A DNA stretch of 64,000 nt, taken from assembly GCA_041651055.1 (NCBI GenBank), contig JBAZJW010000001.1, forward strand, positions 177,021 to 241,020, written 5' to 3'. Shown here one piece after another: positions 1-64,000 of the stretch; position 1 is the first letter of the stretch, and the number at the start of each line of letters is the position of its first letter. The translations under genes and the position numbers were made by a program. The notes under the pieces were generated by a model, which was given only the letters and a program-made list of their open reading frames with translations, had not been told where the DNA came from and made no database searches. This DNA comes from Minisyncoccota bacterium (GTDB taxonomy: Bacteria; Patescibacteriota; Minisyncoccia; Phycocordibacterales; UBA5272).

Positions 1-13
1 ATTCAATATTCCT

Positions 14-643
14 TTGGTTCTCAAAACCCAAAACGATATGGCGTTTGCTATATCAATAGGAATCTCAGTACTCGTATCAATCGTGTATATTTATTTTTTA
101 CAGTTCATGTCCGAAACAGCAAAAGATGAAACTTCCCGTGGATATGCTCTTGCAGTAGGAATACCGATGTTTGTTGGTATGCTTTATTTCTTAAATGTTA
201 TTCCTGCTGTTCCATTATCATTGCATGCAGGCGGAACCTACCACAACATTATTCGTACAGAAGAAGGGGAATACCTTGCGAGAGAAGAAGTTGATAGTAG
301 ATTTATGGCGAAGTATCGTACTCCTGTGTATCGTCTTACGCCAGTAGATAATGGTGTGTTCTTTTTTAGTTCAATAGATGCACCCGCCGAACTGACGGCG
401 CCGATTACACATGTTTGGGAATATTATGATACGACAAAAAAAAGATGGATTCCGTCAACTGTTATTTCCTTCACCTTAGCAGGAGGAAGGGACGACGGTT
501 ACCGTGCTTATTCTCATAAAGAAAATATTACGGAGGGACTTTGGCGTGTCACGGTTAAAGTTGATCAAAGCCGTATTGTTGGACGAGTAAAGTTTTGGAT
601 AGAAAAACAAAATAGTGCTGAGATCGTAGAAACAAAAATTTAA
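14..643 (+). CDS. hypothetical membrane protein
   Basis: 209 aa ORF with N-terminal hydrophobic segments; no recognisable catalytic motif. Confidence 0.4.
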   Translation: MVLKTQNDMAFAISIGISVLVSIVYIYFLQFMSETAKDETSRGYALAVGIPMFVGMLYFLNVIPAVPLSLHAGGTYHNIIRTEEGEYLAREEVDSRFMAKYRTPVYRLTPVDNGVFFFSSIDAPAELTAPITHVWEYYDTTKKRWIPSTVISFTLAGGRDDGYRAYSHKENITEGLWRVTVKVDQSRIVGRVKFWIEKQNSAEIVETKI

Positions 644-818
644 AAAAGACGAAGAATAAAAAGGACAATGGCGACAATAAGGAGTACGTGAATAAATTTA
701 CCAAGGGAATGCCCACTAACAACTCCGAGTAGCCAAAGAACAAGTAGCACGATAGCAATATTTGTAAGCATAGTACTTCTTATGACGAATACACGTCCGA
801 AATCTTACAAAAGAGGCA

Positions 819-1718
819 TTACGGTAGGCTGCAAACTGTTTTCAGTGACTGAATATCTTCATTGCTGAGCGTCAGAGTGTTTGCGGTATTGAGTTCATAC
901 ATAATAGAAAGAGGGTTGGTATTATGGTCAAGAGAAAGGGCGTGGCCAAACTCATGTGCAAGAATACGCAGTAATTTGTATTGTGTACTAAACTCATAAA
1001 TATTTATCGTACGAGTACTCGGATCATAGGTTCCTTCCTGAAATTCTTTTCCGGCACGAGCATTGATAGTTCCGATGCGTACATTTGCATCACGCACAAG
1101 AAGATTATATTTTTGAATAAAAGCATTAACTTGATCGACTTGCGCATTTAATGCGAGGCGCTTTGATTCGAGATAGGATTGTTTTGTTTCAAGTTCTCGC
1201 TGTAGAGCTACAAGCTTTTGATACTCGGCAGCAGGAGCTCCTCCTTGATTGTTCCAATACTCTACCTGTGTCTGATACGCATTCTGGTCACTTTCAAAAC
1301 GTGCAAGGTCGGAAGCATAAGCCTCTTTACTGACAGCAAGATCTGCTTCAAGTTTTGTATACTCTTCCTTTATTGAACCAGCAAGCTCTCCTGTCTTTTT
1401 CACATCAGCTTGTAGTTCCAAATTTTGCTGTGTCACTTTTTGACGCTCATCATAAATGAGATTCACCGTAAGATCACCTTTCGGATCATACATAAATAAA
1501 TTCTTACCAACAGATGTCGACCAAACGGCAGAAGATTGTTCGAGTGCTGCAAGAAAATCTTTTTTAGATATACCAAAGTTTTCATCAAAGGAACCTATTC
1601 TGTACGTAAGCGGTGCCGCACATGGTTTTGTTTGTAGGCGATACAAAATCCCAGCAACAATAATTGTGATCATAAAGAAAACAAGGAGACCAGATACTGT
1701 GCGGGATAGGCTTGCCAT
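819..1718 (-). CDS. membrane-anchored zinc metalloprotease, matrixin/metzincin-like
   Basis: N-terminal TM helix, long coiled-coil region, C-terminal HEFGHALSLDHN (HExxHxxxxxH) zinc-binding motif. Confidence 0.6.
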   Translation of the reverse strand: MASLSRTVSGLLVFFMITIIVAGILYRLQTKPCAAPLTYRIGSFDENFGISKKDFLAALEQSSAVWSTSVGKNLFMYDPKGDLTVNLIYDERQKVTQQNLELQADVKKTGELAGSIKEEYTKLEADLAVSKEAYASDLARFESDQNAYQTQVEYWNNQGGAPAAEYQKLVALQRELETKQSYLESKRLALNAQVDQVNAFIQKYNLLVRDANVRIGTINARAGKEFQEGTYDPSTRTINIYEFSTQYKLLRILAHEFGHALSLDHNTNPLSIMYELNTANTLTLSNEDIQSLKTVCSLP

Positions 1719-1732
1719 ATGGAGAAAGTATA

Positions 1733-2338
1733 CTACAAACGCTTACCGTTTTTGTTCCAATCAGGAATTCCTGCTGACTGGCACTCTAGCTTCGTCGCAT
1801 TACGAATATATTTTTTATTTTCTTCTGGAACAATAGGGATATGATGTATATCAAAAATAGTTTCTGCAATATGCCACAAATCTTTATCTGACGAAATCCA
1901 CTTTGTCCCAAATCGATTAAGATTAATTGGCTTGGAATACCCCTCTAATGTTTTCTCTCCTGTTGTTGTCAAAAAATATTCATTAAAATAGGAGAGGGCG
2001 AGCTCGCGTATTGTTTTGTAAATCGGATCTCGATAACGAAGTACTGCATGATTCGTTTTACTAATAGCACCCCAATAACCATTTCGTTTGTAAAGAGCAA
2101 TCACATGGTCATAATCATCCTTTCTCACCTTTAAACTCATCACGAGAGGTTTACGACCTGATTGTGCAAGTGCACACGCAGCGAGCATTGCGCCTTCGAT
2201 GCAGTGTGCTTTCTTTAAAGAAAGCACACGCATAGGGGACATACAAGTCTCCCCGTGCTCCTCGTAGTTAAAAGGAATCGAATCCAAAAAATCCTGAATC
2301 TTTTCTGGAGTAGTAAGTGTTGCTAAAGGTATAGACAT
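1733..2338 (-). CDS. hypothetical protein, possible transglutaminase-like Cys/His enzyme
   Basis: 201 aa; conserved Cys (KAHCIEGAML) and downstream His (DYDHVI); family assignment tentative. Confidence 0.3.
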   Translation of the reverse strand: MSIPLATLTTPEKIQDFLDSIPFNYEEHGETCMSPMRVLSLKKAHCIEGAMLAACALAQSGRKPLVMSLKVRKDDYDHVIALYKRNGYWGAISKTNHAVLRYRDPIYKTIRELALSYFNEYFLTTTGEKTLEGYSKPINLNRFGTKWISSDKDLWHIAETIFDIHHIPIVPEENKKYIRNATKLECQSAGIPDWNKNGKRL

Positions 2339-2368
2339 GGAATGTTTACCAAAAAAAACGAGAAGCGT

Positions 2369-2569
2369 TTAATACTGTGTTAGTCCTTCGATATATGTCG
2401 AGAGGAAAGAAGGGAGGACAAAGAATAACCCAAGCAAAGGAAGAAGGATGGCGAGTACTGTAACCCACATCGTAGTAAGAAAATACTTTCTCGTCTTTTC
2501 CACAGAAACATATATCGCCTCAATTTTTGCACCTTGCGTGTCTAGTATAGTTTTTATTTCTTGATCCAT
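2369..2569 (-). CDS. small membrane protein
   Basis: 66 aa, hydrophobic core. Confidence 0.3.
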   Translation of the reverse strand: MDQEIKTILDTQGAKIEAIYVSVEKTRKYFLTTMWVTVLAILLPLLGLFFVLPSFLSTYIEGLTQY

Positions 2570-2642
2570 AGACCTTTAGTATACGTCTCTTTGTAAGATT
2601 TAAGAAAAATATACGTCATAAGGGTATATATACAAAGAATCT

Positions 2643-3089
2643 ATGAAATTTTTTACATCTATTTCTCGCATCAAAAGATACACCATCATACTTGGAATGG
2701 TTCTTTTAGTCCCACTTGCATACGCTGCAACACAAGCATCGTTCTTACAACCCAGCACTCTTTTCACTTCACCCGAGACGAATCCTCTCGCTAAGGAGTA
2801 CGAATTAAAACCGCTTTTCTCCTCCACTGAACAAGTAAAGAAAGGTTTAATTGAGGGTATTAATAAAGAACAAGGGTCTTTTGTTTTACGAACAGGAACA
2901 ACATCGCTGGTGATAGAAATTGTAAAAGATACAATAGTCGCGACAGGAAAAGAAAACATCGTTCTCTTTTCAGCGTTAGAAAATAATACAAAGGTGTATG
3001 TTTTTGGATTTATGAAAAGTGACAAGACTTCTCTTCTCGCTTCCAAAATAATTATCGTAAATAGAAGCGTACTAGAAAGAGTTCGTTAA
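2643..3089 (+). CDS. secreted hypothetical protein
   Basis: Signal-peptide-like N-terminus MKFFTSISRIKRYTIILGMVLLVPLAYAA; preferred over fully overlapping antisense ORF 2600..3046. Confidence 0.4.
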   Translation: MKFFTSISRIKRYTIILGMVLLVPLAYAATQASFLQPSTLFTSPETNPLAKEYELKPLFSSTEQVKKGLIEGINKEQGSFVLRTGTTSLVIEIVKDTIVATGKENIVLFSALENNTKVYVFGFMKSDKTSLLASKIIIVNRSVLERVR

Positions 3090-3793
3090 TTTTCCTTTTC
3101 TATATTTTCATGAAGAAAAATATCTTCTTTTGGAAACGTAGCATTATCACGGATAAAACTCTTTCCCATCCCTTTACGAAATCTATGCCGCGATCTCGTA
3201 TATGCGAAAAGTGCAAGTGTGCTTAAGGTAAGCAATGCGCCGAGTCCCGCAGATAACAAATCTTTTGTTGTATCAAAAGGGTCATTGCCTCCGATAAATA
3301 AGTACCCTATGGCCGCATCGTACTTGAGCACGGTCACCCATTCAAAAATTTCATAGAACACTCCAAGTGTGAGTACGGCCATGAAAGGAACGAGGTAACC
3401 CCAAAAACCTTTTATCTGTGCAACGCGTAAGAAAAATTCACGAAGTGGATACACAATTAAAAGCCCAAAAGAAAAGTGGACGAATTTATCGTACATATTA
3501 TCGTTCACATTAAAGATATCTCCTATAGTTTTACCGAATGGTACAGACCCGTAATTGTAATGAGATCCAACAAGATGTAGCATGATAAATATCGTAATCA
3601 ATGTAAGCGACAATTTTGAAAACTGAATATACCAAACACAAAAAAAGTAGACAACAGGAACAGAAAGAAACACTGTTTTATTTTCTAAAAACCAATTCTT
3701 TTCACTTGCTGGGTACCATGCGGACCATAGCCATACACAAACAAAGAAAAAAAGGAGAATATATTTGTAATAGGTATTAAAAAATAATTTCAT
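3086..3793 (-). CDS. polytopic membrane protein, YjdF/DUF2238-like
   Basis: 235 aa with multiple TM segments; weak resemblance to YjdF-type inner membrane proteins. Confidence 0.35.
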   Translation of the reverse strand: MKLFFNTYYKYILLFFFVCVWLWSAWYPASEKNWFLENKTVFLSVPVVYFFCVWYIQFSKLSLTLITIFIMLHLVGSHYNYGSVPFGKTIGDIFNVNDNMYDKFVHFSFGLLIVYPLREFFLRVAQIKGFWGYLVPFMAVLTLGVFYEIFEWVTVLKYDAAIGYLFIGGNDPFDTTKDLLSAGLGALLTLSTLALFAYTRSRHRFRKGMGKSFIRDNATFPKEDIFLHENIEKEN

Positions 3794-3803
3794 AAAGATA
3801 CGG

Positions 3804-4415
3804 TTAGCGTCTTGAAAGTCTCCTCATTCTTTTGAAAAGACGATACTCAATAAGCATGAGCATAATGCCTAGAGAGACAATCACGAACGTCGCCTCAAAC
3901 AAAAACTCAATATTCTGCTCCCATTCACTTCCCAAAAAATAACCAACCAGCCCATATAAGAGAACGTAGGCGATTTCCCCAGCGATTTCGATCATAAAAA
4001 ACGTTTTGTATTTCATTTTTCCAAGCCCTGCAAGAATATTCACCAAAGGACCGACAGTTGTCAAAAATCTACTAAAGAAAATAAGAGAGTACGAGAACTC
4101 TCTAAGGTAAAGGATGACAGATTCATACAAGCGAGAAGCCAAGATTCTTCTAAATCCTATTTTTTGTAATATCTCGACACCGTACAAACGAGCCAAAACA
4201 TAACCCGTCAAATCCCCAAAAAAATTACCGAGGAATGCTACGACAAGAACCCATGTAAGACTAAAATATCCTTGGGCCGCGAATGCGCCTGACGCAGCGA
4301 GAACAGCACTCGACGGAAGCGGCGCCACAAGTGCCGCAAGATAAGAAACCAAAAAAAGCGCAACATATTTATAGAGCAGGAGGAACGAAAGTACTGAATC
4401 AAGAATCGTAATCAT
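3804..4415 (-). CDS. DedA/VTT family membrane protein
   Basis: YKYVALFLVSYLAALVAPLPSSAVLAASGAF...GNFFGDLTGY typical of DedA (SNARE-associated) family. Confidence 0.7.
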   Translation of the reverse strand: MITILDSVLSFLLLYKYVALFLVSYLAALVAPLPSSAVLAASGAFAAQGYFSLTWVLVVAFLGNFFGDLTGYVLARLYGVEILQKIGFRRILASRLYESVILYLREFSYSLIFFSRFLTTVGPLVNILAGLGKMKYKTFFMIEIAGEIAYVLLYGLVGYFLGSEWEQNIEFLFEATFVIVSLGIMLMLIEYRLFKRMRRLSRR

Positions 4416-4416
4416 G

Positions 4417-4788
4417 CTACCTCTGTTTATGTTTTAGGGAATCCAGATACGTACGAACATCATCTTTGATCAGCACAAGAAAAATTGATACGGGGACTCC
4501 GCTTGTTATAGATTCCTTATTGAGTGTTATGTTCGGATACTTTTCATCTGTAATGCGCATTCTATTTTTTAAATACTCTTCCGGTATCATAAATGTTTGA
4601 TTGATATACCCAAACGTCATCCAGGGCTGTATGTTTTCAACCTGCACCTCACTTCCGCGAATATGTCTTGTGTGAAAAGTTACATTACTTGCCATGTGTC
4701 GGTAACGTAAAACAAGAAAAAAGATTGCACAAAAGAGAATGCTCATAGCTGTAAGAAAAAGAATCTGGTATGTATATTTTTTAGACAT
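4417..4788 (-). CDS. hypothetical membrane-anchored protein
   Basis: 123 aa, single N-terminal TM. Confidence 0.35.
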   Translation of the reverse strand: MSKKYTYQILFLTAMSILFCAIFFLVLRYRHMASNVTFHTRHIRGSEVQVENIQPWMTFGYINQTFMIPEEYLKNRMRITDEKYPNITLNKESITSGVPVSIFLVLIKDDVRTYLDSLKHKQR

Positions 4789-4908
4789 ATAAGAAAAAGA
4801 AAGGATTCAACATACATAAAAGTGTACCATAATTTTTTATCAATCATTAAAGGAATAGGCTTTTAGTATCAAAACCTTAACGTTGCACTCTTCCAAGAAA
4901 GGTTTAGA

Positions 4909-5757
4909 ATGAGCTACATGAACAAAATCTCAAGAAAAACGATACTTTTTCTCCTTGCACTTCTTGTGGCGATACTTGCCGTCTCTTTGGTTACTGCTCC
5001 TGATGAAAGCAAAGAAGCATCCTTCATCTCTCATATCATTGCCCCTCTTCAGAAAGAAATACCGATACTTCAAAAGAAGCAGCTCTTTGAATACGTTGAG
5101 ATTATAGATAGCTGCGGACCGTACTTTACAGGAACATGTGTCAATGTTCGAAAAGAACCAAGCAGTACATCAGAAGCGGTCACAAAACTTCGTAATGGTA
5201 TTGTTCTTAAAGTTGAGAATAAAGTGGTGACGAACGGAGAAACGTGGTACAAGGTAACCTTTGATGAGTGGCTCCGCTACCCAGAACGAGTTACGGGCGA
5301 CTGGTATGTTTCCTCTACGTATGCAAAATTATTTTTAGACGAAGGCCCACAAGAACTTTTGGAAAATGTGGTTTCGACAAGTTCGAAACATATCATCGTT
5401 GACCGCTCTTCACAAAAACTCTATGCGTATGATGGCGATGTGCTTTTTATGGAAGAACCTGTATCGACAGGAATAGAAGGCTCACTCACACCGCGTGGAA
5501 TTTTTAACATTTATAGAAAAACTCCGAGCCGTTACATGCAAGGACCTCTTATTGGTATCAGCGAAAAGTACTACGATCTCCCTGGTGTGCCGTGGAATCT
5601 TTACTTCACCGAAGATGGGGCAGTGATTCATGGAGCATACTGGCATGACCATTTTGGAAAGCGTTGGTCTAGTGGTTGTGTGAACATGTCACCAGAAAAA
5701 GCAAAAGAACTGTATGAGTGGGCAGATGTCGGAATCAAAGTTACAGTACAAGATTAA
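4909..5757 (+). CDS. L,D-transpeptidase (YkuD domain) with N-terminal TM and SH3-like region
   Basis: Catalytic signature IHGAYWHDHFGKRWSSGCVNM (His ... Ser-x-Gly-Cys). Confidence 0.8.
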   Translation: MSYMNKISRKTILFLLALLVAILAVSLVTAPDESKEASFISHIIAPLQKEIPILQKKQLFEYVEIIDSCGPYFTGTCVNVRKEPSSTSEAVTKLRNGIVLKVENKVVTNGETWYKVTFDEWLRYPERVTGDWYVSSTYAKLFLDEGPQELLENVVSTSSKHIIVDRSSQKLYAYDGDVLFMEEPVSTGIEGSLTPRGIFNIYRKTPSRYMQGPLIGISEKYYDLPGVPWNLYFTEDGAVIHGAYWHDHFGKRWSSGCVNMSPEKAKELYEWADVGIKVTVQD

Positions 5758-5809
5758 TTGCATCACTTTTTCTATAGACAAGAACCTCACAAAGAACTAC
5801 ACTTCATAC

Positions 5810-6265
5810 ATGAACACCGAAGACAAAATTGCAGAAGTATTATCGTCGCTTCATCAACCACTTGGAGTAATAAGTACCGTAAACGAAGAATGCCACCCCG
5901 AACTTGCAAGCCTCTATTACGTGCACGATGATGCTCTTAATATTTATTTCATCACACGCGAAGGAAGTAGAAAATATAAAAATATAACAAAAAATCCTCA
6001 CGTTGCATTTGTTATTACAACAGAACACCCGGCCCGTACTATTCAGCTTGAAGGAGTCGCAGCAAAAGACACTGATCCACGTGAAGAAAATGAATACTTC
6101 GCAAAACTCGTAGCCCTCGCCTCAGAGCATCTCATCATGCCGCCCGTGAGTCAGATAGAAGACGGAGAAATGCTCTTCATGAAAATGACTACCAGATGGG
6201 CACGTTTAGGTGACTTTGAAATAATGAAAGAAGGCGATAAATTCATAGAAACCAACCTTATCTAA
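5810..6265 (+). CDS. pyridoxamine 5'-phosphate oxidase-like FMN-binding protein
   Basis: PNPOx-like split-barrel pattern (HVAFVITTEHPARTIQLEGVA); start moved to internal ATG 5810 to avoid 44 nt overlap with upstream gene. Confidence 0.5.
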   Translation: MNTEDKIAEVLSSLHQPLGVISTVNEECHPELASLYYVHDDALNIYFITREGSRKYKNITKNPHVAFVITTEHPARTIQLEGVAAKDTDPREENEYFAKLVALASEHLIMPPVSQIEDGEMLFMKMTTRWARLGDFEIMKEGDKFIETNLI

Positions 6266-6345
6266 AGGTTTATTCTCGAAGTGAAAGAAACAAGAAAAGA
6301 AATACGTAGTAGAGGTAAGATATGCCATAGAATGTTTCTGAAGGC

Positions 6346-6651
6346 GTGGCTATTCTAAAAAGAATACTAATCTACATACAACATATGGAAACATTTACCA
6401 TCAACAAAAAGAAGGCGATTATTACAGGAGGTGTCATCGTCGCGTTTATTATAGGAATACTATTTGGTCTGGGTATCGGATCCCACAGAGGAAGAAATTA
6501 TGAAGGGAGGGGGATGATGAGATATTCCAATAATCAGTTCGGAGGAAATCCTACAGACCGACAAGGAATGATGTATCGCATGCATGCTGGACAGTGGAAC
6601 ACTACAGCAACAGGAACTCTTCCTGTAAGCACAACAACAGAAAACAATTAG
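6346..6651 (+). CDS. small membrane protein
   Basis: TM segment then Gly/Met/Asn-rich tail. Confidence 0.3.
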   Translation: MAILKRILIYIQHMETFTINKKKAIITGGVIVAFIIGILFGLGIGSHRGRNYEGRGMMRYSNNQFGGNPTDRQGMMYRMHAGQWNTTATGTLPVSTTTENN

Positions 6652-6671
6652 TCTTTTGTTGTATTACAAAT

Positions 6672-6702
6672 AAAAACTACACCCATACGGGTGTAGTTTT
6701 TA
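6672..6702. terminator. bidirectional rho-independent terminator
   Basis: CTACACCC-ATAC-GGGTGTAG hairpin flanked by A-run and T-run between convergent genes. Confidence 0.6.
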
Positions 6703-6715
6703 GTATTCAATACTA

Positions 6716-6979
6716 CTACTGAGCATCAGAATGAAGCCTGTTCCAAAGCACTGAAATAACAAAACCAAAGAGGTAGCCGATAAGTGTCGTGCATACAATC
6801 AGTGTAAGAGATGCTACTCCATTAAACTGGCCAACTGAAAACATTGGCGTAATCATATGTGCCCAAAAAATAACATCAAAGAAACTTTGGCCGAGATTTA
6901 AGAAAACAAGAAGTGACCAAAACGCATGAAGTCCTCCGATAAGCACTGCAAACAAAAGACCGATTTTGTTATTGTTCAT
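6716..6979 (-). CDS. small membrane protein
   Basis: 87 aa, two to three TM helices. Confidence 0.35.
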   Translation of the reverse strand: MNNNKIGLLFAVLIGGLHAFWSLLVFLNLGQSFFDVIFWAHMITPMFSVGQFNGVASLTLIVCTTLIGYLFGFVISVLWNRLHSDAQ

Positions 6980-7042
6980 AAAAATATTCTTATTGTTACT
7001 AATACACTAAAGTATATTCCTCTTTTTGTTTTTGTGAATAGT

Positions 7043-7270
7043 TTATCTACGGGGCCTCTCTACTGTTGCAATATAGAGCTCTTCTACTTTCTGACGTGCC
7101 CATGGTGTTCTTCGTAAAAATTTAAGACTCGAAGAAACACTTGGATCAGTGGTGAAACATTTTATAGTAATGCTTTCACCGAGATCTTTCCATCCATAAT
7201 AATCAACAAGATACTCTACGATAGACTGAAGTGTTTTTCCATACAGAGGGTCATTTGGATGTTCAGTCAT
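7043..7270 (-). CDS. DUF2132 (VF530-like) small conserved protein
   Basis: 75 aa; YGWKDLGE...[29 protein letters not shown] matches my memory of the DUF2132 family pattern. Confidence 0.5.
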
Positions 7271-7284
7271 GAGCGGTACATGAA

Positions 7285-8340
7285 TTATTTTTCCACAACA
7301 TCATTTACAAGATATGTGTAAATAGAAATAAACGCAAAGAGTAAACTCATCGTAAGAGAGCCTAAGAAAATACCAATAGGGCCGAAAAAGATAATACCAC
7401 CCAAAACAGAGAGAAGAACAAAGAGTGGATGGATCTGTAATTTACGACCAACAAGCTTCGGACCAAGAACATTATCAATCATACCGACAGCAATAGCTCC
7501 CCATATCATGAGACCTACAGCAGAAACAGTATTTCCAACGACGAAGAGATAGATGACGCCCGGAATAATGATCAGCGCTGTACCAATTCCAGGAATAAGT
7601 GCCGCTATAACCGTAAGCGTTCCCCAGAGGATACTATTTGGAATTCCGAAGATTGTGAATCCAATAGTAGTGAGAATTCCTTGTATAAGAGCAATAAGGA
7701 GGCTTCCTTTTACAACAGAGTTCACCGCTGACTCGAGGCGTTCAAAAACAATTTTATCATCCTTATCATCAAGAGGACTTAGCTTAATGATTGCATCTTT
7801 TACCTTAGAACCATCTCGGAGTAAGTAGTAGAGTGAAATAAAGAAAATGAAAAGGTTAAGAAGAAGTGCAGAGATTCCTGAAAGAGCAACACCGAGATGT
7901 TCGATAAGCCATGAAAGACCTTGCTTGATATACATATCGAGATTTGCGGAAAGATTCAAGAAAAATTCACCTGTTCCAGGTACTATCTTTTCAAATGTCT
8001 GCCCAGCGCTTTGAAGTACAGTGACAGCGAGGTCTTGTCTATTTTCTCCCTGAATCGTAGAGCTGTAGAGCGCAACTGCTTCATGGAATATTTGAGTGCC
8101 TAGAAATGTGAGAGGCAAAATAATACAAACGAGACTCACAAAAACAGTAGAGAGAGAAGCAAGTGCCTCTCTATTACCAAAAACACGCAAGAGCTTCCTA
8201 TATAGAGGCTGAAGCACGACTGCGAACATTGCAGCCAAGGCAAGCGGGGCCAAGAATGGCTTGAGAATAAAAAATGATAAAAGTAAAATCCCTGCAAGAA
8301 GTAAAATCAAAAAAGGAAGCTGAAGTTTTCGGTTATTCAT
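7285..8340 (-). CDS. AI-2E family transporter (UPF0118/PerM-like)
   Basis: 351 aa polytopic protein, N-terminal [22 protein letters not shown] typical of the family. Confidence 0.75.
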
Positions 8341-8409
8341 ATACTTCTAATTATATCATAATGAGATAATTCCTTTTATATACGAAAATGATTCTGAAAG
8401 AGTGTGATT

Positions 8410-8805
8410 TTATCGATAGCCTTTTGATAAAAAATCAAAGAATCCCCAAAAAGAAAGCACAAAAGCGGTGAGTGCCGTCGGACAAAAAAGAATCCAAAAA
8501 GAGACACCCATATTCACAAGAAGAAAGAATCCTAAAAGAAATCCAAGCGTCCCAAAAACCATATCCATGATGACGTTTGCTGATGGCTCGATAATAGTAA
8601 TCGCCCACTCAAAAACCTCCCATGCAAGAAGAATAAAGAAAGAGCAGACTAGGGCCAACGTAAATCCAAATCCAAGTTTGTAAAAAAGTGAAGAAAGAAG
8701 AACTCCAGACAAAAAATGTACCAAAGACCAAGTGTCAATGTATGTGCCATGTTTCCAAATATCCATATCGTAATAGTACCATATTCCACAAAATAAAATT
8801 GACAC
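8410..8805 (-). CDS. hypothetical membrane protein
   Basis: 131 aa, four TM segments. Confidence 0.4.
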   Translation of the reverse strand: MSILFCGIWYYYDMDIWKHGTYIDTWSLVHFLSGVLLSSLFYKLGFGFTLALVCSFFILLAWEVFEWAITIIEPSANVIMDMVFGTLGFLLGFFLLVNMGVSFWILFCPTALTAFVLSFWGFFDFLSKGYR

Positions 8806-8864
8806 ACCTTTTATTTTTATATACTCTTTGGTTTGACAATGTTGTCAGATATAGGGAGTCTATC

Positions 8865-9158
8865 TTGTCAGAATACGGCAACGACAGCGATGGTGATAGC
8901 GGAGGCGGTGGCTACGGCGAAAATTACGCCGAAAGAAAGGATGACGGATGCTTCTTTTCCGAGGGGGTGTTCCAAGACAAGCACGCTCTCCAGGTGGTAC
9001 GGCTTCGTCACTTCCGAGACGCCGTCTTGAAACAAAGCAAATTCGGAAGAGAGGTCATCAGACTCTACTACGCGATGTCCCCATGGGCGTCGGCAAAAGT
9101 ACAGAAACATCCACTGGCCCGTGCGGCCATCCGGAGAACCGTCTGCTTGTTCGTGTGA
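8865..9158 (+). CDS. small Gly/Asp-rich hypothetical protein
   Basis: TTG start 6 nt after GGGAG RBS, in frame with ORF 8688..9158; followed by strong terminator; higher GC than surroundings. Confidence 0.3.
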   Translation: MSEYGNDSDGDSGGGGYGENYAERKDDGCFFSEGVFQDKHALQVVRLRHFRDAVLKQSKFGREVIRLYYAMSPWASAKVQKHPLARAAIRRTVCLFV

Positions 9159-9283
9159 ACAAGTGACGCACCCCTCAGCGCTCTCCCAAGAGCGCTGTTT
9201 TTATGTGTATAAGAAAAAGGTTGTTGTAATTATTCTAAAAAGGTAGTAGAGTGCAAACATCTTTTGTTCTTAGGAGAAGAATC

Positions 9284-9805
9284 ATGGAAGCACTTCCAAA
9301 AAATGGCTTGGGCATACTCTCCCAAAACGAGATTGATTTAGAAAAGATTCTAGAAATGGTTCCGGTCGAATGTCGAGGCTTGAGATTTGAAAGAGTTATG
9401 AGAACCTTTCATCCACAAGAAGTAACCAGTATGCTTGAACTTGGTTTTGCTATCGAATGGGCTCAGCGGAATAACGGGGCAAACAATCGTCTACTCGGCA
9501 CTTTTCTGCAAGCAGACGAAGACGATCCGCGAAAAAACTCAATTCCTTGTACTGCACGCGAATGGGAAGTTGCAGAGCTCGTTGCGGCCACAATGGTGAG
9601 GTGGTTACCCACGGCCGTTGGATGCTCCTTTCTTCAAGCGGCATTTAAACAAGGAGGAGGAAGTATGAACTATACACTTCCAGACCCAGCCAAAGGAATA
9701 CCTTCATTTCCCTCATCCCCACCGGAAGCAGTAAACGACCCTGGTCCAATTACTGGCGGAGGGGGTGATGAAAATGACGGAGATGATGACTGGCCTATGA
9801 CATGA
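9284..9805 (+). CDS. hypothetical protein
   Basis: ATG preceded by AGGAGA RBS; acidic Gly-rich C-terminus. Confidence 0.35.
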   Translation: MEALPKNGLGILSQNEIDLEKILEMVPVECRGLRFERVMRTFHPQEVTSMLELGFAIEWAQRNNGANNRLLGTFLQADEDDPRKNSIPCTAREWEVAELVAATMVRWLPTAVGCSFLQAAFKQGGGSMNYTLPDPAKGIPSFPSSPPEAVNDPGPITGGGGDENDGDDDWPMT

Positions 9806-9851
9806 AAAACAAAAGGTACAACTTGAACAAACCGCTCCGGCGGTTTTATTT

Positions 9852-10625
9852 TTATACTACCGTAAACAGCACAATTACTCCTTTGAAAAATATTCTGTCG
9901 ATGAGGGGCAATCTAAGACCTGCCACACGTGTACGTTCGAAATGTTCCTTCACCGTATTGTTCACAAATTCAGGCAAGGGGATTCCTAGATCTTTTGCTT
10001 CTCTTGCAAGGTCAAAAGAAAGTCCTACGGAATTATAGAGAATGGTACGTTGCAGTGTAAGGAATCTTTTTCGTAGTACGCCCGTCTTATCCTCCTTAAG
10101 CATTCTTGTGACCTCGCTCACCCCGAATTCCATATGACCAATCTCCTCATTCAAAATCTTACCGGATAATTCACTGAGTGCCCCATCTGTATGATGCTCA
10201 AGTTCCCTCAAGAAAGAAATATTCAATCCTTCTACGATGAAATTTTGTATGAAGACGCACGCTTCATAATCTTTTCTTTCGATAGCATTAGACATTTCTT
10301 TATCCATGGTACGAAGATATGGAGATACCTGAGAATCATTACGTGGATGTGATCCCACATATGCTGTGAGCAGTTCAAGGTGTATGTCCTCTTCTCTCTG
10401 TTGTTTCAAGAGAAAATCCCGAGCGTAAGCATTGGGTGCGAAAGCTGACATTTTTCTACAATAATCAATAGCAATAGTCTCACCGAAGATGATTTGTAAT
10501 AAATAATGATACCGTGCTTTGCTATATTCTTTCGATTCAGTGGAGGGGTAGGTGAGCGCGTGTACGGACATGATGATAAGAATGAGTATAGCAGGAAAGA
10601 AGGTGTGAGATTCTAAAGTTGACAC
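9852..10625 (-). CDS. ferritin-like diiron-carboxylate protein
   Basis: Two ExxH motifs (EEDIHLE and EEIGHME) in predicted helical segments. Confidence 0.45.
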   Translation of the reverse strand: MSTLESHTFFPAILILIIMSVHALTYPSTESKEYSKARYHYLLQIIFGETIAIDYCRKMSAFAPNAYARDFLLKQQREEDIHLELLTAYVGSHPRNDSQVSPYLRTMDKEMSNAIERKDYEACVFIQNFIVEGLNISFLRELEHHTDGALSELSGKILNEEIGHMEFGVSEVTRMLKEDKTGVLRKRFLTLQRTILYNSVGLSFDLAREAKDLGIPLPEFVNNTVKEHFERTRVAGLRLPLIDRIFFKGVIVLFTVV

Positions 10626-10687
10626 TTTATTCCAAATACTCTAGAGTTGACGACGTAGCCCTTTCATCAACCAACAAGGATAGAATC

Positions 10688-11074
10688 ATGAACATCTTTA
10701 ACTGGAAACCCGTGGTCCGGCTCACTAACTTCGCCGGAAAATCGAGTGCAACAGGCACCCCGGCACTCCATTTCGAAGCCGAGATCGAGTGCCCTTTCTG
10801 CAGACGGTTTTCTGAAATTTCTACTGACGGCTTCACCCTCGGCAGTCCGACCTCAAAGCATCTGCCTTTGAGACTTGAATCCATCTTCAAGGAACTTGTT
10901 CAGCCACGGGAATGCAATTTCTGCGGCATCCTCTTTTCCTTGGTGCCGAAAGAAGTGCGTGACGACTTCGCCAAAGAAGTGCAGGCGCGCGTCCCTCCAG
11001 AATGGGTGGATGCCGAGATCGAAAAGCTCAAGAATCCGGTGGAGAAGGATCCGTTAAATCTCTTCGCGGACTGA
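10688..11074 (+). CDS. hypothetical protein with CxxC...CxxC zinc-ribbon-like motif
   Basis: ECPFCRR and CNFCGILF cysteine pairs; GC-rich relative to genome. Confidence 0.35.
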   Translation: MNIFNWKPVVRLTNFAGKSSATGTPALHFEAEIECPFCRRFSEISTDGFTLGSPTSKHLPLRLESIFKELVQPRECNFCGILFSLVPKEVRDDFAKEVQARVPPEWVDAEIEKLKNPVEKDPLNLFAD

Positions 11075-11092
11075 GCCCGTTTCGAAACCATC

Positions 11093-11278
11093 ATGAACGA
11101 CAATGAACTAGCCGAATGGCTGAATCTTCCGCTTTCGCGGATAGAGGACGATCTCGCAAAATTGACTAAATGGCTCGTCAAAAGTGGCCAGTGGGATTCA
11201 AGAAGTGTGGTAGGGGACGCCCTTATCCGCATCGAAGGCCAACTGCAACGAATCAGGCAGGACCTTCCCAAACCCTGA
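11093..11278 (+). CDS. small hypothetical protein
   Basis: 61 aa ORF directly followed by terminator. Confidence 0.3.
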   Translation: MNDNELAEWLNLPLSRIEDDLAKLTKWLVKSGQWDSRSVVGDALIRIEGQLQRIRQDLPKP

Positions 11279-11298
11279 GAGGGAACTCTCTGAAAACA

Positions 11299-11330
11299 CG
11301 CCCCGCATCACGCGGGGCTTTTTTATTTTT
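11299..11330 (+). terminator. rho-independent terminator
   Basis: GCCCCGC-ATCA-CGCGGGGC hairpin followed by TTTTTTATTTTTT. Confidence 0.7.
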
Positions 11331-11365
11331 TAAATTGAGAAAAGAAAGACTCCTTCTCCTCTTAT

Positions 11366-12142
11366 TTACAATACATCTACCTTCTTGATAGCAAGAGTTA
11401 CCGTATCACCGCCCAATGAAACAATTCCATACTCTGCTTTCGGATTATGATTCCCATCATTCTCCATAAATGAAGGAACAGTAAAATATATTATCCCATC
11501 CATTTCTTCTTTACTGTAAAAATGTGTATGTCCACTGAAGACAGCAAGAACTTTCTCAGATTTCTTCAAGACATTCCTTACAAAGAATTTATTATTGATT
11601 GATGCGCGCTCTGGTCGTTCCTTAAAATAATAATTATTCTCCATGCTTTGATTATCGAGTGGATGATGACAGTACACAATAACTTTATGCTCTGTCTTTT
11701 CTAAATCCTCATTTAGCCACACGAGCTGCTCTTCACTTATATAGTAAGGACCTCGAGGCTCAGTAACATTACCATCGAGCACGACATGATGGTAACCACC
11801 CAAGTCAAATGAATAATAACTCTTCTTCTCACCAACGAGCGAAGCCCATGTTTCTCTGGTGAGATTTCTTACGTCATGATTTCCAGCAACATGTTTTACT
11901 GTTGTCTTTGTTGAAAGAAGAGTCAATGCTTCCTTGTATGTTTCGACATCTTTTTCAGCATTCTCGTCATGAATAAAATCACCAAGATTAATAACTAAAT
12001 CACAGGCATCCATTTCACCCTTCAACTTAGGTATCAATTTTTCATACTCTTCACCGTACACGTTTACATATTCTAGTCCTCTCAGAGTTGGATAATTGGA
12101 GTTCTCTCCGTGGTGAATATCAGTAATGAGAAATATTTTCAT
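11366..12142 (-). CDS. metallophosphoesterase (calcineurin-like)
   Basis: MKIFLITDIHHG, GDFIHDEN, GNHD motifs. Confidence 0.8.
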   Translation of the reverse strand: MKIFLITDIHHGENSNYPTLRGLEYVNVYGEEYEKLIPKLKGEMDACDLVINLGDFIHDENAEKDVETYKEALTLLSTKTTVKHVAGNHDVRNLTRETWASLVGEKKSYYSFDLGGYHHVVLDGNVTEPRGPYYISEEQLVWLNEDLEKTEHKVIVYCHHPLDNQSMENNYYFKERPERASINNKFFVRNVLKKSEKVLAVFSGHTHFYSKEEMDGIIYFTVPSFMENDGNHNPKAEYGIVSLGGDTVTLAIKKVDVL

Positions 12143-12179
12143 ACGTACATTTAATCTACTAAGATAGGCCGATCAGGCA

Positions 12180-12575
12180 TTATGCATCTTGTTTTTTGTA
12201 CTGCGAGAGACCGAGAATATTTCCTTCGGAATCCTTAAACCAAGCCAAGAATCCCATTTCTCCATTTTCTCCCAGAGGCGTCTTACCTCGCACAACAGCG
12301 CCACCATTCTCAACAATTTTTTGTAACGCTAGATCAATATCCGCGACATCAACATAAAACATTGGATGAGGCATAGCGGGGTCACGTTTACTGGAGCCAC
12401 CATTAATGAAACCTGCTTCGACTGGTTGCATTTTTTCATTGACCTCTCCTGTTTGCCAACTCGTGTAGCCAAATTGTTCCCAGTCAAAAGGTTTCCAATC
12501 GAAGACGTTTTGATAAAAAGATTTTGCTCTATCTTTATCGTCCCACGGAAATTCAAAATGTGTAACTTTGTTCAT
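12180..12575 (-). CDS. VOC family protein (glyoxalase/bleomycin-resistance fold)
   Basis: VTHFEFPWDDKDRAKSFYQNVFDWK N-terminus typical of VOC family. Confidence 0.65.
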   Translation of the reverse strand: MNKVTHFEFPWDDKDRAKSFYQNVFDWKPFDWEQFGYTSWQTGEVNEKMQPVEAGFINGGSSKRDPAMPHPMFYVDVADIDLALQKIVENGGAVVRGKTPLGENGEMGFLAWFKDSEGNILGLSQYKKQDA

Positions 12576-12643
12576 AGTGAAACAATTATAGCACTTCTTT
12601 GTTCTAAAAAATCACGAATTGAAGAAGGAAATTCAAACAGTTT

Positions 12644-13456
12644 TTAATCAACCAATGGGAAAATCGCTGATGATCCTTTTGTAAAGTCTTCCACCAAACT
12701 TGGGGTTCCTGCTATGAGGTTTGTGTTTCTATAATCGTAGGTAGTAGCTCCAATATTAACAACAACTCCACCCGCCTCAGACACCAACAGGCTTCCAGGT
12801 GCGAAGTCATAATCTTTTCCAAACGGGTCATAACATATTCTTGCTTCTATTTTTCCCGTGGCAACCAGCACAAATTCATAACCAGAACATATTGTCTGTA
12901 GCAAGAGAGATTTTTCTCGCACCTTATTTCTGAGTTCTACATTTGCCGGTTTAGCCTGATTAGTTTCTAGAGCGACAACTGATTGATTTGTAGGGCGACT
13001 ACTAATACTGATTCTTTTCCCATTTTCGAAAGCACCTTTACCTTTTTCTGCATGATACATCACATCATTTCTAAAATCATAAATCGCAGAAAAAATTACC
13101 TGACCATCTTCAATCAAAGCAACCATTGTTGTACAAAATGGCATCCCTCTAACAAAGTGCAGAGTCCCATCTATCGGGTCCACAAGCCATAGTTTCTTGT
13201 GATCACGGCTACCACCAAATTCTTCACCAGCAAATTCTATCGTTGGGTCAATTTTATTAAATTCAGTTTTAAGATATGACTCAACGTCATGGTCAAGTTG
13301 TGTAACCACGTTATGTGGTGACTCATCCTTTTGTGCAATTACTTCTACCTTGCCATAAAAGGGTAGAGTAATGCTTCTTGTTGAACGAATAATTGGTAAA
13401 ACCTTTTCCGCAATATTTTCCATATGGTTGATTATATCATTTGATGAAGACGACAC
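12644..13456 (-). CDS. inositol monophosphatase family protein
   Basis: WLVDPIDGT signature and downstream Asp-rich metal-binding motifs. Confidence 0.8.
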   Translation of the reverse strand: MSSSSNDIINHMENIAEKVLPIIRSTRSITLPFYGKVEVIAQKDESPHNVVTQLDHDVESYLKTEFNKIDPTIEFAGEEFGGSRDHKKLWLVDPIDGTLHFVRGMPFCTTMVALIEDGQVIFSAIYDFRNDVMYHAEKGKGAFENGKRISISSRPTNQSVVALETNQAKPANVELRNKVREKSLLLQTICSGYEFVLVATGKIEARICYDPFGKDYDFAPGSLLVSEAGGVVVNIGATTYDYRNTNLIAGTPSLVEDFTKGSSAIFPLVD

Positions 13457-13462
13457 TGAAAC

Positions 13463-13759
13463 CTACTTATCTTCCTTAGAAAAACCCCATTGCCATTTTG
13501 GTTTGTCTCCTTTTACATAACAAATACGTATGAGGCCAGCGGTTAATAGTGCCACTGGCACGATAAAAGTAAAGAGAACTTCTCGTGCTGGTGCGTTTTT
13601 ATCAACAATTAAACTAAGGCCAACAAGAAGCTCTACGTAGACAAAAATAGCTAGCCACCCTTGCCATGTCGCTGGGGTCCAACCCCAGCCATAGAGCTTT
13701 CTTTTGAACCAAAGCTTCTTCGGATTGTCTTTAAGATATTCAATATATTCTTTAATCAT
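13463..13759 (-). CDS. hypothetical membrane protein
   Basis: 98 aa, two to three TM segments. Confidence 0.35.
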   Translation of the reverse strand: MIKEYIEYLKDNPKKLWFKRKLYGWGWTPATWQGWLAIFVYVELLVGLSLIVDKNAPAREVLFTFIVPVALLTAGLIRICYVKGDKPKWQWGFSKEDK

Positions 13760-13797
13760 GCATTTAATTATAGCAAACTAACAACATACTTCGTACT

Positions 13798-13819
13798 TGA
13801 GGGGATGAATTGGAACAAA
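13798..13819 (+). repeat. degenerate copy (#0) of the GAGCTGGGRC-N3-TGGGACGA-N2-GTTGGAAC intergenic motif
   Basis: GAGGGGATGAATTGGAACAAAT shares the GGGA..G..TTGGAACAAwT core with copy #1. Confidence 0.3.
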
Positions 13820-13821
13820 TC

Positions 13822-14154
13822 TTAAAAAGTAAGAGCTTCGATTCCACGCTTAATAGCCACAAATCCATACCCCCACAAAAATGGGAGCCATACTGGCATA
13901 ATTCCAAATAAGGAATTTCTGGTAAATGTCTCTACTCCAGTAGCTATAAAAAAGTATTCGAATATAATCATTACAACAAATCCAAAAAGTAAAACGAAAA
14001 TATCTTTTTTAGTACATTTAATAAGATAAAGTGAAAGAGAAATTATTAAGATGTAGAGTAACGTTAAATAATAATCATTTAGAATAATTGGAATAAGTCC
14101 AATCATAACGAGAACAGGGAGGGATACCATGAAAATATATTTCACTTGTTGCAT
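13822..14154 (-). CDS. hypothetical membrane protein (cassette 1)
   Basis: 110 aa, three TM segments. Confidence 0.35.
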   Translation of the reverse strand: MQQVKYIFMVSLPVLVMIGLIPIILNDYYLTLLYILIISLSLYLIKCTKKDIFVLLFGFVVMIIFEYFFIATGVETFTRNSLFGIMPVWLPFLWGYGFVAIKRGIEALTF

Positions 14155-14178
14155 ACTTGTAGTATAGCATTGGATAAT

Positions 14179-14207
14179 TCTGTGGGACGAGGTTGGAACA
14201 ATTATTT
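14179..14207 (+). repeat. intergenic motif copy #1
   Basis: TCTGTGGGACGAGGTTGGAACAATTATTT. Confidence 0.5.
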
Positions 14208-14756
14208 CCCAAAGAGATATTCAAAAGCCTCATTTCGAACACCTTCAAAATCATGCGACACATCAAAATATTTAATCGCGTATTTCTCACATTCTTGCCT
14301 CAAGTATTTACTAAACTCAATCATTTCATCAATCATGGACAACATTTCTTCATCAGAAACACTCTTCGTCCAGTCTATATCACCCTGATGATGCTCTCTT
14401 ACCAAGGCAAGCTTTTCATCTTTCGTTAACTCTGCGTAACCTAAGAAGCAACACTTAACTGGTTTCCCGGCATCAATAAGCTCACTAACTTGGCTTGGCA
14501 AAAGTGAATCACCTTCGATGAGATAGTCACGTTCTTCTTTGAAAAAGAAATTAAAGAAGTGATTTACTAGTGGCCATATTTTCTTTGGTCTATCAAGCAA
14601 AGAATCTTGGTACTTCAAACCAATCTCTGGGACGCCATGTACAACCGCACCGAAGAGAACGTCGAGAGGGAAATAGGGGATCTGTTTTTCAGCAACAGCC
14701 CTACGTGCAAGTAGTGTCTTTCCTGAACGTGACGCGCCGGCAAGTAGATATAACAT
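14202..14756 (-). CDS. P-loop NTPase, putative small-molecule kinase (cassette 2)
   Basis: Walker A GASRSGKT near N-terminus. Confidence 0.5.
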   Translation of the reverse strand: MLYLLAGASRSGKTLLARRAVAEKQIPYFPLDVLFGAVVHGVPEIGLKYQDSLLDRPKKIWPLVNHFFNFFFKEERDYLIEGDSLLPSQVSELIDAGKPVKCCFLGYAELTKDEKLALVREHHQGDIDWTKSVSDEEMLSMIDEMIEFSKYLRQECEKYAIKYFDVSHDFEGVRNEAFEYLFGK

Positions 14757-14837
14757 TTGATAATTATATCATTTATTTATGTAAACACACCAAAGATTAA
14801 AGTATAGATTTCTTTATTCTGTATAGTTATTTTACTT

Positions 14838-14867
14838 AGCTGGGACTGTGGGACGATATTCGAACGG
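14838..14867 (+). repeat. intergenic motif copy #2
   Basis: AGCTGGGACTGTGGGACGATATTCGAACGG. Confidence 0.55.
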
Positions 14868-14876
14868 TTTTAGTTT

Positions 14877-15593
14877 CTACTTCAAAGCAAACGGGTTGAA
14901 GTTTGTCCCGTGATCGTAGGTATCCAACCCCTCCTTCTCCTTAACAATTTTAATCACCCTTCTAGTAACTGGTAGGGCAAGAACCTCCCATGTAGTACAG
15001 AAAAGCACAGTAGATATAACAAGCGGTACAAGCTCTGGAAGAGTAAACCATCCGGCAAAGTAGAAGACAGCAAAGAAAGCAATTCCGTTATCTACGATTT
15101 GTCCGAATAATGTTGAAATCACAAGTCTTGCATTGAGATACTTTCCTTTGAAATGCAGTTTCATTTTCGCAACTATGTATGAGTTTGTCAGTTCACCAGA
15201 AAAGAACGCAACAATAAAAGCAACAGCAACGATTGGTGAAGCTTTAAAGATAGCGTTGAATGCATCATTTAATTCAAATGACGGGTTTGGAACGATGCTG
15301 TAAATGTATGTAAGTGTTGAAGCTAGTAACATACATCCAAATCCAGTCCATACGACTTTTCTAGTAACTCTGTATCCATATACTTCAGTAAAGATATCAG
15401 CAAAAATATAAACAAATGGATACGCTAACGCACCAACTGAGAAAACAAACGTCCCTATGTAAAAAGTTTTTAAAGAAGTAAATACCCCTACAAGAAGAAC
15501 CGTAACCCACAGCATCGCAAAAATGATTAAGTACTTATGAGGCTGATGCGCCGAAATCACTGGATCCGTTATGAGTGCGTTGTTTTGGGTCAT
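14877..15593 (-). CDS. YhhQ/VUT family membrane protein, putative queuosine-precursor transporter (cassette 3)
   Basis: YPFVYIFADIFTEVYGYRVTRKVVW resembles the YhhQ conserved block. Confidence 0.55.
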   Translation of the reverse strand: MTQNNALITDPVISAHQPHKYLIIFAMLWVTVLLVGVFTSLKTFYIGTFVFSVGALAYPFVYIFADIFTEVYGYRVTRKVVWTGFGCMLLASTLTYIYSIVPNPSFELNDAFNAIFKASPIVAVAFIVAFFSGELTNSYIVAKMKLHFKGKYLNARLVISTLFGQIVDNGIAFFAVFYFAGWFTLPELVPLVISTVLFCTTWEVLALPVTRRVIKIVKEKEGLDTYDHGTNFNPFALK

Positions 15594-15627
15594 ATGTGTA
15601 AAGTCTAGCGCATATATCTAAAAAAGC

Positions 15628-15656
15628 GAGCTGGGGCCATGGGACGAAGTTGGAAC
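15628..15656 (+). repeat. intergenic motif copy #3
   Basis: GAGCTGGGGCCATGGGACGAAGTTGGAAC. Confidence 0.55.
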
Positions 15657-15708
15657 TTTTTTTGGAAAAGAGGTAGGATACTGTCAGACAACCAAGAAAG
15701 GGTTCGAT

Positions 15709-16320
15709 ATGAACATTCCATCTTTCCAAATGACCGGCTACGTTAAGACCGTGCTCGTTGCCCACCAACATGACACACATGTTTCCACCCCATCGGAAAA
15801 GATCAAACTGATCCAGGGGCAGGGTGTGCTGCATGACAACCACTACGGGCCACGTCTCGTAGACATTCGCGATTCGAGCATTCTTCGTTTCGGTCTTCCG
15901 AAAGGTATGGAGTGCTTCAATGCAAGACAGTGGAGCGCGGTCTCCCAGGAGGAGCTTGATGAAATCTCGCAGCTCATATATATCCCGGGCATCAATCATG
16001 GACTTCTGGGTGAAAACCTTGTGATCTCCGGAATTCCGAGGTTTACCCAGCTCCCTTCGGGAACTCAACTATTCTTCAAGGGGCAGAAAGGCGAGCTGCG
16101 CTCAACTGTACTTTGTGTTCATAAAGAAAATAACCCTTGCCATCTGCCCGGCGAGATGATTCAAGCGCAGTTTCCAGGACAAGAGAAACTTGCGGGGGCA
16201 TTCACGAAGCATGCCAAGCGTCGGCGAGGCGTCGTGGGGTTCGTTATTTGTTCCGGCTTTGTGAAGAAGGGAGACACCGTCATCGCTGAAGTTCCGGAAC
16301 AACAACTCTACGAAGGATGA
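15709..16320 (+). CDS. MOSC domain protein (cassette 4)
   Basis: HGLLGENLVISGI block and conserved Cys typical of MOSC (YiiM-like) proteins. Confidence 0.6.
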   Translation: MNIPSFQMTGYVKTVLVAHQHDTHVSTPSEKIKLIQGQGVLHDNHYGPRLVDIRDSSILRFGLPKGMECFNARQWSAVSQEELDEISQLIYIPGINHGLLGENLVISGIPRFTQLPSGTQLFFKGQKGELRSTVLCVHKENNPCHLPGEMIQAQFPGQEKLAGAFTKHAKRRRGVVGFVICSGFVKKGDTVIAEVPEQQLYEG

Positions 16321-16336
16321 TGAGGCATTCGTTGCC

Positions 16337-16385
16337 GCCAAACAAAACCGCCAAGTCAGTTTTGTTTGGCGGTTTTGTTTTTGTT
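16337..16385 (+). terminator. rho-independent terminator
   Basis: 12 bp stem GCCAAACAAAAC/GTTTTGTTTGGC followed by GGTTTTGTTTTTG. Confidence 0.6.
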
Positions 16386-16393
16386 AAAACTAC

Positions 16394-16422
16394 GAGCTGG
16401 GACTGTGGGACGAAGGTGGAAT
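16394..16422 (+). repeat. intergenic motif copy #4
   Basis: GAGCTGGGACTGTGGGACGAAGGTGGAAT. Confidence 0.55.
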
Positions 16423-16473
16423 TAATTTATATAAAAGTGTAGAATAAAATCAATAGCACAAAGGAGAATACAA

Positions 16474-16800
16474 ATGCTTACCGTAACCGAAGTCCCAACC
16501 AAGTCTATCCGGCTATCCGTCCAGATTGAAGATATGGAAATTGGAAGAGCTTGGCTTGTATTGATCAAAAATGACCTCCACTTAAAACCTTACGGCCTTC
16601 TTGAAGATGTGTGGGTTGACTCTAATCACAGAAAGCAAGGTCACGCCACAGCTCTTGTGCAAAAGATCATTGAAATAGCTAAACAAGAAGGCTGTTACAA
16701 GATTATTGCAACAAGTCGTTTCGAACGAGAGAAAGTTCACGACTTATACAAACATCTGGGCTTTATTTCTCACGGATTTGAGTTCAGAATTAATTTGTAA
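16474..16800 (+). CDS. GNAT family N-acetyltransferase (cassette 5)
   Basis: VWVDSNHRKQGHATALVQKIIEIAKQEGCYKI acetyl-CoA binding motif A. Confidence 0.7.
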   Translation: MLTVTEVPTKSIRLSVQIEDMEIGRAWLVLIKNDLHLKPYGLLEDVWVDSNHRKQGHATALVQKIIEIAKQEGCYKIIATSRFEREKVHDLYKHLGFISHGFEFRINL

Positions 16801-16828
16801 AATAAATTCCAGTCAATCAAGAGTTGCA

Positions 16829-16858
16829 GACCCACTTCGGTGGGCTTTTCTTTTTCTA
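16829..16858 (+). terminator. rho-independent terminator
   Basis: CCCAC-TTCG-GTGGG hairpin followed by CTTTTCTTTTTC. Confidence 0.5.
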
Positions 16859-16864
16859 AAAACT

Positions 16865-16894
16865 CAAGCTGGGGCTCTGGGACGACGTTGGAAC
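16865..16894 (+). repeat. intergenic motif copy #5
   Basis: CAAGCTGGGGCTCTGGGACGACGTTGGAAC. Confidence 0.55.
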
Positions 16895-16960
16895 AGAATT
16901 ATTTACTTCGAGTTCTATAAAATAAGTAAGAATTTTCATGTAAAAACGTCATCATATATT

Positions 16961-17512
16961 ATGAAAGTAAAGCACTTGCAACAATCTGGGGAAAAGAGTA
17001 GTGTTAATAGTCTTAATAAAGACTATACTAAAGATATGCTTACTAAGAATCTTCAGCTTCTTAGCTACCTTACAAAGAAGCACCCTCATGCTTCAGTAAC
17101 TGTGTTAATTAAATTATGCTATTTAGTTGATTTAGTTAGTATTAAAAATGGTAGTGAGAAGATTTCAAATTTTACATATATCAGATACTTTTATGGACCT
17201 TTTGACAAAAGTATCTACACAGAATTAGACCAATTACTTGAAAGTGGTGTATTAATAGCAACACCAGAATACAAAGGCGATTCTGAAACAATAATTTATT
17301 CTTTCAACGAAGAAAAGAAACTAGATACTTCCGCTTTAGATAAAAATGAAATAGCTATTCTTGATGAAGTACTAGATTCACTCGATGGGTATGGAGCAAA
17401 GGCACTTACAGATGTTGCCTACAGTACTGCGCCTATGCAAGCACTTAACGCAACTTTAGGTGGTGACGAAAATCTTGGTGTTGAACTTAATCTAAACTTA
17501 GTAAGAGCTTAA
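16961..17512 (+). CDS. Panacea-domain (DUF4065, SocA/PanA-like) protein, candidate antitoxin
   Basis: VTVLIKLCYLVDLVSIKNGSEKISNFTYIRYFYGPFDKSIYTEL matches the KLLYLaD ... yGPv..vY core of the Panacea domain as I remember it; start set at ATG 16961 downstream of GNAT terminator. Confidence 0.45.
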   Translation: MKVKHLQQSGEKSSVNSLNKDYTKDMLTKNLQLLSYLTKKHPHASVTVLIKLCYLVDLVSIKNGSEKISNFTYIRYFYGPFDKSIYTELDQLLESGVLIATPEYKGDSETIIYSFNEEKKLDTSALDKNEIAILDEVLDSLDGYGAKALTDVAYSTAPMQALNATLGGDENLGVELNLNLVRA

Positions 17513-17517
17513 TTTTT

Positions 17518-18030
17518 ATGCCAATGTCTGACGCTGAACATCTAGCTTGTATTAAGCCACGTTCAGCATACATGGACTTCAGGTCATTAGAAGAATCTAC
17601 AGGTGAAGTTAATGCAAAGTATAAATTACTGACAAAAAAATTAGCAGGTGTTTATTTTTTTCACGTTCTTACAAAGAGTGGGATAACTTATCCTCAAGAA
17701 TATCGCATGGAGATACTCAGAAATGATTGGGAATCGCGTGAGCCCCATCCAAGAGGAATGCACCTTGATGAAGATGCTTCGTATTTAGGTTGTCAGCATT
17801 TCCATATGATGAGTGAAAGAGATGTACTCCTTAAAAGGAAAGAATTTCGTAATGGTTTCAATATAAGTGGGCTGTTAAGTCAGACAAAATTTACAGAAGT
17901 TACAGATTTTATAAAAAGAAGTGGAGGTGTCTACTCAAGAAAATCTAATGTAGTGATTCAAGAAGATATAGAGTCTGTTTTTAATAAAGGGGTTATATCG
18001 GATAAAATAAGAAATAAACTCGGGCTTTAA
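17518..18030 (+). CDS. hypothetical protein, candidate toxin partner of the Panacea-domain gene
   Basis: 170 aa ORF starting 6 nt after upstream stop; no recognisable domain. Confidence 0.35.
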   Translation: MPMSDAEHLACIKPRSAYMDFRSLEESTGEVNAKYKLLTKKLAGVYFFHVLTKSGITYPQEYRMEILRNDWESREPHPRGMHLDEDASYLGCQHFHMMSERDVLLKRKEFRNGFNISGLLSQTKFTEVTDFIKRSGGVYSRKSNVVIQEDIESVFNKGVISDKIRNKLGL

Positions 18031-18049
18031 TTATTCTTTTTTGTATAAG

Positions 18050-19711
18050 TTAAGATAATCCATCAATATACTGTATTGGTGTTATACCATAATCCCACAC
18101 AGTTGAACTTCTTGAAGGGTCAACTGCCCCATGAACCGCAACACCAAGAACACCATTGTCTTTATCAACTACTGGTGAACCACTCATTCCTTTGTAAATC
18201 GGTTTATCAATTGTAAATCTCTCAATACTAAGTATTCCTATACCGTTACTTTTTGAACTAATTTTTCCTTCGTAACATTGTGGAGTGTCATTGGTTCTAT
18301 ATCCAGGAAATCCAACAACCGTTATAGCCTCTTTAATTTGAGGAGTTTCAATTGTGCTTTTTTCAAGACTAAAGAATGTTACTGTTGTTGGTGCTAATAT
18401 TTTTAAAACTGCTAAATCAGGAATAGAGCTTTGTTTTACAACCTCAGCTTTGTATACGTCCTTAGTTTCAGAGTTGTAAACTTCAACTATTCCACAAGCA
18501 CCATCTATAACATGATAACAAGTTACAAGCCCAACATCTCTCAACATGAAAGCTGTGCCAGTATATCCGACAGAAGTTTTAATTACCCATATTGCACGTT
18601 TCAATTCATCAATTGCACTAACAGGTAAGTCTACTGAGTGTGGGTCTATTAAACGATTAAGCCTATTTTTAAACTTCCTGTATATTGGATCTTTCCCACT
18701 TCTGATAAATTTTAAGAAAGATATTTTCCCATATAAAACTGGTGTTAGATCTGGTTCATCTTGACGACTGGGATGTAATCTAAAATACACGTTCGAGGCA
18801 TTTACTTTTCCAAATCTTTCCCAAGCATATAATATTGTTCTCAATTCTCTAATGTATTTTCTGGAAACATTACTAAATTCATTAACGGTAAGGCCAGTAA
18901 CTTCTTGTCTCATATAATGTCTCTGTAACCTAACTTTTGACTGATTAATTGAGAAATTATTTTTTTGAATGATTGAAGTTAATTTTTGTCCACATGTAAT
19001 TATTCCGTGTGAACGGGAAACAATATCAAGATTTAGTTCTCTAGAGTTTGTAGAAAAAGTAATGTCATCTGCATATCTTGTATATAAACAATTAGTTTCT
19101 TTTGCTAACTTTTGTAAATCATTATCTAATGTATAGCAAATTAGATTTGATATAACTGGAGAAGTGGGGGCTCCTTGTGGAAGCTTACCCTCATAACAAC
19201 AAATTTGAGCAAGTAAAATTGCAACTTCTCTTGGGAAAGAAAAAGCTGTTGATTGAAATAATCCTATTATACGACCTACATGAATTGATGGGAAGAAGTT
19301 TTCTAAATCAATATTAAAAACAAGATTTTTTCTTGCGTGTAGTCTTGCGTTATCTAAAATATCTTTATCTTTACAAAATCCATAAACAGATGATTTTGGT
19401 TTATAAGCTAAGTATAGAATATATGCCAATTTTTTTTGTAAAATTTTAAGATTAGATATTGGTGCTAAAATCTCTCTTTGTCCACCACTTTTTTTCTTAA
19501 TATAAAATTTTGTATACGGAACTGGTTTATCTGGTCTGTAAAGTAGGTAAATTATTGTAGAGTAGTCAACCTCTAAAAGGTCAGCAACGTCTTGTTTGCT
19601 TTTTAGTGCTCTAAAAATTTTTAGAATATCGTCATCACTTCTTGTTAAGGTTGGTTTCATTTCTGTGTAAAAGAGAGAGTGGAATAATTCTTCCTCCTGC
19701 AAAACAAACAC
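18050..19711 (-). CDS. retron-type reverse transcriptase fused to C-terminal trypsin-like (S1) serine protease
   Basis: RT motifs KKKSGGQREI, NARLH (NAxxH), FNIDLENFFPSI, LPQGAPTSPVISN, YTRYADD, RQEVTGLTVN (VTG); C-terminal GTAFMLRDVGLVTCYHV (His), IPDLAVL (Asp), GMSGSPV (Ser) triad; GTG start. Confidence 0.8.
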   Translation of the reverse strand: MFVLQEEELFHSLFYTEMKPTLTRSDDDILKIFRALKSKQDVADLLEVDYSTIIYLLYRPDKPVPYTKFYIKKKSGGQREILAPISNLKILQKKLAYILYLAYKPKSSVYGFCKDKDILDNARLHARKNLVFNIDLENFFPSIHVGRIIGLFQSTAFSFPREVAILLAQICCYEGKLPQGAPTSPVISNLICYTLDNDLQKLAKETNCLYTRYADDITFSTNSRELNLDIVSRSHGIITCGQKLTSIIQKNNFSINQSKVRLQRHYMRQEVTGLTVNEFSNVSRKYIRELRTILYAWERFGKVNASNVYFRLHPSRQDEPDLTPVLYGKISFLKFIRSGKDPIYRKFKNRLNRLIDPHSVDLPVSAIDELKRAIWVIKTSVGYTGTAFMLRDVGLVTCYHVIDGACGIVEVYNSETKDVYKAEVVKQSSIPDLAVLKILAPTTVTFFSLEKSTIETPQIKEAITVVGFPGYRTNDTPQCYEGKISSKSNGIGILSIERFTIDKPIYKGMSGSPVVDKDNGVLGVAVHGAVDPSRSSTVWDYGITPIQYIDGLS

Positions 19712-19828
19712 ACTTACATAGCAACATTTGCCAAAAACACAAGGGCACGTATCATCTCACCTTAGATACATCGTCGCGTATACACAACGAATAGCAATTT
19801 CCACTCTCTCTTTTAAAAAGAAACTTAC
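19671..19828 (-). ncRNA. candidate retron msr/msd-like non-coding RNA
   Basis: 13 nt perfect inverted repeat AAGAGAGAGTGGA (19801-19813) / TCCACTCTCTCTT (19671-19683, minus-strand sense) bracketing about 117 nt directly upstream of and overlapping the RT start; TATAAT box about 25 nt upstream on the minus strand. Confidence 0.25.
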
Positions 19829-19918
19829 CAGTTGTATTATAAAACAATTACATTATTAATCCTAAAAATGTATTATTTACTCATGTGTATCTGTTTAAGT
19901 GAGTTGTATCTTCTGTTA

Positions 19919-20128
19919 TTATTTTATAATAAATTTTGCACCGGTCTTCTCCATTAAATCTCCTAGTTGCTTACTCGTCTGCCCCAAACTATTAAATAAT
20001 TCTACAATTCGGGAATCTTTTTCTTGAAGTTGTGCTACAAGTTTTCTGTTATCAATAAATAAACCAGCAGTAGCAATACAAGATATTACTAACAACACTG
20101 CTAAAAGTAGAGTGATTTTAGATTTCAT
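19919..20128 (-). CDS. small secreted or membrane-anchored coiled-coil protein
   Basis: 69 aa, N-terminal MKSKITLLLAVLLVISCIATAG signal/lipobox-like segment. Confidence 0.35.
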   Translation of the reverse strand: MKSKITLLLAVLLVISCIATAGLFIDNRKLVAQLQEKDSRIVELFNSLGQTSKQLGDLMEKTGAKFIIK

Positions 20129-20452
20129 ACGTAAGGTTCTATATTAAATTTTTGGTAGCAAAACACCGCCATAGAAATAGGAGAACCTTACGAGTAGACC
20201 CACTCCATGGCGGAGCTTTTATCACAAGGTATTAGGTTTGTTTTGTAAACATAGCATAACAGGGTACAAGGAACCTCTCCCTCAGTAAACTTTTGTCGTC
20301 ACAAAAGTTTCTTCGGGCAACTCTCGTGGTTTCTTTTGCTAAAGAAACATCACTCCGAGTATTCGAGTCCTTGCCGTGAAGGACCCAACGTCCTTCACTT
20401 ACCCCAGCTCACACGACAAAAAAGCGTACTTCGTACTCGATGAAAAGTGTGA

Positions 20453-20523
20453 GCTGGGGTACAAGGACTCGAACCTCGATACTCAGGACCAAAACCTGAT
20501 GTCCTACCATTAGACGATACCCC
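20453..20523 (-). tRNA. tRNA-Gln (anticodon UUG)
   Basis: Cloverleaf folds by hand: 7 bp acceptor stem (U1-A72), U8, D arm GTCT/GGAC, anticodon stem TCAGG/CCTGA with loop TTTTGGT (U33, anticodon TTG), T arm CGAGG-TTCGAGT-CCTTG, discriminator G, no encoded CCA. Confidence 0.75.
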
Positions 20524-20813
20524 AAGATGTAAGTTTTTAGTTGATAGTTATTATTTTTTAGTTAATGCAAAATGAAATTCATTGTGCGGCATGCAATACC
20601 AAAAAAATGACTATCAGTTATTAGCTAGGAGAAATTAAATTCAGAGAATTTCTTACCCCTAACTCCTAACCGTAAACTCCTAACTAACCAAAACACAATA
20701 CCATTTTTGAGAGATTTTTGGAAGAGGGAAGGAAAGATTCTCGGTGAGAGCGCTGTCACAGTAAGCTTTTTGAAATTATACACAGCGTCCACAGAACACC
20801 ACGAAAATTTTGC

Positions 20814-21092
20814 TTGCGCGAGAGGAAAAGAGGGGAGTATACTCTCCTACATTACACACCAATTGTTGCAACTTTTATGTCATCCACGTCATCTCCACTT
20901 TTCCACGCATCGAATACATCAACAGACAGCAACAATTTTAAGCCTTCGGAAAAACTTCCAGAGCACCTGACACATTTCCAGGAAATTGGAAAAGACACTC
21001 GTAAGAAAATGACAGACGTAATGCAATCTCTCCTTGAACTCACTGACAAAATGGCATTACGCGGAGCAGCGACACTTCAAGAAGTAAACTAA
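20814..21092 (+). CDS. hypothetical protein (weak)
   Basis: 92 aa ORF, overlaps another frame; no support beyond ORF length. Confidence 0.2.
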   Translation: MRERKRGEYTLLHYTPIVATFMSSTSSPLFHASNTSTDSNNFKPSEKLPEHLTHFQEIGKDTRKKMTDVMQSLLELTDKMALRGAATLQEVN

Positions 21093-21185
21093 GACCTATA
21101 CACACCTCCTCTTGACGAATTGACGATTGTATGAGAGAGTGAGTATATTATTTACCTTTATTCATAAGGTGAAATAGATATAGTC

Positions 21186-21476
21186 ATGGCACTCAATCAA
21201 GATCTACGATACATTCTCGAACAATCTGAACTCACTTTTGAAGAAGTGAGGGCTTTCGAAACGGGATTCCTTTTGCTTACCGCAGGGGAGCAAGCTGAAT
21301 TCGCAGAGATTATCAAAAACGATCCTGAACTTATCTATCCTCTCTATATTAACTTCAAAGCAAAGCTTCGTGCTGCACGTGGAACAGAACAAGACTGGAC
21401 TGAAGCTATCGAAACAGAAATTGTACAGCTCGAAGACTTTCTCGCAAAACGAAGAGTTGGAGATGAGATAATGTAA
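21186..21476 (+). CDS. hypothetical small acidic protein
   Basis: 96 aa ORF followed by AACACC-GAG-GGTGTT + T-rich terminator at 21524-21552. Confidence 0.4.
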   Translation: MALNQDLRYILEQSELTFEEVRAFETGFLLLTAGEQAEFAEIIKNDPELIYPLYINFKAKLRAARGTEQDWTEAIETEIVQLEDFLAKRRVGDEIM

Positions 21477-21699
21477 AATAGTTTGCAGTCAACAGACTAC
21501 AAGTCAACAGAAAGATTCAAAATAACACCGAGGGTGTTATTTTAATTTTGAATCTCTATCGTCTCACTTACGTTCTTTGTTTTGTATTGTCACCCCAATG
21601 AAAATTGGGGTCCAGTGGACACTGGATTCCAAATCGAGTTTGGAATGACACCTGGTGCCCCGCCTGCTTGCTGCGAGGTGGTTCATTTTTGAATCTCAG

Positions 21700-21762
21700 T
21701 ATGTCATTCCCGCGAAGGCGGGAATCCATTACCTAGATTCCCGCCTTCGCGGGAATGACATA
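21700..21762. repeat. GC-rich twin-hairpin palindrome
   Basis: Two 26 nt perfectly complementary arms TATGTCATTCCCGCGAAGGCGGGAAT / ATTCCCGCCTTCGCGGGAATGACATA separated by 11 nt; each arm is itself a hairpin. Confidence 0.6.
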
Positions 21763-21896
21763 TACTCTTCCGTTTGAATATTGAAAATTGTTTCATTGAA
21801 TATTGCCTAGAATATTGTGCGTATCTTTTCCCATATTCACACTCCTCATATATACTGTTCTCTATGAAGCTACTCGTTCTCAGTCTACGTCTCATC

Positions 21897-22403
21897 ATGG
21901 AACGTCGTGATAGTCGCATGGTCATTATTATTTCGACACTCGTCTTTTTGTTTCTCCTTCTTCTGACACAAAATGGAACAGCAGCATACGATGCACTCGG
22001 GTTCACCTCACTCTCACTTTCTGCGCGTATTGGTCTCTTCTTTTCTACACTTTTTGATATAAAAAACACCTTCACCACAGGATCATTCATTCTTGCCGTG
22101 CTCGGATCATTCTTGGGTGGCATCAATATATCGCTTGCGTACACCTACATGCGTCTACGTGGCCAAATTATCCTCCGTAGCGGACTCTATAGTGGAATAG
22201 GGGTATTCATGGCTTTCTTGGGAATTGGCTGTGCCGCGTGCGGCACAGCCCTTCTCAGTATTCTTCTCGGATTCTTTGGACTTTCGGCCATGCTCAACCT
22301 TCTCCCATACCAAGGACAAGAAATCGGGTACATTGGACTCATTTTTCTTTCTATCGCATCCTATTCACTTGCACAAAAAGTATCAGCACCAAACGTGTGT
22401 TAA
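21897..22403 (+). CDS. hypothetical polytopic membrane protein
   Basis: ORF 21774..22403; several TM segments from about residue 45; true start uncertain (ATG at 21850 or 21897). Confidence 0.4.
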   Translation: MERRDSRMVIIISTLVFLFLLLLTQNGTAAYDALGFTSLSLSARIGLFFSTLFDIKNTFTTGSFILAVLGSFLGGINISLAYTYMRLRGQIILRSGLYSGIGVFMAFLGIGCAACGTALLSILLGFFGLSAMLNLLPYQGQEIGYIGLIFLSIASYSLAQKVSAPNVC

Positions 22404-22412
22404 ACTTTACAC

Positions 22413-22994
22413 ATGTCATCCATTCCTGCAGACGTTTTATCACGAGCAAATGCAATAGGATTCTTTGGTGTTCTGATTCTTCTCATCGCATATTTCTTTG
22501 AAGGTCCACCACTTGGACTTTTTGATATTGGTAAGCATTTACCATCACAAGAAATACCTACGTATTACCAAGTGACGAAAGTTACCGATGGCGACACGAT
22601 TCATGTGAATATAGAAGGTGCAGATGAGGTGATCCGTCTTATTGGTATCAACACACCTGAAACTGTCGACCCACGACGACCAGTACAATGCTTCGGCAAA
22701 GAAGCCTCTGCCAGAATGAAAGAACTTGTCGGAGGGAAAATAGTACGTCTCGAATATGACGACTCTCAAAGCCTTCGTGATACTTACAATCGTTTACTTG
22801 CTTACGTGTACCTTGAAGACGGGGAAATGATCAATCGTAAAATGATTGCAGAAGGGTATGCCTATGAATACACCTACATGACACCGTACAAATATCAGCG
22901 TGAATTTCGTGAATTACAAACCCTCGCACGCACGTCAGCGCGTGGCCTTTGGGCACCAGAAACCTGTAACGGAAGTAAAACACTTTCGAAATAA
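22413..22994 (+). CDS. membrane-anchored thermonuclease (SNase-like)
   Basis: TDGDTIHVNIEGADEVIRLIGINTPE ... RLLAYVYLEDGEMINRKMIAEGYA typical of staphylococcal nuclease homologues. Confidence 0.75.
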   Translation: MSSIPADVLSRANAIGFFGVLILLIAYFFEGPPLGLFDIGKHLPSQEIPTYYQVTKVTDGDTIHVNIEGADEVIRLIGINTPETVDPRRPVQCFGKEASARMKELVGGKIVRLEYDDSQSLRDTYNRLLAYVYLEDGEMINRKMIAEGYAYEYTYMTPYKYQREFRELQTLARTSARGLWAPETCNGSKTLSK

Positions 22995-23000
22995 ACCATT

Positions 23001-23744
23001 ATGGAGACCATACAATTTCTTCTCAAATTTCTTTTTAAATTAGCAATCGCACTCATCATCGCAAGCTTCGTATGGTGGCTTGTAACTGCACTGTATCCCG
23101 CACTAAGTCTTCGAACATTTTTCCTTGCGTCTGGCACTGAAAATAGTTGGTTACCTGCTCCTGGAAGTTGGGGGCCATTACTCGGCAAACAAAAAGTTCC
23201 GAGTGAGTACGATAATATTTATGTTCCGGGTCCACCATACAACGGATATTCCGATGTATACAATAATCCATATGGTAGCGGCGCACAGGTAGATTTCATT
23301 ACCTACACAACTACAGGTGTACAAATAACACGTAATGGGCAAGACATCACAAGAGATGTATCGCAAGGTGGCCAAACTGGAACATCACAAGGAGGGGTGG
23401 ACCGAAACGGATATGCTTCGAAAGAACTCTACATACGCAACCTTTCTATTTATCAAGGTGGATCTATTTATACTGGTATCAGTTTTGTCGGTGAAGCGCG
23501 AAATGTAATGTTTAGTAATGGGAAGTTTCCTATCATCATCGTGGACAATATGGGGCGTGTGGCAACGGTTGCCATTGCGGAAGCAACATCGAATTGGTCA
23601 GTACCAGGATGGGCAAGATTCCAAGTGAAAATAAATGGGGTGATGCCGGTGAAAACGGCGTGCACAATGGTGTTCCAGTCCGGTGTGCCAGAGAATTACA
23701 ATCAGACACCGCTTCGTGTCGCAATACCGATAGTGTGTAATTAA
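23001..23744 (+). CDS. hypothetical secreted/membrane-anchored protein
   Basis: N-terminal TM, Gly/Thr/Tyr-rich body; followed by AAGCCATC/GATGGCTT terminator at 23753-23782. Confidence 0.4.
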   Translation: METIQFLLKFLFKLAIALIIASFVWWLVTALYPALSLRTFFLASGTENSWLPAPGSWGPLLGKQKVPSEYDNIYVPGPPYNGYSDVYNNPYGSGAQVDFITYTTTGVQITRNGQDITRDVSQGGQTGTSQGGVDRNGYASKELYIRNLSIYQGGSIYTGISFVGEARNVMFSNGKFPIIIVDNMGRVATVAIAEATSNWSVPGWARFQVKINGVMPVKTACTMVFQSGVPENYNQTPLRVAIPIVCN

Positions 23745-23837
23745 GAAAAGAAAAAAGCCATCACAGAGGATGGCTTTTTTCATAAAGAAAGGTTCGTATA
23801 TTCTACGTATGAATATGAAGAAGACACAATAGAGATA

Positions 23838-24245
23838 TTATACAATTTCGAAAGCTCCATCTGAACCTCTTCTTACTTCCGGATGATCGACATCACCAGC
23901 CGCAGCTCTTTTTATGTCACCAACATCAGGGGGGAGGGTTGGTCTCAAAACTCTTGAATGTGAACCCCACTCGTGTGGGGGTTCTTTAGGTTCCCATTCA
24001 GAAACCTCTGATGGCCTAGCATCTCCCAGAACCGTTATCCCTTTTTCTTTCAAAAATTTTTCGAGATCATTGTTTGAAAGATTTAAGTGGACAGCGACTC
24101 CAAATAACTTGAAGCGTTCTTTTGGTGTAAGCACAGTACCGAGAATTCCTGCTTCCTGTCTCTCTCGCAGTACTACTTCCAGCGCTTCATCAAGTGAATT
24201 CGGTATTACTTTTTCCGGAGCACTGTTATTTCCAAATGACTCCAT
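23838..24245 (-). CDS. hypothetical protein
   Basis: 135 aa ORF co-directional and adjacent to yqeY-like gene. Confidence 0.3.
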   Translation of the reverse strand: MESFGNNSAPEKVIPNSLDEALEVVLRERQEAGILGTVLTPKERFKLFGVAVHLNLSNNDLEKFLKEKGITVLGDARPSEVSEWEPKEPPHEWGSHSRVLRPTLPPDVGDIKRAAAGDVDHPEVRRGSDGAFEIV

Positions 24246-24251
24246 AGAAGT

Positions 24252-24719
24252 TTATGCGGTGAGTCTATCGATAACAGCTTTTACAAGTGCACCGTCAGCA
24301 TTCGCACCAAGTTCTTTCATCATAATTCCCACGAACTGTCCTTTCTTTGTCGGATCAAGTGGAGAAGCAATGAGTTTCGCTTTCACTGCGGCTTCGATAT
24401 CTGCTTCAGACATCTGTGCAGGGAGAAGCTCTTCGATGATGGCGAGTTCATTTCTTTCATCATCAGCGAGTTCTGGACGACCACCTGAGATGAACTGTTC
24501 CATAGAATCTTTACGCTGCTTTGCGAGGCGCTTGATGACCTTCATACAGTCCTCATCTGAGAGAACTTCCTGTGGAGGACGACCTTGCGTCACGAGTTCA
24601 TTGGTAAATGCAGCTGAAAGCATACGAAGTGTACCGAGACGTACAGCGTCTTTTGCAATCATTGCCGCTTTGATTTCAGCTTTAATTTTTTCTTGCATAG
24701 TCATTTTATTATAGCACAA
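24252..24719 (-). CDS. yqeY: GatB/YqeY domain protein
   Basis: MQEKIKAEIKAAMIAKDAVRLGTLRMLSAAF ... EELLPAQMSEADIEAAV characteristic of YqeY. Confidence 0.8.
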   Translation of the reverse strand: MCYNKMTMQEKIKAEIKAAMIAKDAVRLGTLRMLSAAFTNELVTQGRPPQEVLSDEDCMKVIKRLAKQRKDSMEQFISGGRPELADDERNELAIIEELLPAQMSEADIEAAVKAKLIASPLDPTKKGQFVGIMMKELGANADGALVKAVIDRLTA

Positions 24720-24836
24720 AATGCCTAGTCAAAAGTCTGTAAAGTTAAAAGCCCATAAAGGAGACTCGGACACAAAGAGTCAAACAAAAAACCAGCCGCG
24801 TACGGCTGGTGGGTGAATCGCGAGACATTTCTCGGC

Positions 24837-25133
24837 TCATTGTGATTGTGTGAACAATCTTTCGAGGTCATCGAGACCATTTACGTGCAGTACTGTTCCA
24901 TCTCTCGTGGTTATGACAATATGAGGAACGACCTTTGCAGGATATTCCTCCATGAGCTCCTTCCATTTTGGTCCTCCGAAGAAGAACTCTTCAGGGACGA
25001 CGTTCTGAAGTCGGTGTTTAAGCAAGCTTTTGGCTCGAGCGCAAAAACCGCACGGCGGAGATATTCTGGTGAAAATCACGACTCCTCGGACCTCTTCGGA
25101 TGAGAGTGCTCTAGGTTGTTCGACGGCAAACAT
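24837..25133 (-). CDS. glutaredoxin/thioredoxin-like protein
   Basis: CGFC (CxxC) redox motif after a beta-strand VVIFTRISPP; start placed at internal ATG. Confidence 0.5.
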   Translation of the reverse strand: MFAVEQPRALSSEEVRGVVIFTRISPPCGFCARAKSLLKHRLQNVVPEEFFFGGPKWKELMEEYPAKVVPHIVITTRDGTVLHVNGLDDLERLFTQSQ

Positions 25134-25167
25134 CTTTTGTGAACCTTTCTGAAAGGAGAAGATTATC

Positions 25168-25210
25168 AACAAGGCGAGGCCTTGTAGCTACAAGGCCTCG
25201 CCTTGTTACC
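25168..25210. repeat. perfect palindrome (twin hairpin) AACAAGGCGAGGCCTTGT-AGCT-ACAAGGCCTCGCCTTGTT
   Basis: Each 18 nt arm is itself the hairpin ACAAGGC-GAG-GCCTTGT; a single arm recurs at 30735-30752. Confidence 0.6.
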
Positions 25211-25542
25211 AGCAAAAGTGCTGACACTTATTCATACCATATTTATATGGAAGCGGGCAAATGGGAAAATATTTAATACAACAATATTTAATATTCAAAT
25301 GAATCAAATGCATTTAATCCAAAAAACTCCTCTAGGCTTGCAGGGGTTCTCTGAATTAGTATTTACCTCTTTGTATTTAATTGAATATTATTACGAGCAG
25401 TCTGTATAAAAAAATAGAACCCCCAAAGTGGAGGTTCAGAATGGTCCTTAAGCATTCAATGTGTGAGGATGTTTCGTCAACGGACGATCCACACAGGTTA
25501 CGGAATGGGCGCCGAATGGCTCGGGCCCAACCACCACGCAGT

Positions 25543-26016
25543 TCAGGAGAACGTGCCCGCAGCGACCGTGCCAGCGTCGTCGGCCTGCTTCAGCGCAACT
25601 TCGTCGGCGCCGGGCTGATCCTTGGCCGTGTCGGTCGTGCCGGCGTCCTGCTGCTGTTGACCTTCGATGTTTTCACCAGCGCCGAACTGCTTTTCGCCGT
25701 GCAAAATATCGGTGGTGCCCGCCGCGGTCTTGGCCACGCCGCCTTGCTGCTGCTGGATCAATTTCGACTCGTCGTTGCCGATCTGGTTCACGGCGCCCGT
25801 GGTGCCTTGTTCCATCTGCGGGCTTTGGCCGGTGGCGGTCACGCTGATGTCGGCAGGTTGCGCGCCGGCGTTCACGGTGGTCTTGTGCGGATCGGAGGCG
25901 GCCAGCGCGTCGGGCTTCACGGCGGAATGGATCACATCGGTGCCGTGCGCGGCGCCAACGGCCTGATTCAAAAACAGCGCACCGAGGATCGAGAGACGCA
26001 ATTTCAAGTGGTTCAT
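25543..26016 (-). CDS. secreted Ala/Gly/Thr/Gln-rich protein encoded in a ~65% GC insert
   Basis: ATG preceded by AGGAG RBS, signal peptide MNHLKLRLSILGALFLNQAVGAAHG; composition sharply different from flanks. Confidence 0.45.
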   Translation of the reverse strand: MNHLKLRLSILGALFLNQAVGAAHGTDVIHSAVKPDALAASDPHKTTVNAGAQPADISVTATGQSPQMEQGTTGAVNQIGNDESKLIQQQQGGVAKTAAGTTDILHGEKQFGAGENIEGQQQQDAGTTDTAKDQPGADEVALKQADDAGTVAAGTFS

Positions 26017-26285
26017 GGAAAGCTCCTGGTTGAATTGAAGGGAACGGGAACAACGTGCCACAACGGGATGTTGCGACAAGTAATACTCTACCACATACAT
26101 CAAAATCCTGTCAAGGGATATGGGGATAGTCAAAAGTCTATAAAGTTGAAAGTTCATAAAGTAAATACGGCATACAAATATTCAATGATTCAATTTTCAA
26201 TATTCAAACGATAATCAAAACCACTCCCTCAGTATCCACTTTTGACTTTACGGACTTTCTAAACTTTATAGACTATACTAAGACC

Positions 26286-27344
26286 ATGTCTCCCACCATT
26301 ATCATCACCATTTTCGGCACCATTATCACGGTACTTCTTGCATTACTTCTCATTAAATTAAATACGCCAAAGAAAAAAGACGAAGAGGACCAAACCTTTC
26401 TTATTCTTCAAGACCAACTCGAGCGATTGCGAAATACCGTCGAAAATAAATTGGAACGCTCATCGTCCGAGCTCCATCAAGTACTTCATCGCCAAGGAAC
26501 AGAGGCGAACCGTCTCATCACTGAAATCACCCGTGAACTCACTGAAGTGAAAGAAGGGAACAAGCAAGTTTTCTCCATGACCGAGCAACTTCAAAATCTT
26601 GAAAAGGTTCTGACTCACCAAAAGCAACGAGGAAATCTCGGTGAAGCATCCCTTGAACTCATTCTCTCGAATATGCTCGCCCCAGGCCAGTACGAAATGC
26701 AACACTACTTCAAAAATGGTGAAGTAGTGGACGCCATCATTCATACCAAAGAAGGAATTATTCCTATTGATGCGAAGTATTCACTGGATAATTACCAACG
26801 CCTCATGAATGCAACGGATGAAGAAGAAACAGCGTACTATCAAAATGAATTCAAAAAGGATATTCAAAAAAGAATCGATGAAACCTCAAAGTACATTCGT
26901 CCGGAAGAGGGGACGCTACCCTTTGCTTTCATGTTCATTCCCGCAGAAGGAATATACTACGACCTTCTCGTGAACCAAGTATCAAAAGGTGCTATCAATA
27001 CACAGAATCTTATCGAATATGCGTACAACAAACGAAAAGTAATTATCGTGTCTCCGACGACATTTTATGCATACTTACAATCAGTACTCTATGGATTCAA
27101 GGCGTTTAAGATCGAAGAAAGTGCGAAGCATATTCAACAACGCGTAGAAGAGCTTGGTCGTCACCTCACAGCCTATGAAGACTATATGAAGAAGTTAGGT
27201 GTAACACTTGGCACCAGTGTGAATCATTACAATGCTGCCTATAAAGAATTAAAAAAGGTAGACAAAGATGTACTACGTATTACAGGTGAAGCAATGGGGA
27301 TAGAACCAGCGCTCTTGGATAAGCCGACATTTGAGGAAGAATAA
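26286..27344 (+). CDS. rmuC: DNA recombination protein RmuC
   Basis: N-terminal TM, coiled coil, C-terminal block AFMFIPAEGIYYDLL typical of RmuC. Confidence 0.75.
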   Translation: MSPTIIITIFGTIITVLLALLLIKLNTPKKKDEEDQTFLILQDQLERLRNTVENKLERSSSELHQVLHRQGTEANRLITEITRELTEVKEGNKQVFSMTEQLQNLEKVLTHQKQRGNLGEASLELILSNMLAPGQYEMQHYFKNGEVVDAIIHTKEGIIPIDAKYSLDNYQRLMNATDEEETAYYQNEFKKDIQKRIDETSKYIRPEEGTLPFAFMFIPAEGIYYDLLVNQVSKGAINTQNLIEYAYNKRKVIIVSPTTFYAYLQSVLYGFKAFKIEESAKHIQQRVEELGRHLTAYEDYMKKLGVTLGTSVNHYNAAYKELKKVDKDVLRITGEAMGIEPALLDKPTFEEE

Positions 27345-27385
27345 AAGATAGTCGAGAGCTGATAGTCGGCAGGTCAAATACACAT

Positions 27386-27418
27386 AAAAAAGCCGCCAGT
27401 ACTCTGGCGGCTTTTGAT
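27386..27418. terminator. bidirectional terminator
   Basis: AGCCGCCAG-TACT-CTGGCGGCT hairpin flanked by A-run and T-run. Confidence 0.6.
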
Positions 27419-27431
27419 TCATTGGTGGCAC

Positions 27432-27758
27432 TTACTGAAAGCGCGACCAAAGTGTTTTTCGCGGTGAAGCATCTTTGATGTCGATCTTTTTCGGCCTGTC
27501 AAAAATGGCATAGATGGCGACGAACAGGGCAACGGGCGCGAAAAGGATCATTGCCCAGAAACAGCACCGCTCCTCATCGTCCCCTGAAAAAGAGATTCGC
27601 CCTTTCGCAAGGAAGCGATAAATCAGTATCCCGAGCAGTCCGGGAGTAAAGTAAAGCGCAGGCCCGGCGAGGTCGGGGGACAATCCGAACACCACAAGCA
27701 ATTGAGCCATGTGACTCAGAAGCCAGTCCAGCCAAGCAATCAAACTTTCTTTCATCAT
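27432..27758 (-). CDS. hypothetical membrane protein in a ~55% GC segment
   Basis: 108 aa, three TM segments; a 29 aa TM peptide ORF (27755..27844, minus) overlaps its start by ATGA. Confidence 0.4.
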   Translation of the reverse strand: MMKESLIAWLDWLLSHMAQLLVVFGLSPDLAGPALYFTPGLLGILIYRFLAKGRISFSGDDEERCCFWAMILFAPVALFVAIYAIFDRPKKIDIKDASPRKTLWSRFQ

Positions 27759-27962
27759 TTACCACTCAGGTAAATTGAAATCACCGCCCAGACGGTCCCG
27801 ACGACCACCAAAAGTGAAGCCATAAAACCCCAGTCAATTTCCATGATTTTCTCCGGTGAAGGTGTTAAAACTAAGAGCCCTCCATCATACTACCATTCTT
27901 GTGAGTATAGTCAAGAGCATACTCTTGCACACAATTGTAAAATAGTGTATAATTTCACAACT

Positions 27963-28280
27963 ATGTCATTCGCAGTTATTCAAACAGGGGGTAAACAATA
28001 CAAGGTTGCCGTTGGCGACGAAATCGCAGTTGAGAAATTGGCCGGCGATTTGAAGGTTGGAGATAAAGTTACTATTAGTGAAGTAGTCCTTAAGGATGAC
28101 GGCGCATCGACAACTCTCGGAGCTCCTTATATCACAGGATCTAAAGTAGAAGCTACTATTATCGAATCAGGCAAGCTTGATAAGGTAATGGTCGTACGTT
28201 ATCGACAGAAATCACGTTATCACAAGCGTAACGGTCACCGTCAGCCGTACATGAGTTTGAAGATTGAAGCAATTAACTAA
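27963..28280 (+). CDS. rplU: 50S ribosomal protein L21
   Basis: MSFAVIQTGGKQYKVAVGDEIAVEKL N-terminus; TGTATAAT extended -10 about 12 nt upstream. Confidence 0.85.
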   Translation: MSFAVIQTGGKQYKVAVGDEIAVEKLAGDLKVGDKVTISEVVLKDDGASTTLGAPYITGSKVEATIIESGKLDKVMVVRYRQKSRYHKRNGHRQPYMSLKIEAIN

Positions 28281-28390
28281 AACACAGAAGTAAGGAGAAT
28301 GAAGAAAGGATAAAGAAAAGTCGCATCTACGATGCGACTTTTCTTTATCCTTGTATCACCATCTTCCTACTTCGTACTCCTTGCTTCTTT

Positions 28391-29017
28391 TTAATTCCTT
28401 CTCTCCAGCGCTGACTTAAACGTATCTCTATCCACGTACTCAAGTTCGAGTCCGCTCGATAGCCCTCGTGCAAGGTGTGAAAGAGTAACTTTTTCAATAC
28501 CGACAATTTGCTTAATTATCTTTTCTACATACTCCGTAGTCGTATCTCCATAATCCGTAACAGGAAGGGCAAAAATGACTTCTGTGAGGCTTTCATCTTT
28601 CAATGCGGTATGTATGTGATTCGTGAGTTCTCGTATACGTATGAGCTCAGAAGGCTTTTCTGTAAGTGGTGGCACAAGACCGCCCAAAATAAAATAGAGA
28701 CCATTGTATGAGCCTGTCTTCTCCACTGCATCTAAGTCAAGTTCTTTTTCGACAATCATCAACTCTCTATGATCACGAGAAGCATTATCGCAAATATCAC
28801 ATAAAACTTTTGCCATTTGGGCATTTTTATCACCAAAGAATCGATAGCATTTTTCGCACTGTTTACCAGTGAACTTTAATTCTTCAAGCGCTTTTATGAG
28901 CTGCTCTTTGTAATGAGAATGTTCACGCAACAAAAAATATACGAAGCGTTTTGCTTGCTTCGGACCAATGCCAGGGAATCTCATAAAGAGTTCAGTAAGT
29001 CTGTCGGTAGCGTTCAT
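28391..29017 (-). CDS. recR: recombination protein RecR
   Basis: HhH N-terminus, C4 zinc finger (CEKCYRF ... CDIC), Toprim-like C-terminus. Confidence 0.9.
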   Translation of the reverse strand: MNATDRLTELFMRFPGIGPKQAKRFVYFLLREHSHYKEQLIKALEELKFTGKQCEKCYRFFGDKNAQMAKVLCDICDNASRDHRELMIVEKELDLDAVEKTGSYNGLYFILGGLVPPLTEKPSELIRIRELTNHIHTALKDESLTEVIFALPVTDYGDTTTEYVEKIIKQIVGIEKVTLSHLARGLSSGLELEYVDRDTFKSALERRN

Positions 29018-29116
29018 AATTTTGTTAAGTATAACAAAATTCGTTATTCGTTAGTAGTTATTCGTTAGGAAATGCAAAACTAATAACGAATAACATCCTA
29101 ACGACTAACGGTATTA

Positions 29117-30595
29117 CTAGAATTCTGGTACATTCACCGTTGGCATAGAGAAGTCGCCAAACTCAGACTTTTCAACGGATACGAAAGACGTCTTCTTGTC
29201 ATCAAAGTAAAGCTCAATCATTCCTGTTGGACCGTTACGGTGCTTTTCAATCAAAATTTCTACAATGTTTTTGCGTTCTGTATTCTCGCCGTATTTATCT
29301 TCACGATGAATAAACATAACCACGTCCGCATCTTGTTCGATAGATCCTGAATCACGAAGGTCAGAAAGTCGAGGTTTACCACCACGAGATTCAACAGCAC
29401 GAGAAAGCTGCGAGAGTGCGATCACTGGAGTATTAAATTCCTTGGCAAGCGCTTTCAATGATCGAGAAATTTCTGTCACTTGGTTTACCATATTGTCATA
29501 ACTCTTGGATGTTCCCATCAACTGCAAGTAGTCCACGATAATGAGTCCGATAGGTTTGTCAGTGTTAAGTCGACGAAGTGTACTTCTCATATTCAAAATA
29601 GTATTCGCGGCTTTATCATCGACGAAAATCGGAGCCTTCATGAGCTCGTGCATGCCTTGCTGAAGGCGAGAAAACTCTTCATCAAGGGTGAGCTTCGCAG
29701 TGCGGAGTTTCCAGCTATCCACCTGAGACTGAGCCGAAAGCATACGGTCGACAAGTTGTTCCTTGCTCATTTCCAGTGAGAAAATGGCCACAGGAATACC
29801 ATGCTTCACCGCAGCGTTACGTGCAAAGTCGAGCGCGAGAGATGTCTTTCCAACAGATGGACGTGCCGCGAGAATAATGAGGTCAGATGGCTGAAAGCCA
29901 GAGAGTTTGTTGTCTAAATCTCTGAAGCCACTCGGCGTACCACGCATACCACCATCTTTTTCGGACATCTTTTCAATACGAGACCAGGTTTCATCAATCA
30001 ATTCGTTGAAACCAATAAGACGATCCGAAGATCCACCCTTGGTTGTGATTTCATAAATACTTTTTTCGGATTCTTCGAGGATAGACTCGAGTGAATCAGC
30101 TTCTTCGTAGGCTATTTCTCCAATATGAGATGTTGCCTCGATGAGCTTTCGCAGTAATTCCTTTTTTCGAACAATCTGAGCGTAGTACTTTACGTTTGCC
30201 GCCGAACCAACAAGCCCGAGAAGGTCAGATAAGTACGGTGCACCACCGATTTGATCAAATTCTTTTCTTTGACGAAGCGCAGCTGATACTGTGAGAATAT
30301 CTACTGGTTCTTTTTTGTTGACGAGCTCATCAATGACTTCATAAATAATCTGATGCTTAGCTGCATAAAAACTCTGTGCATTTACAATATCTGCAATATC
30401 AAAAAGTGCATCTGATGAGAGAAGAAGTGACCCAAGCAGTGCCTTTTCAGATTCCAAATCTTGAGGAGGAATGCGCGGACCGCGAAGAGGATCTTCTACC
30501 TGCTTTCGATCGTAGCTTTCATAATTCCCTCCGTATTTCCCACGTGAACGAGGTTTGCTTTTTGAAGAGGCGGATAGTTGGTCAAGTGGAATCAT
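29117..30595 (-). CDS. dnaB: replicative DNA helicase DnaB
   Basis: Walker A ARPSVGKTSLALDFARNAA, RecA-like C-terminal domain. Confidence 0.9.
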   Translation of the reverse strand: MIPLDQLSASSKSKPRSRGKYGGNYESYDRKQVEDPLRGPRIPPQDLESEKALLGSLLLSSDALFDIADIVNAQSFYAAKHQIIYEVIDELVNKKEPVDILTVSAALRQRKEFDQIGGAPYLSDLLGLVGSAANVKYYAQIVRKKELLRKLIEATSHIGEIAYEEADSLESILEESEKSIYEITTKGGSSDRLIGFNELIDETWSRIEKMSEKDGGMRGTPSGFRDLDNKLSGFQPSDLIILAARPSVGKTSLALDFARNAAVKHGIPVAIFSLEMSKEQLVDRMLSAQSQVDSWKLRTAKLTLDEEFSRLQQGMHELMKAPIFVDDKAANTILNMRSTLRRLNTDKPIGLIIVDYLQLMGTSKSYDNMVNQVTEISRSLKALAKEFNTPVIALSQLSRAVESRGGKPRLSDLRDSGSIEQDADVVMFIHREDKYGENTERKNIVEILIEKHRNGPTGMIELYFDDKKTSFVSVEKSEFGDFSMPTVNVPEF

Positions 30596-30929
30596 GTAGG
30601 TAAGTGTACAGGAGCAGGCAGGTCTTGCACAAAAGAAAATAGTATTGTACTCCGCGTAAAACAGTGGATTGTGGGGATAAGGGGGCAGTTTTCAGTTTGT
30701 AGCTTACAGTTTACAGAAAATACGAAATTACAAGGCGAGGCCTTGTAGTAAATAGAATAGTATTATAGAATAATAAAGCTTCACCCCCCCTTCAGCAAGG
30801 AGACTTCCACACCCACCGAGACTCGAAAAGCAAGCAGTTGCCATGTTCCTCGGTCGGGTACTTTTTATTTTCAACAGCCGAGAGTGTCGACAGTATTTGT
30901 TTGAATATTGAATATTTAATTATTAAATA

Positions 30930-32342
30930 TTACTTTGAAATCTCCTGTCCTCCTCCGGTATCTTTCACGCTATAGCCAAGCTTTTTTAATTCATCACGAA
31001 GTCGGTCTGCTTCAGCGAAGTCCTTTGCAAGACGTGCTTTCAAGCGAGCATCGAGCAATGCTTCTACATCTTTTGATACCGTCAACATTTCTTTCGAAGC
31101 TTTATGAAGAGAAAAACCAAGGATAGAACTCATTTCCATAAGAGTTGCGTACTTGTCTTCATTGTTTACCTGTTCATCTTTAAGCAGTGCCCACATTTCA
31201 GCAATACAGGTCGACGTCCCTAAGTCATCGTAAAGAGCTTCCAAAAACACCTTCGTATGGTTCTGATTCACTACACCGCTATGTGTAATGTGTTCCGCTG
31301 ACCAGTCCCATAATTTTTTGTACGCAACAGAAGACGCATCGAGCGCTTCGAAAGAGAACGCAAGTTCTTTACGGTAATGCGTTGTTAAAAGATAGTACCG
31401 AAAGGCGATAGGGTCATATCCTTTATCGACAAGTGTTTGTAATCTCAAAAACTCACCGCTTGATTTTGCCATTTTCCCTGCAGTATCATTCAAGAAATTA
31501 TTGTGCATCCAATAGTTTACGTACGTCTCACCGTTAGCACATTCACTTTGTGCTATTTCATTCGTGTGATGCACAGGAATATGATCGATACCACCTGTGT
31601 GAATATCAAAATGCGGTCCGAGAATCTTCTTTGACATCGCAGAACACTCAATATGCCAACCAGGGAAGCCTTTTCCCCAAGGAGAATCCCATTCCATTTG
31701 ACGTTGTTCATTTTTGGGGACTTGCCCTGAGCGTGTCGAATGGGAGAATTTCCACAGTGCAAAGTCGGTGATGTTTTTCTTCTCTGTATTTTCTTCTACA
31801 CGGGCACCACTTTGTAGTCCTTCTATATCTAAATGTGCGAAATCTGCATACCGTGGGAACTTTGATGTATCGAAATAGATACCATCTGAAATGGCGTAGG
31901 TGTAGCCTTTTTCTTCAAGCGTTTGCACAAGTGCAATTTGTTCAGGAATAGTATCCGTCGCTCTCGGAAAAATGTATTCACTGCGGTTGATATTAAGGAG
32001 GTCTAAACAATGAAAATATTCTTTCGTGTAAAAGTCCGCTATTTCCCACACAGTCTTACCTTCACGCTTTGAACCTTTCTCCATTTTATCTTCACCAGTA
32101 TCACCGTCAGTCACCAAATGACCAACATCTGTGATATTAATAACATGCGTAACATCATATCCAGCAGAAAGAAACATATTGTGGAGAGTATCCGCAAAAA
32201 CCACCGCGCGCATATTACCGAGGTGCTGATAATGATACACCGTCGGACCACATGAATACATACCAACCTTACCTTCAGTTATCGGTTTAAATTCTTCAGT
32301 GGTTCTAGATTTTGTATTGTGAAGTTTAATTATCGGGGTCAT
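30930..32342 (-). CDS. cysS: cysteinyl-tRNA synthetase
   Basis: MYSCGPTVYHYQHLGN (HIGH-type) and KMAKSSG (KMSKS) motifs. Confidence 0.9.
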   Translation of the reverse strand: MTPIIKLHNTKSRTTEEFKPITEGKVGMYSCGPTVYHYQHLGNMRAVVFADTLHNMFLSAGYDVTHVINITDVGHLVTDGDTGEDKMEKGSKREGKTVWEIADFYTKEYFHCLDLLNINRSEYIFPRATDTIPEQIALVQTLEEKGYTYAISDGIYFDTSKFPRYADFAHLDIEGLQSGARVEENTEKKNITDFALWKFSHSTRSGQVPKNEQRQMEWDSPWGKGFPGWHIECSAMSKKILGPHFDIHTGGIDHIPVHHTNEIAQSECANGETYVNYWMHNNFLNDTAGKMAKSSGEFLRLQTLVDKGYDPIAFRYYLLTTHYRKELAFSFEALDASSVAYKKLWDWSAEHITHSGVVNQNHTKVFLEALYDDLGTSTCIAEMWALLKDEQVNNEDKYATLMEMSSILGFSLHKASKEMLTVSKDVEALLDARLKARLAKDFAEADRLRDELKKLGYSVKDTGGGQEISK

Positions 32343-32356
32343 ATATTCCGTAAAAG

Positions 32357-33628
32357 ATGTTCCTTCATTCTATCATAAAGACAAGGTATACTGATGGCTA
32401 TATGAATGAACATCCACGTATATCTAAAAAATACATTATTCGCAGTATCGGCATAGGAGGTCTGGTCTTCGGGCTTTTTGCTTTTGGTTTTTTGATGGGA
32501 AATGCGATGGGTAGCCCAAGTTATGCATCTCAAGTAACCGGACAAATGAATAGCACCCTTCTCGGAAAGGTACAGTCAACACTTGGTGAAAAATTCGTGT
32601 TCTGGAAAGCGTCGTCAACACTTCCAACAGATAAAGAACTCGAGTACGGCATGATAAAAGGCTACGTCGAAAGTTACAAAGATCCGTACACGGTCTTTTT
32701 CCCACCAGCAGAGGCAAAAAGCTTCACTGAAAATGTACAAGGATCCTTCGGTGGTGTAGGAATGAATGTTGGCATGAAAGATGGCAACATCGTCGTTATT
32801 TCCCCACTCAAAGATTCTCCAGCAATGAAAGCCGGAATAAAGGCAGGGGATATAATCACTGCCGTAAACGATAAAAACATGGTTGGGCTTTCATCAGACG
32901 AAGCAGTGAATCTCATTCGTGGACCGATTGATACAAGTGTAAAGATAACCGTACTTCATACAGGAGGAAAGGCGGTAACAGATATCACTATTGTTCGTAA
33001 AGAAATAAAAATCCCAACAATAGATACTGAAACTAAAAATGGCGTATTCGTAATTCATTTGTATAACTTCTCTGCTGAATCTCCGGCACTTTTCGGTGGA
33101 GCATTAAATAGTTTTCTTACATCAAAGCTAAAATACCTCGTGATTGATCTTCGAGGAAACCCAGGAGGATACCTTGAGGCTGCAGTGAATATGGCAAGTT
33201 ACTTTTTGAAAGATGGAGCCGTAGTAGTGAGCGAGAGACAGGGAAAGGATGAGCTTGTTGTAAATCATAGAAGCACAGGAATTAGAGCTCTAGAAGCGTC
33301 GACAAAAGTGGTTGTCTTGATTGATGGAGGGTCAGCTTCAGCATCTGAAATATTAGCTGGAGCTTTGAAGGATTCAGCTGGCGCAAAAATTGTCGGTGAA
33401 AAGTCGTTTGGCAAAGGATCTGTGCAAGAACTTGTAAACTTTGACGATGGATCATCACTTAAAGTAACGATTGCAAAATGGTATACGCCAAACGGTGTGA
33501 ACATTTCTGTGAACGGTATCAAGCCTGACGTGGAAAGTGTTGCAACGACAACGGTAAAAGGAAAAGATGGTAAACCACTTGATGTACAACTTTTGAAAGC
33601 GATCGAGGTGGTGAAGGGGATGAGGTAA
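32357..33628 (+). CDS. ctpA: C-terminal processing protease (S41, CtpA-like) with PDZ domain
   Basis: DLRGNPGGYL and LIDGGSASASEILAGAL S41 motifs; start may instead be ATG at 32402. Confidence 0.8.
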   Translation: MFLHSIIKTRYTDGYMNEHPRISKKYIIRSIGIGGLVFGLFAFGFLMGNAMGSPSYASQVTGQMNSTLLGKVQSTLGEKFVFWKASSTLPTDKELEYGMIKGYVESYKDPYTVFFPPAEAKSFTENVQGSFGGVGMNVGMKDGNIVVISPLKDSPAMKAGIKAGDIITAVNDKNMVGLSSDEAVNLIRGPIDTSVKITVLHTGGKAVTDITIVRKEIKIPTIDTETKNGVFVIHLYNFSAESPALFGGALNSFLTSKLKYLVIDLRGNPGGYLEAAVNMASYFLKDGAVVVSERQGKDELVVNHRSTGIRALEASTKVVVLIDGGSASASEILAGALKDSAGAKIVGEKSFGKGSVQELVNFDDGSSLKVTIAKWYTPNGVNISVNGIKPDVESVATTTVKGKDGKPLDVQLLKAIEVVKGMR

Positions 33629-33676
33629 AAACAGTTTTTAGTTTCCAGTTTTTAGTTTTTAGAAAATACAAACACA

Positions 33677-33716
33677 CGAAGAAGCGCGCCTACAGCGCGC
33701 TTCTTGTATTGTATTA
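33677..33716 (+). terminator. rho-independent terminator
   Basis: 13 bp stem CGAAGAAGCGCGC/GCGCGCTTCTTG followed by TATTGTATT. Confidence 0.6.
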
Positions 33717-33796
33717 ACTCACAACCCCTAACTGCCAACTCCTAACTCTTGCCCCCACTGGGCCCCTCTGTAATTATTTGCTATAATCAACCTACT

Positions 33797-34237
33797 ATGA
33801 AAATAATTCTCCTCAAAGATACGGCAAATCTCGGTAAACGAGGCGATGTAAAAGATGTGCCAGAAGTGTATGCAATCAACGTCCTCATCAAAAAAGGTAA
33901 CGCTCTCCAAGCCACACCAGCTGAACTTCTTAAGTGGAAACAAAAGAACGAATCAGAGAAGCATAAGAAGGAAATTCAAACGAACACCTTCCTACAACTC
34001 ATTGATAAACTTCACAAAGAAAAAGTCACCATTACTGGCAAGAAGCATGATGATAAAGGACAACTCTTCGCTCAAATAAAAGATGTCGATATAGCTGATG
34101 CTATTTTTGCACTCACATCCTTTTCAATAGATCCGAAGCAAGTAACAATCTCGTCACCAATTAAATCAATCGGCGCACACATCGTAGAACTCAAACAAGG
34201 AGCACAAAAAGAAAAGATAACGATAGAGGTGAAATAA
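33797..34237 (+). CDS. rplI: 50S ribosomal protein L9
   Basis: MKIILLKDTANLGKRGDVKDV N-terminus; TATAAT 8 nt upstream of ATG. Confidence 0.85.
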   Translation: MKIILLKDTANLGKRGDVKDVPEVYAINVLIKKGNALQATPAELLKWKQKNESEKHKKEIQTNTFLQLIDKLHKEKVTITGKKHDDKGQLFAQIKDVDIADAIFALTSFSIDPKQVTISSPIKSIGAHIVELKQGAQKEKITIEVK

Positions 34238-34238
34238 C

Positions 34239-34838
34239 ATGCCAAAATTACAACTGTCAGATATTCTACAGTTCACAGAACTCCTTAATACTTTTACTGG
34301 CATAAAAAGAGTTTGTTATATACCTAAAACTAATATTCGGGAGAATGACGTAGAGCACAGCTATGGGCTTGCGATACTGGCATGGTATATAGCAGAAAAT
34401 AGCTCTATTGTTTTAGATAAAAATCTAGTTCTTAAATATGCTTTAATACATGATCTGGTAGAAGTCTACGCGGGGGATACGTATCTCTACTCTGAAAACC
34501 AAAACGACCATGATAGTAAAAAAGAAAGGGAGGAATCTGCTCGTTTACGCATACTTGAAGAGTTTCCTCTATTTAAAGATCTGCACAAAACTATCTTAGA
34601 TTATGAAAAGAGAGAAGATGAAGAAAGTCGTTTCGTTTATGTGTTAGATAAAATTCATCCCGTAATTCAAATGTATTTAGATAACGGAAGAATGTGGAAA
34701 GAACAGAAAGTCACTCTTGCTATGCTTATAGAAAAGAAAGCGGACAAAGCGCTTCTTTCTACAGAACTCTTGCCGTATTGGGATGAGTTACTAAAGCTAT
34801 TAACAGAGAGTGAGGACAAACTATTCCATAAAAAATAA
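34239..34838 (+). CDS. HD-domain phosphohydrolase (YfbR-like)
   Basis: VEHSYGLAILAW ... IHDLVEVYAGDT (H...HD...D) motifs. Confidence 0.7.
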   Translation: MPKLQLSDILQFTELLNTFTGIKRVCYIPKTNIRENDVEHSYGLAILAWYIAENSSIVLDKNLVLKYALIHDLVEVYAGDTYLYSENQNDHDSKKEREESARLRILEEFPLFKDLHKTILDYEKREDEESRFVYVLDKIHPVIQMYLDNGRMWKEQKVTLAMLIEKKADKALLSTELLPYWDELLKLLTESEDKLFHKK

Positions 34839-34867
34839 AACCGCTCAGATGAGCGGTTTTATTTTGA

Positions 34868-35158
34868 CTACTTTGTCTTTGGTTCGAGACCGACGTTTGC
34901 CACCTTCTTTCGCTTGAGTGTTCCATCAAGATGCTTCATGCGTCGTTCTGTAAATGATACCTTTCCTTCCACAAGTGCGAAAAGAGTGTGATCACGTCCA
35001 AGTCCAACGTTCTTTCCTGGCATGATTTTTGTACCACGCTGGCGAACGATAATAGCACCAGCTGACGCTGTTTCTCCAGCATAAAGCTTAGTACCAAGGT
35101 ACTTTGGCTTACTGTCTGTTAGGTTTTTTGCCGAACCTGCGGCTTTTCTTGTTGCCAT
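34868..35158 (-). CDS. rpmA: 50S ribosomal protein L27
   Basis: [29 protein letters not shown] ... [32 protein letters not shown]. Confidence 0.85.
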
Positions 35159-35170
35159 AGCGTATACTAA

Positions 35171-35530
35171 ATGTTAAATATTATGTTGCGTAGTATACAA
35201 GATTATGCAAAAAGAATCAATAGCAGTCTCCCGCGTGCGAATGTCTTTAGTCTTTTGATTACAGCATTATTCCTCCTTTGTTTTACGGTTTTTCTGTACA
35301 TAAAGAGGGGAGCAGACGATATTCCTGTATCTTATATACCAAACAACAGCCCTTCCACTGACCAAAAAGAAGTCGATTCACGTCCATTTGCAAGCAAAAA
35401 CGGCAAGACCTACACATTTTCATGGTGCAGTGGTAGCACGAACATTTCCCTGAAAAATAAGATTTATTTTGTGGACGAGGCTACCGCTCAAGCTTCGGGG
35501 CGTACGCTTTCAAAATTGTGTACTAAATAA
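35171..35530 (+). CDS. hypothetical membrane-anchored protein
   Basis: N-terminal TM; C-terminal [10 protein letters not shown]...[18 protein letters not shown] weakly reminiscent of Ada-type metal-binding folds. Confidence 0.3.
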
Positions 35531-35722
35531 TAGTTGTCCACTTTCAACTTTATACTTTTAACTTTACACTGTGTACATATGGCAAAAAAAGAACAACACG
35601 GAACACGTGAAAAAAAGAAGGCAAAGAAGGTAGTCGTTAAATAATATAAAGTAAGCAATAAAAAATGCCCATCCGAGTAAACCCGGAGGGCGTTTGTTGA
35701 TTAAGAGGAGGGCAGACCCTGC

Positions 35723-36145
35723 TTAGTCTTGCAGTGGTAGGGCGCGAAGGATTTTCATCTCCTTGCGTACACGCAGGAATGCAAACACTGTAGCAATGGC
35801 AGCCAGCGATATGCCGCACCATGCCATGAATGATACGTAGTCAGTGTGCACATACTTTGTGATCCAGAGATACAAGAATCCTGCGATCAAAGCCCCTCCA
35901 GCGACACCAGACAACATCTTCTTCATGATAGATGCTGCTATGAAGAAGAAGGAAGCTGTGAATGATATGACCACGAATGTGGTGATCTCGTCTTCCCACT
36001 TGGGGTACAGGGTCGTCGCATCAGTTCCCAAAAAGAGCAGGACAGACCACGGCAAAAGCATCCAAAATGCGAAACCGTAGAGCATGTCTGAATATGCCTT
36101 GGAAAAGACGGGACCCCAATCAACCTTTTCAACGTCTGATTGCAT
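35723..36145 (-). CDS. hypothetical membrane protein (GC-rich insert)
   Basis: ATG preceded by AAGGAG RBS; four TM segments; about 58% GC. Confidence 0.4.
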   Translation of the reverse strand: MQSDVEKVDWGPVFSKAYSDMLYGFAFWMLLPWSVLLFLGTDATTLYPKWEDEITTFVVISFTASFFFIAASIMKKMLSGVAGGALIAGFLYLWITKYVHTDYVSFMAWCGISLAAIATVFAFLRVRKEMKILRALPLQD

Positions 36146-36159
36146 GGCAATCTCCTTGA

Positions 36160-36594
36160 CTATGTGCGGCGCAATTTCTGTGCCGCGATGTGAACGAACA
36201 AGAATACCGTCGCGATGGCCGGCAAGACCACGGCGCAGACGACCGTGATGGTGGTAGCGTAGACCGTGCCCGCCTGTGCGAACAACGCGAAGGAAGACGC
36301 TGCCCAAAACATGCTGCATGCGACCAAAAGTACCACACGTCCTTGCCTCAACTCCATAAGGTTCCACACTTGCAATAGAACCATTACAAGCGGGGTAAAG
36401 AAACACCCCGTCATGCCGATGCCCATGGACCAGAACCATTCTTGCTGCCACTCGGGCCCGCTGAGCACTGCGCGCCTGAGCACGAGGGTCAGGAGACCAA
36501 AAACAGCTGCGACGGCAGACACGCTGTAAAAACGCATCAGCCACCAGTTAAAGTACTCCAAAGCCGATTCAGGCTTTTCCAAGACGATTGTCAT
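36160..36594 (-). CDS. hypothetical membrane protein (GC-rich insert)
   Basis: ATG preceded by AAAGGAGCACCCC; four TM segments. Confidence 0.4.
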   Translation of the reverse strand: MTIVLEKPESALEYFNWWLMRFYSVSAVAAVFGLLTLVLRRAVLSGPEWQQEWFWSMGIGMTGCFFTPLVMVLLQVWNLMELRQGRVVLLVACSMFWAASSFALFAQAGTVYATTITVVCAVVLPAIATVFLFVHIAAQKLRRT

Positions 36595-36727
36595 GGGGTG
36601 CTCCTTTCTAAATAATGTTGAGCAAGTTTACAATACTATATTTTTAGTAGTCTGTCAATGAATACCCTCTATACACACATCTTAAATCTGGCGACTGATA
36701 TACTCAACACTTCACCTCCTAAAAATT

Positions 36728-37462
36728 ATGCTCGAACTATATCTCCCCATACTCATTTCACTTTTTATTATTGAAGTTTTGCTTTCTGTCGACAACGCAC
36801 TTGTAAACGCAACACTCGCAGAATCTCTTCCGGAGGAAAAACGAAAGCGCGCGATACGTATCGGTATTTTACTCGGAGCAGTTTTCCGTATCGTCGCACT
36901 TTTCTTGGTGGCGATTATTATTCAAAATGTGTGGCTAAAAGTTTTAGGAGGTCTCTATCTTGTATACCTTGCAATTGCCCATCTTGGAAAAGCGGTAACG
37001 GAAGAAGGTAAAGCCATAACCCCGAAAACCACATATCGAGGGGTCATTATACAAATCGCACTCGCAGACATTGTTTTTAGTATTGATAACGTTATTTCTG
37101 CGGTAAGTTTTTCAGAAAATATTTATATCGTCATGCTGGGTGTCGGCATCGGTGTCATCAGTATGCTTTTCATTACGCCAATTCTTTCGAAACTTATTCA
37201 CAAGTATAAAGGTATGCCACAAGCCGCATATGCAATAGTGGGGATTGTTGGAATAACACTTCTCATTGAAACACTCACAACCCTACACATAACCGAAGCT
37301 GCAAAATTCGCGATGGTTCTTGGTATTGTCTTCTTTACTATATTCTACGAACACAGTCTTAGGTTACGGAGACTTTCAAATCCGATTCTTATCAAATTAC
37401 AATATATCATTGCGCTTCCTCTGGATATCATGTACGCCATCAGAGCCCATCTCCAAAAATAA
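36728..37462 (+). CDS. TerC family membrane protein
   Basis: LSVDNALVNA and IDNVISAVS duplicated TerC motifs. Confidence 0.75.
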   Translation: MLELYLPILISLFIIEVLLSVDNALVNATLAESLPEEKRKRAIRIGILLGAVFRIVALFLVAIIIQNVWLKVLGGLYLVYLAIAHLGKAVTEEGKAITPKTTYRGVIIQIALADIVFSIDNVISAVSFSENIYIVMLGVGIGVISMLFITPILSKLIHKYKGMPQAAYAIVGIVGITLLIETLTTLHITEAAKFAMVLGIVFFTIFYEHSLRLRRLSNPILIKLQYIIALPLDIMYAIRAHLQK

Positions 37463-37492
37463 GAAAGTTGTTTCTTTTGCTATACTGATCTC

Positions 37493-40400
37493 ATGGAACC
37501 AACTTTCGAGAGTCGTTACAAAGCACTCAATCAAGCACAGAAGAAAGCTGTAGATACTACTGACGGCCCTGTGATGGTTATAGCTGGTCCTGGAAGTGGA
37601 AAGACAGAACTTCTCTCACTTCGCGTGGGAAACATTCTTAAAAACGGCACAGCGAAGGCCTCGAACATTCTCCTTCTCACTTTTACTGAGACAGCTGCAC
37701 AAAATATGCGCGAGAGATTGGAAGCGCTCATCGGAGCAGATGCGTATCGTGTCGCTATCTACACCTTCCATGGATTTTGTACGGACATTATAGGGAGATA
37801 CCCGGAATACTTTTTCAATGCCACACACTTCAGACCAGCGAGTGACTTGGCTCAAAGTGAAATTTTGCAGACGATTTTCGAGCATCTTCCTCACAAGCAC
37901 ATACTCGGGAGCTATCACCCAGAGCGAGGGTATGCTTATTTGAAAGAATGTCAGGTGAGAATTAAAGATATTAAAAAAGGTGGACTGACACCGATGAGAT
38001 GGAGGGAGTTGATGGGGGAAAATGCGGCAGCATTTTCCACATTAAACGATATTCTTGCAACCCACCTCCCAGAGCGAATCGGAAAAGATTCTCACACTGC
38101 TTTTGAAACAATGCAATCACTCTTTGAAAAAACGGGAAGCAATCTCGGTCACATGTATGCACTTTCAATTAAAGAAGCACTTGATGAGGTAGACGCTACC
38201 GAAAAAACAACACCACTTTCAGAATGGAAAACAGACTTCACAGGAAAAGACGAGAATGGTAAGCGGGTATTCAAAGATTTTTTGTTGCTTCCGAAGCTTA
38301 TAGCACTCGGAGATGTGTATGAGATGTATCAGAATGCACTTCACACTGCCGGATACTTTGATTATGAAGATATGATTCTTCAAGTAGTGGAAGCTCTCGG
38401 CAAACATGTGACGCTTCGCACAGAGCTTGAAGAAATGTATCAGTACATCATGGTGGACGAATTCCAAGACACCAACAATGCACAACTCTCACTTGTAAAA
38501 GCTATTTCGAGTAACCCAGTGCATGAAGGTAGACCGAATGTCTGTGTGGTAGGGGATGATGATCAAGCCATTTACAAATTCCAAGGGGCGGAGATTTCAA
38601 ACATTCATTCCTTCAAAGAACTTTACAACGATGTGGAGACTATCGTTCTCACAGAAAATTATCGATCGACTCAAAAGGTGCTGGATTTTGCACGTGCCAT
38701 TGTAACCCAAGGTGTGAATCGTCTCGAAACTCGTTATGAAGAAATTAGTAAAGTGCTCATTGCTAAAAATAAAAAACTAGAATCAGGGACCATTTATACA
38801 CAGGCTTTTTCGACAGCCGAAGAAGAGTACGTCTACATCGCTGGAGAAGTGGAACGACATTTAGCAGAAGGTGTTCCTGCAAAAGAGATAGCCCTCATCG
38901 CACGCGAACACAAACAGCTCATTTTATTATTGCCATATCTCGACGCACTCCATGTACCGTACACATACACGCGCAAAGAAAATGTGTTCGACGAGAAACA
39001 TGTAAAAGAACTTATTATGTTATGTCGTTTTTTGGCAACTGTAAGCGATAGCACTAATGAACGAGATGATTTATTGCCGGAGATTTTGGCCTTCCCATTT
39101 TGGGGGCTCAATCGTATCAGTATTTGGCGCATCGCCGAACATGCTAAAAGAGAAAACATTTCGTGGCTTACCGCAATGTCACAGTCGGAAGACATTCGTA
39201 TCAAAGATCTCGCAGCATTCTTGATAGAGCTCGGTGTCGCCAGCCAAACCACACCACTAGAAATTATTTTGGACACGCTCATTGGCAGTAAAGACGTACC
39301 ACTTACAACTGAGTCACCAGAAGATGATGCGAACTTTGACCCGACATCACTTCATTTAGAAACATCTTTCACCTCACCATACAAAGAATACTATTTTGGA
39401 AAAGACGCACTCAAACATAATGCGAGTACATATATTAATTTCCTTTCATCACTTCGTGTTTTTATGCATGCACTTCGTGAATATAAAGAAGGGGAGACCC
39501 TTCGCACGCATGATGTCGGAGCCTTCGTCGATATTCATACTGACTACAATATTCCACTCATCAATGAGACACCCTTTGCGCATAATGAAAACTCTGTGTC
39601 GCTCCTTACCTCTCACGGCGCGAAGGGACTGGAGTTCGCTTATGTCTTTGTCGTGTCCGTTAACGATGCTATTTGGGCCGGAAGTAAAAAGGGGAACAAA
39701 CTTTCATTTCCAATCAACCTTCCACTTGCAAGTGCGGGGGACAACGAGGACGATTTCATTCGACTCTTTTACGTAGCACTCACACGCGCACGTCACACAC
39801 TCTATATCACACATCACAAAAGTCCATTACGATTTTTATCGACGAGTGAATTGCCGGATACAGAAACATCACGCCCAACACTTGAAGTCCCGGACCTTCT
39901 TGCTCACGGTCTTTCTGTGTATCACGCTCCTCCATTTGCAAAAGATGAAAAAGCCTTGCTTCAAAAAGTGGTAGAAGGGTACATGTTGTCACCGACGCAT
40001 CTCAATAACTTTTTGGACTTAACAAAAGGGGGTCCGATGATGTTCCTGGAACAGAACCTCCTTCGTTTTCCTCAAGCCAAGAATGCAAGCAGTGTCTATG
40101 GTACAGCGATTCACAAGGCGCTCGAAGATGCACACATCATGGCTCGCAAAGATGGGAAAGTTCCACCACTTGAAACACTTATCAAAACATTTGTTCATGA
40201 ACTAAAACGTGGCCGCCTACAGGACTTTGAAGAAGATAAATTATTAGCACGTGGAGAAAAAGTGTTGACGCAGTATTACGATATCAAGAAAAAAGATATT
40301 AGCGGTGAACATATTGTCGAACTCAACTTCTCCAAGCAGTCCGTGATGGTTGGCGGAGCATTGCTCACAGGAAAGATAGATAAAATTATTGAAGATGAAA

Positions 40401-40798
40401 ATAAAGACTGGACCGTGGTAGATTTAAAAACAGGAAAAGGATTCAGTGCATGGGACGAGCCGAAGCAAAGTGTGTACGACGAAATAAAACTTCACCACTA
40501 CAAGTACCAACTAATGATGTACAAAGTGCTCGTAGAAAATTCTCGAGATCATAATACGCGGACCGTAAAAGAAGGAGTGCTTGAATTCGTCGAAGAAGAA
40601 GTGGCAGGGAAAATACAAGAGCTGTCGCTTTCTTTTAAAGATAAAGACGTGGAGCACGACCTCGCAAAATTTACCAAGCTTATTATGGCGGTGTACACCA
40701 AAATCACGAACCTCGATTTCCCAGATACAAGCACGTACGCAGAAAGTTTGGAGGGCATCAAAGAATTCGAAGAAGATTTAATCGCCGGAGTTATATAA
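37493..40798 (+). CDS. UvrD/PcrA-type helicase fused to C-terminal RecB-family (PD-(D/E)xK) nuclease, AddA-like
   Basis: Walker A AGPGSGKTE, helicase motifs (DEFQDTN, VVGDDDQAIYKFQGA), C-terminal GKIDKI...VVDLKTGK nuclease motif. Confidence 0.8.
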   Translation: MEPTFESRYKALNQAQKKAVDTTDGPVMVIAGPGSGKTELLSLRVGNILKNGTAKASNILLLTFTETAAQNMRERLEALIGADAYRVAIYTFHGFCTDIIGRYPEYFFNATHFRPASDLAQSEILQTIFEHLPHKHILGSYHPERGYAYLKECQVRIKDIKKGGLTPMRWRELMGENAAAFSTLNDILATHLPERIGKDSHTAFETMQSLFEKTGSNLGHMYALSIKEALDEVDATEKTTPLSEWKTDFTGKDENGKRVFKDFLLLPKLIALGDVYEMYQNALHTAGYFDYEDMILQVVEALGKHVTLRTELEEMYQYIMVDEFQDTNNAQLSLVKAISSNPVHEGRPNVCVVGDDDQAIYKFQGAEISNIHSFKELYNDVETIVLTENYRSTQKVLDFARAIVTQGVNRLETRYEEISKVLIAKNKKLESGTIYTQAFSTAEEEYVYIAGEVERHLAEGVPAKEIALIAREHKQLILLLPYLDALHVPYTYTRKENVFDEKHVKELIMLCRFLATVSDSTNERDDLLPEILAFPFWGLNRISIWRIAEHAKRENISWLTAMSQSEDIRIKDLAAFLIELGVASQTTPLEIILDTLIGSKDVPLTTESPEDDANFDPTSLHLETSFTSPYKEYYFGKDALKHNASTYINFLSSLRVFMHALREYKEGETLRTHDVGAFVDIHTDYNIPLINETPFAHNENSVSLLTSHGAKGLEFAYVFVVSVNDAIWAGSKKGNKLSFPINLPLASAGDNEDDFIRLFYVALTRARHTLYITHHKSPLRFLSTSELPDTETSRPTLEVPDLLAHGLSVYHAPPFAKDEKALLQKVVEGYMLSPTHLNNFLDLTKGGPMMFLEQNLLRFPQAKNASSVYGTAIHKALEDAHIMARKDGKVPPLETLIKTFVHELKRGRLQDFEEDKLLARGEKVLTQYYDIKKKDISGEHIVELNFSKQSVMVGGALLTGKIDKIIEDENKDWTVVDLKTGKGFSAWDEPKQSVYDEIKLHHYKYQLMMYKVLVENSRDHNTRTVKEGVLEFVEEEVAGKIQELSLSFKDKDVEHDLAKFTKLIMAVYTKITNLDFPDTSTYAESLEGIKEFEEDLIAGVI

Positions 40799-40802
40799 CT
40801 GT

Positions 40803-41114
40803 GTGAAAAAAGTAAATGAACGAGGAACGCACACGACAACTATTGAGGGTGCAAAAGATATACTGAAAGCTTTTAATAAAATTGGAGTGGTTGTATCGCC
40901 TGGGGTAATCGAAGCCAATGCAAAATCAAGAGGCAAAAGCGTGAAGTTAAAAAAAGTAAACAATGAGACATTCGAAATGGTTGTCGTTGTGAATAGTAGC
41001 AAACAAACATTCAAAGTATACGGTGAAAATCAAAGAGATATTATCAAGCTTATCAATAGTTTCAAATCAGAAAATTGGAATGTGCAGAAGGTGTTGGATA
41101 TTTCGGGAAAATAA
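40803..41114 (+). CDS. hypothetical protein
   Basis: 103 aa ORF 5 nt after helicase stop; followed by terminator 41142-41178. Confidence 0.35.
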   Translation: MKKVNERGTHTTTIEGAKDILKAFNKIGVVVSPGVIEANAKSRGKSVKLKKVNNETFEMVVVVNSSKQTFKVYGENQRDIIKLINSFKSENWNVQKVLDISGK

Positions 41115-41187
41115 AACACAGTAGCAAAATATAAGGCAAATAAAAAAGCCGTCCCGTAGGGGCGGCCTTTGTTGCGAACAAGGAAGG

Positions 41188-41598
41188 TCAGGCTTCAATA
41201 CGAATCCTGCTGTTGTACGCATCCCACAACTTGCGAAGAGCAAGGGGGTACTGCACCCGGAAGTTATTGTGGAGCTCATTTCCCACTTCAACCCTTGGGG
41301 CAAGGACGAAGGCTCCGAGATTGAATATTTTCCTGTTCTTGAGGTGCCTTGCGAACCTGCTGGAAAATCTCTTGTTCGGAAAGGCTTCAAAGAAGCTGAT
41401 AACCGGGAAATTTTCCCAATTGGCGCCGTCCTGAAACATCTCCCTTAAAGCTTTGAGATCACTGAGAGCCTTCGGGGCCTCCAGTTTTCCTTGGCGATCG
41501 AGGATTTCAACCCTTTCAATCGCCCAGTTGACAGCGAACTTTGCCTGAGCCAAATGTTCAGGGTCGGGTTTTTCCTTCTTTTTCACAGAGGTTACCAT
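41188..41598 (-). CDS. hypothetical protein (GC-rich insert)
   Basis: ATG preceded by AAGGAGAAGCTC RBS; about 52% GC. Confidence 0.35.
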   Translation of the reverse strand: MVTSVKKKEKPDPEHLAQAKFAVNWAIERVEILDRQGKLEAPKALSDLKALREMFQDGANWENFPVISFFEAFPNKRFSSRFARHLKNRKIFNLGAFVLAPRVEVGNELHNNFRVQYPLALRKLWDAYNSRIRIEA

Positions 41599-42053
41599 GA
41601 GCTTCTCCTTGAGGTTGTTGCGTGGTGGTTACCACGGGCGGCCGGGGTCCTTGCTTGCAGAGCAAGTGCGTACAAGTGGCGCTGCCTCTCCGCGCCAGAC
41701 TTTTCGAGCTCGTGAAGAATGAAAAACAGTTCCCGTGTGGAAGCTGTTAGGAATGCCGACACTGTCGAGATCCCAACTTCTTCAAAACGAAGAACTGTCA
41801 TCTTGCACGTACAAATCTCTCCCAGCGCAAAATCAATAGGGCCAAGAGATTCAGAAACGGAGATGCGAGCATGGAGCAACAGTTCTAACGCCCCTCTCAG
41901 TCGTGCGGCATCCTCTTCCGTAACTTCCAAAGGGGGAAGGAATCTTAACGCAAAATCATTTTTAAGTCGCAACAATAGACGACAAGACTGAGCGGCGTGA
42001 GATAAGTCATTCCTCATCTCCACTCGGTCCAAAAGATGTGGCTTTTGATTCAT
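41592..42053 (-). CDS. hypothetical protein (GC-rich insert)
   Basis: Start set at ATG with GAAGGAAAACC RBS; ORF-track version 41592..42203. Confidence 0.3.
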   Translation of the reverse strand: MNQKPHLLDRVEMRNDLSHAAQSCRLLLRLKNDFALRFLPPLEVTEEDAARLRGALELLLHARISVSESLGPIDFALGEICTCKMTVLRFEEVGISTVSAFLTASTRELFFILHELEKSGAERQRHLYALALQARTPAARGNHHATTSRRSSW

Positions 42054-42203
42054 GGTTTTCCTTCTTATTGTGATCACCTTACGGGGATCGGGGTTGAAAA
42101 AACTAAGAACTGAAGGGAATACTATACCACGCAGATAGTTTGAGGTCAATAATTTTTTACATGCACAACAACCCTTTCCTCTTACTGCTATACTAGAATA
42201 CAT

Positions 42204-43091
42204 ATGCCAGACAAATATTCAGCAGTATGGGTGTCACATTCTTCGATGGGGGACTTTCTAAAATGTCCTCGACTGTACTACTTGCACAACATGTACAAGA
42301 GTCCAAAAACGGGACACAAGATGTCTATCGTGAGTCCACACATGTCTCTCGGTATCGCAGTACATGAAGTATTGGAAGGGCTCGCGGAATATCCATCACA
42401 TGAAAGAATGAACATTGACCTTCGTGCAAAGTTCGAAGAAGCTTGGCTTAAGGTGACGGGGAAAAAAGGAGGGTTCACCTCAGTCGACGAAGAGGAGGGG
42501 TTCAAGTCTCGCGGCAAAGAAATGATAAACAACGTCATCAAAGATCCACGTTTTTTACCGAATAAATGCATCAAGCTAAAGCGCGATACCATGCCGTGTA
42601 ATTTTTACATTAGCGAAGATCACAATATTATTCTAAACGGCCTTGTTGACTGGATTGAATATCTTCCAGAAACCGACTCCCTTCATATTGTTGACTTCAA
42701 AACAGGAAAGCATGAGGAGAAAGAAGGGTCACTGCAACTTCCAATTTATCTTTTGCTTTGTAATGCATTACAAAAGCGTGCAGTGACGAAGGCGAGTTAT
42801 TGGTATCTCGAAACAGACGAAATGAAAGAGGTGTCTCTCCCCGACAAAGACAAGGCCGAGAAAGATGTGCTCGCTATCGCCATGCAAGTAAAAGAAGCTC
42901 GCGTGAAAGCAAAGAGAGAAGGTGAGAAGAGCGTATTCGTTTGTCCACAGGGGCCGTATAATCCAGAAACAAAAGAAGGCGGATGTTTCGGGTGTCGGCC
43001 ATATGAGATGATTCTTGCGGGCGACGAAAGCATGGAATCAGTCGGTATCGGAGGGTTCAATCAGGACATGTACATAGTAAGAACTATGTAA
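42204..43091 (+). CDS. PD-(D/E)xK nuclease with C-terminal Cys cluster (Cas4/AddB-nuclease-like)
   Basis: IVDFKTGK nuclease motif; C-terminal CPQGPYNPETKEGGCFGCRPYE cysteines typical of Fe-S nucleases. Confidence 0.6.
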   Translation: MPDKYSAVWVSHSSMGDFLKCPRLYYLHNMYKSPKTGHKMSIVSPHMSLGIAVHEVLEGLAEYPSHERMNIDLRAKFEEAWLKVTGKKGGFTSVDEEEGFKSRGKEMINNVIKDPRFLPNKCIKLKRDTMPCNFYISEDHNIILNGLVDWIEYLPETDSLHIVDFKTGKHEEKEGSLQLPIYLLLCNALQKRAVTKASYWYLETDEMKEVSLPDKDKAEKDVLAIAMQVKEARVKAKREGEKSVFVCPQGPYNPETKEGGCFGCRPYEMILAGDESMESVGIGGFNQDMYIVRTM

Positions 43092-43100
43092 ACTATTCAT

Positions 43101-43577
43101 ATGACAAAAATAACAACAAAACAATTATTGCTTGCTCAAACTATTGTTCTTCTTCTTGGAACACTCTTTGCATGGTCAAAACTACTGGAACAAATAAGCA
43201 CATTCCAACTTCGCTATGGTACTTTATTTCGCTTTCGCGACTGTACACTACCAAACCCATTTACCACACCGTGTCTCTATGGATCTATTGCTTTTCTTGT
43301 CGCTCTTGCGTGGAGTTATTATCTTTTCCTCAAACCAAATGAAAAGCAAGAAAGACTCCTTCGCAATTTTCTCATCTTTTGTGTGGCTTTTGCCGGTACA
43401 GTATTTGCGTATGAACTCATCGACTATTACAAAGTGTTTGATACCGGGGGCATTATCAAAAGCTGCTCACCGGGGACCGTGCCATTTAAGACACCATGTT
43501 TCTACGGACTGATATTCTTTACCTTAGCGTGCAGTGTTTCATTTGTCATTACAAAAAACAAAAAACTCCACTTGTAA
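43101..43577 (+). CDS. membrane protein with internally duplicated Cys motif
   Basis: DCTLPNPFTTPCLYG and SCSPGTVPFKTPCFYG each followed by a TM helix. Confidence 0.4.
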   Translation: MTKITTKQLLLAQTIVLLLGTLFAWSKLLEQISTFQLRYGTLFRFRDCTLPNPFTTPCLYGSIAFLVALAWSYYLFLKPNEKQERLLRNFLIFCVAFAGTVFAYELIDYYKVFDTGGIIKSCSPGTVPFKTPCFYGLIFFTLACSVSFVITKNKKLHL

Positions 43578-43604
43578 TATCCAAAAAGTGATACACTTAT
43601 TATT

Positions 43605-44000
43605 ATGAATACATACGATTACTATCTAACACTTATCAGACCAACATGGGCGCCACCAGCATGGATATTTGGCCCTGTCTGGACCGTGCTGTATATCATC
43701 ATTGCGGTTACGTTTGGGTATGTCTTGTATCAGTGTTGGAAAGGTAAACTTACAAGGGGGACATTCTTTCCTTTCATGCTCAACATTATCTTTAACCTTG
43801 CGTTTACACCAATTCAATTCGGATTACAGAACAACCTCCTCGCGTCTCTTGATATCATTTTAGTTCTCATCACTCTTCTTTGGGCAATGTTTTCTATACA
43901 AAAGAAATATACATGGGTAGCACTTGCAAACTTTCCTTACCTCGTATGGGTATCCTTCGCAACCGTACTACAACTTACAGTCACCTATTTAAATCTCTAA
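43605..44000 (+). CDS. tspO: TspO/MBR family protein
   Basis: IRPTWAPPAWIFGPVWTVLYIIIAVTFGY matches the TspO conserved N-terminal block. Confidence 0.7.
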   Translation: MNTYDYYLTLIRPTWAPPAWIFGPVWTVLYIIIAVTFGYVLYQCWKGKLTRGTFFPFMLNIIFNLAFTPIQFGLQNNLLASLDIILVLITLLWAMFSIQKKYTWVALANFPYLVWVSFATVLQLTVTYLNL

Positions 44001-44456
44001 ATGGCAGCAACTAAAACTAAACAAAAATATTTACTCGGAGTAGTTTTACTTATTCTTGGAATTTATCTTGGTGGGGGACTTGTGCAGTATGTACATGAAC
44101 AGAAAAAAGAAACAGCTAAGAAGCAAGTGGCAGATGATCTTAACAATACAGACACCCGTGTCAAAGGTTTGTATACGCAGATGAGCAACACCCTCTATGA
44201 CTCGATTCCGGATAAAGATTTCGTAAACTTCGCAAAGACTATCATCGAACCACGATGTCCATTCTATGTGCCTAACGGCATCACATATCGTGAATGTCTC
44301 TCAGATTGGGAACAAGGTCTCGAAGCAAAAACATTGACTGAAGCCGTGGATGAAGTGCATGCGTATTGCACAACATTTACAAAAAAGTATACCGACGAAA
44401 GCTCTCTTGAAGGGCAAGAGCTTTTTCTCAAATGTGCCATCTATAAACTTCAGTGA
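44001..44456 (+). CDS. hypothetical membrane-anchored protein
   Basis: N-terminal TM, Cys-containing body; terminator at 44483-44516. Confidence 0.35.
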   Translation: MAATKTKQKYLLGVVLLILGIYLGGGLVQYVHEQKKETAKKQVADDLNNTDTRVKGLYTQMSNTLYDSIPDKDFVNFAKTIIEPRCPFYVPNGITYRECLSDWEQGLEAKTLTEAVDEVHAYCTTFTKKYTDESSLEGQELFLKCAIYKLQ

Positions 44457-44551
44457 CAGTAAGAAAATAACAAAGAGAAAATAAAGAGCGGTGCCACAGG
44501 CACCGCTCTTTATTTGAATTATTTTAGTTATACACAGTTGTTCTATTGTAC

Positions 44552-44567
44552 TAGAACAACTGTTCTA
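44552..44567 (+). promoter_or_regulatory. LexA (SOS) box TAGAACAACTGTTCTA overlapping the lexA promoter
   Basis: GAAC-N4-GTTC palindrome 6 nt upstream of TAGAAT -10, which is 2 nt upstream of the lexA ATG; a third half-site GTTCTA lies at 44540-44545. Confidence 0.55.
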
Positions 44568-44581
44568 CTACACTAGAATAC

Positions 44582-45145
44582 ATGAAAGACGATCAAGAAC
44601 TAGCAGCATTCTTCACGAGATGGAAGCGCATGCCGACATACGAAGAAATGAAAGATCTTTTCGGTGTCGCTTCGAAAAACACCGTCGCGTACAGAGTCAA
44701 AAAAATGATTGAGGCCGGTATATTGGAGAAGAATGGCAACAAGCTCTCTCTCGTACAAACAGGCAGCGTCATGAGGCTTGGAACCGTTCAGGCGGGATTC
44801 CCGACAGCGGCCGAAGAAGATATCGCCTCAGAACTCATGTCACTCGATGACTTCCTTATCGAAAGAAAACAATCGACCTATATGTTAGAAGTCAGAGGGG
44901 AGTCAATGAAAGACGCAGGTATCATGGAAGGAGATCTCGTGCTCGTAGAAAGAGGAAGGACGGCCAAAAGAGGAGACATCGTCCTTGCCCTCGTAGACAA
45001 TGAATACACGCTTAAATATTTAGAAACAGAAAAAGGTAAACCCGTACTCGTTCCCGCAAACAAAGCTTTCAAAAAAATTTATCCTAACCCAAACACCTTA
45101 CGCATAGAAGCAGTCCTTAAAGCAGTTATTAGAAAATACAAATAA
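44582..45145 (+). CDS. lexA: LexA-family repressor (S24 peptidase)
   Basis: N-terminal wHTH, VQAGFP cleavage-site region, EVRGESM (Ser) and KRGDIVLA (Lys) S24 dyad. Confidence 0.8.
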   Translation: MKDDQELAAFFTRWKRMPTYEEMKDLFGVASKNTVAYRVKKMIEAGILEKNGNKLSLVQTGSVMRLGTVQAGFPTAAEEDIASELMSLDDFLIERKQSTYMLEVRGESMKDAGIMEGDLVLVERGRTAKRGDIVLALVDNEYTLKYLETEKGKPVLVPANKAFKKIYPNPNTLRIEAVLKAVIRKYK

Positions 45146-45292
45146 TCCATGAACACATTACACCTCATCATCAGTACTATCCGGTCACCTAAAAAAGTAG
45201 AGCGAGTACATCTCAGTCGAGATATCAAAACTCTTCTCGAATGGAGTGTCCAGTAATCTATTTACAAAAAATATCAAACCTAAATTATCATC

Positions 45293-45724
45293 ATGACATC
45301 CACCCGAGCAATCATTCACATACGAGCGGCAAGTAAAGTAGTTACCTCCATCAACTACAGTAGACGCATGTATGCTGTCATCAGACGCTACACACCGGAC
45401 GTTGTAGAAGGAAGCGCAAATGAATGCCTTGCGGACCTCACTGGATTGCGTACATTCTTTAAAATGACCTATGCCGAAATCGCTGAAAATATAATCAAAG
45501 AACTTTCTCGAGAAATCGGTGTGAAGTTCACACTTAGTATTGCGACCAACAAAGCGTTTACCGACGCCAAAAACAAAGGCAAGAAAGTGCAGAGCATTTC
45601 TACCTACAAAGAAATCAATTCACTCTTCGCTGGATCTTCATTTGTACACAAAGGACATCGCTCGCGGATTGGAAAAGTGCACGGAAGACGTCTCGCCGTT
45701 CCTTTCATTGGAAAAGTTTCATAG
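45293..45724 (+). CDS. hypothetical protein
   Basis: 143 aa ORF, no recognisable motif. Confidence 0.3.
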   Translation: MTSTRAIIHIRAASKVVTSINYSRRMYAVIRRYTPDVVEGSANECLADLTGLRTFFKMTYAEIAENIIKELSREIGVKFTLSIATNKAFTDAKNKGKKVQSISTYKEINSLFAGSSFVHKGHRSRIGKVHGRRLAVPFIGKVS

Positions 45725-45744
45725 AGTATCGTATCATAAAGGGA

Positions 45745-46260
45745 ATGATACCTACTCCACAAACAGTTGTTGTCCATGATAGCTTTCAGAAAAACTATAC
45801 CTATACACGCACAGAAGAAGTGGGTAAGAATTTTGACCCACTTTTTAAACCAGACCTTACTCCGAAAGAAATGCTCGCTCTCGGTGTCTTCGGTGGGAAA
45901 TATATGACAGATTGTAGGGATGAATTTCCGGCGGATTGGTTTACGCACGCCAAACTTTCTCCAATCAAAAAAGATAAAGAGCTGAACTATTTTAAAGTAA
46001 ACGCTAGCCAGTCACTTTCCATGTGGAAACTTAATGGATGGCTTCATAAAGATGATCCTAGAGGATGGTTCCAGTGGTACTGTAGATATTACATGGGTAG
46101 ACGCCTTCCAAAAGAAGACGAGAGGCAGATCAAGCGCTGGCGCAACATGACTCGCCATGTGGCACAACTGCGAAACAAGTGTAGAGCAGGGGACGCGTCA
46201 TGTAATACCAGACAACGACAAGCCTTGCTTCACTGGGCCTATGATTCGAGAAAACTTTAA
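45745..46260 (+). CDS. conserved hypothetical protein (possibly DUF4385-like)
   Basis: LFKPDLTPKEMLALGVFGGKYM ... DPRGWFQWYCRYYMGRR pattern recalled from a conserved family of unknown function. Confidence 0.35.
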   Translation: MIPTPQTVVVHDSFQKNYTYTRTEEVGKNFDPLFKPDLTPKEMLALGVFGGKYMTDCRDEFPADWFTHAKLSPIKKDKELNYFKVNASQSLSMWKLNGWLHKDDPRGWFQWYCRYYMGRRLPKEDERQIKRWRNMTRHVAQLRNKCRAGDASCNTRQRQALLHWAYDSRKL

Positions 46261-46261
46261 T

Positions 46262-46816
46262 ATGCAACACCAACTCATGTTTGAGGGAAATACTATTACC
46301 TATACTCGTACCCTAAGCACGCGTGCAAGAGCGATTCGACTAGCTGTATACCACGACGGAAGCTGTAAACTTACTACACCACGACATGTACGTGAAGATT
46401 TTGTAGAAAAATTTCTCAATGAGAAAGCTGCTTGGATATACGAGAAAGTAACACATTTCAAAAATAACCCTCGCACCGTTCTAGGAAAAGGGACCAAGAA
46501 AGAATTAAACGTTCACAAAGAAGCTGTACATACACTTGTAATGGAACGACTCCTTCACTTCAACCAACACTACAAGACAAAATGGAACAAGATCACCATC
46601 AGAAACCAGTCGTCACGCTGGGGAAGCTGTTCAAAGCAGGGAAATTTAAGTTTTAATTACAAATTGATTGATATACCACAAGCACTTTCGGATTACATTA
46701 TTGTGCATGAACTTTGCCATTTGAAAGAAATGAACCACTCAGCTAATTTTTGGAAACTTGTTGAACAAACAATTCCTGACTATAAGAATCGCCGGAAACT
46801 TTTGAAAAATCTGTAG
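46262..46816 (+). CDS. YgjP-like metal-dependent hydrolase (DUF45, M48-related)
   Basis: WGSCSKQGNLSFNYKLIDIPQALSDYIIVHELCHLKEMNHSANFW signature. Confidence 0.7.
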   Translation: MQHQLMFEGNTITYTRTLSTRARAIRLAVYHDGSCKLTTPRHVREDFVEKFLNEKAAWIYEKVTHFKNNPRTVLGKGTKKELNVHKEAVHTLVMERLLHFNQHYKTKWNKITIRNQSSRWGSCSKQGNLSFNYKLIDIPQALSDYIIVHELCHLKEMNHSANFWKLVEQTIPDYKNRRKLLKNL

Positions 46817-47011
46817 ACTGTTTGCTGTAGACTGTTATACTGTCTACATGCAACTTATTTCACTTATTCTCAATTTTATTCTCAGTATACTTAGTATGCT
46901 CCTTCAAGCGTTGGCTGATTTCTTCAATTTCATTCTCCATTTTTTTAGTATTATCTTCTCGTAAGATACTTGGTTTACTTAGATGAGGTAGAGGTCTATA
47001 CTAAATGGCAT

Positions 47012-47770
47012 ATGACACTATTAGGAAAAACGATTACGGGTATTTTTATTATTAGCGTATTACTTGGTTCATATGTATGGTTTTCTCATCAGAAAAACAA
47101 AACTGAACCTATTACCTTTACAATAAACGGTGAAACCGTAACGCTCGCCGATGAGACTCATGTAGAAGATTCTCTCGGCGGAGTCACATCAAGAACACTA
47201 ACAACCTATTTCGGCAATGATGTGCGAGGAGACTTTAATGGAGACACAAAAGAAGATAAAGCCTTTCTCGTTACTCAAAACACAGGTGGCTCAGGCACCT
47301 TCTATTATGTAGCAACAACATTAGGAGGTGAAGCACTTTTCCTTGGTGACCGTATCGCACCTCAATCGACCGACTATAAAAATGGAGAAATTGTTGTGAA
47401 CTATGCAGATAGAAATAACACTGACCCAATGACCACACAACCCTCCGTTGGTGTTTCAAAATATTTTATCGTGAAAGAAGGAAAGCTTACAGAAGTGAAA
47501 CATGATATACCAGAGGCACAAGAAAGCCCTGTTACACCTACTGGTACAACGACACCGAAAGAATCAACGACGGGGACAACGACGTCAAACGGAATGGCGT
47601 GCACGAAAGTTGGCGGCACCTGGTCCGAAACTTACAAAGAATGCACAGGAATATCGGAAGTATCATGTAAAGAAATTAAAGGAGTGTTCAACGAATGCGC
47701 TTCTGCCTGCCGCCATGACCCAGAGGCAAAGGTCTGTGTCATGATGTGTGCTATCATCTGTCAGCTCTAA
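47012..47770 (+). CDS. secreted hypothetical protein with Cys-rich C-terminus
   Basis: N-terminal TM/signal, Thr/Gly-rich linker, C-terminal eight Cys; terminator 47803-47835. Confidence 0.4.
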   Translation: MTLLGKTITGIFIISVLLGSYVWFSHQKNKTEPITFTINGETVTLADETHVEDSLGGVTSRTLTTYFGNDVRGDFNGDTKEDKAFLVTQNTGGSGTFYYVATTLGGEALFLGDRIAPQSTDYKNGEIVVNYADRNNTDPMTTQPSVGVSKYFIVKEGKLTEVKHDIPEAQESPVTPTGTTTPKESTTGTTTSNGMACTKVGGTWSETYKECTGISEVSCKEIKGVFNECASACRHDPEAKVCVMMCAIICQL

Positions 47771-47906
47771 AAGATCTACTACGAATACCAGAAGTAAAAA
47801 TAAAAAGAACCTACCGCAAGCAGGTTCTTTTTTAATATTGTCGTGACAATACTCTGAGAGTTAAAGGGTGCTAAATTACAATAAATATGCTATACTGTCT
47901 AGTACT

Positions 47907-48668
47907 ATGACAGAAAACACCTATCTCTACGGGAGAAACCCTTTACAGGAGGCACTTCTTGCTAAAAAACGAGGACAGGTACTTTCTATTGAACAACTTT
48001 TACTCACTAAAACAGCAGAGGAAGACCCGGCCATTATGAGTCTTGTTCAGAGTAATAATCTTGACTACAAAATAGTTACCGTAGCCGAAATCGAAAGCCT
48101 CATCGGGCGCGGTGCTGTACACCAAGGAGTCTGTGCTTTGCTGAATGAAAAAGAACTCTACACCCCACTTGAAGATGTGCTCGCAAAAGCAGCAGCTAAG
48201 GAAAATCTCGGAAAGAAATCTGTCTTTGTTCTTCTCGATGAATTACAAGACCCTCACAATGTCGGAGCGATTATTCGTAGTGCTGTAGCCTTCGGAGCAG
48301 ATGCAATACTTATTCCCGATCATGATCAGACACAAATCACAGGGACCGTCATCAAGACATCCTCAGGTATGACCTTTGCTATTCCTATTGTACGTATTGG
48401 CAATGTAAACACAATACTTACAAAATTAAAAGAACAGAAGTTCTGGGTGTATGGTCTCACCGGAAACGGAGATTCGAAGCTGCATACAACAAAATTTGAT
48501 GCAAATGCAATAATCATAATCGGAAGTGAAGGTGAAGGTATTCGTCCAAAGACACTTGAGCTATGTGACTTCAAACTTTCAATAGAAACAAGTAAGCTTT
48601 GTGAATCATTGAATGCTTCAAATGCAGCTGCAGTAGTGCTTCACGAATGGTATACACAAAATAACTAA
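47907..48668 (+). CDS. SpoU/TrmH family RNA 2'-O-methyltransferase (RlmB-like)
   Basis: LLDELQDPHNVGAIIRSAVAFGADAILIP and IIIGSEGEGI motifs; alternative start 47868. Confidence 0.8.
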   Translation: MTENTYLYGRNPLQEALLAKKRGQVLSIEQLLLTKTAEEDPAIMSLVQSNNLDYKIVTVAEIESLIGRGAVHQGVCALLNEKELYTPLEDVLAKAAAKENLGKKSVFVLLDELQDPHNVGAIIRSAVAFGADAILIPDHDQTQITGTVIKTSSGMTFAIPIVRIGNVNTILTKLKEQKFWVYGLTGNGDSKLHTTKFDANAIIIIGSEGEGIRPKTLELCDFKLSIETSKLCESLNASNAAAVVLHEWYTQNN

Positions 48669-48669
48669 T

Positions 48670-49941
48670 ATGAAAAATCAATCCGGAGACGCAAAGATCT
48701 GGGATGTTGTTGTTATTGGTGGTGGTCCAGCGGGCATGATGGCTGCAGGTCGCGCAGCGGAACGAGGAAAATCTGTACTCCTTGTAGAAAAGAATCCTGC
48801 TCTTGGTAAAAAACTTCTCATCACAGGTGGAGGGCGATGCAACGTCACCAACAATAAGCCAGATAATCGCGCAATGCTCGCGAAATATAAAGGAAACGAC
48901 CAGTTTCTTTTTTCGGCATTCTCACAATGGAACGTAGAGAGTACACTTTCATTTTTTAATTCTCGAGGCATGGCAACCAAAGAAGAAAACGAGGGAAGAA
49001 TTTTCCCAGTGTCTAATTCTTCACAATCAGTCTTTGATGTTCTCTATAACTACATGCAAAAAGGAGGAGTTGTTATTCATAAAAGCACCAATGTCCGAGG
49101 TATTGATATCGAAAAACACACAGGAGATATTGTCATAAATACAGCGAGCGGAAATAGTATTCGTGCAAAAGCTTGCGTCTTAGCTACGGGAGGTACATCT
49201 CGTCCAGAAACAGGATCAACTGGTGAAGGTTTCCAATGGCTCAAAAAACTTCATCACACTATCGTGGAGAATGATGTCGCTCTTGTACCTATCGCATTAC
49301 GTGATGAATGGGTCAAGAAAATAAGTGGTGTTACGCTCACAGACATCAAGCTTACAACCTTCCAACACCATGAAGATAAATCCGTAAAGCAAGAATCTTA
49401 CAAAGGGAAACTTCTTTTTACGCACACAGGAATCAGCGGTCCAACCGTATTAAATATGAGCAAGGACGTTGGGGAATTGCTCAAGTACGGCGAGGTCACA
49501 CTTGCTCTTGATCTCTTTCCGGCAAAAGACGAAGGGAAATTACGTCAGGAACTTCAAACTATTCTCGTAGAAGATAGCAACAAGAAATTAAAAAATGTTC
49601 TTGCGCAACTAGTGCCTGCGGCACTACAGTCTGTTCTTCTTGAAATTTCAGGAATTGACGGAGAGACATTTTGTCATAGTGTACGAAGCGAAGACCGTGC
49701 AACACTTGCCAAAGTGCTGAAAGCAGTCCCACTTCATGTAAAAGGATTACTTGGCAAAGAAAAAGCCATCGTCTCATCAGGTGGTGTAGCGCTTACGGAA
49801 GTTGATTTCAAAACAATGCAATCACGCGTCGTACCAAATCTCTACCTCGTAGGAGATGTTTTAAATATTGATCGTCCGTCGGGAGGATACAGTCTTCAGC
49901 TATGTTGGACAACGGGATTCGTCGCGGGGGACAATTGTTAG
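48670..49941 (+). CDS. HI0933-like FAD-dependent oxidoreductase
   Basis: VVVIGGGPAGMMAA dinucleotide-binding motif and GGGRCNVTN block. Confidence 0.7.
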   Translation: MKNQSGDAKIWDVVVIGGGPAGMMAAGRAAERGKSVLLVEKNPALGKKLLITGGGRCNVTNNKPDNRAMLAKYKGNDQFLFSAFSQWNVESTLSFFNSRGMATKEENEGRIFPVSNSSQSVFDVLYNYMQKGGVVIHKSTNVRGIDIEKHTGDIVINTASGNSIRAKACVLATGGTSRPETGSTGEGFQWLKKLHHTIVENDVALVPIALRDEWVKKISGVTLTDIKLTTFQHHEDKSVKQESYKGKLLFTHTGISGPTVLNMSKDVGELLKYGEVTLALDLFPAKDEGKLRQELQTILVEDSNKKLKNVLAQLVPAALQSVLLEISGIDGETFCHSVRSEDRATLAKVLKAVPLHVKGLLGKEKAIVSSGGVALTEVDFKTMQSRVVPNLYLVGDVLNIDRPSGGYSLQLCWTTGFVAGDNC

Positions 49942-50023
49942 GAGCAGATGTAGAGATTAGATTTTAGACTTTAGAGTTCATACAAAAAGCCACCTTCACG
50001 GTGGCTTTTTCTCTTTTCATTAC

Positions 50024-53000
50024 TTACTTCATATCCTTATATTTCTTCCCGGGGTATCTATAGAAGAGTAACGGTACAAGTACGAGCGTGAGCACCATAG
50101 CAAAGGCAAGTCCGAACATAATTGCAAACGCAAGCGGCCCCCATAATGCAGACGCTCCGGCGAGTGGAATCATACCAATCACGGTCGTGATTGTGGTGAG
50201 GAAAATCGGACGAAGACGAATCGCAGATGATTCAACAATCACATCATGTAAGTTCGCAGTGCTTCCACTTTCTTTCTCTTGCTCTAGCCTGTGTAAAATA
50301 GAATCAAGCAAAATAATACCATGATTAATAATCACTCCGGCGAGGGCAATGAACCCGAGCATTGATGAGAATGAAAGAGATTGTCCAGTTATTGCAAGCC
50401 CCCCGAGCACACCAATCAAAGAAAATGGAACAGCAAGGAGAAGATACATTGCATAGCGTATAGAATTAAATTCAAGAACAAGTATTGCAAGCATGCCAAC
50501 CATTCCAGCAATAAGTGCAAGACTCATTTCTTTGAAAGAGTTGTTCACATCTTCTGTTTCTCCACCGTAACTAATGACTACAGACTCTGGAAGATGTAAA
50601 TCTTTTTCATGTTTCTTAAATTCAGCGACAACCTCTGTCGCCGTTTTGTCTGGACGCAAAGAGCTCGTAACACTTGCTACGCGCTTTTTATCTTCATGAC
50701 TAATGACAGCACGTGACGGTACAAGCGATGTACTAATGAGAGAGCCAAGGAGCACCGTCTGTCCGCTCGGTGTCGAAATAGGAAGTTGTTTAATACTGTC
50801 AACACTTGTCTTAATCGTATCCTCAGGATTAATGAATGCTGGATTAAGATCCGTCTTTACAAGCACGTCGATATCGTCTGACTGTTTTTTGATTGTTGTT
50901 GCTACTGTTCCCGAAACAGAAGCGCGCAGTACTTGCGCAACAGATGATGCAGAAAGACCAACCTGAGAAGCTTTTGCTCTATCGATGGTAATTTCAAATT
51001 GAGAACCATCATCACGAAGTGATGTTTGTACATCAAGGGTACCATCAATACCTTGAAGTATTTTTTCAGCTGCATCAACTGCAAGTGAAATATCATCAAG
51101 ATTGTCACCCAAGAATTTTATCGTAACAGGAGAACCTGACGGAGGACCATTGCTTCCTTGGCCCACACGCACCTCCGCTGACACAATAGGTGCGAATTCT
51201 TTACGAAAAACTTCAACGGCTTCTGTCGAGGTTATCGTGCGCTTTTTGTTCAACATTACCGTAATGTTTGCTGTCTTTGTATTTGCTCCTCCGCCACTAT
51301 TAGAAAAAGCAGATCCTGCTCCAACAGTTGTGACAAACGAATCAACAAGAGGACTTGTATACAAAAGCTCTTCAACTTCACGAACAGAAAGATCTGTCTG
51401 CAAAAGAGGAGTTCCTTGAGGCTTTTCGATGGTCACGAAAACAAATTCTTGGTCATCTTGAGGGAAAAATTGCACCTTCACGAGCCCGAGAACTGGCAAC
51501 ATGATCGCTACCACAAAACCGAGCCCGAGCGCCGCTAGGAAGCGATTTTGTGCCTTTCGACTAGAAAGAATACCTCCCAAAAAACCCTTGTACCATGCTC
51601 TCGCTTTTTCGGACCACTGCTCCTGCATTTCTTCAAAACGGTTTTTATGTGGTTTGGTGAGTAAAATAGCAAGTAGTGGAACCATGCCGAGTGCCACGAA
51701 AATAGATGCGAGTAGTACAAAGATAATCGTGAAAGGAATAGATGAAATAAATTTTCCAACAACACCGGAAAGGAAAAAGAGTGGTGCGAACACTGCGACC
51801 GTCGTCATTGTTCCGGCAATAAGCGGCCACGCATACTCTTTAATGGCTGCAACAGCGGCGCCTTCAGCGTTACCATATTTTTTTAAACGTGTGTGAATTG
51901 CTTCGGCAACTACAATACCTGAGTCCACTAAAATCCCAATTGCTAAAATAAGAGAGAAGAGCGAAATGAAGTTAATCGTATTTCCAGAAACATAGAGACC
52001 TGTGAAAGCAATCACAAACGAAAGGGGAATGGAGAGACCTGCAACAATAGACTCTCTCCAACCAATGGTGAGAAAGAGCATAAGCATCACGAGGGCAACT
52101 GTCTCAAAACCAACACGTGTAAGTTCCGTTAAATCTTTTTCTACACGCTCACCTCCGTCAAAAGAAATTACAACCTGCGCACCGGCTAATTTTGTTGTCT
52201 TCAATTCTTCAAGCTTCGCGCGCACATCTCTAGCAACACGCGTCACATCACCACCTGATTTTTTGTAAATATTTAATGTGAGTGACTGTTCAGCGGGAGC
52301 TGCTGCTACCGAGACCCTCGAAAGCGTTGAAGGTGGAGCGAGGCCGTCTGCCACAAAAGCAACATCTCGCAAGTATACTGGCACGCCATTTTTTGAGGTA
52401 ATAGTGATATCAGGAATTTGAATCGCTTCTGTAATTGATCCTGCAAAACGAATTGGATAATCGATATCAGAAACCGTGATCGTTCCGATCGGGAACGATG
52501 CATTTGCCGAAGCAATAGCCCCAATGACCTCATTGATAGAAAGACCGTAATTTGCTAACTGATCTTTACGAATAACTACTTGTACTTCACGTTTACGAGT
52601 TCCTGCAATATTTACCTTAGAAATACCGGGAACTTTTTTTATTTCACTTTCAAGATCTGCTCCGAGGGCTGTCAATCCAGCAGGGGACGTGTCTTGTGAA
52701 ATAGAAACAATAAGTATAGGTTGGTCCGCAAAGTTTACTTTGGATACGACCGGATCGAGAGCGTCAGATGGAAATTTCACCTTTGCACGATCCACAGCAT
52801 CTTTCAAATCTTGAATAGATTTTTCTATATCTGCTTTGGCATTAAACTGGGCCGTTACAACAGACACACCTTCACGTGATGATGATGTGACCGTATCAAT
52901 ATTTTCAATATTCGCGACTTCGTCTTCTATGCGATTTGTAATTAACTTCTCAGTATCTTCTGCTGACGCCCCACGAAGCACTGTAGAAACAACGCCAATA

Positions 53001-53131
53001 GGAACAATAACTTCCGGTGAAGATTCTTTTGGTATAGCTACAAGAGAATAAGTTCCGATGGAAATAAGTGCGAACATCACCATGTAGGTGAACGATCGTT
53101 TATTGAGAAAAAAGATCCAGAAATTATGCAT
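50024..53131 (-). CDS. RND family efflux transporter permease (AcrB-like)
   Basis: 1035 aa, 12 TM architecture with two large periplasmic loops. Confidence 0.85.
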   Translation of the reverse strand: MHNFWIFFLNKRSFTYMVMFALISIGTYSLVAIPKESSPEVIVPIGVVSTVLRGASAEDTEKLITNRIEDEVANIENIDTVTSSSREGVSVVTAQFNAKADIEKSIQDLKDAVDRAKVKFPSDALDPVVSKVNFADQPILIVSISQDTSPAGLTALGADLESEIKKVPGISKVNIAGTRKREVQVVIRKDQLANYGLSINEVIGAIASANASFPIGTITVSDIDYPIRFAGSITEAIQIPDITITSKNGVPVYLRDVAFVADGLAPPSTLSRVSVAAAPAEQSLTLNIYKKSGGDVTRVARDVRAKLEELKTTKLAGAQVVISFDGGERVEKDLTELTRVGFETVALVMLMLFLTIGWRESIVAGLSIPLSFVIAFTGLYVSGNTINFISLFSLILAIGILVDSGIVVAEAIHTRLKKYGNAEGAAVAAIKEYAWPLIAGTMTTVAVFAPLFFLSGVVGKFISSIPFTIIFVLLASIFVALGMVPLLAILLTKPHKNRFEEMQEQWSEKARAWYKGFLGGILSSRKAQNRFLAALGLGFVVAIMLPVLGLVKVQFFPQDDQEFVFVTIEKPQGTPLLQTDLSVREVEELLYTSPLVDSFVTTVGAGSAFSNSGGGANTKTANITVMLNKKRTITSTEAVEVFRKEFAPIVSAEVRVGQGSNGPPSGSPVTIKFLGDNLDDISLAVDAAEKILQGIDGTLDVQTSLRDDGSQFEITIDRAKASQVGLSASSVAQVLRASVSGTVATTIKKQSDDIDVLVKTDLNPAFINPEDTIKTSVDSIKQLPISTPSGQTVLLGSLISTSLVPSRAVISHEDKKRVASVTSSLRPDKTATEVVAEFKKHEKDLHLPESVVISYGGETEDVNNSFKEMSLALIAGMVGMLAILVLEFNSIRYAMYLLLAVPFSLIGVLGGLAITGQSLSFSSMLGFIALAGVIINHGIILLDSILHRLEQEKESGSTANLHDVIVESSAIRLRPIFLTTITTVIGMIPLAGASALWGPLAFAIMFGLAFAMVLTLVLVPLLFYRYPGKKYKDMK

Positions 53132-53146
53132 AGAGGTTCGTGAAGA

Positions 53147-54763
53147 TTATTGAGTTACGGTTACAATCATTCCTTCTTTGAGACCGCGTGCATCTTTTAC
53201 AATCTGAAGATCTCCCGTTATGCCAGAAAGTATTTGAATCTCTTCACCCATTAATGCTCCAATCTCAACAGGAACAGAGACAAGGGAGCTCGATGTACTC
53301 ATGGTAAAAACAAAGGATCCTTTTGGTGTGATTTTGAGCGCAGAAAGGGGAATATGGATAGGACCTTGCACGGCCGTTGTTACTTTTGTTTGTGTACGAC
53401 TCACCGAAATACGAACAGATTGACCATTAATAAGGGATGATGTTTTATCAGTAATACCGATACGTACTTCTATTTTCTTTGTGCGAGGATCAATAGCTGA
53501 CGCAATACGTGTGATTACCCCTTTAAAGACCCCATCAATCATAACAGGACTTCCAACAGCTGCACGTTTGGCGTCATCTTCTGTTACGTAGGCGAGCACT
53601 TCAAGTGCTCCATTATTAGAAACAATAGCCACTTCTGTAAACGCAGAAACAAAGTCTCCTGTTTCTATGGAAAGGGAATTAAGTGTTCCTGTGATAGGAC
53701 TTCGTACTACTGTTTTTTCAAGACGGGAAAGCGCCGCATTGTACGCACCTTGTGCTTGTTTTACCTGAGCATCCGCTGATGTAACATTTGCATCTGTATC
53801 ACCGGATGTTTTTCCTGCGACAAGTGACGCTGCAAGGCTCGCATTCAGTGCTGTACGACTAGCGCTCAGCGACCCGATTGTACCTGCGATAGTACTTCTA
53901 GCAATACCAACCGTAGTCTTACCACTATCGATCGCTGCTTGTGTAAAAGAAGAATCGGTAAGTGCTTTTGAGTATGCGGTAGCCAAATCATCAAAGTAGC
54001 TTTTTACTGCTTGTGCTTCTGTTTGAACAGTATTTAATTCCGCGACAAGATCGCTATCTGTTGTAAGCGTACGATTACGAGCCTCACGAAGGACGAGACT
54101 ACGTTCTATATTCCTTCGGCGATCTTCAAGAGAAAGCGTAAGATGTGCATCTGGAACAGACATCATAAAATGAACACTGCTTTCACGGGGAGAACTATAA
54201 ACGTTGTCTGTTTTCGCACGAATAACATCATCCATCGTAGCGTACGCATTTGAAATAGCACTGAGTGCATTTGTTTTAGTGTCTGAGAGAGAAGAATTCG
54301 TACTACCGCTATTGATACGAGAAATATCACGAGCAGCTTTTGCGGCATCGTAAGAACCTTCAGCTTGAAGGAGGGATGCTCTTTCTGCAGAGTTTTCAAA
54401 TTCAGCAATCACTTGACCAGCAGTTACATAGTCACCAAGTTTTTTATAGACACGAGTAAGCTTGCCAGATGATTCTGCTCGGATTGTTGCTTCGCTTGTA
54501 GAGGTCACTGTACCCAAAAGAGGAAGAGCTGATTCATTGTTTGTTAAATCGGAAACAAGGGCAAGGGTAACTGCACGGGGCGCTTTTACAATTTCTGATA
54601 CTGGTGCAGTTCCCGTGAATGCACGCACAATAACTACAAAGAGAACAAGAACAGCTGCACCAACCCCAATCTGTTTTGGGCGAGACAATTCCTTGTACCA
54701 ACTCCAGAGTTGATTCTTAATGTCCTTTGTATCATTAATGACTTTTTCTAAGTGTCTGTTCAT
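53147..54763 (-). CDS. RND efflux periplasmic adaptor (membrane fusion protein) with extended coiled coil
   Basis: N-terminal TM, biotinyl/lipoyl-like hairpin, long alpha-helical insert, C-terminal beta-barrel region. Confidence 0.65.
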   Translation of the reverse strand: MNRHLEKVINDTKDIKNQLWSWYKELSRPKQIGVGAAVLVLFVVIVRAFTGTAPVSEIVKAPRAVTLALVSDLTNNESALPLLGTVTSTSEATIRAESSGKLTRVYKKLGDYVTAGQVIAEFENSAERASLLQAEGSYDAAKAARDISRINSGSTNSSLSDTKTNALSAISNAYATMDDVIRAKTDNVYSSPRESSVHFMMSVPDAHLTLSLEDRRRNIERSLVLREARNRTLTTDSDLVAELNTVQTEAQAVKSYFDDLATAYSKALTDSSFTQAAIDSGKTTVGIARSTIAGTIGSLSASRTALNASLAASLVAGKTSGDTDANVTSADAQVKQAQGAYNAALSRLEKTVVRSPITGTLNSLSIETGDFVSAFTEVAIVSNNGALEVLAYVTEDDAKRAAVGSPVMIDGVFKGVITRIASAIDPRTKKIEVRIGITDKTSSLINGQSVRISVSRTQTKVTTAVQGPIHIPLSALKITPKGSFVFTMSTSSSLVSVPVEIGALMGEEIQILSGITGDLQIVKDARGLKEGMIVTVTQ

Positions 54764-54801
54764 ATATGTTGTATGTATAAATGCGTTAATAAATATTCCT
54801 T

Positions 54802-55281
54802 CTACTTCTTGATGAGAAGATTTGAGAGGACTGTGGTGAAGTTTTTCATAATACCTTTACGTTCACTATCTTTAATGACATCAAAAATAATATGTAGTTC
54901 GTGTTCGATAATGGTACGAGCTTGTTCAAAAGCCTTGCGACCTTTTGCGGTAATCGTAATGATGTGTTTACGGCGATTTTCTTTATTTTCAACACGAGAA
55001 AGATACCCAAGGGCTACAAGCGTAGAGATATGTCTACTCACAGTAGCCTCGGTCACATGGAGTTGCTCTGCAATAGCAGTTTGAGACACTGGTCCAGTAG
55101 CCGAGCATTGAAAGCCGACCAAAACCATAAACTGAGAAAAAGATAAAGAGCTTTTTTGCGAAAGGATATGCTCGAGTCGTTTTTCCACCAAGAAGTACAT
55201 CTGGTGGATAGAATACATGAAGCTCTTCGAGAAGTCATGAGAGTCGTCACAATGGTCTATATTGTTGCATTGGGTTATCAT
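54802..55281 (-). CDS. MarR family transcriptional regulator
   Basis: LSFSQFMVLVGF ... QTAIAEQLHVTEATVSRHISTLVALGYLSR wHTH. Confidence 0.75.
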   Translation of the reverse strand: MITQCNNIDHCDDSHDFSKSFMYSIHQMYFLVEKRLEHILSQKSSLSFSQFMVLVGFQCSATGPVSQTAIAEQLHVTEATVSRHISTLVALGYLSRVENKENRRKHIITITAKGRKAFEQARTIIEHELHIIFDVIKDSERKGIMKNFTTVLSNLLIKK

Positions 55282-55851
55282 AGATCAATTCTACAACTTC
55301 AAGGAACTATTAGCAAGCTAAGTAAGAAATTCAGCCGATGTGCTCCACAGGCTTATTACGTTAACTATTTCTTATTTTTAAATAAGAAGGGAAGAGTCTT
55401 GTCTTCACCCGGATGGCAGGCGAGGGAGCTAATAAATAAAATAAGGAAAAAATAAGGAAGGAAGAGCAATTACCAAAAACGCTTTATGGATATGGTCGAG
55501 GGGCCGGTTTTGATTATAGGTCAATGTCGCACAATATATCTTTTACGACGTACAGTGGGCAAAGATGCCCGCGTAAGTACGTTGTAAAAGATCCGGCTAC
55601 TGTGCGACATTAATGTACTCATAATGTCGCACAGTAGTGTTTTACGACCACATTTAAACCAAAAGAAAACACCCCCTCGTGTTTATCTATTAAAAATAAA
55701 AACAAGAAAAGAATTTTACTTCATCTTCACAAGAATGAACCATGAAGCAACAGCAGCTCCAACTAAAAATGCGAAGAAGAGTACAAGAATAAATGCGGGC
55801 GTAGTGAATGAAATCATGGGTATGAAAATTATGTGTATAGAGTACAGTCTA

Positions 55852-57147
55852 CTACAAGTAGCTGAGTGGGTTAAGGTATCCAGCCTTTGGGGCAAGTGGC
55901 ATGATCATGTATGTACCACACACTTTACTCTTGTATTCCGTCGGAGCTGATATGTGTACTGAGTCCGAAGCGTATACCGTGAAGTGAAGATGTGGACCGG
56001 TACTGTAACCGGTGTTACCGGAGAGTCCGACCTTATCTCCAGAAGCAACCGTCTGGCCAGAGGTTGCTTGTATGACGGACAAGTGGGCATACAGTGTCGT
56101 TAGACCATTCGTGTGACGTATAAGAACCCATTTACCGTACGAGACACCGGAACAAGCAGAATCTGTGTTTCCAGTTCCGACAACAGTGCCGGCAGCTGCA
56201 GCTAGGATCGGCGTACCAACTTTTACCCCGAAGTCTATACCATTATGTCCAGAGCCATTATAGACCTGAGGATTTTTACTGGCAAATGGCGTATTACCAA
56301 AATACTGCGTAATAATAACGTTGGCGACAGGGTACTGCAGTACCCCCTTTCCGTATTTAGGGAGTTTACTTGCATCAACAATAACTTTAAGCTTAGATTC
56401 AACATCGAGCATCTCGGCCTCCAACTCCCCTTTTTTACGCTTTCGATCGGCAAGTAATTTTTGATATTCAGTCTCTTTATTTTTCGTCTGAACAAGAAGT
56501 GAATTTTTATCTTTCGTTGTCTGATCAACGAGAAGCTTTTGATCCGTGAGCGTTGCGTTTAAACTTTCGAGTGTTTTTTTATTTGACTCAAACGTTTCTT
56601 TTTGTGTGTTTAATTCTTGTTTGACCGAACTAAGCTCGTCAACCTTTTGATTGATGGCATGCGAAACATCTGCTCCACGTTTGATGATATCTAGTGCATC
56701 TGATAAATGTGAACCGGGAGCAAGGACACTCATAACTGCTGGCATACCCGTATCTTGATATACGAGAGATCGCAATGTTTCTGCAAGTGCAGACTGGGTG
56801 CGGGTAAGTCGCTTCGTAGTAACATTGATCTCGGTAACCGTTGTACTAATATGTGTTTGAGCTTCAGTAATGCGCAACTTTGTACGATCAATCTCTTTGG
56901 AAAGAGCGGTACGTCTTAACTCAAGACCTGCAAGCGCTTGCTTTAATGTCTTTGCCTCGCCTTGTGTTGTGTTAATTTTAGAATTAAATTCTTTAATCTC
57001 TTTATCGAGCGACTGAATCTGTGAAGACAGTGAATTGAGATTAGACTGTAATTGATCAGCTGTTTGAGCACGAGAAAAAACTGGCATCAAAAGCATGGTT
57101 CCAAAAGTAAGTGTAAGCAGAAGAGAAGAAAAAGAGCGAGAAGACAT
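55852..57147 (-). CDS. M23 family peptidase with N-terminal coiled coil (EnvC/LytM-like)
   Basis: GHNGIDFGV ... TLYAHLS ... GPHLHFTVY zinc-binding motifs. Confidence 0.8.
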   Translation of the reverse strand: MSSRSFSSLLLTLTFGTMLLMPVFSRAQTADQLQSNLNSLSSQIQSLDKEIKEFNSKINTTQGEAKTLKQALAGLELRRTALSKEIDRTKLRITEAQTHISTTVTEINVTTKRLTRTQSALAETLRSLVYQDTGMPAVMSVLAPGSHLSDALDIIKRGADVSHAINQKVDELSSVKQELNTQKETFESNKKTLESLNATLTDQKLLVDQTTKDKNSLLVQTKNKETEYQKLLADRKRKKGELEAEMLDVESKLKVIVDASKLPKYGKGVLQYPVANVIITQYFGNTPFASKNPQVYNGSGHNGIDFGVKVGTPILAAAAGTVVGTGNTDSACSGVSYGKWVLIRHTNGLTTLYAHLSVIQATSGQTVASGDKVGLSGNTGYSTGPHLHFTVYASDSVHISAPTEYKSKVCGTYMIMPLAPKAGYLNPLSYL

Positions 57148-57163
57148 ATAACAATACTAACAG

Positions 57164-58594
57164 TTATGAATCTAGTGTGTGACAAACTTCTCTAAGGCGA
57201 GCGAGAGTTTCCTCTTTACCCAACACATAGCAAATCGTAAATGGGTCAACAGATTTTTCTTGACCTGATAGGGACATACGGAGTGGCCATAACACATTCC
57301 CCTTCCCTTCCGCTTCAGCGTAGGGCATAATAGCTTGCTTAATTGCTTCCGCTGAAGAAAAATCTGCAGCAGATATAATTTCTTGCACTTTTTCTAAATG
57401 ACGAATTGCAACGTGAGCTTCATCATCTTTGTAGAGTACTCGTTCTTTTTCAATCGTCGGGCGTTTTACAAAAAAACCAAACTCTGCATCTGCAATAGAG
57501 GTCAGTTCTCCGTAGGTAGAGATACGATCGACGATTGTTGGAACAAGTCTGTGCAAGAGGCCGGCTGGGTATGTCGACATATACGGAGCAATTGCTTCAA
57601 GTTGCTTTTCCTTAGACTGTGCACGTATATGCTCCTTGTTCATCCACAATAATTTTTCTTCATCAAACATAGCTCCTGCTTTGTGTATTTTTGCAATATC
57701 AAAAAGAGAAACAATTTCCTGTGGGGTCATGACTTCTTTGTCCCCTCCTGGATTCCAACCAAGAAGAGCTAAGAAGTTCATCATTGCCTCTGGTAGATAC
57801 CCTTCATTTTTATAGTCTAAAATATCTTTCGCTCCATCACGTTTGCCAAGTTTTTTATTTCCTGCCGGAGCAAGAATCGGGGGTAAGGTGACAAACACCG
57901 GGTACGTAATACCGAGAGCATCATAGAGAGCCAGATAGTTCGGCATAGACGCAATGAATTCATCAGCGCGCATAATATGTGTCACACCCATCTCAAGGTC
58001 ATCAATAATATGCGCGAAGTTGTACGTCGGATACCCGTCACTCTTAATGAGTACAAAATCATCCAACGCTTCAGGACCGGCTGAGAGCTCTCCGCGTACC
58101 GCATCCTGCCATGTGTAACTTTTTATTTCAGGAATCTTAAAACGAAGAGGAGTGGTTCCATCCCATACCGCTGTCGTCGTTGGGCGATGATCACGATACA
58201 AAAACGCACGCTTCTCAGATTCTGCTACCACACGAAAGGCAGCAAGCTCCTCTTTCGTATAAGGGTCAGCATATGCATATCCTTTTTCGATAAGAACTTC
58301 GGCATATTTTTTATATGAATCGAGACGTTCTGATTGAATGTAGGGTGCGTGTGGACCACCAATATCTACCCCTTCATCCCATGTAATACCAAGCCATGTT
58401 AGCGACTCAATAATATGTGGAATAGAACCCTCTACTTCTCGAGCTTTATCAGTATCTTCAATACGAAGAATAAATCTTCCATTATTTTTTCGTGCCCAAG
58501 CCCATGCATAGAGTGCAGTTCTGACACCTCCTACATGCATGTACCCAGTAGGTGATGGTGCGAATCGTGTAACGACGTGAGGTATAGTAGACAT
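57164..58594 (-). CDS. gltX: glutamyl-tRNA synthetase
   Basis: FAPSPTGYMHVGGVRTALY (HIGH-type) and KKLGKRDG (KMSKS-type); start trimmed to internal ATG. Confidence 0.9.
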   Translation of the reverse strand: MSTIPHVVTRFAPSPTGYMHVGGVRTALYAWAWARKNNGRFILRIEDTDKAREVEGSIPHIIESLTWLGITWDEGVDIGGPHAPYIQSERLDSYKKYAEVLIEKGYAYADPYTKEELAAFRVVAESEKRAFLYRDHRPTTTAVWDGTTPLRFKIPEIKSYTWQDAVRGELSAGPEALDDFVLIKSDGYPTYNFAHIIDDLEMGVTHIMRADEFIASMPNYLALYDALGITYPVFVTLPPILAPAGNKKLGKRDGAKDILDYKNEGYLPEAMMNFLALLGWNPGGDKEVMTPQEIVSLFDIAKIHKAGAMFDEEKLLWMNKEHIRAQSKEKQLEAIAPYMSTYPAGLLHRLVPTIVDRISTYGELTSIADAEFGFFVKRPTIEKERVLYKDDEAHVAIRHLEKVQEIISAADFSSAEAIKQAIMPYAEAEGKGNVLWPLRMSLSGQEKSVDPFTICYVLGKEETLARLREVCHTLDS

Positions 58595-58601
58595 GGTAAT
58601 T

Positions 58602-59714
58602 TTATGATGAATGAGAAAGACTAATGCGCACAAGTTCTCGAGCAATGACGGCGGACGCATTGCGTGAAGTTTCAACAGCTCGACAACTTTCTACCATCTT
58701 TGTATATGCTGCCTCGTTTCCAAGAATACGTCCAACCTCAGACACTAAGACTGAAGTTCCAATATTATTTTCTTCGAGGACTGTTGCCACACCACGCCCT
58801 GCCATAGCGTAAGCATTGCTACATTGATCACGACTTATTGTTTCCGGGATTGGAATAATGATCATAGGTAATTGCCATTCGATAGCTTCAAACAAAACAG
58901 AAGATCCTGCACGAGTAATAATCATATCGACCTTAGGATAAAAAATTCCAACATCGATAAACCCGTCGATAAAATATCTGTCCTTGTACTGATGCTGTAG
59001 TAACACTGATGTAGTAATCTGTTTCATCTCTTCTAAGTTATTGACGCCGACTTGGTGAACTACGTCGTACGTGTCGAGAAGCAGAGGAAGAGAATTGAGT
59101 ATCGCTTCATTCATTCGCTTACTACCTTGTGAACCTCCTAAAATCAGAATCACAGGCCTTTCTTTTTGACTATATGTACGTTTAAAACTTTCAAGAGGCA
59201 AGAGTGCGTCACGTATTGGCTGACCAGTAAGTGCGGTTGTTTCTTTCGGATAAAAGGGAGCTGCTTCTGGATAAGAAATAGCGACGCGTTCAGCAAATTT
59301 TCCTGCCCACAATGTCGTACGGCCAGGGACTGTATCGCTTTCATGGACAACGACAGGAATAGAAAGGATGCGCGCTGCGAGTAAAGTTGGGAAACTTGCA
59401 TACCCCCCTTTTGCGAAAACAACATCAGGATACACTGCGTACAATTTAAAAAGCGCAACAACACACCCCCATGCAGTCTTGAAGAGGTTCGTGACTGTCT
59501 CAAGTGATGGATACACATGAAGTTTGCCTGCAGGAACTTTTACAAATTTTATCTGAGAATCAAAGAGCGCCTTTTCATCATACGGTGCGTCAGAGAAAAA
59601 GTACAAATCTGGTTGAACAAGCTTCTGAACAAACACTTCTTTCCGCATACGTTCAGCAACCGCAATAAGCGGATAAAAATGCCCCCCTCCTGCTCCTGTT
59701 AAAACTACTTTCAT
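58602..59714 (-). CDS. murG: UDP-N-acetylglucosamine--N-acetylmuramyl-(pentapeptide) pyrophosphoryl-undecaprenol N-acetylglucosamine transferase MurG
   Basis: MKVVLTGAGGGHFYPLIAV N-terminal glycine-rich motif, GT-B fold. Confidence 0.85.
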   Translation of the reverse strand: MKVVLTGAGGGHFYPLIAVAERMRKEVFVQKLVQPDLYFFSDAPYDEKALFDSQIKFVKVPAGKLHVYPSLETVTNLFKTAWGCVVALFKLYAVYPDVVFAKGGYASFPTLLAARILSIPVVVHESDTVPGRTTLWAGKFAERVAISYPEAAPFYPKETTALTGQPIRDALLPLESFKRTYSQKERPVILILGGSQGSKRMNEAILNSLPLLLDTYDVVHQVGVNNLEEMKQITTSVLLQHQYKDRYFIDGFIDVGIFYPKVDMIITRAGSSVLFEAIEWQLPMIIIPIPETISRDQCSNAYAMAGRGVATVLEENNIGTSVLVSEVGRILGNEAAYTKMVESCRAVETSRNASAVIARELVRISLSHSS

Positions 59715-60811
59715 ACGTATAATTGTGTTGTTTTAGAAATGTTAAGAAGTACGCCGAGTTCAAATAGTGCTGCCATAAGTGCTGTTCCCCCATGGGACAC
59801 AAGAGGCAGAGGGACTCCCGTGAGAGGCAATAATCCAAGCATGGAAGCAATGTTTAAAGTTGCCTGAGCTAGAATGATTACGGTTATACCGATTGCCAGT
59901 AAACTACTAAATTGGTCCGGGGTATTTTTTGAAATCATATACCCTCGTACCCCTACTATACCATAGAGTGTAAGAAGAAATAGCACCCCAACAAAACCAA
60001 GCTCTTCTCCTAAAACAGCAAAGATGGAGTCGCCTATCGGCTCAGGAAGATAGTTAAATTTCTGCACACTTTGCCCAAGACCTCTTCCCATTACCCCTCC
60101 CCCACCAAGAGCAATAAGCGACTGATTAAGCTGCCAAGAAGAACCCCGTGGGTCATGTCCACTATCTACGAAAGTCTTCACACGCTCCAACATGTATGGA
60201 CGAAGTGATACCAATACAATGAGACCAATCAAACCTAAACCAATAAGCGTAAGAATATGTTTCCTTCTCGCTCCCCCTACGAAATAGACAGCAAACGATG
60301 CCGTCATTATTACAAGATACGTACCGAAATCCGGCTGCGCAAGTAACACCAAAGAAACGAACCCTGCACTTATTAAATATGGAAGAAGCCCATACTTCCA
60401 ATCTTTAAACAAAGGGCGATACGTCGCGCACCAAAATGCCATAAAAACAACAAAGGCAAACTTAAGCATTTCGCTTGGCTGCAGCGATAGCGGACCAAGA
60501 TCTATCCAGCGATGTGCTCCTCCGTGGTAGACAGAAAGACCCGGAACAAAGACGAGCATTGTCACAAGAAGAGCTCCCACAAAAATACCATATGCATACT
60601 TTTTATAGAATGAGGTTGGAATACGTACTCCAAGATACAGTGCAAATGTTCCACCAACAAGCGCATAAATAAGTTGCGTCTTAATAACAGCATAAAACTT
60701 CACTTCGTTTACTGCGAGCACACCAAGTGCTGCAGATCCGAAAATAACAAGACCACCCAAGAGTAAAATAATGATTGTTACAAAAAGAGTTTTATCGACG
60801 CGTGCAAACAT
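59711..60811 (-). CDS. ftsW: FtsW/RodA/SpoVE family peptidoglycan glycosyltransferase
   Basis: 366 aa, about 10 TM helices with conserved family blocks. Confidence 0.8.
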   Translation of the reverse strand: MFARVDKTLFVTIIILLLGGLVIFGSAALGVLAVNEVKFYAVIKTQLIYALVGGTFALYLGVRIPTSFYKKYAYGIFVGALLVTMLVFVPGLSVYHGGAHRWIDLGPLSLQPSEMLKFAFVVFMAFWCATYRPLFKDWKYGLLPYLISAGFVSLVLLAQPDFGTYLVIMTASFAVYFVGGARRKHILTLIGLGLIGLIVLVSLRPYMLERVKTFVDSGHDPRGSSWQLNQSLIALGGGGVMGRGLGQSVQKFNYLPEPIGDSIFAVLGEELGFVGVLFLLTLYGIVGVRGYMISKNTPDQFSSLLAIGITVIILAQATLNIASMLGLLPLTGVPLPLVSHGGTALMAALFELGVLLNISKTTQLYV

Positions 60812-60815
60812 AACA

Positions 60816-61883
60816 TTAACTTACCAAAACAATTACAACACCAAGGAGCGCGCACACATACGAAACGATCCAATACCGCATAACAATTTTATGACGAGGC
60901 CAACCCTTGGCTTCAAAGTGATGATGAAGCGGCGCAACCAAAAATAACTTTCTCTTAAAAATCTTCTTCCATGAAAGCTGAAAAATCACCGATAGCACTG
61001 TAACAACCAGAGGGAAAGCGATGATGGGAAGATACATGACGGCATTCGTCAAAAACGCAATGATAGAAAGCGCTAACAAAATAGCCATAATACCTGTCTC
61101 CCCCATCATAAATGCTGCCGGTGGAATATTAAACCACAAGAATGAAACTATCGCTCCCGCAATAACAAAACACAAAGCTGCTATGTCTATCTGGTGATGC
61201 ATGAACGCAATAGCACCGTAGGCAGAAAAAATAGCTGAGAAAATACCACCAGATAACCCATCAATACCATCGATAACACTTGTTGAAAAAAGTGCAACAG
61301 TTACGAGCACAAAAAATAATACAAAAACAACACCTCCTACAGTGAACATTCCGTAGAATGGAAGGTATATAGCTGACACTCCAAGTTTAAAATAAAACCA
61401 AAACCCAGCAAAGGCCCCCATAGAAGCAACAGCACTTAATCGCACAGGAAAAGAGAGTCCCCCTCCGATATATGTACCAACCCTTCCTGCAACTTGAGAA
61501 ACAAGGAGGTCATCTAGTCCTCCAACAATTGCGCCAACAAGCATACCCATAAGAGGTAGCCATGTTTGATTACGAGAAATAAAATCTAATTTTTCAGTTA
61601 GTGCTGTTGGATATACTCTAGAAACTGTCCAAAATAAAAGAGCAGTAAAAAATACCGAGACCCAGACAACAATACCCCCCATTCGAAGAAGCTTTTTTTC
61701 TTCATCATTATGCAATGCTGATGTAATGGGCGCATCATGACCATCCATACTCTTTGAGACGCTTTTCTTTTTCCAAATTTTATGACGTGCTAAAAATCGC
61801 ATGACAAAAGGTGCAATAATAATTCCAAACACAAAGGCAACAATGGCCGGAAGAAGAACCTTGAAGGGGTCGAGTGCAAACAT
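60816..61883 (-). CDS. mraY: phospho-N-acetylmuramoyl-pentapeptide transferase MraY
   Basis: 355 aa polytopic; LHHHFE block near C-terminus. Confidence 0.85.
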   Translation of the reverse strand: MFALDPFKVLLPAIVAFVFGIIIAPFVMRFLARHKIWKKKSVSKSMDGHDAPITSALHNDEEKKLLRMGGIVVWVSVFFTALLFWTVSRVYPTALTEKLDFISRNQTWLPLMGMLVGAIVGGLDDLLVSQVAGRVGTYIGGGLSFPVRLSAVASMGAFAGFWFYFKLGVSAIYLPFYGMFTVGGVVFVLFFVLVTVALFSTSVIDGIDGLSGGIFSAIFSAYGAIAFMHHQIDIAALCFVIAGAIVSFLWFNIPPAAFMMGETGIMAILLALSIIAFLTNAVMYLPIIAFPLVVTVLSVIFQLSWKKIFKRKLFLVAPLHHHFEAKGWPRHKIVMRYWIVSYVCALLGVVIVLVS

Positions 61884-61931
61884 AAAACCTAGTATATCAC
61901 GAAAGAAATACTCCTGTCTCTGTGTACAGCC

Positions 61932-62855
61932 TTACGGCGTAACGCTTTTTCTAAGTGCGTTATAGAGTATTTCTACGTCAGAAAACCTCTCATCTCGAGT
62001 AGACCCGAGTACGACAATCGCAACAGGATGACCAACAGTTATATCAACAATAACCGCAAGATTTCCTCCTGCACTATCAGTAAAACCAGTTTTCGAAGCC
62101 TCGGCCCCACTTAAATTTGTAATGACTTGGTTTGTATTTGGAATACCTGAAACTTTTCCCGTACTTGCTGTCACTGTCAGTCGAGCATGTGTTGTGGCAT
62201 CGAGCAATTCAGGAAATCGCTTACGTGCAGCTACGAGTAATTTTGCAACATCAAGAACTGTTCCCTCGCCTCCTAATTTTCCATTCACATCAAGCCCTGC
62301 AGGGTCGGTAAAATGTAGAGCAAGACCAAGCAATGCAGCGTCGGTGTTCATTTGTTCTACATACAAGGCATGTCCACCAAAGGTGTTCGCTATTGCTTGC
62401 GCTCCATCATTTGAAGAAAATACAAGCGTATATTTAAGCAGTTCACTTAATTTCCATGTCTGTCCCTTTTTGAGACCAAGATCAAAACCTCCTTGGGGTA
62501 CTATTTTTCCTATAGTCACTGTAGTTTTCATATCGTGATGAATACGAGCAGTCATTGCCATCATAATTTTTGAAATACTCGCAAGAGGTAGCACTGCTGT
62601 TTCATTTTTTGAAGCAATAATTTTTTCGTCAACGATATCATATACAATATATGCTTTTGCCCGCACAGTAACGGTATCAAATGTCTTTGAAGTAAAGAGC
62701 GCTGAGGTTTCTTCTTTCGCTTTTTGTGGAGCAATAATACCAAGACGTGAACCCTCCATAGGACTCGCAATCAAAGAAAGTAAAAAAACTGCAATAATAG
62801 CACCCCCATAAAGAAGTACAGGTGCGAAGTGGTCGTGTCGTGCGTGATGAATCAT
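61932..62855 (-). CDS. D-alanyl-D-alanine carboxypeptidase (S11, PBP5-like)
   Basis: ASISKIM (SxxK), SND, KTG-type motifs. Confidence 0.75.
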   Translation of the reverse strand: MIHHARHDHFAPVLLYGGAIIAVFLLSLIASPMEGSRLGIIAPQKAKEETSALFTSKTFDTVTVRAKAYIVYDIVDEKIIASKNETAVLPLASISKIMMAMTARIHHDMKTTVTIGKIVPQGGFDLGLKKGQTWKLSELLKYTLVFSSNDGAQAIANTFGGHALYVEQMNTDAALLGLALHFTDPAGLDVNGKLGGEGTVLDVAKLLVAARKRFPELLDATTHARLTVTASTGKVSGIPNTNQVITNLSGAEASKTGFTDSAGGNLAVIVDITVGHPVAIVVLGSTRDERFSDVEILYNALRKSVTP

Positions 62856-62866
62856 GTGCTGGAATA

Positions 62867-63373
62867 TTATATTTCTCGTGCCTCTAATTTTTCTTTCAAT
62901 TCTCTATGAATGGTTTCGTACTCTGGAAGCTCTTCCACAGTAGTTACGCCGAGATGTTTGAGCGCTTCTGCAGTGAGAACACATACTTCAGCCTGGCGAC
63001 TTATCAAACCACGAACAGTGAGCGTACGAACAGACTGTGATGATTGCACTCCGCGGATATAGGATATTTGTTCTCGCGTAGCATTTCCAAGATAAGCAAC
63101 GAGTGTGAGTACTTGAAGTGTTGCGGGTGTGAGTTCACCGGAGAGTTCTTCTTTCCAGAACGCTTCCACAAGCGGCGCATAGGTTGATTGCGTTACAATA
63201 GATAATTCACCGTTACTTCGTAAGAGCGCTAAACCAATTTGATTAAGTGCTGTTGCTAGCCCTTCAATATTTGCTTCTACTTCTTCCGGTTTCACTTGAA
63301 GAAGTGTTGCAATAGCGGTGATGGGCAAAGGGTCACCGGAAAGGTAGAGGAGTGTAACGATTTGTTGCAGCAT
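62867..63373 (-). CDS. scpB: segregation and condensation protein B
   Basis: Tandem winged-helix pattern LLYLSGDPLPITAIATLL ... LTVRGLISRQ. Confidence 0.8.
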   Translation of the reverse strand: MLQQIVTLLYLSGDPLPITAIATLLQVKPEEVEANIEGLATALNQIGLALLRSNGELSIVTQSTYAPLVEAFWKEELSGELTPATLQVLTLVAYLGNATREQISYIRGVQSSQSVRTLTVRGLISRQAEVCVLTAEALKHLGVTTVEELPEYETIHRELKEKLEAREI

Positions 63374-63672
63374 GGTAGCTTCATTGTACCATAGGAGATT
63401 TTTAATTTAGAAGTTCAAGTAATAATTTCTTCTCCTTTTAACATCAGTCGCTCAGGACGAATTCAATTCTTTTTCCTTTTTATCTTTTTCCATCGAACTA
63501 AACGGTATAATTTTTTGCTAAAAATTTGCCTCACTCTCGCGCCGTCAGTCGACCGGTAAATTGGTCGACACCTGTAGACGGGCTGCGAGAGTTAGTTCTC
63601 ACGGAAAAAGATGGGTTTAATTGAATATTGATTCATTGAATATTTTTACTCCTAACCCCTAACTGCTGCCTC

Positions 63673-64000
63673 CTAACGCATCTGCTGTATCTCTATCTCT
63701 CCCCTGTCGTTTTGCTCGGCGTTCAGTGCGCCGGAACGAAGTAGTTCAAGTAATGCAATAAAATTTACAATCAATAATTTCTTTCTCTCTTCAACTGTCT
63801 TTGCACCCTCAGCCAAGCTCGCGAGTGTCATCGATTGCATCGTTCTCACACGCGAAAGAAGCGACTCAATCACATTCTCGATACGAAGTGCTTGCTCTAC
63901 CGCCACCTTCACGAGAGCTTTAGGCGTCACAAATGACGCGAGAGTGAGGAGCGCAATAGATTGTAACATTGAAGCATCCACTCGTGGATCAGGTACAAAA
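63673..64000 (-). CDS. scpA: segregation and condensation protein A (C-terminal part; gene continues beyond window end)
   Basis: C-terminal LALLELLRSGALNAEQNDRGEIEI typical of ScpA; reading frame open to the window edge. Confidence 0.6.
   Translation of the reverse strand, partial: FVPDPRVDASMLQSIALLTLASFVTPKALVKVAVEQALRIENVIESLLSRVRTMQSMTLASLAEGAKTVEERKKLLIVNFIALLELLRSGALNAEQNDRGEIEIQQMR

Follow-up and report, generated by a model that had tools for sequence, protein, structure and literature searches.

Direct repeats beside a Patescibacteria tRNA-Gln gene as probable attachment-site remnants of large serine recombinase elements

An integron array is made up of cassettes that mostly hold a single promoterless ORF in a common orientation, with an IntI-type tyrosine recombinase and attI beside it. 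Integron attC sites are imperfect palindromes that fold as single-stranded DNA and carry R''/R' boxes (RYYYAAC/GTTRRRY). In serine integrases an attP half-site covers 25 bp, and the zinc-ribbon-domain motif is placed 5 bp closer to the centre in attB than in attP (PMC3783163). Composite SCC islands at orfX/rlmH are inserted at the 3' end of a housekeeping gene by the large serine recombinase CcrAB; they consist of tandem elements, each tens of kb long, with short direct repeats between them (ISS sequences of about 18-19 nt), variable cargo and some members that carry no recombinase (pseudo-SCC) (PMC3026799). The tycheposons and tRNA-linked islands of Prochlorococcus occur in streamlined genomes at specific tRNA targets, where newcomers push older elements inward. 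These islands hold scattered partial att repeats and degenerate remnants, some of them use large serine recombinases (LSRs), and the cargo serves defence or niche adaptation (10.1101/2020.12.28.424599).

The array described here was found in a 64-kb stretch of DNA, the whole of which is referred to as the window. Its repeats are probably attachment-site remnants of LSR elements that insert at the 3' end of tRNA-Gln, and the window would hold an accretion of such elements without LSR. The stretch can be regarded as a pile-up of imported accessory genes, formed by a mechanism of a known kind in a little-studied host group, the ultra-small Patescibacteria. As stated in the original prediction, the copies share one orientation on the + strand and lie at gene boundaries. 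Five clean copies and a degenerate one were found at 13.8-16.9 kb, one in each intergenic gap, and they follow the formula GCTGGGRC-NN-TGGGACGA-NN-KTNGAAY. The formula first proposed had 3-nt spacers and matches nothing as written, the true spacers being 2 nt; the AAAA-N3 prefix that it included is not conserved outside the window. The features are listed below, where core denotes the putative crossover core and P' the putative element-side half-site.

13787..13816, + strand, degenerate distal copy, TACTTCGTACTTGA-GGGG-ATGAATTGGAAC
13822..14154, - strand, cassette gene, 110-aa membrane protein (Pfam, weak DUF2878 match)
14180..14199, + strand, copy 1, CTGTGGGACGAGGTTGGAAC; P' half-site only, GCTGGGG core lost
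14202..14756, - strand, cassette gene, 184-aa P-loop protein (Pfam, no family)
14839..14865, + strand, copy 2, GCTGGGACTGTGGGACGATATTCGAAC; core and P' half-site
14877..15593, - strand, cassette gene, Vut_1/YhhQ-type transporter (Pfam)
15630..15656, + strand, copy 3, GCTGGGGCCATGGGACGAAGTTGGAAC
15709..16320, + strand (same strand as motif), cassette gene, MOSC domain protein (Pfam)
16396..16422, + strand, copy 4, GCTGGGACTGTGGGACGAAGGTGGAAT; after the MOSC gene terminator
16474..16800, + strand, cassette gene, GNAT acetyltransferase (Pfam)
16868..16894, + strand, copy 5, GCTGGGGCTCTGGGACGACGTTGGAAC; after the GNAT gene terminator
16961..20128, mixed strands, larger cargo block without internal motif copies
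16961-17512, in the cargo block, SocA/Panacea antitoxin
17518-18030, in the cargo block, 170-aa partner of the SocA/Panacea antitoxin
18050-19711, - strand, in the cargo block, reverse transcriptase-trypsin protease fusion
19919-20128, - strand, in the cargo block, small ORF
20259..20452, no strand assigned, structured tRNA-Gln trailer module (folding z = -10.1)
20453..20524, - strand, tRNA-Gln(UUG), with a 3' end that reads GCTG-GGGTACAAGGAC-TCGAACC on the + strand

The sequence TGGGACGANNKTNGAAY occurs on the + strand without mismatch at 14183-14199, 14849-14865, 15640-15656, 16406-16422 and 16878-16894, and these same five matches are the only ones in the 64 kb when up to two mismatches are allowed (shuffled sequences give 1.3 on average, and 1 in 100 reaches five). 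The 5' part AGCTGGGRCNNTGGGACGA is present in four copies against 0.1 expected. No further significant copy was found on either strand of the whole 64 kb, and no inverted partner copy of the motif was found. The spacings from copy to copy are about 380, 659, 791, 766 and 472 bp, which agrees with the predicted range of about 380-790 bp, and terminator hairpins precede the copies at 16396 and 16868, as was said of two copies. The genes in between are unrelated accessory genes as claimed, with Pfam and gene calls in agreement (weak DUF2878, a 184-aa P-loop-like protein without family, Vut_1, MOSC and GNAT). Copy 1 is homologous to the degenerate motif that follows the same 184-aa gene in locus L121. 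In the degenerate copy, TACTTCGTACTTGA is a remnant of the tRNA-Gln trailer hairpin (compare 20426-20439) fused to GGGG and ATGAATTGGAAC, an architecture also seen in the intact trailer+motif junctions of L005, L006, L015, L018, L135 and L137. This copy appears to be the far end of the island, i.e., a decayed attL-type junction.

The array does lie on the downstream side of tRNA-Gln but not immediately downstream as first described, about 3.5 kb with four genes (toxin-antitoxin pair, RT-protease and small ORF) separating the tRNA from the nearest copy. It had also been claimed that the 5' part of the motif equals the 3' end and trailer of tRNA-Gln. The sequence GAGCTGGGG at 20451-20459 is the tRNA-Gln 3' end with 2 nt of trailer (+ strand reading) and is in direct orientation with the motif, but the repeat is no copy of the tRNA end; GCTG(GGG) alone is common to both, and what follows would be the P' half-site. 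At its start the trailer module carries a degraded direct repeat of the 3' half of the tRNA (GGGTACAAGGAACCTC..CTCAG on the + strand, like the tRNA antisense); at 20361-20410 the tRNA 3' end recurs in inverted form, split by a 9-bp hairpin. GCTG-GGGTACAAGGAC-TCGAACC at the tRNA-Gln 3' end appears to be a crossover core with an attB-type (B') half-site, the last 25 bp or so of the trailer module would serve as the B arm, and the junction between tRNA-Gln and trailer as it now stands resembles an unoccupied attB. In relatives, the LSRs of integrated elements end in 19 residues encoded by the antisense of this tRNA-Gln sequence.

The 33-nt block GCTGGGGCTATGGGACGATGTTGGAACCTATTT is found in many Patescibacteria phyla. 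A pattern scan of 185,579 species genomes, in which about one chance match is expected by estimate, returned 38 stretches, of which 34 come from records named as Patescibacteria/CPR lineages or unclassified bacteria and four from contigs binned or labelled otherwise. The conserved block has a sharp 5' edge at GCTG and ends about 25 bp from the core. Searches with nhmmer revealed arrays in which as many as 8 copies within 8 kb point the same way, and strands are never mixed within a locus. The orientation also follows the tRNA: where a fetched locus holds both the motif and tRNA-Gln, all 50 motif copies run antiparallel to the tRNA, 47 of them on its 3' side. In Saccharibacteria contigs of about 0.8 Mb, which had been fetched via an unrelated gene, the motif is located solely beside tRNA-Gln. 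A genome-wide intergenic repeat, raised in the original prediction as a competing outcome, is excluded by these related contigs. A REP/MITE-like repeat, which would be scattered through the genome in either orientation, was rejected on the same ground, together with the absence of copies elsewhere in the 64 kb and the single orientation per locus.

The motif and the tRNA both hold GGAC and T(C/G)GAACC, and the distance between these two blocks is 5 bp greater in the motif. Counted from the G of GCTG, T(G/C)GAACC occupies positions 22-28 of the motif; in the tRNA it occupies 17-23, in the Saccharibacteria as well as the Parcubacteria tRNA-Gln type. Positions 13-16 read GGAC in the motif and in Saccharibacteria tRNA-Gln, and GGAT in the Parcubacteria type. 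The 5-bp offset is the published signature of attP versus attB, which argues that the repeat consists of a crossover core (GCTG, usually GCTGGGG) and an element-side half-site (P') of about 25 bp.

Complete elements are present in relatives. They are 4-7 kb long, with the motif at the far end and an LSR gene at the near end, and tRNA-Gln, read in antisense, supplies the last 19 or so codons of the LSR gene. In L055, the motif is found at 3425-3455 and the LSR gene (6383-7891) overlaps tRNA-Gln (7831-7902). L137 and L138 each have a trailer+motif junction followed by cargo, a Phage_CRI Rep and an LSR gene overlapping tRNA-Gln, and the layout of L136 is similar. The LSR has Resolvase, Recombinase and Zn_ribbon_recom domains and more than 2,500 homologues. 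The recombinase that the original prediction had advised looking for near the motif in relatives is thus a large serine recombinase, located at the tRNA junction; tRNA islands usually have a tyrosine integrase instead.

The LSR gene ends at the core in L055, L135, L136, L137 and L138. The LSR end and GCTG are followed by the tRNA in L055, L136, L137 and L138, and by the motif in L135. There the P arm common to L055 and L136 (ttttctcaatt) continues into GCTGGGTGCGCTGGACGAAGTTAGAACC in place of the tRNA, and the LSR alignment breaks off exactly at the core. By its sequence this is an attP-type junction, and it is internal to the tandem elements of L135. On the trailer side, L040 and L050 read trailer+GCTGGGG+tRNA; in L005 the trailer is the same but GCTGGGG leads into the motif, and the sequences are 90% identical for about 135 nt before they diverge. 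A trailer match of this kind is also seen between the tRNA of L018 and motif copies of L018, L006 and L015. The distal copies are chimeras of tRNA trailer, GCTG(GGG) and motif. This is a hybrid-site arrangement, trailer-GCTG(GGG)-motif versus trailer-GCTG(GGG)-tRNA, with the short core alone in common. The junctions of L055 place the crossover within TTGCTG; the LSR is presumed to catalyse it, at a central dinucleotide. The pseudo-dyad expected of attP halves is weak, the P arms (e.g., cctaaaaaactcgctttttctcaatt) being unlike the reverse complement of P' and having no more than a loose pattern in common among subfamilies.

The enzyme inserting these integrative elements of Patescibacteria is probably an LSR with the 3' end of tRNA-Gln as its target. 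On the motif strand attB would consist of the tRNA trailer, GCTG and the tRNA antisense (GGGTACAAGGAC TCGAACC), and attP of the last codons of the LSR gene, GCTG and GGGCTATGGGAC GATGT TGGAACC. Integration would then give trailer-core-P', i.e., the motif, at the far end of the element and LSR-core-tRNA at the near end, so that the tRNA antisense supplies the end of the LSR reading frame. Later elements would enter on the tRNA side and displace older ones outward. The recombinase and replication modules would be lost while the cargo genes remain, each abutting a P' half-site; cassettes might also move on their own. The region at 13.79-20.26 kb would be such an LSR-less accretion, with five single-gene cassettes and one defence block, beyond the structured trailer that holds an old tRNA-Gln 3' fragment. 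Neither a serine nor an XerD-like recombinase was detected among the six-frame ORFs of at least 100 aa in the window, and tblastn with LSR and Rep queries gave no match there, in accordance with the earlier claim that the window has no integrase. As the window has no LSR or Rep gene or remnant, save the 19 codons supplied by the tRNA antisense, the LSR is assigned as its enzyme from relatives. LSR-less arrays are also found in L009, L012, L017, L020, L026 and L121. The original proposal, which named serial integration at a tRNA att site and, alternatively, a cassette array, is backed by the link to the tRNA-Gln 3' side, the chimeric junctions and the complete elements in relatives.

Some observations fit this scheme less well, among them the lack of an LSR in the window and the weak pseudo-dyad. 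Recombination of attP with attR or attL is not catalysed by canonical serine integrases, so tandem accretion and the attP-type internal junctions of L135 need relaxed selectivity, multimer integration or some other route. The arrays of L017, L018 and the window contain duplicated trailers, an outcome not predicted by simple integration. L002, with copies on the 5' side of the tRNA, and the Parcubacteria array L127, with no tRNA-Gln within 10 kb, count against insertion on the tRNA-Gln 3' side. Finally, random decay does not account for the regular layout of one gene per interval.

This regularity would be expected of an integron-like platform, a rather improbable alternative to the decay of LSR elements, on which single-gene circles with a short attP (P + core + P') are captured and reshuffled singly at tRNA-Gln by a recombinase acting in trans. 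One ORF is present in 27 of the 45 inter-motif intervals (median 707 bp), the cassette functions all differ, and long arrays lack LSR remnants. Cassettes are also reshuffled, which fits the LSR scheme as well, the same gene and motif being found with other neighbours and at other array positions. The 184-aa P-loop gene has an 89%-identical copy as the first gene after tRNA-Gln(CTG) in L120-L122 and a 62%-identical one within the array of L127; gene and motif remnant together show 82% DNA identity to the first cassette at tRNA-Gln(CTG) in L121. GNAT is likewise common to the window and L121, in the same orientation to the motif but at a different array position, the order of the two arrays being different, and blocks of flank and motif are swapped in order between L001 and L009. 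The tRNA-proximal junction of L121 even holds a sequence of about 25 nt that resembles an LSR P arm, though no LSR gene is present there. Against such a platform, the left flanks of the copies are mixed (trailers, terminators, promoters) with no conserved P half-site, neither a free cassette circle nor a cassette-sized attP junction was seen, and the motif is absent from the viral-contig collection. Moreover, cargo next to P' is already the geometry of full elements, so decay can yield the array pattern. In the complete element L137 the P'-adjacent cargo gene runs opposite to the motif and its stop codon lies 13 nt from it, and array cassettes have the same layout: 41 of 57 cassette genes are in one orientation, antiparallel to the motif, and in the per-copy listing of arrays the adjacent gene mostly ends about 1-30 nt from it. 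Several cassettes have promoter-like or terminator sequences of their own.

It is very unlikely that the repeats are classical tRNA-island scars, i.e., partial copies of the tRNA-Gln 3' end from tyrosine-integrase elements. They do lie beside tRNA-Gln and share GAGCTGGGG with it, and L090 and the trailers hold genuine partial copies of tRNA-Gln. However, the motif has no more than 4-9 nt in common with the local tRNA, and the motif is constant across phyla with differing tRNA-Gln acceptor stems, being unchanged among lineages with the tRNA-Gln ends ..TACCCCAGC, ..CCCGCAGC and ..CCGGCAGC. No XerD-like match adjoins any array, the 48 cassette ORFs and 126 flanking ORFs show no recurrent recombinase family, and the LSR-tRNA and LSR-motif junctions, at which LSRs sit, contradict this explanation. 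Equally improbable is a cis-regulatory or RNA element travelling with accessory genes, be it a promoter with TTGGAA as its -35-like box, an operator containing three TGGRRC iterons, a terminator or a 3'-UTR signal resembling a tRNA. In favour of such an element, the copies are intergenic, three in the window lie 52-66 nt upstream of + strand genes, iterons can be seen, and the motif is often directly flanked by terminators or promoters. Yet its orientation tracks the tRNA and not the adjacent gene, no copy occurs in the rest of the window, the 76-nt sequences around four copies show no more folding than shuffled ones, whichever strand is taken (z -0.70 to +0.70), Rfam has no match at the repeats, and the chimeric junctions and the LSR frame reading through the motif are left unexplained.

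Taken as attachment-site remnants of LSR elements, the repeats resemble serine-integrase att sites, e.g., those of the Listeria phage A118/LI integrase. The recombinase has Resolvase, Recombinase and zinc-ribbon domains, partner sites are identical over a short stretch only, and an integrated element has hybrid junctions at its ends. The half-site on the element side measures about 25 bp, and its distal recognition block is 5 bp more remote from the crossover than that of the host side (PMC3783163). Unlike A118/LI-type sites, the putative target here is the 3' end of a tRNA gene, and the recombinase frame crosses the putative att site, so that the C-terminus would change on integration. The elements here also differ in being 4-7 kb, with a rolling-circle-type Rep (Phage_CRI) and no phage structural genes, and in that many putative P' half-sites persist in tandem without recombinase. 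To some extent the array resembles integrons, in the mostly single, unrelated and mostly co-oriented ORFs, the conserved recombination site close after each and an order that varies between genomes. Integrons depend on the tyrosine recombinase IntI, whereas none is found here and the array is anchored at a tRNA. Unlike the folded imperfect palindrome of attC, the site here is a 33-nt unstructured duplex without a GTTRRRY/RYYYAAC pair; GTTGGAAC does not match GTTRRRY.

By analogy of architecture only, the locus is comparable to SCC, with apparently LSR-driven tandem units at the 3' end of a conserved gene, short direct repeats and recombinase-less units. Here, one gene of about 0.5-0.8 kb often makes up a unit, insertion would be at a tRNA, and the hosts belong to the Patescibacteria. 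The repeats of tycheposon islands are incomplete copies of the tRNA, whereas the repeat here would be the element-side half-site, conserved across phyla, and the cassettes are very short and regular. As in tycheposons, a streamlined genome would be combined with tRNA-specific integration, displacement of older elements, scattered att remnants, use of an LSR and cargo for defence or niche adaptation.

The array of direct repeats reported on the 3' side of tRNA-Gln is real. Five clean copies of a ~28-nt motif, matching TGGGACGANNKTNGAAY without mismatch, and one degenerate copy were found within the sequence examined at 13.5-17.3 kb, every copy lying in an intergenic gap between single genes. 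When up to two mismatches were allowed in TGGGACGANNKTNGAAY, the window returned the same five matches only (shuffled sequences gave a mean of 1.3 and reached five in one of 100), and AGCTGGGRCNNTGGGACGA was also present in four copies compared to 0.1 expected. The original prediction had placed N3 spacers in the motif, and this literal pattern gave no match, the actual spacers being 2 nt. It had also described the array as immediately downstream of tRNA-Gln; the array does lie 3' of the tRNA, though at a distance of ~3.5 kb, and the gap holds a SocA/Panacea pair, a reverse transcriptase-trypsin protease fusion and a small ORF. The cassettes encode a membrane protein with a weak DUF2878 match in Pfam, a 184-aa P-loop protein, and Vut_1/YhhQ, MOSC and GNAT proteins. 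The features of this part of the window are:

13787-13816: degenerate sixth motif copy, with a fragment of the trailer hairpin known from 20426-20439 upstream of it
14183, 14849, 15640, 16406 and 16878, + strand: TGGGACGANNKTNGAAY matches of the clean motif copies
16961-18030: SocA/Panacea-domain antitoxin gene and, 5 nt later, a 170-aa ORF without Pfam match
18050-19711, - strand: 553-aa fusion of reverse transcriptase (RVT_1) and trypsin-like protease
19660-19684 / 19799-19823: 25-nt inverted repeat (92%) straddling the start of the fusion gene
20259-20452: trailer module, 3' of tRNA-Gln (to 20475 with the tRNA 3' end that folds with it)
20453-20524, - strand: tRNA-Gln(UUG), the sole tRNA of the window; + strand reading of the 3' end: GAGCTGGGG
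21700-21762: perfect 27-nt inverted repeat with a 9-nt spacer (TATGTCATTCCCGCGAAGGCGGGAATC / GATTCCCGCCTTCGCGGGAATGACATA), on the opposite side of tRNA-Gln, the longest palindrome of the region
25001-26000: local G+C of 0.53 compared to ~0.41 window-wide

The SocA/Panacea gene and the 170-aa ORF are likely a toxin-antitoxin pair within the island, and the reverse transcriptase-protease fusion is probably a defence gene transported as cargo. Homologues of the fusion with 39% identity occur in L075 and L076 (L numbers denote comparison loci from other genomes or contigs), and L005 has a reverse transcriptase next to the motif. The 25-nt inverted repeat may mark a retron-like non-coding RNA. In the stretch of high G+C, ORFs 25203-25409 and 25381-26214 had no Pfam match, and Rfam gave no family there.

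Two short blocks, numbered from the G of GCTG, are spaced differently in the motif and in the 3' end of tRNA-Gln.

Positions of the two conserved blocks in tRNA-Gln and in the motif
tRNA-Gln, Saccharibacteria type: GGAC at 13-16, T(C/G)GAACC at 17-23
tRNA-Gln, Parcubacteria type: GGAT at 13-16, T(C/G)GAACC at 17-23
Motif: GGAC at 13-16, T(C/G)GAACC at 22-28

The distal block is located 5 bp further out in the motif than in tRNA-Gln. In serine integrases attP and attB are bound by the recombinase domain at identical positions, the motif bound by the zinc-ribbon domain is 5 bp nearer the centre in attB than in attP, and the attP half-site is 25 bp (Rutherford et al., PMC3783163). With this 5-bp offset the repeat therefore shows the characteristic features of attP-type (P') half-sites, and the tRNA the features of attB-type (B') ones. 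In the numbering of the same study the distal block falls at 16-24, which places the crossover within GCTGG; this is consistent with the junctions found in relatives, and the two ends of one complete element (L055) have only TTGCTG in common.

The need for P' to mimic the constrained T-loop and acceptor sequence of the tRNA would explain why a 33-nt non-coding block is conserved across phyla. In 78 non-redundant copies this block reads GCTGGGGCT[A/G]TGGGACGA[T/A]GTTGGAAC(C)TNTTT, with a sharp 5' edge and flanks without conservation; some lineages vary after GCTG (GCTGAACGT, GCTGGCAGT), and TGGGACGANGTTGGAAC is constant. Scanning one genome per species with GCTGGGRCNNTGGGACGANNKTNGAA gave 38 stretches, about one match being expected by chance by our estimate. 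Records named as Patescibacteria/CPR lineages or unclassified bacteria account for 34 of the 38, and the remaining four are contigs binned or labelled as Lacipirellulaceae, Anaerolineae, Bdellovibrionales and Doudnabacteria. The phyla with matches include Saccharibacteria, Paceibacterota, Nomura-, Moran-, Nealson- and Jorgensenbacteria, and Minisyncoccota. A profile made from motif copies revealed co-oriented arrays in many loci, e.g., eight copies in 8 kb in L009, seven in L017, and six in each of L012 and L026. Two arrays, L001 and L013, belong to a single complete genome (OY969803.1).

The orientation of the motif follows the tRNA. For 50 copies the fetched locus also contains a tRNA-Gln; every one of them runs antiparallel to that tRNA, and 47 of the 50 are found on its 3' side, the exception to this rule being L002. 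A sigma-54 or sigma-70 promoter was rejected because motif orientation tracks the tRNA and not the genes. Nor is the motif a genome-wide intergenic repeat, the case raised against the original prediction: in ~0.8 Mb of Saccharibacteria contigs fetched via an unrelated neighbour gene (SNase, window 22413-22994) it is present only in L055 and L090, each time adjoining tRNA-Gln. L040 and L050 have the same SNase-tRNA-Gln synteny without an array.

In the two array-less loci the tRNA trailer, i.e., the sequence 3' of tRNA-Gln, is followed by GCTGGGG-TACATGGACTCGAACC, which is the tRNA, while in L005 a trailer of the same type (~90% identical over ~135 nt) is followed by GCTGGGG-CTGTGGGACGATGTTGGAAC. 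The same break appears between the L018 tRNA and the distal copies of the motif in L018, L006 and L015, and is seen again when L028 and L030 are compared with the window trailer. These breaks indicate that recombination at or within GCTG(GGG) fused the motif with the tRNA flank. In the window a ~200-nt trailer module, which starts with a decayed direct copy of the tRNA-Gln 3' half, lies between the tRNA and the point where the array is attached, and the window tRNA-trailer junction looks like a free attB. An empty site of the exact lineage was sought through synteny of the left flank of the window in relatives, with no match.

The trailer module is also found in L014, L018 (three times), L006, L015, L028, L030 and L090. 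Together with the tRNA 3' end, the ~200 nt 3' of tRNA-Gln give a very stable ssDNA fold (-55.9 kcal/mol, z = -10.1). Within the trailer the tRNA 3' end is present once more as an inverted copy (TTCGAGTCCTTG..TACCCCAGC), which pairs with the tRNA antisense and is interrupted by a 9-10-bp hairpin, the sequence of which changes per lineage with pairing kept, as read by eye (arms GTGAAGGAC/GTCCTTCAC, GCAAGCAAA/TTTGCTTGC, GCATCACAA/TTGTGATGC, TAACATGCT/AGCATGTTA and GTGAGTGAC/GTCACTCAC). The module may act as a tRNA terminator or as an accessory structure of attB, or may be the scar of past recombination. L090 has a second, partial tRNA-Gln at 3011-3155, 130 nt after the real gene, consisting of the anticodon arm and 3' end with a 97-nt insertion containing two hairpins in place of the variable loop and 5' T-stem; its 3' part is repeated at 4232-4266.

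No recombinase was detected in the window by Pfam analysis of 40 ORFs or by searches for large serine recombinases (LSRs), as stated in the original prediction, and LSR similarity is limited to 19 codons of tRNA antisense. Pfam analysis of these ORFs together with 48 cassette ORFs and 126 flanking ORFs gave no recurring recombinase family, and all-against-all clustering of 8-kb loci for a linked recombinase returned only dnaX and ABC genes. An LSR met by chance as a neighbour in L134 was used as seed against the six-frame ORFs of all fetched loci and matched many Saccharibacteria loci. The 3' ends of several LSR genes overlap the 3' end of a convergent tRNA gene. Targeting of tRNA 3' ends may therefore be general to this LSR family, the tRNA antisense supplying the end of the recombinase frame. 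Four homologues of the L055 LSR were looked up (L135, L136, L137 and L138).

LSR genes at tRNA genes and elements containing them
L055: LSR ending in tRNA-Gln
L076, 303-1916: LSR ending in tRNA-Asn
L084, 3026-4648: LSR ending in tRNA-Gly
L108, 14736-16310 and 16806-18383: LSRs ending in tRNA-Asn and tRNA-Ala
L137: trailer and motif junction at 3961, OLD-like gene, DUF2726, HTH gene, Phage_CRI Rep, LSR overlapping tRNA-Gln(UUG)
L138 (contig of L006): trailer and motif at 808, FtsK_gamma, GmrSD, EcoRI-type methylase, Phage_CRI, LSR overlapping tRNA-Gln(CTG)
L136: like L137 and L138, with the contig end at the junction

L055 is a complete 4.4-kb element, with GCTGACCCTATGGGACGAAGTTGGAAC at 3425-3455, cargo, and an LSR at 6383-7891 (Resolvase, Recombinase and Zn_ribbon_recom domains; >2,500 homologues at E<1e-30) of which the final codons are the antisense of tRNA-Gln 7831-7902. 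L135 has the un-recombined configuration: the P arm common to L055 and L136, i.e., the last LSR codons before the core (…ttttctcaatt), runs directly into the motif (GCTGGGTGCGCTGGACGAAGTTAGAACCGCTTTA), giving the attP-type junction ttttctcaatt GCTG GGTGCGCTGGACGAAGTTAGAACC. The LSR alignment in L135 stops exactly at the core, and the cargo of a second element follows the motif.

From these sequence comparisons we consider it likely that the repeat is the core and P' half-site of tRNA-Gln-targeting LSR elements and that the window holds an accretion of such elements lacking the LSR. The serial integration at a tRNA att site proposed originally is supported by the trailer-motif junctions and by the LSR-tRNA-Gln junctions of relatives. 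In the complete element L137, which has three older motif copies further outward, the cargo gene beside P' already runs antiparallel to the motif and stops ~13 nt away from it; given this geometry, loss of the HTH-Rep-LSR module would leave the cassette layout of the window. Such losses from complete elements would yield cargo cassettes each abutting P'. Serine integrases normally refuse attP x attR recombination, and tandem insertion is at odds with such selectivity. Trailers are duplicated within the arrays of L017, L018 and the window, which the model does not account for.

The inter-motif intervals (n=45) have a median of 707 bp, and 27 contain exactly one ORF, a regularity that the accretion model does not account for. 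ORFs are mostly antiparallel to the motif and thus co-oriented with the tRNA (41/57), and in the per-copy listing the gene at the GGAAC end mostly stops within ~1-30 nt of the motif. The Pfam assignments of 48 cassette proteins are wholly heterogeneous (SpoU, ABC, DUF2726, LPG synthase, M20, AIPR, HAD, amidase, HhH-GPD and others). The exact MOSC cassette protein was found only in the identical arrangement. The 184-aa protein has 127 homologues with 54-89% identity, all organism-named sources being Patescibacteria groups. In L120-L122 the gene directly following tRNA-Gln(CTG) is the 89% copy, with a degenerate motif after it; at the DNA level it is 82% identical to the window, over a stretch that begins 19 nt before the start codon and ends in the motif. 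The same array also has a GNAT homologue, oriented to the motif as in the window but at a different array position. L131 has a 74% copy as third cassette counted from dnaX-tRNA-Gln. The 62% copy of L127 (Parcubacteria) belongs to a four-copy motif array that is flanked by recA and ftsK and lacks a tRNA-Gln within 10 kb. Two blocks of flank plus motif are swapped in order between L001 and L009, and the tRNA junction of L121 retains ~25 nt resembling a P arm although it has no LSR.

In L127 (10001-10594) the 184-aa P-loop gene lacks a stop codon and reads through the motif to give a 197-aa protein. Around 184-aa homologues in L130 (156-10233), L131 (6918-13637) and L133 (707-15918) there are runs of 12-20 small, co-oriented, unrelated genes, with no motif copies in L130 and L133 and only degenerate ones in L131. 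These runs may be old arrays with decayed sites or arrays using another site variant.

It is tempting to go further and regard the arrays as a serine-recombinase counterpart of integrons in Patescibacteria, in which recombinase-less cassettes are captured, excised and reshuffled individually at tRNA-Gln by LSRs acting in trans, but we regard this as rather unlikely. A cassette would then be one gene and a ~33-nt half-site with a minimal P arm, and the LSRs would be supplied from autonomous Rep-LSR elements elsewhere.

Several other readings were rejected. Folding of the motif gave z from -0.7 to +0.7 on both strands, and the motif is therefore a duplex recognition sequence; a structured RNA or attC-like hairpin was rejected on this lack of a fold signal and because Rfam found no family besides tRNA. 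A tRNA-like 3' fragment or tRNA pseudogene was rejected as the T-arm is unable to form, the residual block similarity to the tRNA being attributed to half-site mimicry. A phage attP was set aside as scans of the viral-contig collection IMG/VR for the motif gave no match. Uptake sequences, Ter sites, dif/Xer sites and Tn7-like ends were dismissed from sequence, as genome-wide spread, dyad symmetry or conserved termini are lacking.

Patescibacteria (CPR) have very small genomes and, to our knowledge, few of their mobile elements have been characterised. The family described here is widespread, with its >2,500 LSR homologues and with arrays in Saccharibacteria, Paceibacterota, Nomura-, Moran-, Nealson-, Doudna- and Jorgensenbacteria, and provides both attachment sites, a precise attB at the tRNA-Gln 3' end and an attP half-site, as well as a hypervariable island with defence and accessory genes as cargo (among them RT-protease, toxin-antitoxin pair, restriction-modification, OLD-like, GmrSD, DUF3800). 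It also offers candidate integrase/att pairs for genetics in these hard-to-manipulate bacteria. Cassette capture in trans, if true, would be a dedicated gene-sampling platform for tiny genomes, common to several phyla. Contigs ending exactly at tRNA-Gln (L045 and L051, with the tRNA at positions 1-72) are expected of a polymorphic hotspot; others end at the LSR/tRNA junction (L136, L137 and L139), and both kinds of break fit strain-level heterogeneity of the site. The insertion site explains contig breaks at tRNA-Gln in Patescibacteria metagenome assemblies, which would bias MAGs against recovery of these islands.

A search of an incomplete literature library found no paper describing the motif or the arrays. 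Integrons have IntI, a folded attC and a GTTRRRY box, whereas all three are absent from the tRNA-Gln arrays in the ORFs and sites examined, and an integron was rejected on these grounds. The architecture of the motif/tRNA-Gln system instead matches that of serine-integrase att sites (PMC3783163). The islands match tycheposon islands, which are located at tRNA genes of another streamlined genome (10.1101/2020.12.28.424599), and the arrays are built like SCC composite islands, in which tandem LSR-driven elements, recombinase-less units included, accumulate at the end of a housekeeping gene with direct repeats between them (PMC3026799).

Follow-up and report, generated by a model that had tools for sequence, protein, structure and literature searches.

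The window, the whole stretch of 64,000 nucleotides of a Minisyncoccota bacterium analyzed here, contains two adjacent genes that we refer to as panA and panT. The locus is likely a type II toxin-antitoxin (TA) operon of the PanAT class, in which panT would encode an RNase toxin of the MazF/PemK fold that is neutralized by PanA. The predicted antitoxin gene panA (17036..17512, + strand) encodes a standalone Panacea-domain protein of 158 aa with a core pI of 4.7, and the predicted toxin gene panT (17518..18030, + strand) encodes a protein of 170 aa with a pI of 8.8. The fold, charge pattern, tight coupling and strict co-inheritance of the pair are those of classical type II TA systems. Toxicity, RNase chemistry, the catalytic residues, direct neutralization and the trigger of panAT belong to what we infer.

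The first gene was identified through its Panacea domain. As first given, ORF1 spanned 16961..17512 on the + strand and encoded 183 aa. Its product scored 41.3 bits for Pfam PF13274 (SocA_Panacea), above the curated cut-off of 25.7 (E 3.2e-10), and the match ran from position 1 to position 107 of the 113-position profile. The Panacea (DUF4065/SocA) assignment made in the sequence-only reading was thus confirmed, and the core described there as KLxYLxD ... YGPxxxxxY was found as KLCYLVD (residues 51-57) and YGPFDKSIY (residues 78-86, 183-aa numbering). Weaker PADLOC matches were obtained to Panacea-containing models (PDC-M19A, DarG, and a type I specificity-subunit fusion), and the NCBI name for the protein identical to the ORF1 product, recorded for a Candidatus Paceibacterota MAG, is "Panacea domain-containing protein". 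PF13274 was matched by all 28 orthologous proteins encoded upstream of panT homologues, and residues K51, Y54, D57, G79, P80, and D82 of PanA were invariant in the alignment of 28 sequences. The C-terminal tail of PanA, AYxTxPMxALxATLGGxExL (about residues 154-183, 183-aa numbering), was strongly conserved. The first position of the 28-orthologue alignment corresponded to window residue M26. The 25 codons 5' of M26 were kept in the three closest loci; in L005 the DNA was conserved yet carried an in-frame stop there. Because the family alignment begins at M26 and the upstream codons of L005 include a stop, the true start of panA is probably the second ATG, at 17036 (M26, 158 aa). The reading frame 16961..17512 proposed earlier does exist on the + strand; its start was more likely placed too far upstream.

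Since the DNA was conserved in L005 despite the in-frame stop, 16973..17035 is better read as a non-coding element than as panA codons. This proximal element (+ strand) lies directly 5' of the probable panA start and was almost invariant across the window, L001, L003, and L005. A distal conserved non-coding element, CTCTGGGACGACGTTGGAACAGAATTA (16875..16901, + strand), occurs once in the window with 0 chance matches expected, and was also present 5' of the close relatives in L003 and L005. It begins about 30 nt past a terminator-like hairpin (16831-16844) of the upstream GNAT gene, and could mark where the module starts on its left side or serve as a -35 region. Both elements are candidate promoter/operator elements, and among the four closest loci both were more conserved than the proteins. 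The proximal element contains a -10-like TATACT at 17024-17029, 6 nt 5' of the panA ATG (17036), and a small palindrome, AGTCTTAATAAAGACT, overlaps this box. Because distant panA relatives also have TATAAT-like boxes 6-9 nt before their ATG, a short-leader or leaderless panA mRNA is plausible. Neither upstream element matched Rfam or folded significantly as RNA (z -0.75 for the conserved leader).

The two genes are separated by 5 nt (TTTTT, 17513-17517), one fewer than the 6 nt reported before. From this gap we inferred that panA and panT are co-transcribed, and panT is probably translationally coupled to panA. Scans for consensus promoters and terminators returned about the same number of sites as in shuffled sequence. 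The sole terminator-like site inside the pair was on the opposite strand, so the scans gave no argument against co-transcription.

The first ATG of panT (17518) lines up with the starts of its homologues; one public gene call starts at 17524. The claim that ORF2 has no recognizable domain held in Pfam, NCBIfam, PADLOC, and PDB sequences, none of which gave a match, and PHROGs returned one non-significant match only. A word-indexed search of 5.8 billion proteins recovered the ORF2 protein itself, three relatives at 63-69% identity, and nothing else. A profile search of 1.84 billion cluster representatives, run without a word index, recovered 155 representatives at E<=1e-3 and 55 at E<=1e-10. 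The PanT family comprises at least 155 clusters at 50% identity, and nearly all representatives are 155-180 aa long, with matches that extend across most or all of the protein. The family motif is D20-x-K-S23-x-E25-x-x-T28-G-x-x-K-x-K34-Y-K36-L, followed by F48...T52, W71, K106, N112-G-F114, and K124. In the alignment of 87 sequences, K34 (87/87) and F48 were invariant; D20, S23, E25, T28, K36 (81/87), W71, K106, N112, and F114 were near-invariant; and T52 (74/87, with Ser in 3 more), K32, K124, and a C-terminal G-L were commonly conserved. A His/Cys cluster of the window protein (H77, H82, D84, C92, H94, H96) was considered as a metal site and rejected, because only the four closest sequences have it and the family at large does not conserve it.

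Sequence profiles did not connect this family to a known toxin. Of the 87 members, 86 had no meaningful Pfam match and none matched Pfam PemK_toxin at E<=0.1, and the family profile found nothing among PDB sequences. Aligned with hhalign to a small MazF/EndoA/Kid/ChpBK profile, the family gave a probability of 0.2; this profile was built from five sequences, and it recovers the EndoA, MazF, and Kid PDB entries with E down to 9e-49. One relative, P0012 (204 aa), has a composite architecture in which the N-terminal 110 residues belong to the PanT family and are followed by an HNH_3/His-Me finger nuclease motif (108-137) and a C-terminal HTH (163-201). P0012 could reflect a domain swap in nature or a chimera created by assembly; the fusion hints that the N-terminal MazF-like domain could serve as a swappable nucleic-acid-recognition module.

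The structure prediction suggested for the 170 aa protein was carried out and revealed a MazF/PemK/CcdB fold. AlphaFold2 (AF2) with the 87-sequence alignment gave a model with pLDDT 93.8 and pTM 0.89; a run with 4 close sequences only was unusable (pLDDT 39), and the 87-sequence run was used instead. The predicted structure has the SH3-like barrel of MazF and CcdB. Searched against the PDB with Foldseek, the best 50 matches of the model were all MazF, with probability 1.00 and TM-scores by target of 0.6-0.73. Fold matches also included several M. tuberculosis MazF proteins, ToxN (6.2), and AbiQ (6.0), the MazF proteins outscoring ToxN and AbiQ. In the AF2 model the core, approximately residues 12-135, is MazF/PemK/CcdB-like, and extra C-terminal helices are formed by residues 145-156 and 162-167. 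By this model, PanT is a cryptic MazF-fold protein and not a new fold. The expectation of a novel toxin therefore stood in one respect, in that no sequence library recognizes the family, and failed in another, in that the predicted fold is the classical MazF/PemK/CcdB one and such PanA pairs have been published.

In MazF, the catalytic residues are located in the beta1-beta2 loop and the start of beta2 (E24 and R29 of E. coli MazF) and at the end of beta3 (T52). Structures of the MazF E24A and T52D mutants were among the Foldseek matches to PanT. The strands of PanT were predicted at residues 16-24 (beta1), 31-42 (beta2), and 45-52 (beta3). D20, S23, E25, and T28 are found at the end of beta1 and in the loop before beta2, K32, K34, and K36 alternate along beta2, and T52 ends beta3; the near-invariant residues thus gather in the beta1-beta2 loop, along beta2, and where beta3 ends. 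We hypothesize that the conserved polar residues of the PanT model are topologically equivalent to E24, R29, and T52 of E. coli MazF, with Lys replacing the catalytic Arg, a mapping made by secondary-structure position only. The PanT family is basic, with a median pI of 9.0 (8.8 for the window protein), and the PanA core is acidic (pI 4.7); such charges would suit a toxin that binds and cleaves RNA and has Lys where MazF has Arg. Three points weigh against the MazF-type RNase interpretation: at the sequence level nothing ties the PanT family to MazF, the family does not retain the canonical catalytic Arg as Arg, and the residues were mapped by position.

If the locus is a PanAT operon, its action would proceed as follows. 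Free PanT would be a sequence-specific endoribonuclease, and by cleaving mRNA, rRNA, or tRNA it would arrest translation and growth. Catalysis would use S23, E25, T28, K34, and K36 in the beta1-beta2 loop and beta2, together with T52 at the end of beta3. The acidic PanA would bind PanT directly and block it, and the contact may involve the conserved C-terminal tail of PanA. Loss or triggering of PanA, through proteolysis, loss of the element, or possibly phage infection, would release PanT. In this Paceibacterota (Patescibacteria) genome, the module would have landed in a low-GC islet, next to a type XI retron and a tRNA-Gln gene.

We further investigated whether the two genes are inherited together. 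A degenerate DNA pattern of the PanT motif was searched against one genome per species of 185,579 GTDB species and hit 25 places, 24 of which were confirmed by HMM. A Panacea gene was directly upstream on the same strand in all 24 GTDB loci and for all 8 metagenomic relatives of PanT, the latter comprising 4 close relatives with differing surroundings and 4 distant ones. The distant members with an upstream Panacea gene included P0083 (22% identity), P0154 (32%), and P0080 (24%); the contig of P0020 is cut and retains a recognizable PanA C-terminus. In the 24 GTDB genomes, which represent more than 8 phylum-level groups, the spacing between panA and panT ranged from -41 to +11 nt. In the reciprocal test, all three PanA relatives at 39-61% identity had a PanT family gene downstream, the downstream genes of P0176, P0172, and P0161 matching the PanT HMM with E of 1.5e-23, 1e-17, and 1e-50 respectively. 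In all 35 relatives whose neighborhood was examined, the PanT family occurred with its own PanA clade. The pairing of panA and panT is far beyond chance. The geometry of a two-gene TA operon, recognized earlier in the window alone, was conserved in relatives down to about 22% identity and through changing genomic contexts.

By name, 15 of the 24 GTDB hosts belong to Patescibacteria/CPR lineages: Saccharibacteria (8), Parcubacteria (2), and one each of Nomurabacteria, Doudnabacteria, Peribacteria, an unclassified Patescibacteria-group MAG, and Minisyncoccus. One other host was an unclassified "uncultured bacterium", and the remaining 8 belonged to Ignavibacteriota, Thermodesulfobacteriota, Planctomycetota, Omnitrophota, Alphaproteobacteria (3), and Eubacteriales. 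Decayed copies were found in two of the Patescibacteria. In a Saccharibacteria MAG (L038 2700-3800), panT was frameshifted behind an intact panA, and in the complete genome of Minisyncoccus archaeiphilus PMX.108 (NZ_AP038758.1, L021 6600-7450), the only cultured host in the set, the pair was fully decayed. An intact PanT beside a truly broken PanA was not found among the examined relatives. Such a pattern of decay would be expected from a TA module. Apparent cases of a broken PanA with an intact toxin in L009 and L012 were rejected as scaffold N-gaps.

The surroundings of the pair were not conserved. Among the four nearest flanking genes at 30 loci, no conserved third gene family was detected, the one exception being RNase J, which four syntenic Saccharibacteria loci share. 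Sporadic neighbors of PanT-family loci were integrases, recombinases, reverse transcriptases, a Zeta toxin, and RM genes. Because the flanking genes vary, panAT is, as far as gene neighborhoods tell, an autonomous mobile two-gene module that is independent of the neighboring type XI retron. As a separate observation, related pairs often have other mobile or defense genes in their vicinity, as in L007-L010 (about 1.5-3.5 kb downstream of the pair), L013 (7301-8218), L043 (3536-5471), and L046 (622-2421). Among these neighbors are a diversity-generating retroelement (DGR; bAvd + RT) with tyrosine integrases, a 305-aa RT, Fic with LmuB_C (Lamassu), and an AAA_15/AAA_21 ATPase.

Identity to the window proteins was 38-82% for PanA versus 21-69% for PanT. 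Conservation is thus higher in the antitoxin than in the toxin. Type II TA pairs usually show the opposite, and this counts against a type II TA reading. It also lends something to another view, that the pair is a conserved module which does not arrest growth. PanT could then be a non-toxic, MazF-fold nucleic-acid-binding or regulatory partner, or the pair could sense phage, with the Panacea protein as sensor and an effector directed at invader RNA only. We regard this view as possible, if unlikely. In the published survey (PMC8832971), no toxicity in E. coli was seen for 8 of the 25 PanT candidates assayed, which favors this view and weighs against PanT being a toxin, and Panacea has been proposed as a sensor (PMC10440598). 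Defense genes are also found near the loci, namely the retron in the window, an Eco57I-type methylase/HATPase, LmuB_C with Fic, and the AAA_15/21 ATPase. However, the fold, charge pattern, tight coupling, and strict co-inheritance are all typical of classical type II TA, and decay of the toxin only was observed. No family member was found in IMG/VR viral contigs, where the DNA pattern gave one false match, or by tblastn in collections of phages and plasmids, and these searches thus gave no direct link to phage.

An unlikely extension of the preferred PanAT interpretation is that the PanT family forms an independent, Patescibacteria-centered branch of the MazF/CcdB fold, with Lys-based chemistry, a C-terminal helical module, co-evolution with one dedicated Panacea clade, and maybe a target or role new for MazF-fold toxins. 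If true, the module could serve, for example, in Panacea-sensed abortive infection or in control of the episymbiont-host relationship in these ultra-small bacteria.

A PanAT module whose toxin is CcdB-like would poison DNA gyrase or another protein by binding, with no cutting of RNA. We consider this quite unlikely.

The local setting of the pair bears on a further reading, in which the type XI retron next door includes the pair as an accessory and the three genes form one defense system. The RT-protease gene of this retron (18050..19711, - strand; PADLOC 570 bits) is convergent with panT, 19 nt apart, and the pair and the RT-protease share an islet of 29-35% GC within DNA of 36-48% GC, adjoining tRNA-Gln. 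Besides this common islet, RVT_1 genes occur near two other PanT-family loci. These proximities count for an accessory role, which is nonetheless very improbable. PADLOC classes RT-Protease XI as a single-gene system, and the RT-protease adjoins the pair in the window only, at 0 of about 30 other family loci, none of which revealed a conserved third gene. The other nearby RTs are of the DGR type with bAvd, or the unrelated 305-aa RT at a distance of 2.8 kb. Because the pair and the RT-protease do not co-occur elsewhere, this reading is largely refuted. The description of the locus as a small defense island fits the window, with its retron RT-protease in a shared low-GC islet; in the relatives, the retron is no conserved companion of the pair.

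Several features of this islet are recorded here in their own right. The start of the RT gene differs between a public gene call (19660, 536 aa) and the longest ORF (19711, 553 aa). Directly upstream of the RT-protease gene, on the - strand, is a 25-nt inverted repeat (19660-19684/19799-19823) whose arms are 92% complementary and 114 nt apart. These are candidate a1/a2 arms of the retron msr-msd RNA; the region 19660-19823 gave no Rfam match at the gathering threshold. The tRNA-Gln(ttg) gene lies at 20453-20524 on the - strand, and perfect inverted copies of its 3' part were found at 20400-20414 and 20362-20373, 40-90 nt downstream of the tRNA. These may be what is left of a partial, inverted copy of the tRNA at the islet edge. 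No integrase was found, nor did the tRNA-Gln end recur as att-like direct repeats flanking the low-GC islet, and 16300-20700 contained no tandem direct repeats.

That ORF2 is a ToxN/AbiQ/CptN-like type III toxin under an RNA antitoxin, with the Panacea gene incidental, is hardly credible: the space upstream of panT is taken up by panA and the 5-nt gap with no repeat array, a Panacea gene is present in every locus, and MazF proteins score higher in the fold comparison, so this reading is refuted by the missing array and the invariant protein partner.

The type II PanAT interpretation adds a previously unnamed, well-supported predicted toxin family to the Panacea network. This family hides the commonest toxin fold behind a sequence that no library recognizes. 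It is concentrated in Patescibacteria/CPR, where mobile-element and defense biology is almost unexplored, and Minisyncoccus archaeiphilus, the first cultured member of this group, carries a decayed copy. For annotation, a Panacea gene followed by a D-x-K-S-x-E-x-x-T-G-x-x-K-x-K-Y-K-L protein can be taken to mark a PanT, and the conserved PanT residues are candidate catalytic residues for experimenters. The general understanding of TA systems is unchanged by panAT.

Among known systems, ToxIN, AbiQ, and CptIN are type III systems whose toxins are neutralized by repeat-derived RNA. PanT resembles these toxins in size and is distantly related in fold, whereas panAT has no repeat array and an invariant protein partner. 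SocAB of Caulobacter, the founding Panacea/DUF4065 system, shares the antitoxin domain PF13274 with panAT. SocB blocks the replication clamp and SocA is a proteolytic adaptor (type VI). SocB is unrelated to PanT, and nothing at panAT points to the SocAB mechanism. Compared with MazEF and Kid-Kis (PemIK), the antitoxin here is a Panacea domain instead of an AbrB/SpoVT-type MazE, and the toxin has no detectable sequence similarity and carries an extra C-terminal helical extension.

The closest comparison is with PanAT itself. PanA and PanT were defined by Kurata et al. 2022 (PNAS, PMC8832971), who described 88 toxin clusters and found the antitoxin-first order to be commoner. Several of the clusters are MazF/PemK-like, among them T5 and T6, recognized only by HHpred (about 99.5% probability), and T25, recognized by CDD; the PanT proteins of P. 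moraviensis (T6) and B. ruminantium (T25) inhibit translation, and PanA neutralizes and co-purifies with them (PMC8832971). Direct neutralization by standalone Panacea was shown by Ernits et al. 2023 (PMC10440598), who listed MazF/PemK among the commonest toxin folds. The pair agrees with the two-gene PanAT definition of Kurata et al. 2022 in its gap of 5 nt here and of -41 to +11 nt elsewhere, with no conserved third gene. In common with T5, T6, and T25, a Panacea antitoxin without an N-terminal domain comes first, followed within a few nt by a MazF/PemK-fold toxin that escapes domain databases for the most part or altogether, and the module is a mobile one on the chromosome. Judged by the published descriptions of these clusters, the PanT family differs in lacking profile-level similarity to MazF, in a toxin that is longer by about 50-60 residues and ends in two additional helices, and in having Lys at the place of the conserved Arg-Pro. 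Most of its hosts are Patescibacteria, a group barely sampled in the RefSeq-based survey of Kurata et al. The family may still be identical to one of the 88 published clusters. Since PanA with cryptic MazF-like RNase toxins was published and validated in 2022, the pair is of an already described type, PanA plus a MazF-fold toxin, with a toxin family that is unnamed and divergent in sequence.

Follow-up and report, generated by a model that had tools for sequence, protein, structure and literature searches.

A reverse transcriptase-protease gene and its upstream structured RNA in a CPR genome: a probable type XI retron

Introduction

[quoted passage not shown] This arrangement raises the questions of whether the locus is a retron, to which type it belongs and what a protease would do within it. 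Type XI retrons were defined in 2020 within clade 8, which holds the retron types XI, XII and I-C (Mestre 2020, PMC7736814). Examples from Sphingomonas, Nitrospira, Ruminococcus, Clostridium and Paenibacillus have been tested, and some type XI ncRNAs, predicted from their a1/a2 repeats, have been experimentally validated (Khan 2024, PMC10849725). The type is without a known mechanism, a solved structure or an ncRNA covariance model (Toro 2026; Jasnauskaite 2026), and the searchable literature holds neither phage-challenge data nor a demonstration of defence for any type XI retron, nor a substrate of its protease. The original prediction, made from the DNA letters, had termed the RT-protease fusion poorly characterised, which is fair for its mechanism but not for its architecture, as the latter constitutes a named class, type XI (PMC7736814, PMC10849725).

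The RT-protease gene and its product

The gene is located at positions 18050-19660 (minus strand) of the window, by which is meant the whole 64-kb stretch of DNA that was analysed, and its product comprises 536 aa plus a stop codon when read from the ATG at 19660. The ORF listing and its translation also contain a longest-ORF form (18050..19711, minus strand) of 553 aa with a GTG start, and it was this form that the original prediction had adopted. While this frame exists, the 536-aa form is preferred. It is identical to NCBI MFA5131906.1, labelled there merely as a "reverse transcriptase domain-containing protein", and its M1 is nearly invariant in an alignment of 45 family sequences. Translation almost certainly begins at this in-frame ATG and not at the GTG.

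Two Pfam domains, RVT_1 (E=2.9e-22) and Trypsin_2 (E=4.9e-18), are found in the protein. The best profile is PADLOC RT-Protease_XI (E=1e-171, 570 bits), which is aligned over profile positions 3-492 of 506 and is followed in the PADLOC order by RT-TIR_XII and then RT-Toprim_I-C. The proposed fusion of a retron-type RT to a trypsin-like protease is borne out by these matches, and each of the motifs that had been quoted for it (NARLH, VTG, FFPSI, QGxxxSP, YADD, CYHV, PDLAV and GMSGSP) was verified by translation. Identities among the 45 relatives aligned range from 37 to 72%; the nearest relatives (52-72% identity) are encoded on unannotated metagenomic contigs, while most catalogued type XI members share ~35-45% identity with the protein. 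A single-protein scan of the genome contigs yielded no relative, and it took an alignment-based scan to find any there. The AF2 model of the RT-protease has a mean pLDDT of 91 and a pTM of 0.59, and because of the latter value the placement of the RT and protease relative to one another is without a confident prediction.

The reverse transcriptase domain

The RT core (RVT_1) is encoded at 18890..19501 (minus strand; residues 54-257) and has the NAxxH, QGxxxSP, YADD and VTG motifs. By translation, NARLH (NAxxH, region X) is encoded at 19337-19351, FFPSI at 19283-19297, QGAPTSP (QGxxxSP) at 19157-19177, YADD at 19064-19075 and RQEVTGL (region Y), with its VTG at 18893-18901, all on the minus strand. 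Among the 45 relatives, the residues N104, A105, H108, Y196, D198, D199, V254, T255 and G256 are invariant or nearly so.

The 25 best PADLOC matches are retron RT models throughout and the 12 best PDB sequence matches are likewise retron RTs, headed by Ec67/Eco2 (6e-55), which is also the closest solved structure by fold (Foldseek, 1e-27). The three best profile types for the RT, namely XI, XII and I-C, are those of clade 8, in keeping with Ec67 as the nearest structure. A profile-HMM comparison with retron and other RT models, which had been suggested as a check, placed the retron models at the top. TIGR04416, the group II model, reached 51.7 bits, far from its cut-off of 300, and the Drt2 model 37.6 bits (1.5e-9), far from its cut-off of 390. 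The possibility that the enzyme comes from a group II intron, a DGR or a DRT system was rejected on these scores, and the comparisons support the grouping of the RT with retron RTs, rather than with those of group II introns, DGRs or the UG, Abi and DRT systems.

The protease domain

The trypsin-fold (HtrA-like) serine protease domain, as delimited by Pfam Trypsin_2, is encoded at 18140..18559 (minus strand) and spans residues 368-507, or 385-524 in the numbering of the 553-aa form. Its catalytic triad is made up of H383 (TCYHV; 18512-18514), D415 (PDLAV; 18416-18418) and S493 (GMSGSP; 18182-18184), all encoded on the minus strand and invariant across the 45 relatives. Foldseek matches for residues ~350-536 include DegP, DegS, MucD, HtrA and Rv3671c, with E ~1e-11 over ~200 aligned columns. 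The original prediction had claimed an intact His/Asp/Ser triad and had named a lack of catalytic geometry as grounds for abandoning it; the Trypsin_2 match, the HtrA-type Foldseek matches and the invariant triad uphold the claim. The C-terminus of the protein lies 29 residues past the protease domain, the N-terminus is formed by the RT and not by a signal peptide, and no PDZ domain was found in a Pfam search of the protein at E≤0.1. Membership of the HtrA/DegP family (MEROPS S1C) was rejected, the fold and triad being shared with that family but the PDZ domain and envelope localisation not.

The inverted repeat and the RNA between its arms

The inverted repeat upstream of the RT has its a1 arm at 19799..19823 (core 19799-19815) and its a2 arm at 19660..19684 (core 19668-19684) on the minus strand. 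It consists of a perfect 17-nt core within extended 25-nt arms that are 92% complementary, with 114 nt between them, and its a1 arm is paired in both the MFE and centroid folds. Judging by shuffles of the window, a perfect inverted repeat of 15 nt or more whose arms lie no further than 200 nt apart is expected ~0.03 times by chance. The perfect 13-nt repeat reported in the original prediction is real, but its length was understated, while the position assigned to its distal copy, inside the first 13 codons of the RT, was an artefact of the longest ORF. With the start at the ATG at 19660, a2 ends on the A that opens the RT start codon and lies immediately 5' of the coding sequence, as in ordinary retrons. 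The inter-repeat RNA, for which folding had also been suggested as a check, folds at -58.1 kcal/mol (z = -6.06), and none of 200 shuffles folds as well.

Immediately past a1 lies the spacer AAUUGCU (19793..19799, minus strand). The 12 close relatives all keep its ATTG and its last T, and at least 90% of them share the first A and the C. The pattern G-(A)0-2-AUU recurs in a 52-sequence alignment; other subclades have an A or a U in place of the G of AAUUGC, which is invariant in the close relatives. G19801 and G19795 are alternative candidates for the branching G; both are suggested by positional analogy to G15 of Ec67, which precedes AUUUG, an analogy that is visual only. The first msr hairpin (19771..19790, minus strand), made up of UCGUUGUG, UAUA and CGCGACGA, is a helix in RNAalifold in which relatives show compensatory replacement of U-A by C-G. 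The putative msd is a variable long stem-loop (19698..19747, minus strand) closed by a conserved UGC...GCA helix. This helix 4, comprising UGC at 19745-19747 and GCA at 19698-19700, does not vary among close relatives and shows covariation in distant ones, and the msd interior varies in length and sequence, yet folds as a hairpin at each locus. In the close-relative alignment, a conserved AGGAAGAAUU box (19686..19695, minus strand) occurs 5' of a2 and is likely the region where reverse transcription begins, judging by the general retron mechanism and a similar GAAGGAG box before a2 in Ec67. No Rfam family was matched by the putative ncRNA, even at E≤10.

A perfect TATAAT, a candidate -10 box that the original prediction had also noted, can be read directly at 19836..19841 (minus strand), 13 nt upstream of the extended a1. 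It represents weak promoter evidence because the DNA is 31% GC, and a scan with the sigma-70 consensus gave no acceptable -35 element to pair with it, nor was an intrinsic terminator found in the scan past the RT-protease gene.

Comparative support for the RNA

An inverted repeat of the same geometry, with its distal arm ending between -60 and +40 relative to the RT start, is present in 52 of the 72 RT-protease loci, as opposed to 14 of 360 shuffles and two of 72 coding controls, and was found again in ten of 12 independent viral-contig loci. RNAalifold predicts 27 pairs for the close relatives, of which 13 are compensatory, and R1, a covariance model derived from these close relatives, scores 153.9 bits in the sense orientation against 37.4 in antisense. 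R1 also matches directly upstream of non-training RT-protease loci, which belong to unrelated type XI retrons, and upstream of one type I-C locus, that of the full-length RT-Toprim L138. In an alignment of 26 sequences outside the training set, pairing cells make up 90.2% (32-52% when slid), compensatory changes occur in 25 of the 27 pairs and the covariation score reaches 0.69, compared with 0.10-0.16, the pair counts being biased towards the structure of the model to which this alignment was fitted. In the same sequences, compensatory changes are seen at all 16 pairs of helices 1 and 2 (a1), and two-sided changes at six of the eight pairs of helix 3 (msr hairpin 1). For the experimentally characterised E. 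coli Ec67 RNA, the score of R1 at the right site is just 7.2 bits (E=0.58), and the msr-only R2, a weak model with an RNAalifold consensus of five pairs, yields no match. Because neither model detects Ec67, the analogy to this retron for the branching G and for the msDNA length is a visual one.

A stable RNA, conserved by covariation, lies between the arms of the inverted repeat, placed and oriented as a retron ncRNA would be. The fold (z = -6.06), the geometry shared by 52 of 72 family loci and the covariation all agree with the a1/a2-like repeats around a putative msr/msd in the original prediction. Among the general features of retrons, an RT containing NAxxH, VTG and YADD, retron-like RT matches and a same-strand, a1/a2-bracketed ncRNA with hairpins are present, as are the features by which type XI is defined (Mestre 2020), namely a clade-8 RT, a C-terminal trypsin-like protease in the same ORF and no separate conserved accessory gene. 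Taking the protein, the RNA and the literature together, the locus is very probably a complete, canonical type XI retron and an ordinary member of its class.

Genomic context and host

The locus is situated in a small variable low-GC defence islet, beside a Panacea-type toxin-antitoxin pair and a tRNA-Gln, which is the sole Rfam gathering-score match in the window. An array of 28-nt repeats is located near the islet, and this repeat is absent from all other loci retrieved. Its reading as integron attC sites was rejected, as the core does not fit GTTRRRY/RYYYAAC, and a Pfam scan of the ORFs lying at 7-24 kb of the window revealed no integrase or recombinase that would explain the islet and the repeat array. 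RT-protease homologues are annotated in Gracilibacteria and Parcubacteria MAGs, and a type VI retron from Candidatus Levybacteria is included in the census retron table (Khan 2024, PMC10849725). A type XI retron in CPR is on these grounds less unusual than was first implied.

Proposed mechanism and alternative explanations

A single minus-strand transcript would be produced from the locus, of which the first ~165 nt would form the msr/msd ncRNA, with the RT-protease gene directly after. Synthesis by the RT would be primed by the 2'-OH of a G where a1 ends on its 3' side, and the msd portion would be copied into ~70 nt of msDNA. Still bound, the hybrid of msDNA and RNA would keep the protease switched off, perhaps within an oligomer of the kind known for the sister retron Eco2, until the msDNA was degraded or modified by a phage activity; the freed protease would then cut cellular or phage proteins and so abort the infection. 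This scheme, the likeliest one, is drawn by analogy with Eco2, and the combination of priming, msDNA caging, release by phage and abortive proteolysis is given a little less than an even chance.

The fused protease may alternatively be an activator that cleaves a latent pro-effector site-specifically, rather than being the killing effector itself. Sensor-fused trypsin-like proteases are known to switch on latent effectors, MBL-fold or other, that are encoded next to them (PMC12799240, PMC12642450), and a gene coding for an Abi_C domain adjoins the RT-protease gene in two close relatives, upstream in L165 and downstream in L166. However, clustering of 780 flanking ORFs from 81 RT-protease loci revealed no conserved partner gene, the largest family occurring in three loci, while RT-Protease_XI is modelled as a single-gene system in PADLOC and no associated gene cluster was found for type XI (Mestre 2020, PMC7736814). 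Furthermore, the 3' neighbours, coding for a Panacea-domain protein and a 170-aa protein, are on the opposite strand, converging on the RT-protease gene, and look like a separate toxin-antitoxin pair. The substrate may be encoded at a site chromosomally unlinked to the locus, but a role as activator is considered unlikely.

It is somewhat less probable again that the repeat and hairpins exert 5'-UTR control of the RT gene without abundant msDNA, or that DNA is made only upon infection, as is reported for type VI retrons. Since a2 directly adjoins the start codon, pairing of a1 with a2 would mask the ribosome-binding region. No single alignment column holds a conserved branching G, and one study of type VI reports retrons without constitutive msDNA accumulation (10.1101/2025.10.22.683967). 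Yet a2 regions containing the RBS are normal in retrons (PMC10849725), and the succession of a1, msr hairpin, variable long hairpin, a2 and RT is the retron layout, which is common to the type I-C locus, type I-C being the type that includes the msDNA-making Ec67. The validated type XI ncRNAs of clade 8 had, moreover, been predicted by the same a1/a2 criteria (PMC10849725). An inactive relic, intact in sequence but with its expression or function lost, would suit the small size of CPR genomes and the want of a canonical promoter or terminator in the scan. This is very unlikely for an element with an uninterrupted ORF in which all catalytic and family-invariant residues are kept and an ncRNA that retains the perfect 17-bp a1/a2 and all conserved boxes, and the 72%-identical orthologue in an apparently syntenic position on a related contig suggests retention under selection. 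Protease fusions also occur in some DRT/UG RTs and the models for group II, at 51.7 bits, and for Drt2, at 37.6 bits, were weakly matched, but the likelihood that the RT stems from a group II intron, a DGR or a protease-bearing UG/Abi/DRT lineage is negligible, given scores far under the 300 and 390-bit cut-offs, the retron RTs that fill the 25 best PADLOC and 12 best PDB matches, and the invariance of NAxxH and VTG in the family.

Implications of a probable type XI retron in a CPR genome

As a type XI retron, the locus is of catalogue value in that a CPR genome of ~0.8 Mb keeps a complete single-gene retron. It leaves the picture of retron biology unchanged and, at ~1.8 kb, is a compact candidate for probing the role of the fused protease. 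The comparative analysis provides a covariation-supported type XI ncRNA consensus that is common to at least part of type I-C, which fits a single msr/msd-RT cassette with interchangeable effector domains. With somewhat less than an even chance, type XI retrons at large, this one included, may be nucleic-acid-gated proteases, in which an HtrA-like domain is held inactive by the branched msDNA that the retron itself makes, plausibly in an Eco2- or HtrA-like trimer, and is unleashed when phage infection damages this msDNA, with proteolysis as the abortive outcome. Were this true, a retron would for the first time be seen to act through a proteolytic effector, even in an ultra-small CPR episymbiont, and the ncRNA model of type XI and some type I-C retrons would represent an RNA family missing from current retron covariance-model panels.

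Comparison with known systems

The HtrA-family proteases (DegP, DegS, DegQ, MucD and Rv3671c/MarP of M. tuberculosis) have the same chymotrypsin fold and His-Asp-Ser triad as the retron protease, at just 15-22% sequence identity, but the latter is without a PDZ domain, signal peptide or membrane anchor and is fused to an RT and cytoplasmic. A trypsin-like protease is likewise fused to an immune sensor in the protease/pro-effector modules (Avs, Hachiman, Lamassu, DRT and a St85-like retron). These are always accompanied by an adjacent co-evolving effector gene, whereas none is conserved here or in the 81 loci, and no adjacent latent effector, such as an MBL-fold nuclease, is encoded at the locus.

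Closer likenesses are found among the retrons of clade 8. Type XII (RT-TIR) has an RT of the same clade in a single-gene fusion, and RT-TIR_XII is the second-best profile (E=1e-126 over the RT part), but its C-terminal domain is a TIR and not a protease, and the NCBIfam model Retron_TIR_antiphage reaches 354 bits against a cut-off of 600. Eco2/Ec67 (type I-C RT-Toprim; PDB 9I2F, 9LM3) belongs to a sister clade and likewise unites RT and effector in one polypeptide, encoded downstream of its ncRNA. The first msr hairpins are similar (GGUUGUG-AAU-CGCAACC in Ec67 and CGUUGUG-UAUA-CGCGACG at the locus), while the Eco2 effector, for which a trimeric, msDNA-caged mechanism is known, is a tRNA-cutting Toprim nuclease and that of the present retron is a protease. 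The C-terminal Toprim domain of type I-C is absent here, with RT-Toprim_I-C and NF038237 (337 bits against a cut-off of 450) aligning to the RT part at residues ~30-374. The catalogued type XI retrons share the single ORF coding for an RT and a C-terminal trypsin-like protease, the upstream a1/a2 ncRNA and the lack of an accessory gene; the present retron stands apart from them by its CPR host and low identity, and is in kind the same.

The RT-protease gene and its product

The RT-protease locus is a type XI retron, intact and of canonical form. The encoded protein matches the PADLOC profile RT-Protease_XI at E=1e-171 over positions 3-492 of 506, followed by the profiles of the other two clade-8 fusion types, RT-TIR_XII (1e-126) and RT-Toprim_I-C (3e-109), which match in the RT part only. 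Pfam RVT_1 (2.9e-22) and Trypsin_2 (4.9e-18) domains are present, and the motifs quoted in the original prediction (NARLH, FFPSI, QGAPTSP, YADD, RQEVTGL, TCYHV, PDLAV and GMSGSP) were all found and their coordinates verified. Identification as a group II intron RT or as Drt2 was rejected, with NCBIfam scores of 51.7 and 37.6 bits falling far under the respective cut-offs of 300 and 390. The best solved relatives by sequence are all retron RTs, headed by Ec67/Eco2 (6e-55, residues 13-286). From the family alignment, AlphaFold2 gave a high-confidence model (mean pLDDT 91) whose pTM of 0.59 leaves the inter-domain arrangement unsettled. This model is cleanly split by Foldseek into ~350 N-terminal residues matching Eco2 (1e-27, 34% identity) and ~200 C-terminal residues matching HtrA-family proteases at ~1e-11 (DegP, DegS, DegQ, MucD, H. 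pylori HtrA and M. tuberculosis Rv3671c). The protease domain shares the HtrA fold, but membership of that family was rejected, as the protein contains neither a PDZ domain nor a signal peptide. The catalytic residues of the protease, H383, D415 and S493, are invariant in 45 relatives (37-72% identity to the query), as are the RT catalytic residues.

The originally proposed ORF (18050..19711, minus strand, 553 aa from a GTG codon) exists and is also called by IMG. Its start codon is corrected here to the in-frame ATG at 19660, since M1 of the resulting 536-aa form is nearly invariant across the 45-member family alignment. This form is exactly NCBI MFA5131906.1, from a 775-kb contig, annotated as 'MAG: reverse transcriptase domain-containing protein [Candidatus Paceibacterota bacterium]'. 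CPR homologues are already among public MAG annotations, and the type XI class is already named, modelled in PADLOC and partly validated experimentally. In the description by Mestre et al. (PMC7736814), type XI has no gene cluster associated with it and is 'lacking recognizable ncRNA modules'. Khan et al. 2024 (PMC10849725), who predicted ncRNAs by a1/a2 repeats of >8 bp, a priming G and hairpins, list five retrons of type XI, give an RT-DNA production vector for three of these, and report some validated ncRNAs from 'clade 8, type XI'; their census table also includes a type VI retron from Candidatus Levybacteria. Toro 2026 points out that the retron covariance-model panel still does not include type XI.

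A conserved structured RNA upstream of the gene

The inverted repeat proposed upstream of the RT is real, and longer and stronger than first described, with a 17-nt perfect core within 25-nt arms of 92% complementarity that are separated by 114 nt. Both arms are read on the minus strand, a1 at 19823-19799 and a2 at 19684-19660. The distal arm had been placed inside the gene; once the ATG is taken as the start, the last base of a2 is the A of that codon, so a2 is not intragenic. Perfect inverted repeats of ≥15 nt with a gap of ≤200 nt number ~0.03 when the 64-kb window is shuffled, and the RNA spanning both arms folds at -58.1 kcal/mol (z = -6.06). The predicted TATAAT is present as a perfect copy 13 nt upstream of a1 (19841-19836, minus strand), and a consensus scan found neither a -35 partner nor a terminator. 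Start codon, repeat length and a2 position are minor corrections to an overall interpretation that is supported.

Related loci were sampled from genomes and metagenomes (160 loci, plus eight close relatives at 52-71% identity), and the best ungapped inverted repeat was sought from -330 to +45 around the RT start in the 81 loci encoding a full RT-protease. Retron geometry was defined as a score of ≥9, an arm spacing of 90-160 nt and a distal arm ending at -60 to +40 of the start. Of the 72 loci whose upstream DNA was long enough, 52 showed this geometry, against 14/360 dinucleotide shuffles and 2/72 same-size coding controls, and it recurred in 10 of 12 further RT-protease loci from viral contigs. 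The arm sequences differ entirely from locus to locus. From 5' to 3', these RNAs share the layout a1, short spacer, conserved hairpin, AAUGU/AAGGU box, ACGUGC, long variable hairpin, GGAAGAAU box and a2, the GGAAGAAU box directly preceding a2. The spacer is AAUUGCU in close relatives and AUUUAAC or ACUUUGC in other subclades, the first hairpin (CGYUGUG-loop-CGCRRCG) is kept in both sequence and structure, and the long hairpin, closed by UGC...GCA, varies in length and sequence.

RNAalifold assigned 27 pairs to 12 close sequences, 13 of them with compensatory changes. R1, the covariance model built from these RNAs, reaches 153.9 bits on the window's sense strand versus 37.4 bits on the antisense strand, and has significant matches directly upstream of RT-protease genes outside its training set (L085, L026, L082, L012, L115, L101, L104 and L095). 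It also matches upstream of clade-8 RTs without a protease, one of which, L138, encodes a full-length RT-Toprim of type I-C (PADLOC 3e-172). Across 26 non-training matches, in an alignment that was fitted to R1 itself, standard pairs occupy 90.2% of cells versus 60% in column shuffles and 32-52% with slid partners, 25 of the 27 pairs show changes on both sides, and the covariation score is 0.69 versus 0.10-0.16 for slid controls. The upstream element is a conserved structured RNA that is placed, oriented and organised like a retron msr/msd, and belongs to a family that type XI shares with part, at least, of type I-C. As a modest addition to what is known of this class, these data give a consensus for the type XI ncRNA that is supported by covariation, and link it to type I-C.

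The same ncRNA was also observed at L129:685-844 (R1 E=1e-13), beside a 528-aa clade-8 retron RT (L129:862-2448) whose C-terminal ~190 aa match no Pfam family and are only partly covered by the protease, TIR and Toprim profiles. This region may be an uncatalogued effector fusion.

Genomic context

The retron lies in a GC trough (0.31-0.34 at 17-20 kb versus ~0.41 for the window) together with two plus-strand genes converging on it. These encode a Panacea (SocA-like) antitoxin-domain protein (16961-17512; Pfam 6.5e-10, with weak PADLOC matches to PDC-M19A and DarG) and a 170-aa protein without a family match (17518-18030), which probably constitute a toxin-antitoxin pair within the same low-GC islet. 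The 72%-identical homologue P0002 is found on a 51.5-kb contig (ENA ERZ1426853), preceded by genes whose order, orientation and sizes (97, 185, 193 (SNase) and 253 aa) agree with the window; on its downstream side, a type I restriction-modification system takes the place of the window's toxin-antitoxin pair. Because the upstream genes match and the downstream neighbour differs, a variable defence hotspot in related Paceibacterota is suggested, and the retron appears to have been retained within a defence islet that varies.

Neighbours of the RT-protease genes in other relatives include Abi_C, DpnII, a LexA-like peptidase and a resolvase. In two of the closest relatives, an Abi_C-domain gene directly adjoins the RT-protease gene on the same strand, lying upstream in L165 (L165:1970-2818) and downstream in L166 (L166:2257-3012). 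About a dozen full-length RT-protease retrons occur on viral or proviral contigs of 4-195 kb (L170-L195, IMG/VR); type XI retrons, like Ec67, can thus be carried by (pro)phages.

A tRNA-Gln gene (20453-20524), on the minus strand like the retron, is located 630 bp upstream of a1, and its 3' acceptor end pairs with sequence 32 nt downstream of the tRNA in a perfect 15-nt inverted repeat (20400-20414/20447-20461). This repeat could represent a hairpin for processing or termination, or else a remnant of att type where the islet ends. The ~28-nt repeat AGCTGGGACTGTGGGACGAnGTTGGAAC occurs five times on the plus strand (14180-14199, 14838-14865, 15629-15656, 16395-16422 and 16867-16894) at a spacing of 470-790 nt, with one copy in each of the intergenic gaps that separate small genes unrelated to each other (a 184-aa unknown, Vut_1, MOSC, GNAT and Panacea), with a diverged inverted copy beside the tRNA-Gln (20385-20410). 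Its layout is cassette-like; an integron attC reading was rejected as the core misfits the attC consensus. No integrase was found among the scanned ORFs of 7-24 kb, and none of the loci retrieved contains the repeat. A REP-like, 27-nt perfect palindrome with a 9-nt loop (TATGTCATTCCCGCGAAGGCGGGAATC; 21700-21726/21736-21762), each arm of which contains a CCCGC-GAAG-GCGGG hairpin, lies in the gap between a 96-aa and a 209-aa ORF. A GC spike of 0.53 versus the ~0.41 window average occurs at 25001-26000, where neither rRNA nor any other Rfam family was detected.

Comparison with Ec67/Eco2

Eco2 forms a trimer whose Toprim domains stay caged by branched msDNA until DenB, a phage nuclease, breaks that DNA down (PMC12916289, 2026). 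According to the same paper, neither a structure nor a mechanism exists for the other fusion retrons, which may be subject to similar msDNA-dependent regulation. A tentative best guess for type XI is that the fused HtrA-like protease would be released under the control of the msDNA. The rival mechanism, a protease/pro-effector module (PMC12799240, PMC12642450), would instead require a co-evolving effector gene next to the protease. Such a gene is absent here; when 780 ORFs flanking 81 loci were compared, no conserved neighbour was found, the largest family spanning three loci, and the Abi_C genes did not stand out as a conserved partner family.

No Rfam family matches the ncRNA. The Ec67 msr/msd was located at 100% identity in E. 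coli genomes, adjoining the annotated Ec67 RT; R1 scores only 7.2 bits on it (E=0.58) and R2, a short msr-only model, does not match, so that homology to the dissected Ec67 RNA amounts to a visual resemblance. By analogy with Ec67, G19801 would be the candidate branching G, with G19795 as the alternative; the latter lies in AAUUGC, the G of which is not conserved across subclades. On the same analogy, a putative msDNA of roughly 70 nt may be copied from ~19690 to ~19760. The likeness to Ec67 extends to its AUUUG box after the branching G15, its UAAUGG box at the termination site U51/G52, and its hairpin GGUUGUG-AAU-CGCAACC, which resembles CGUUGUG-UAUA-CGCGACG in the RNA described here.
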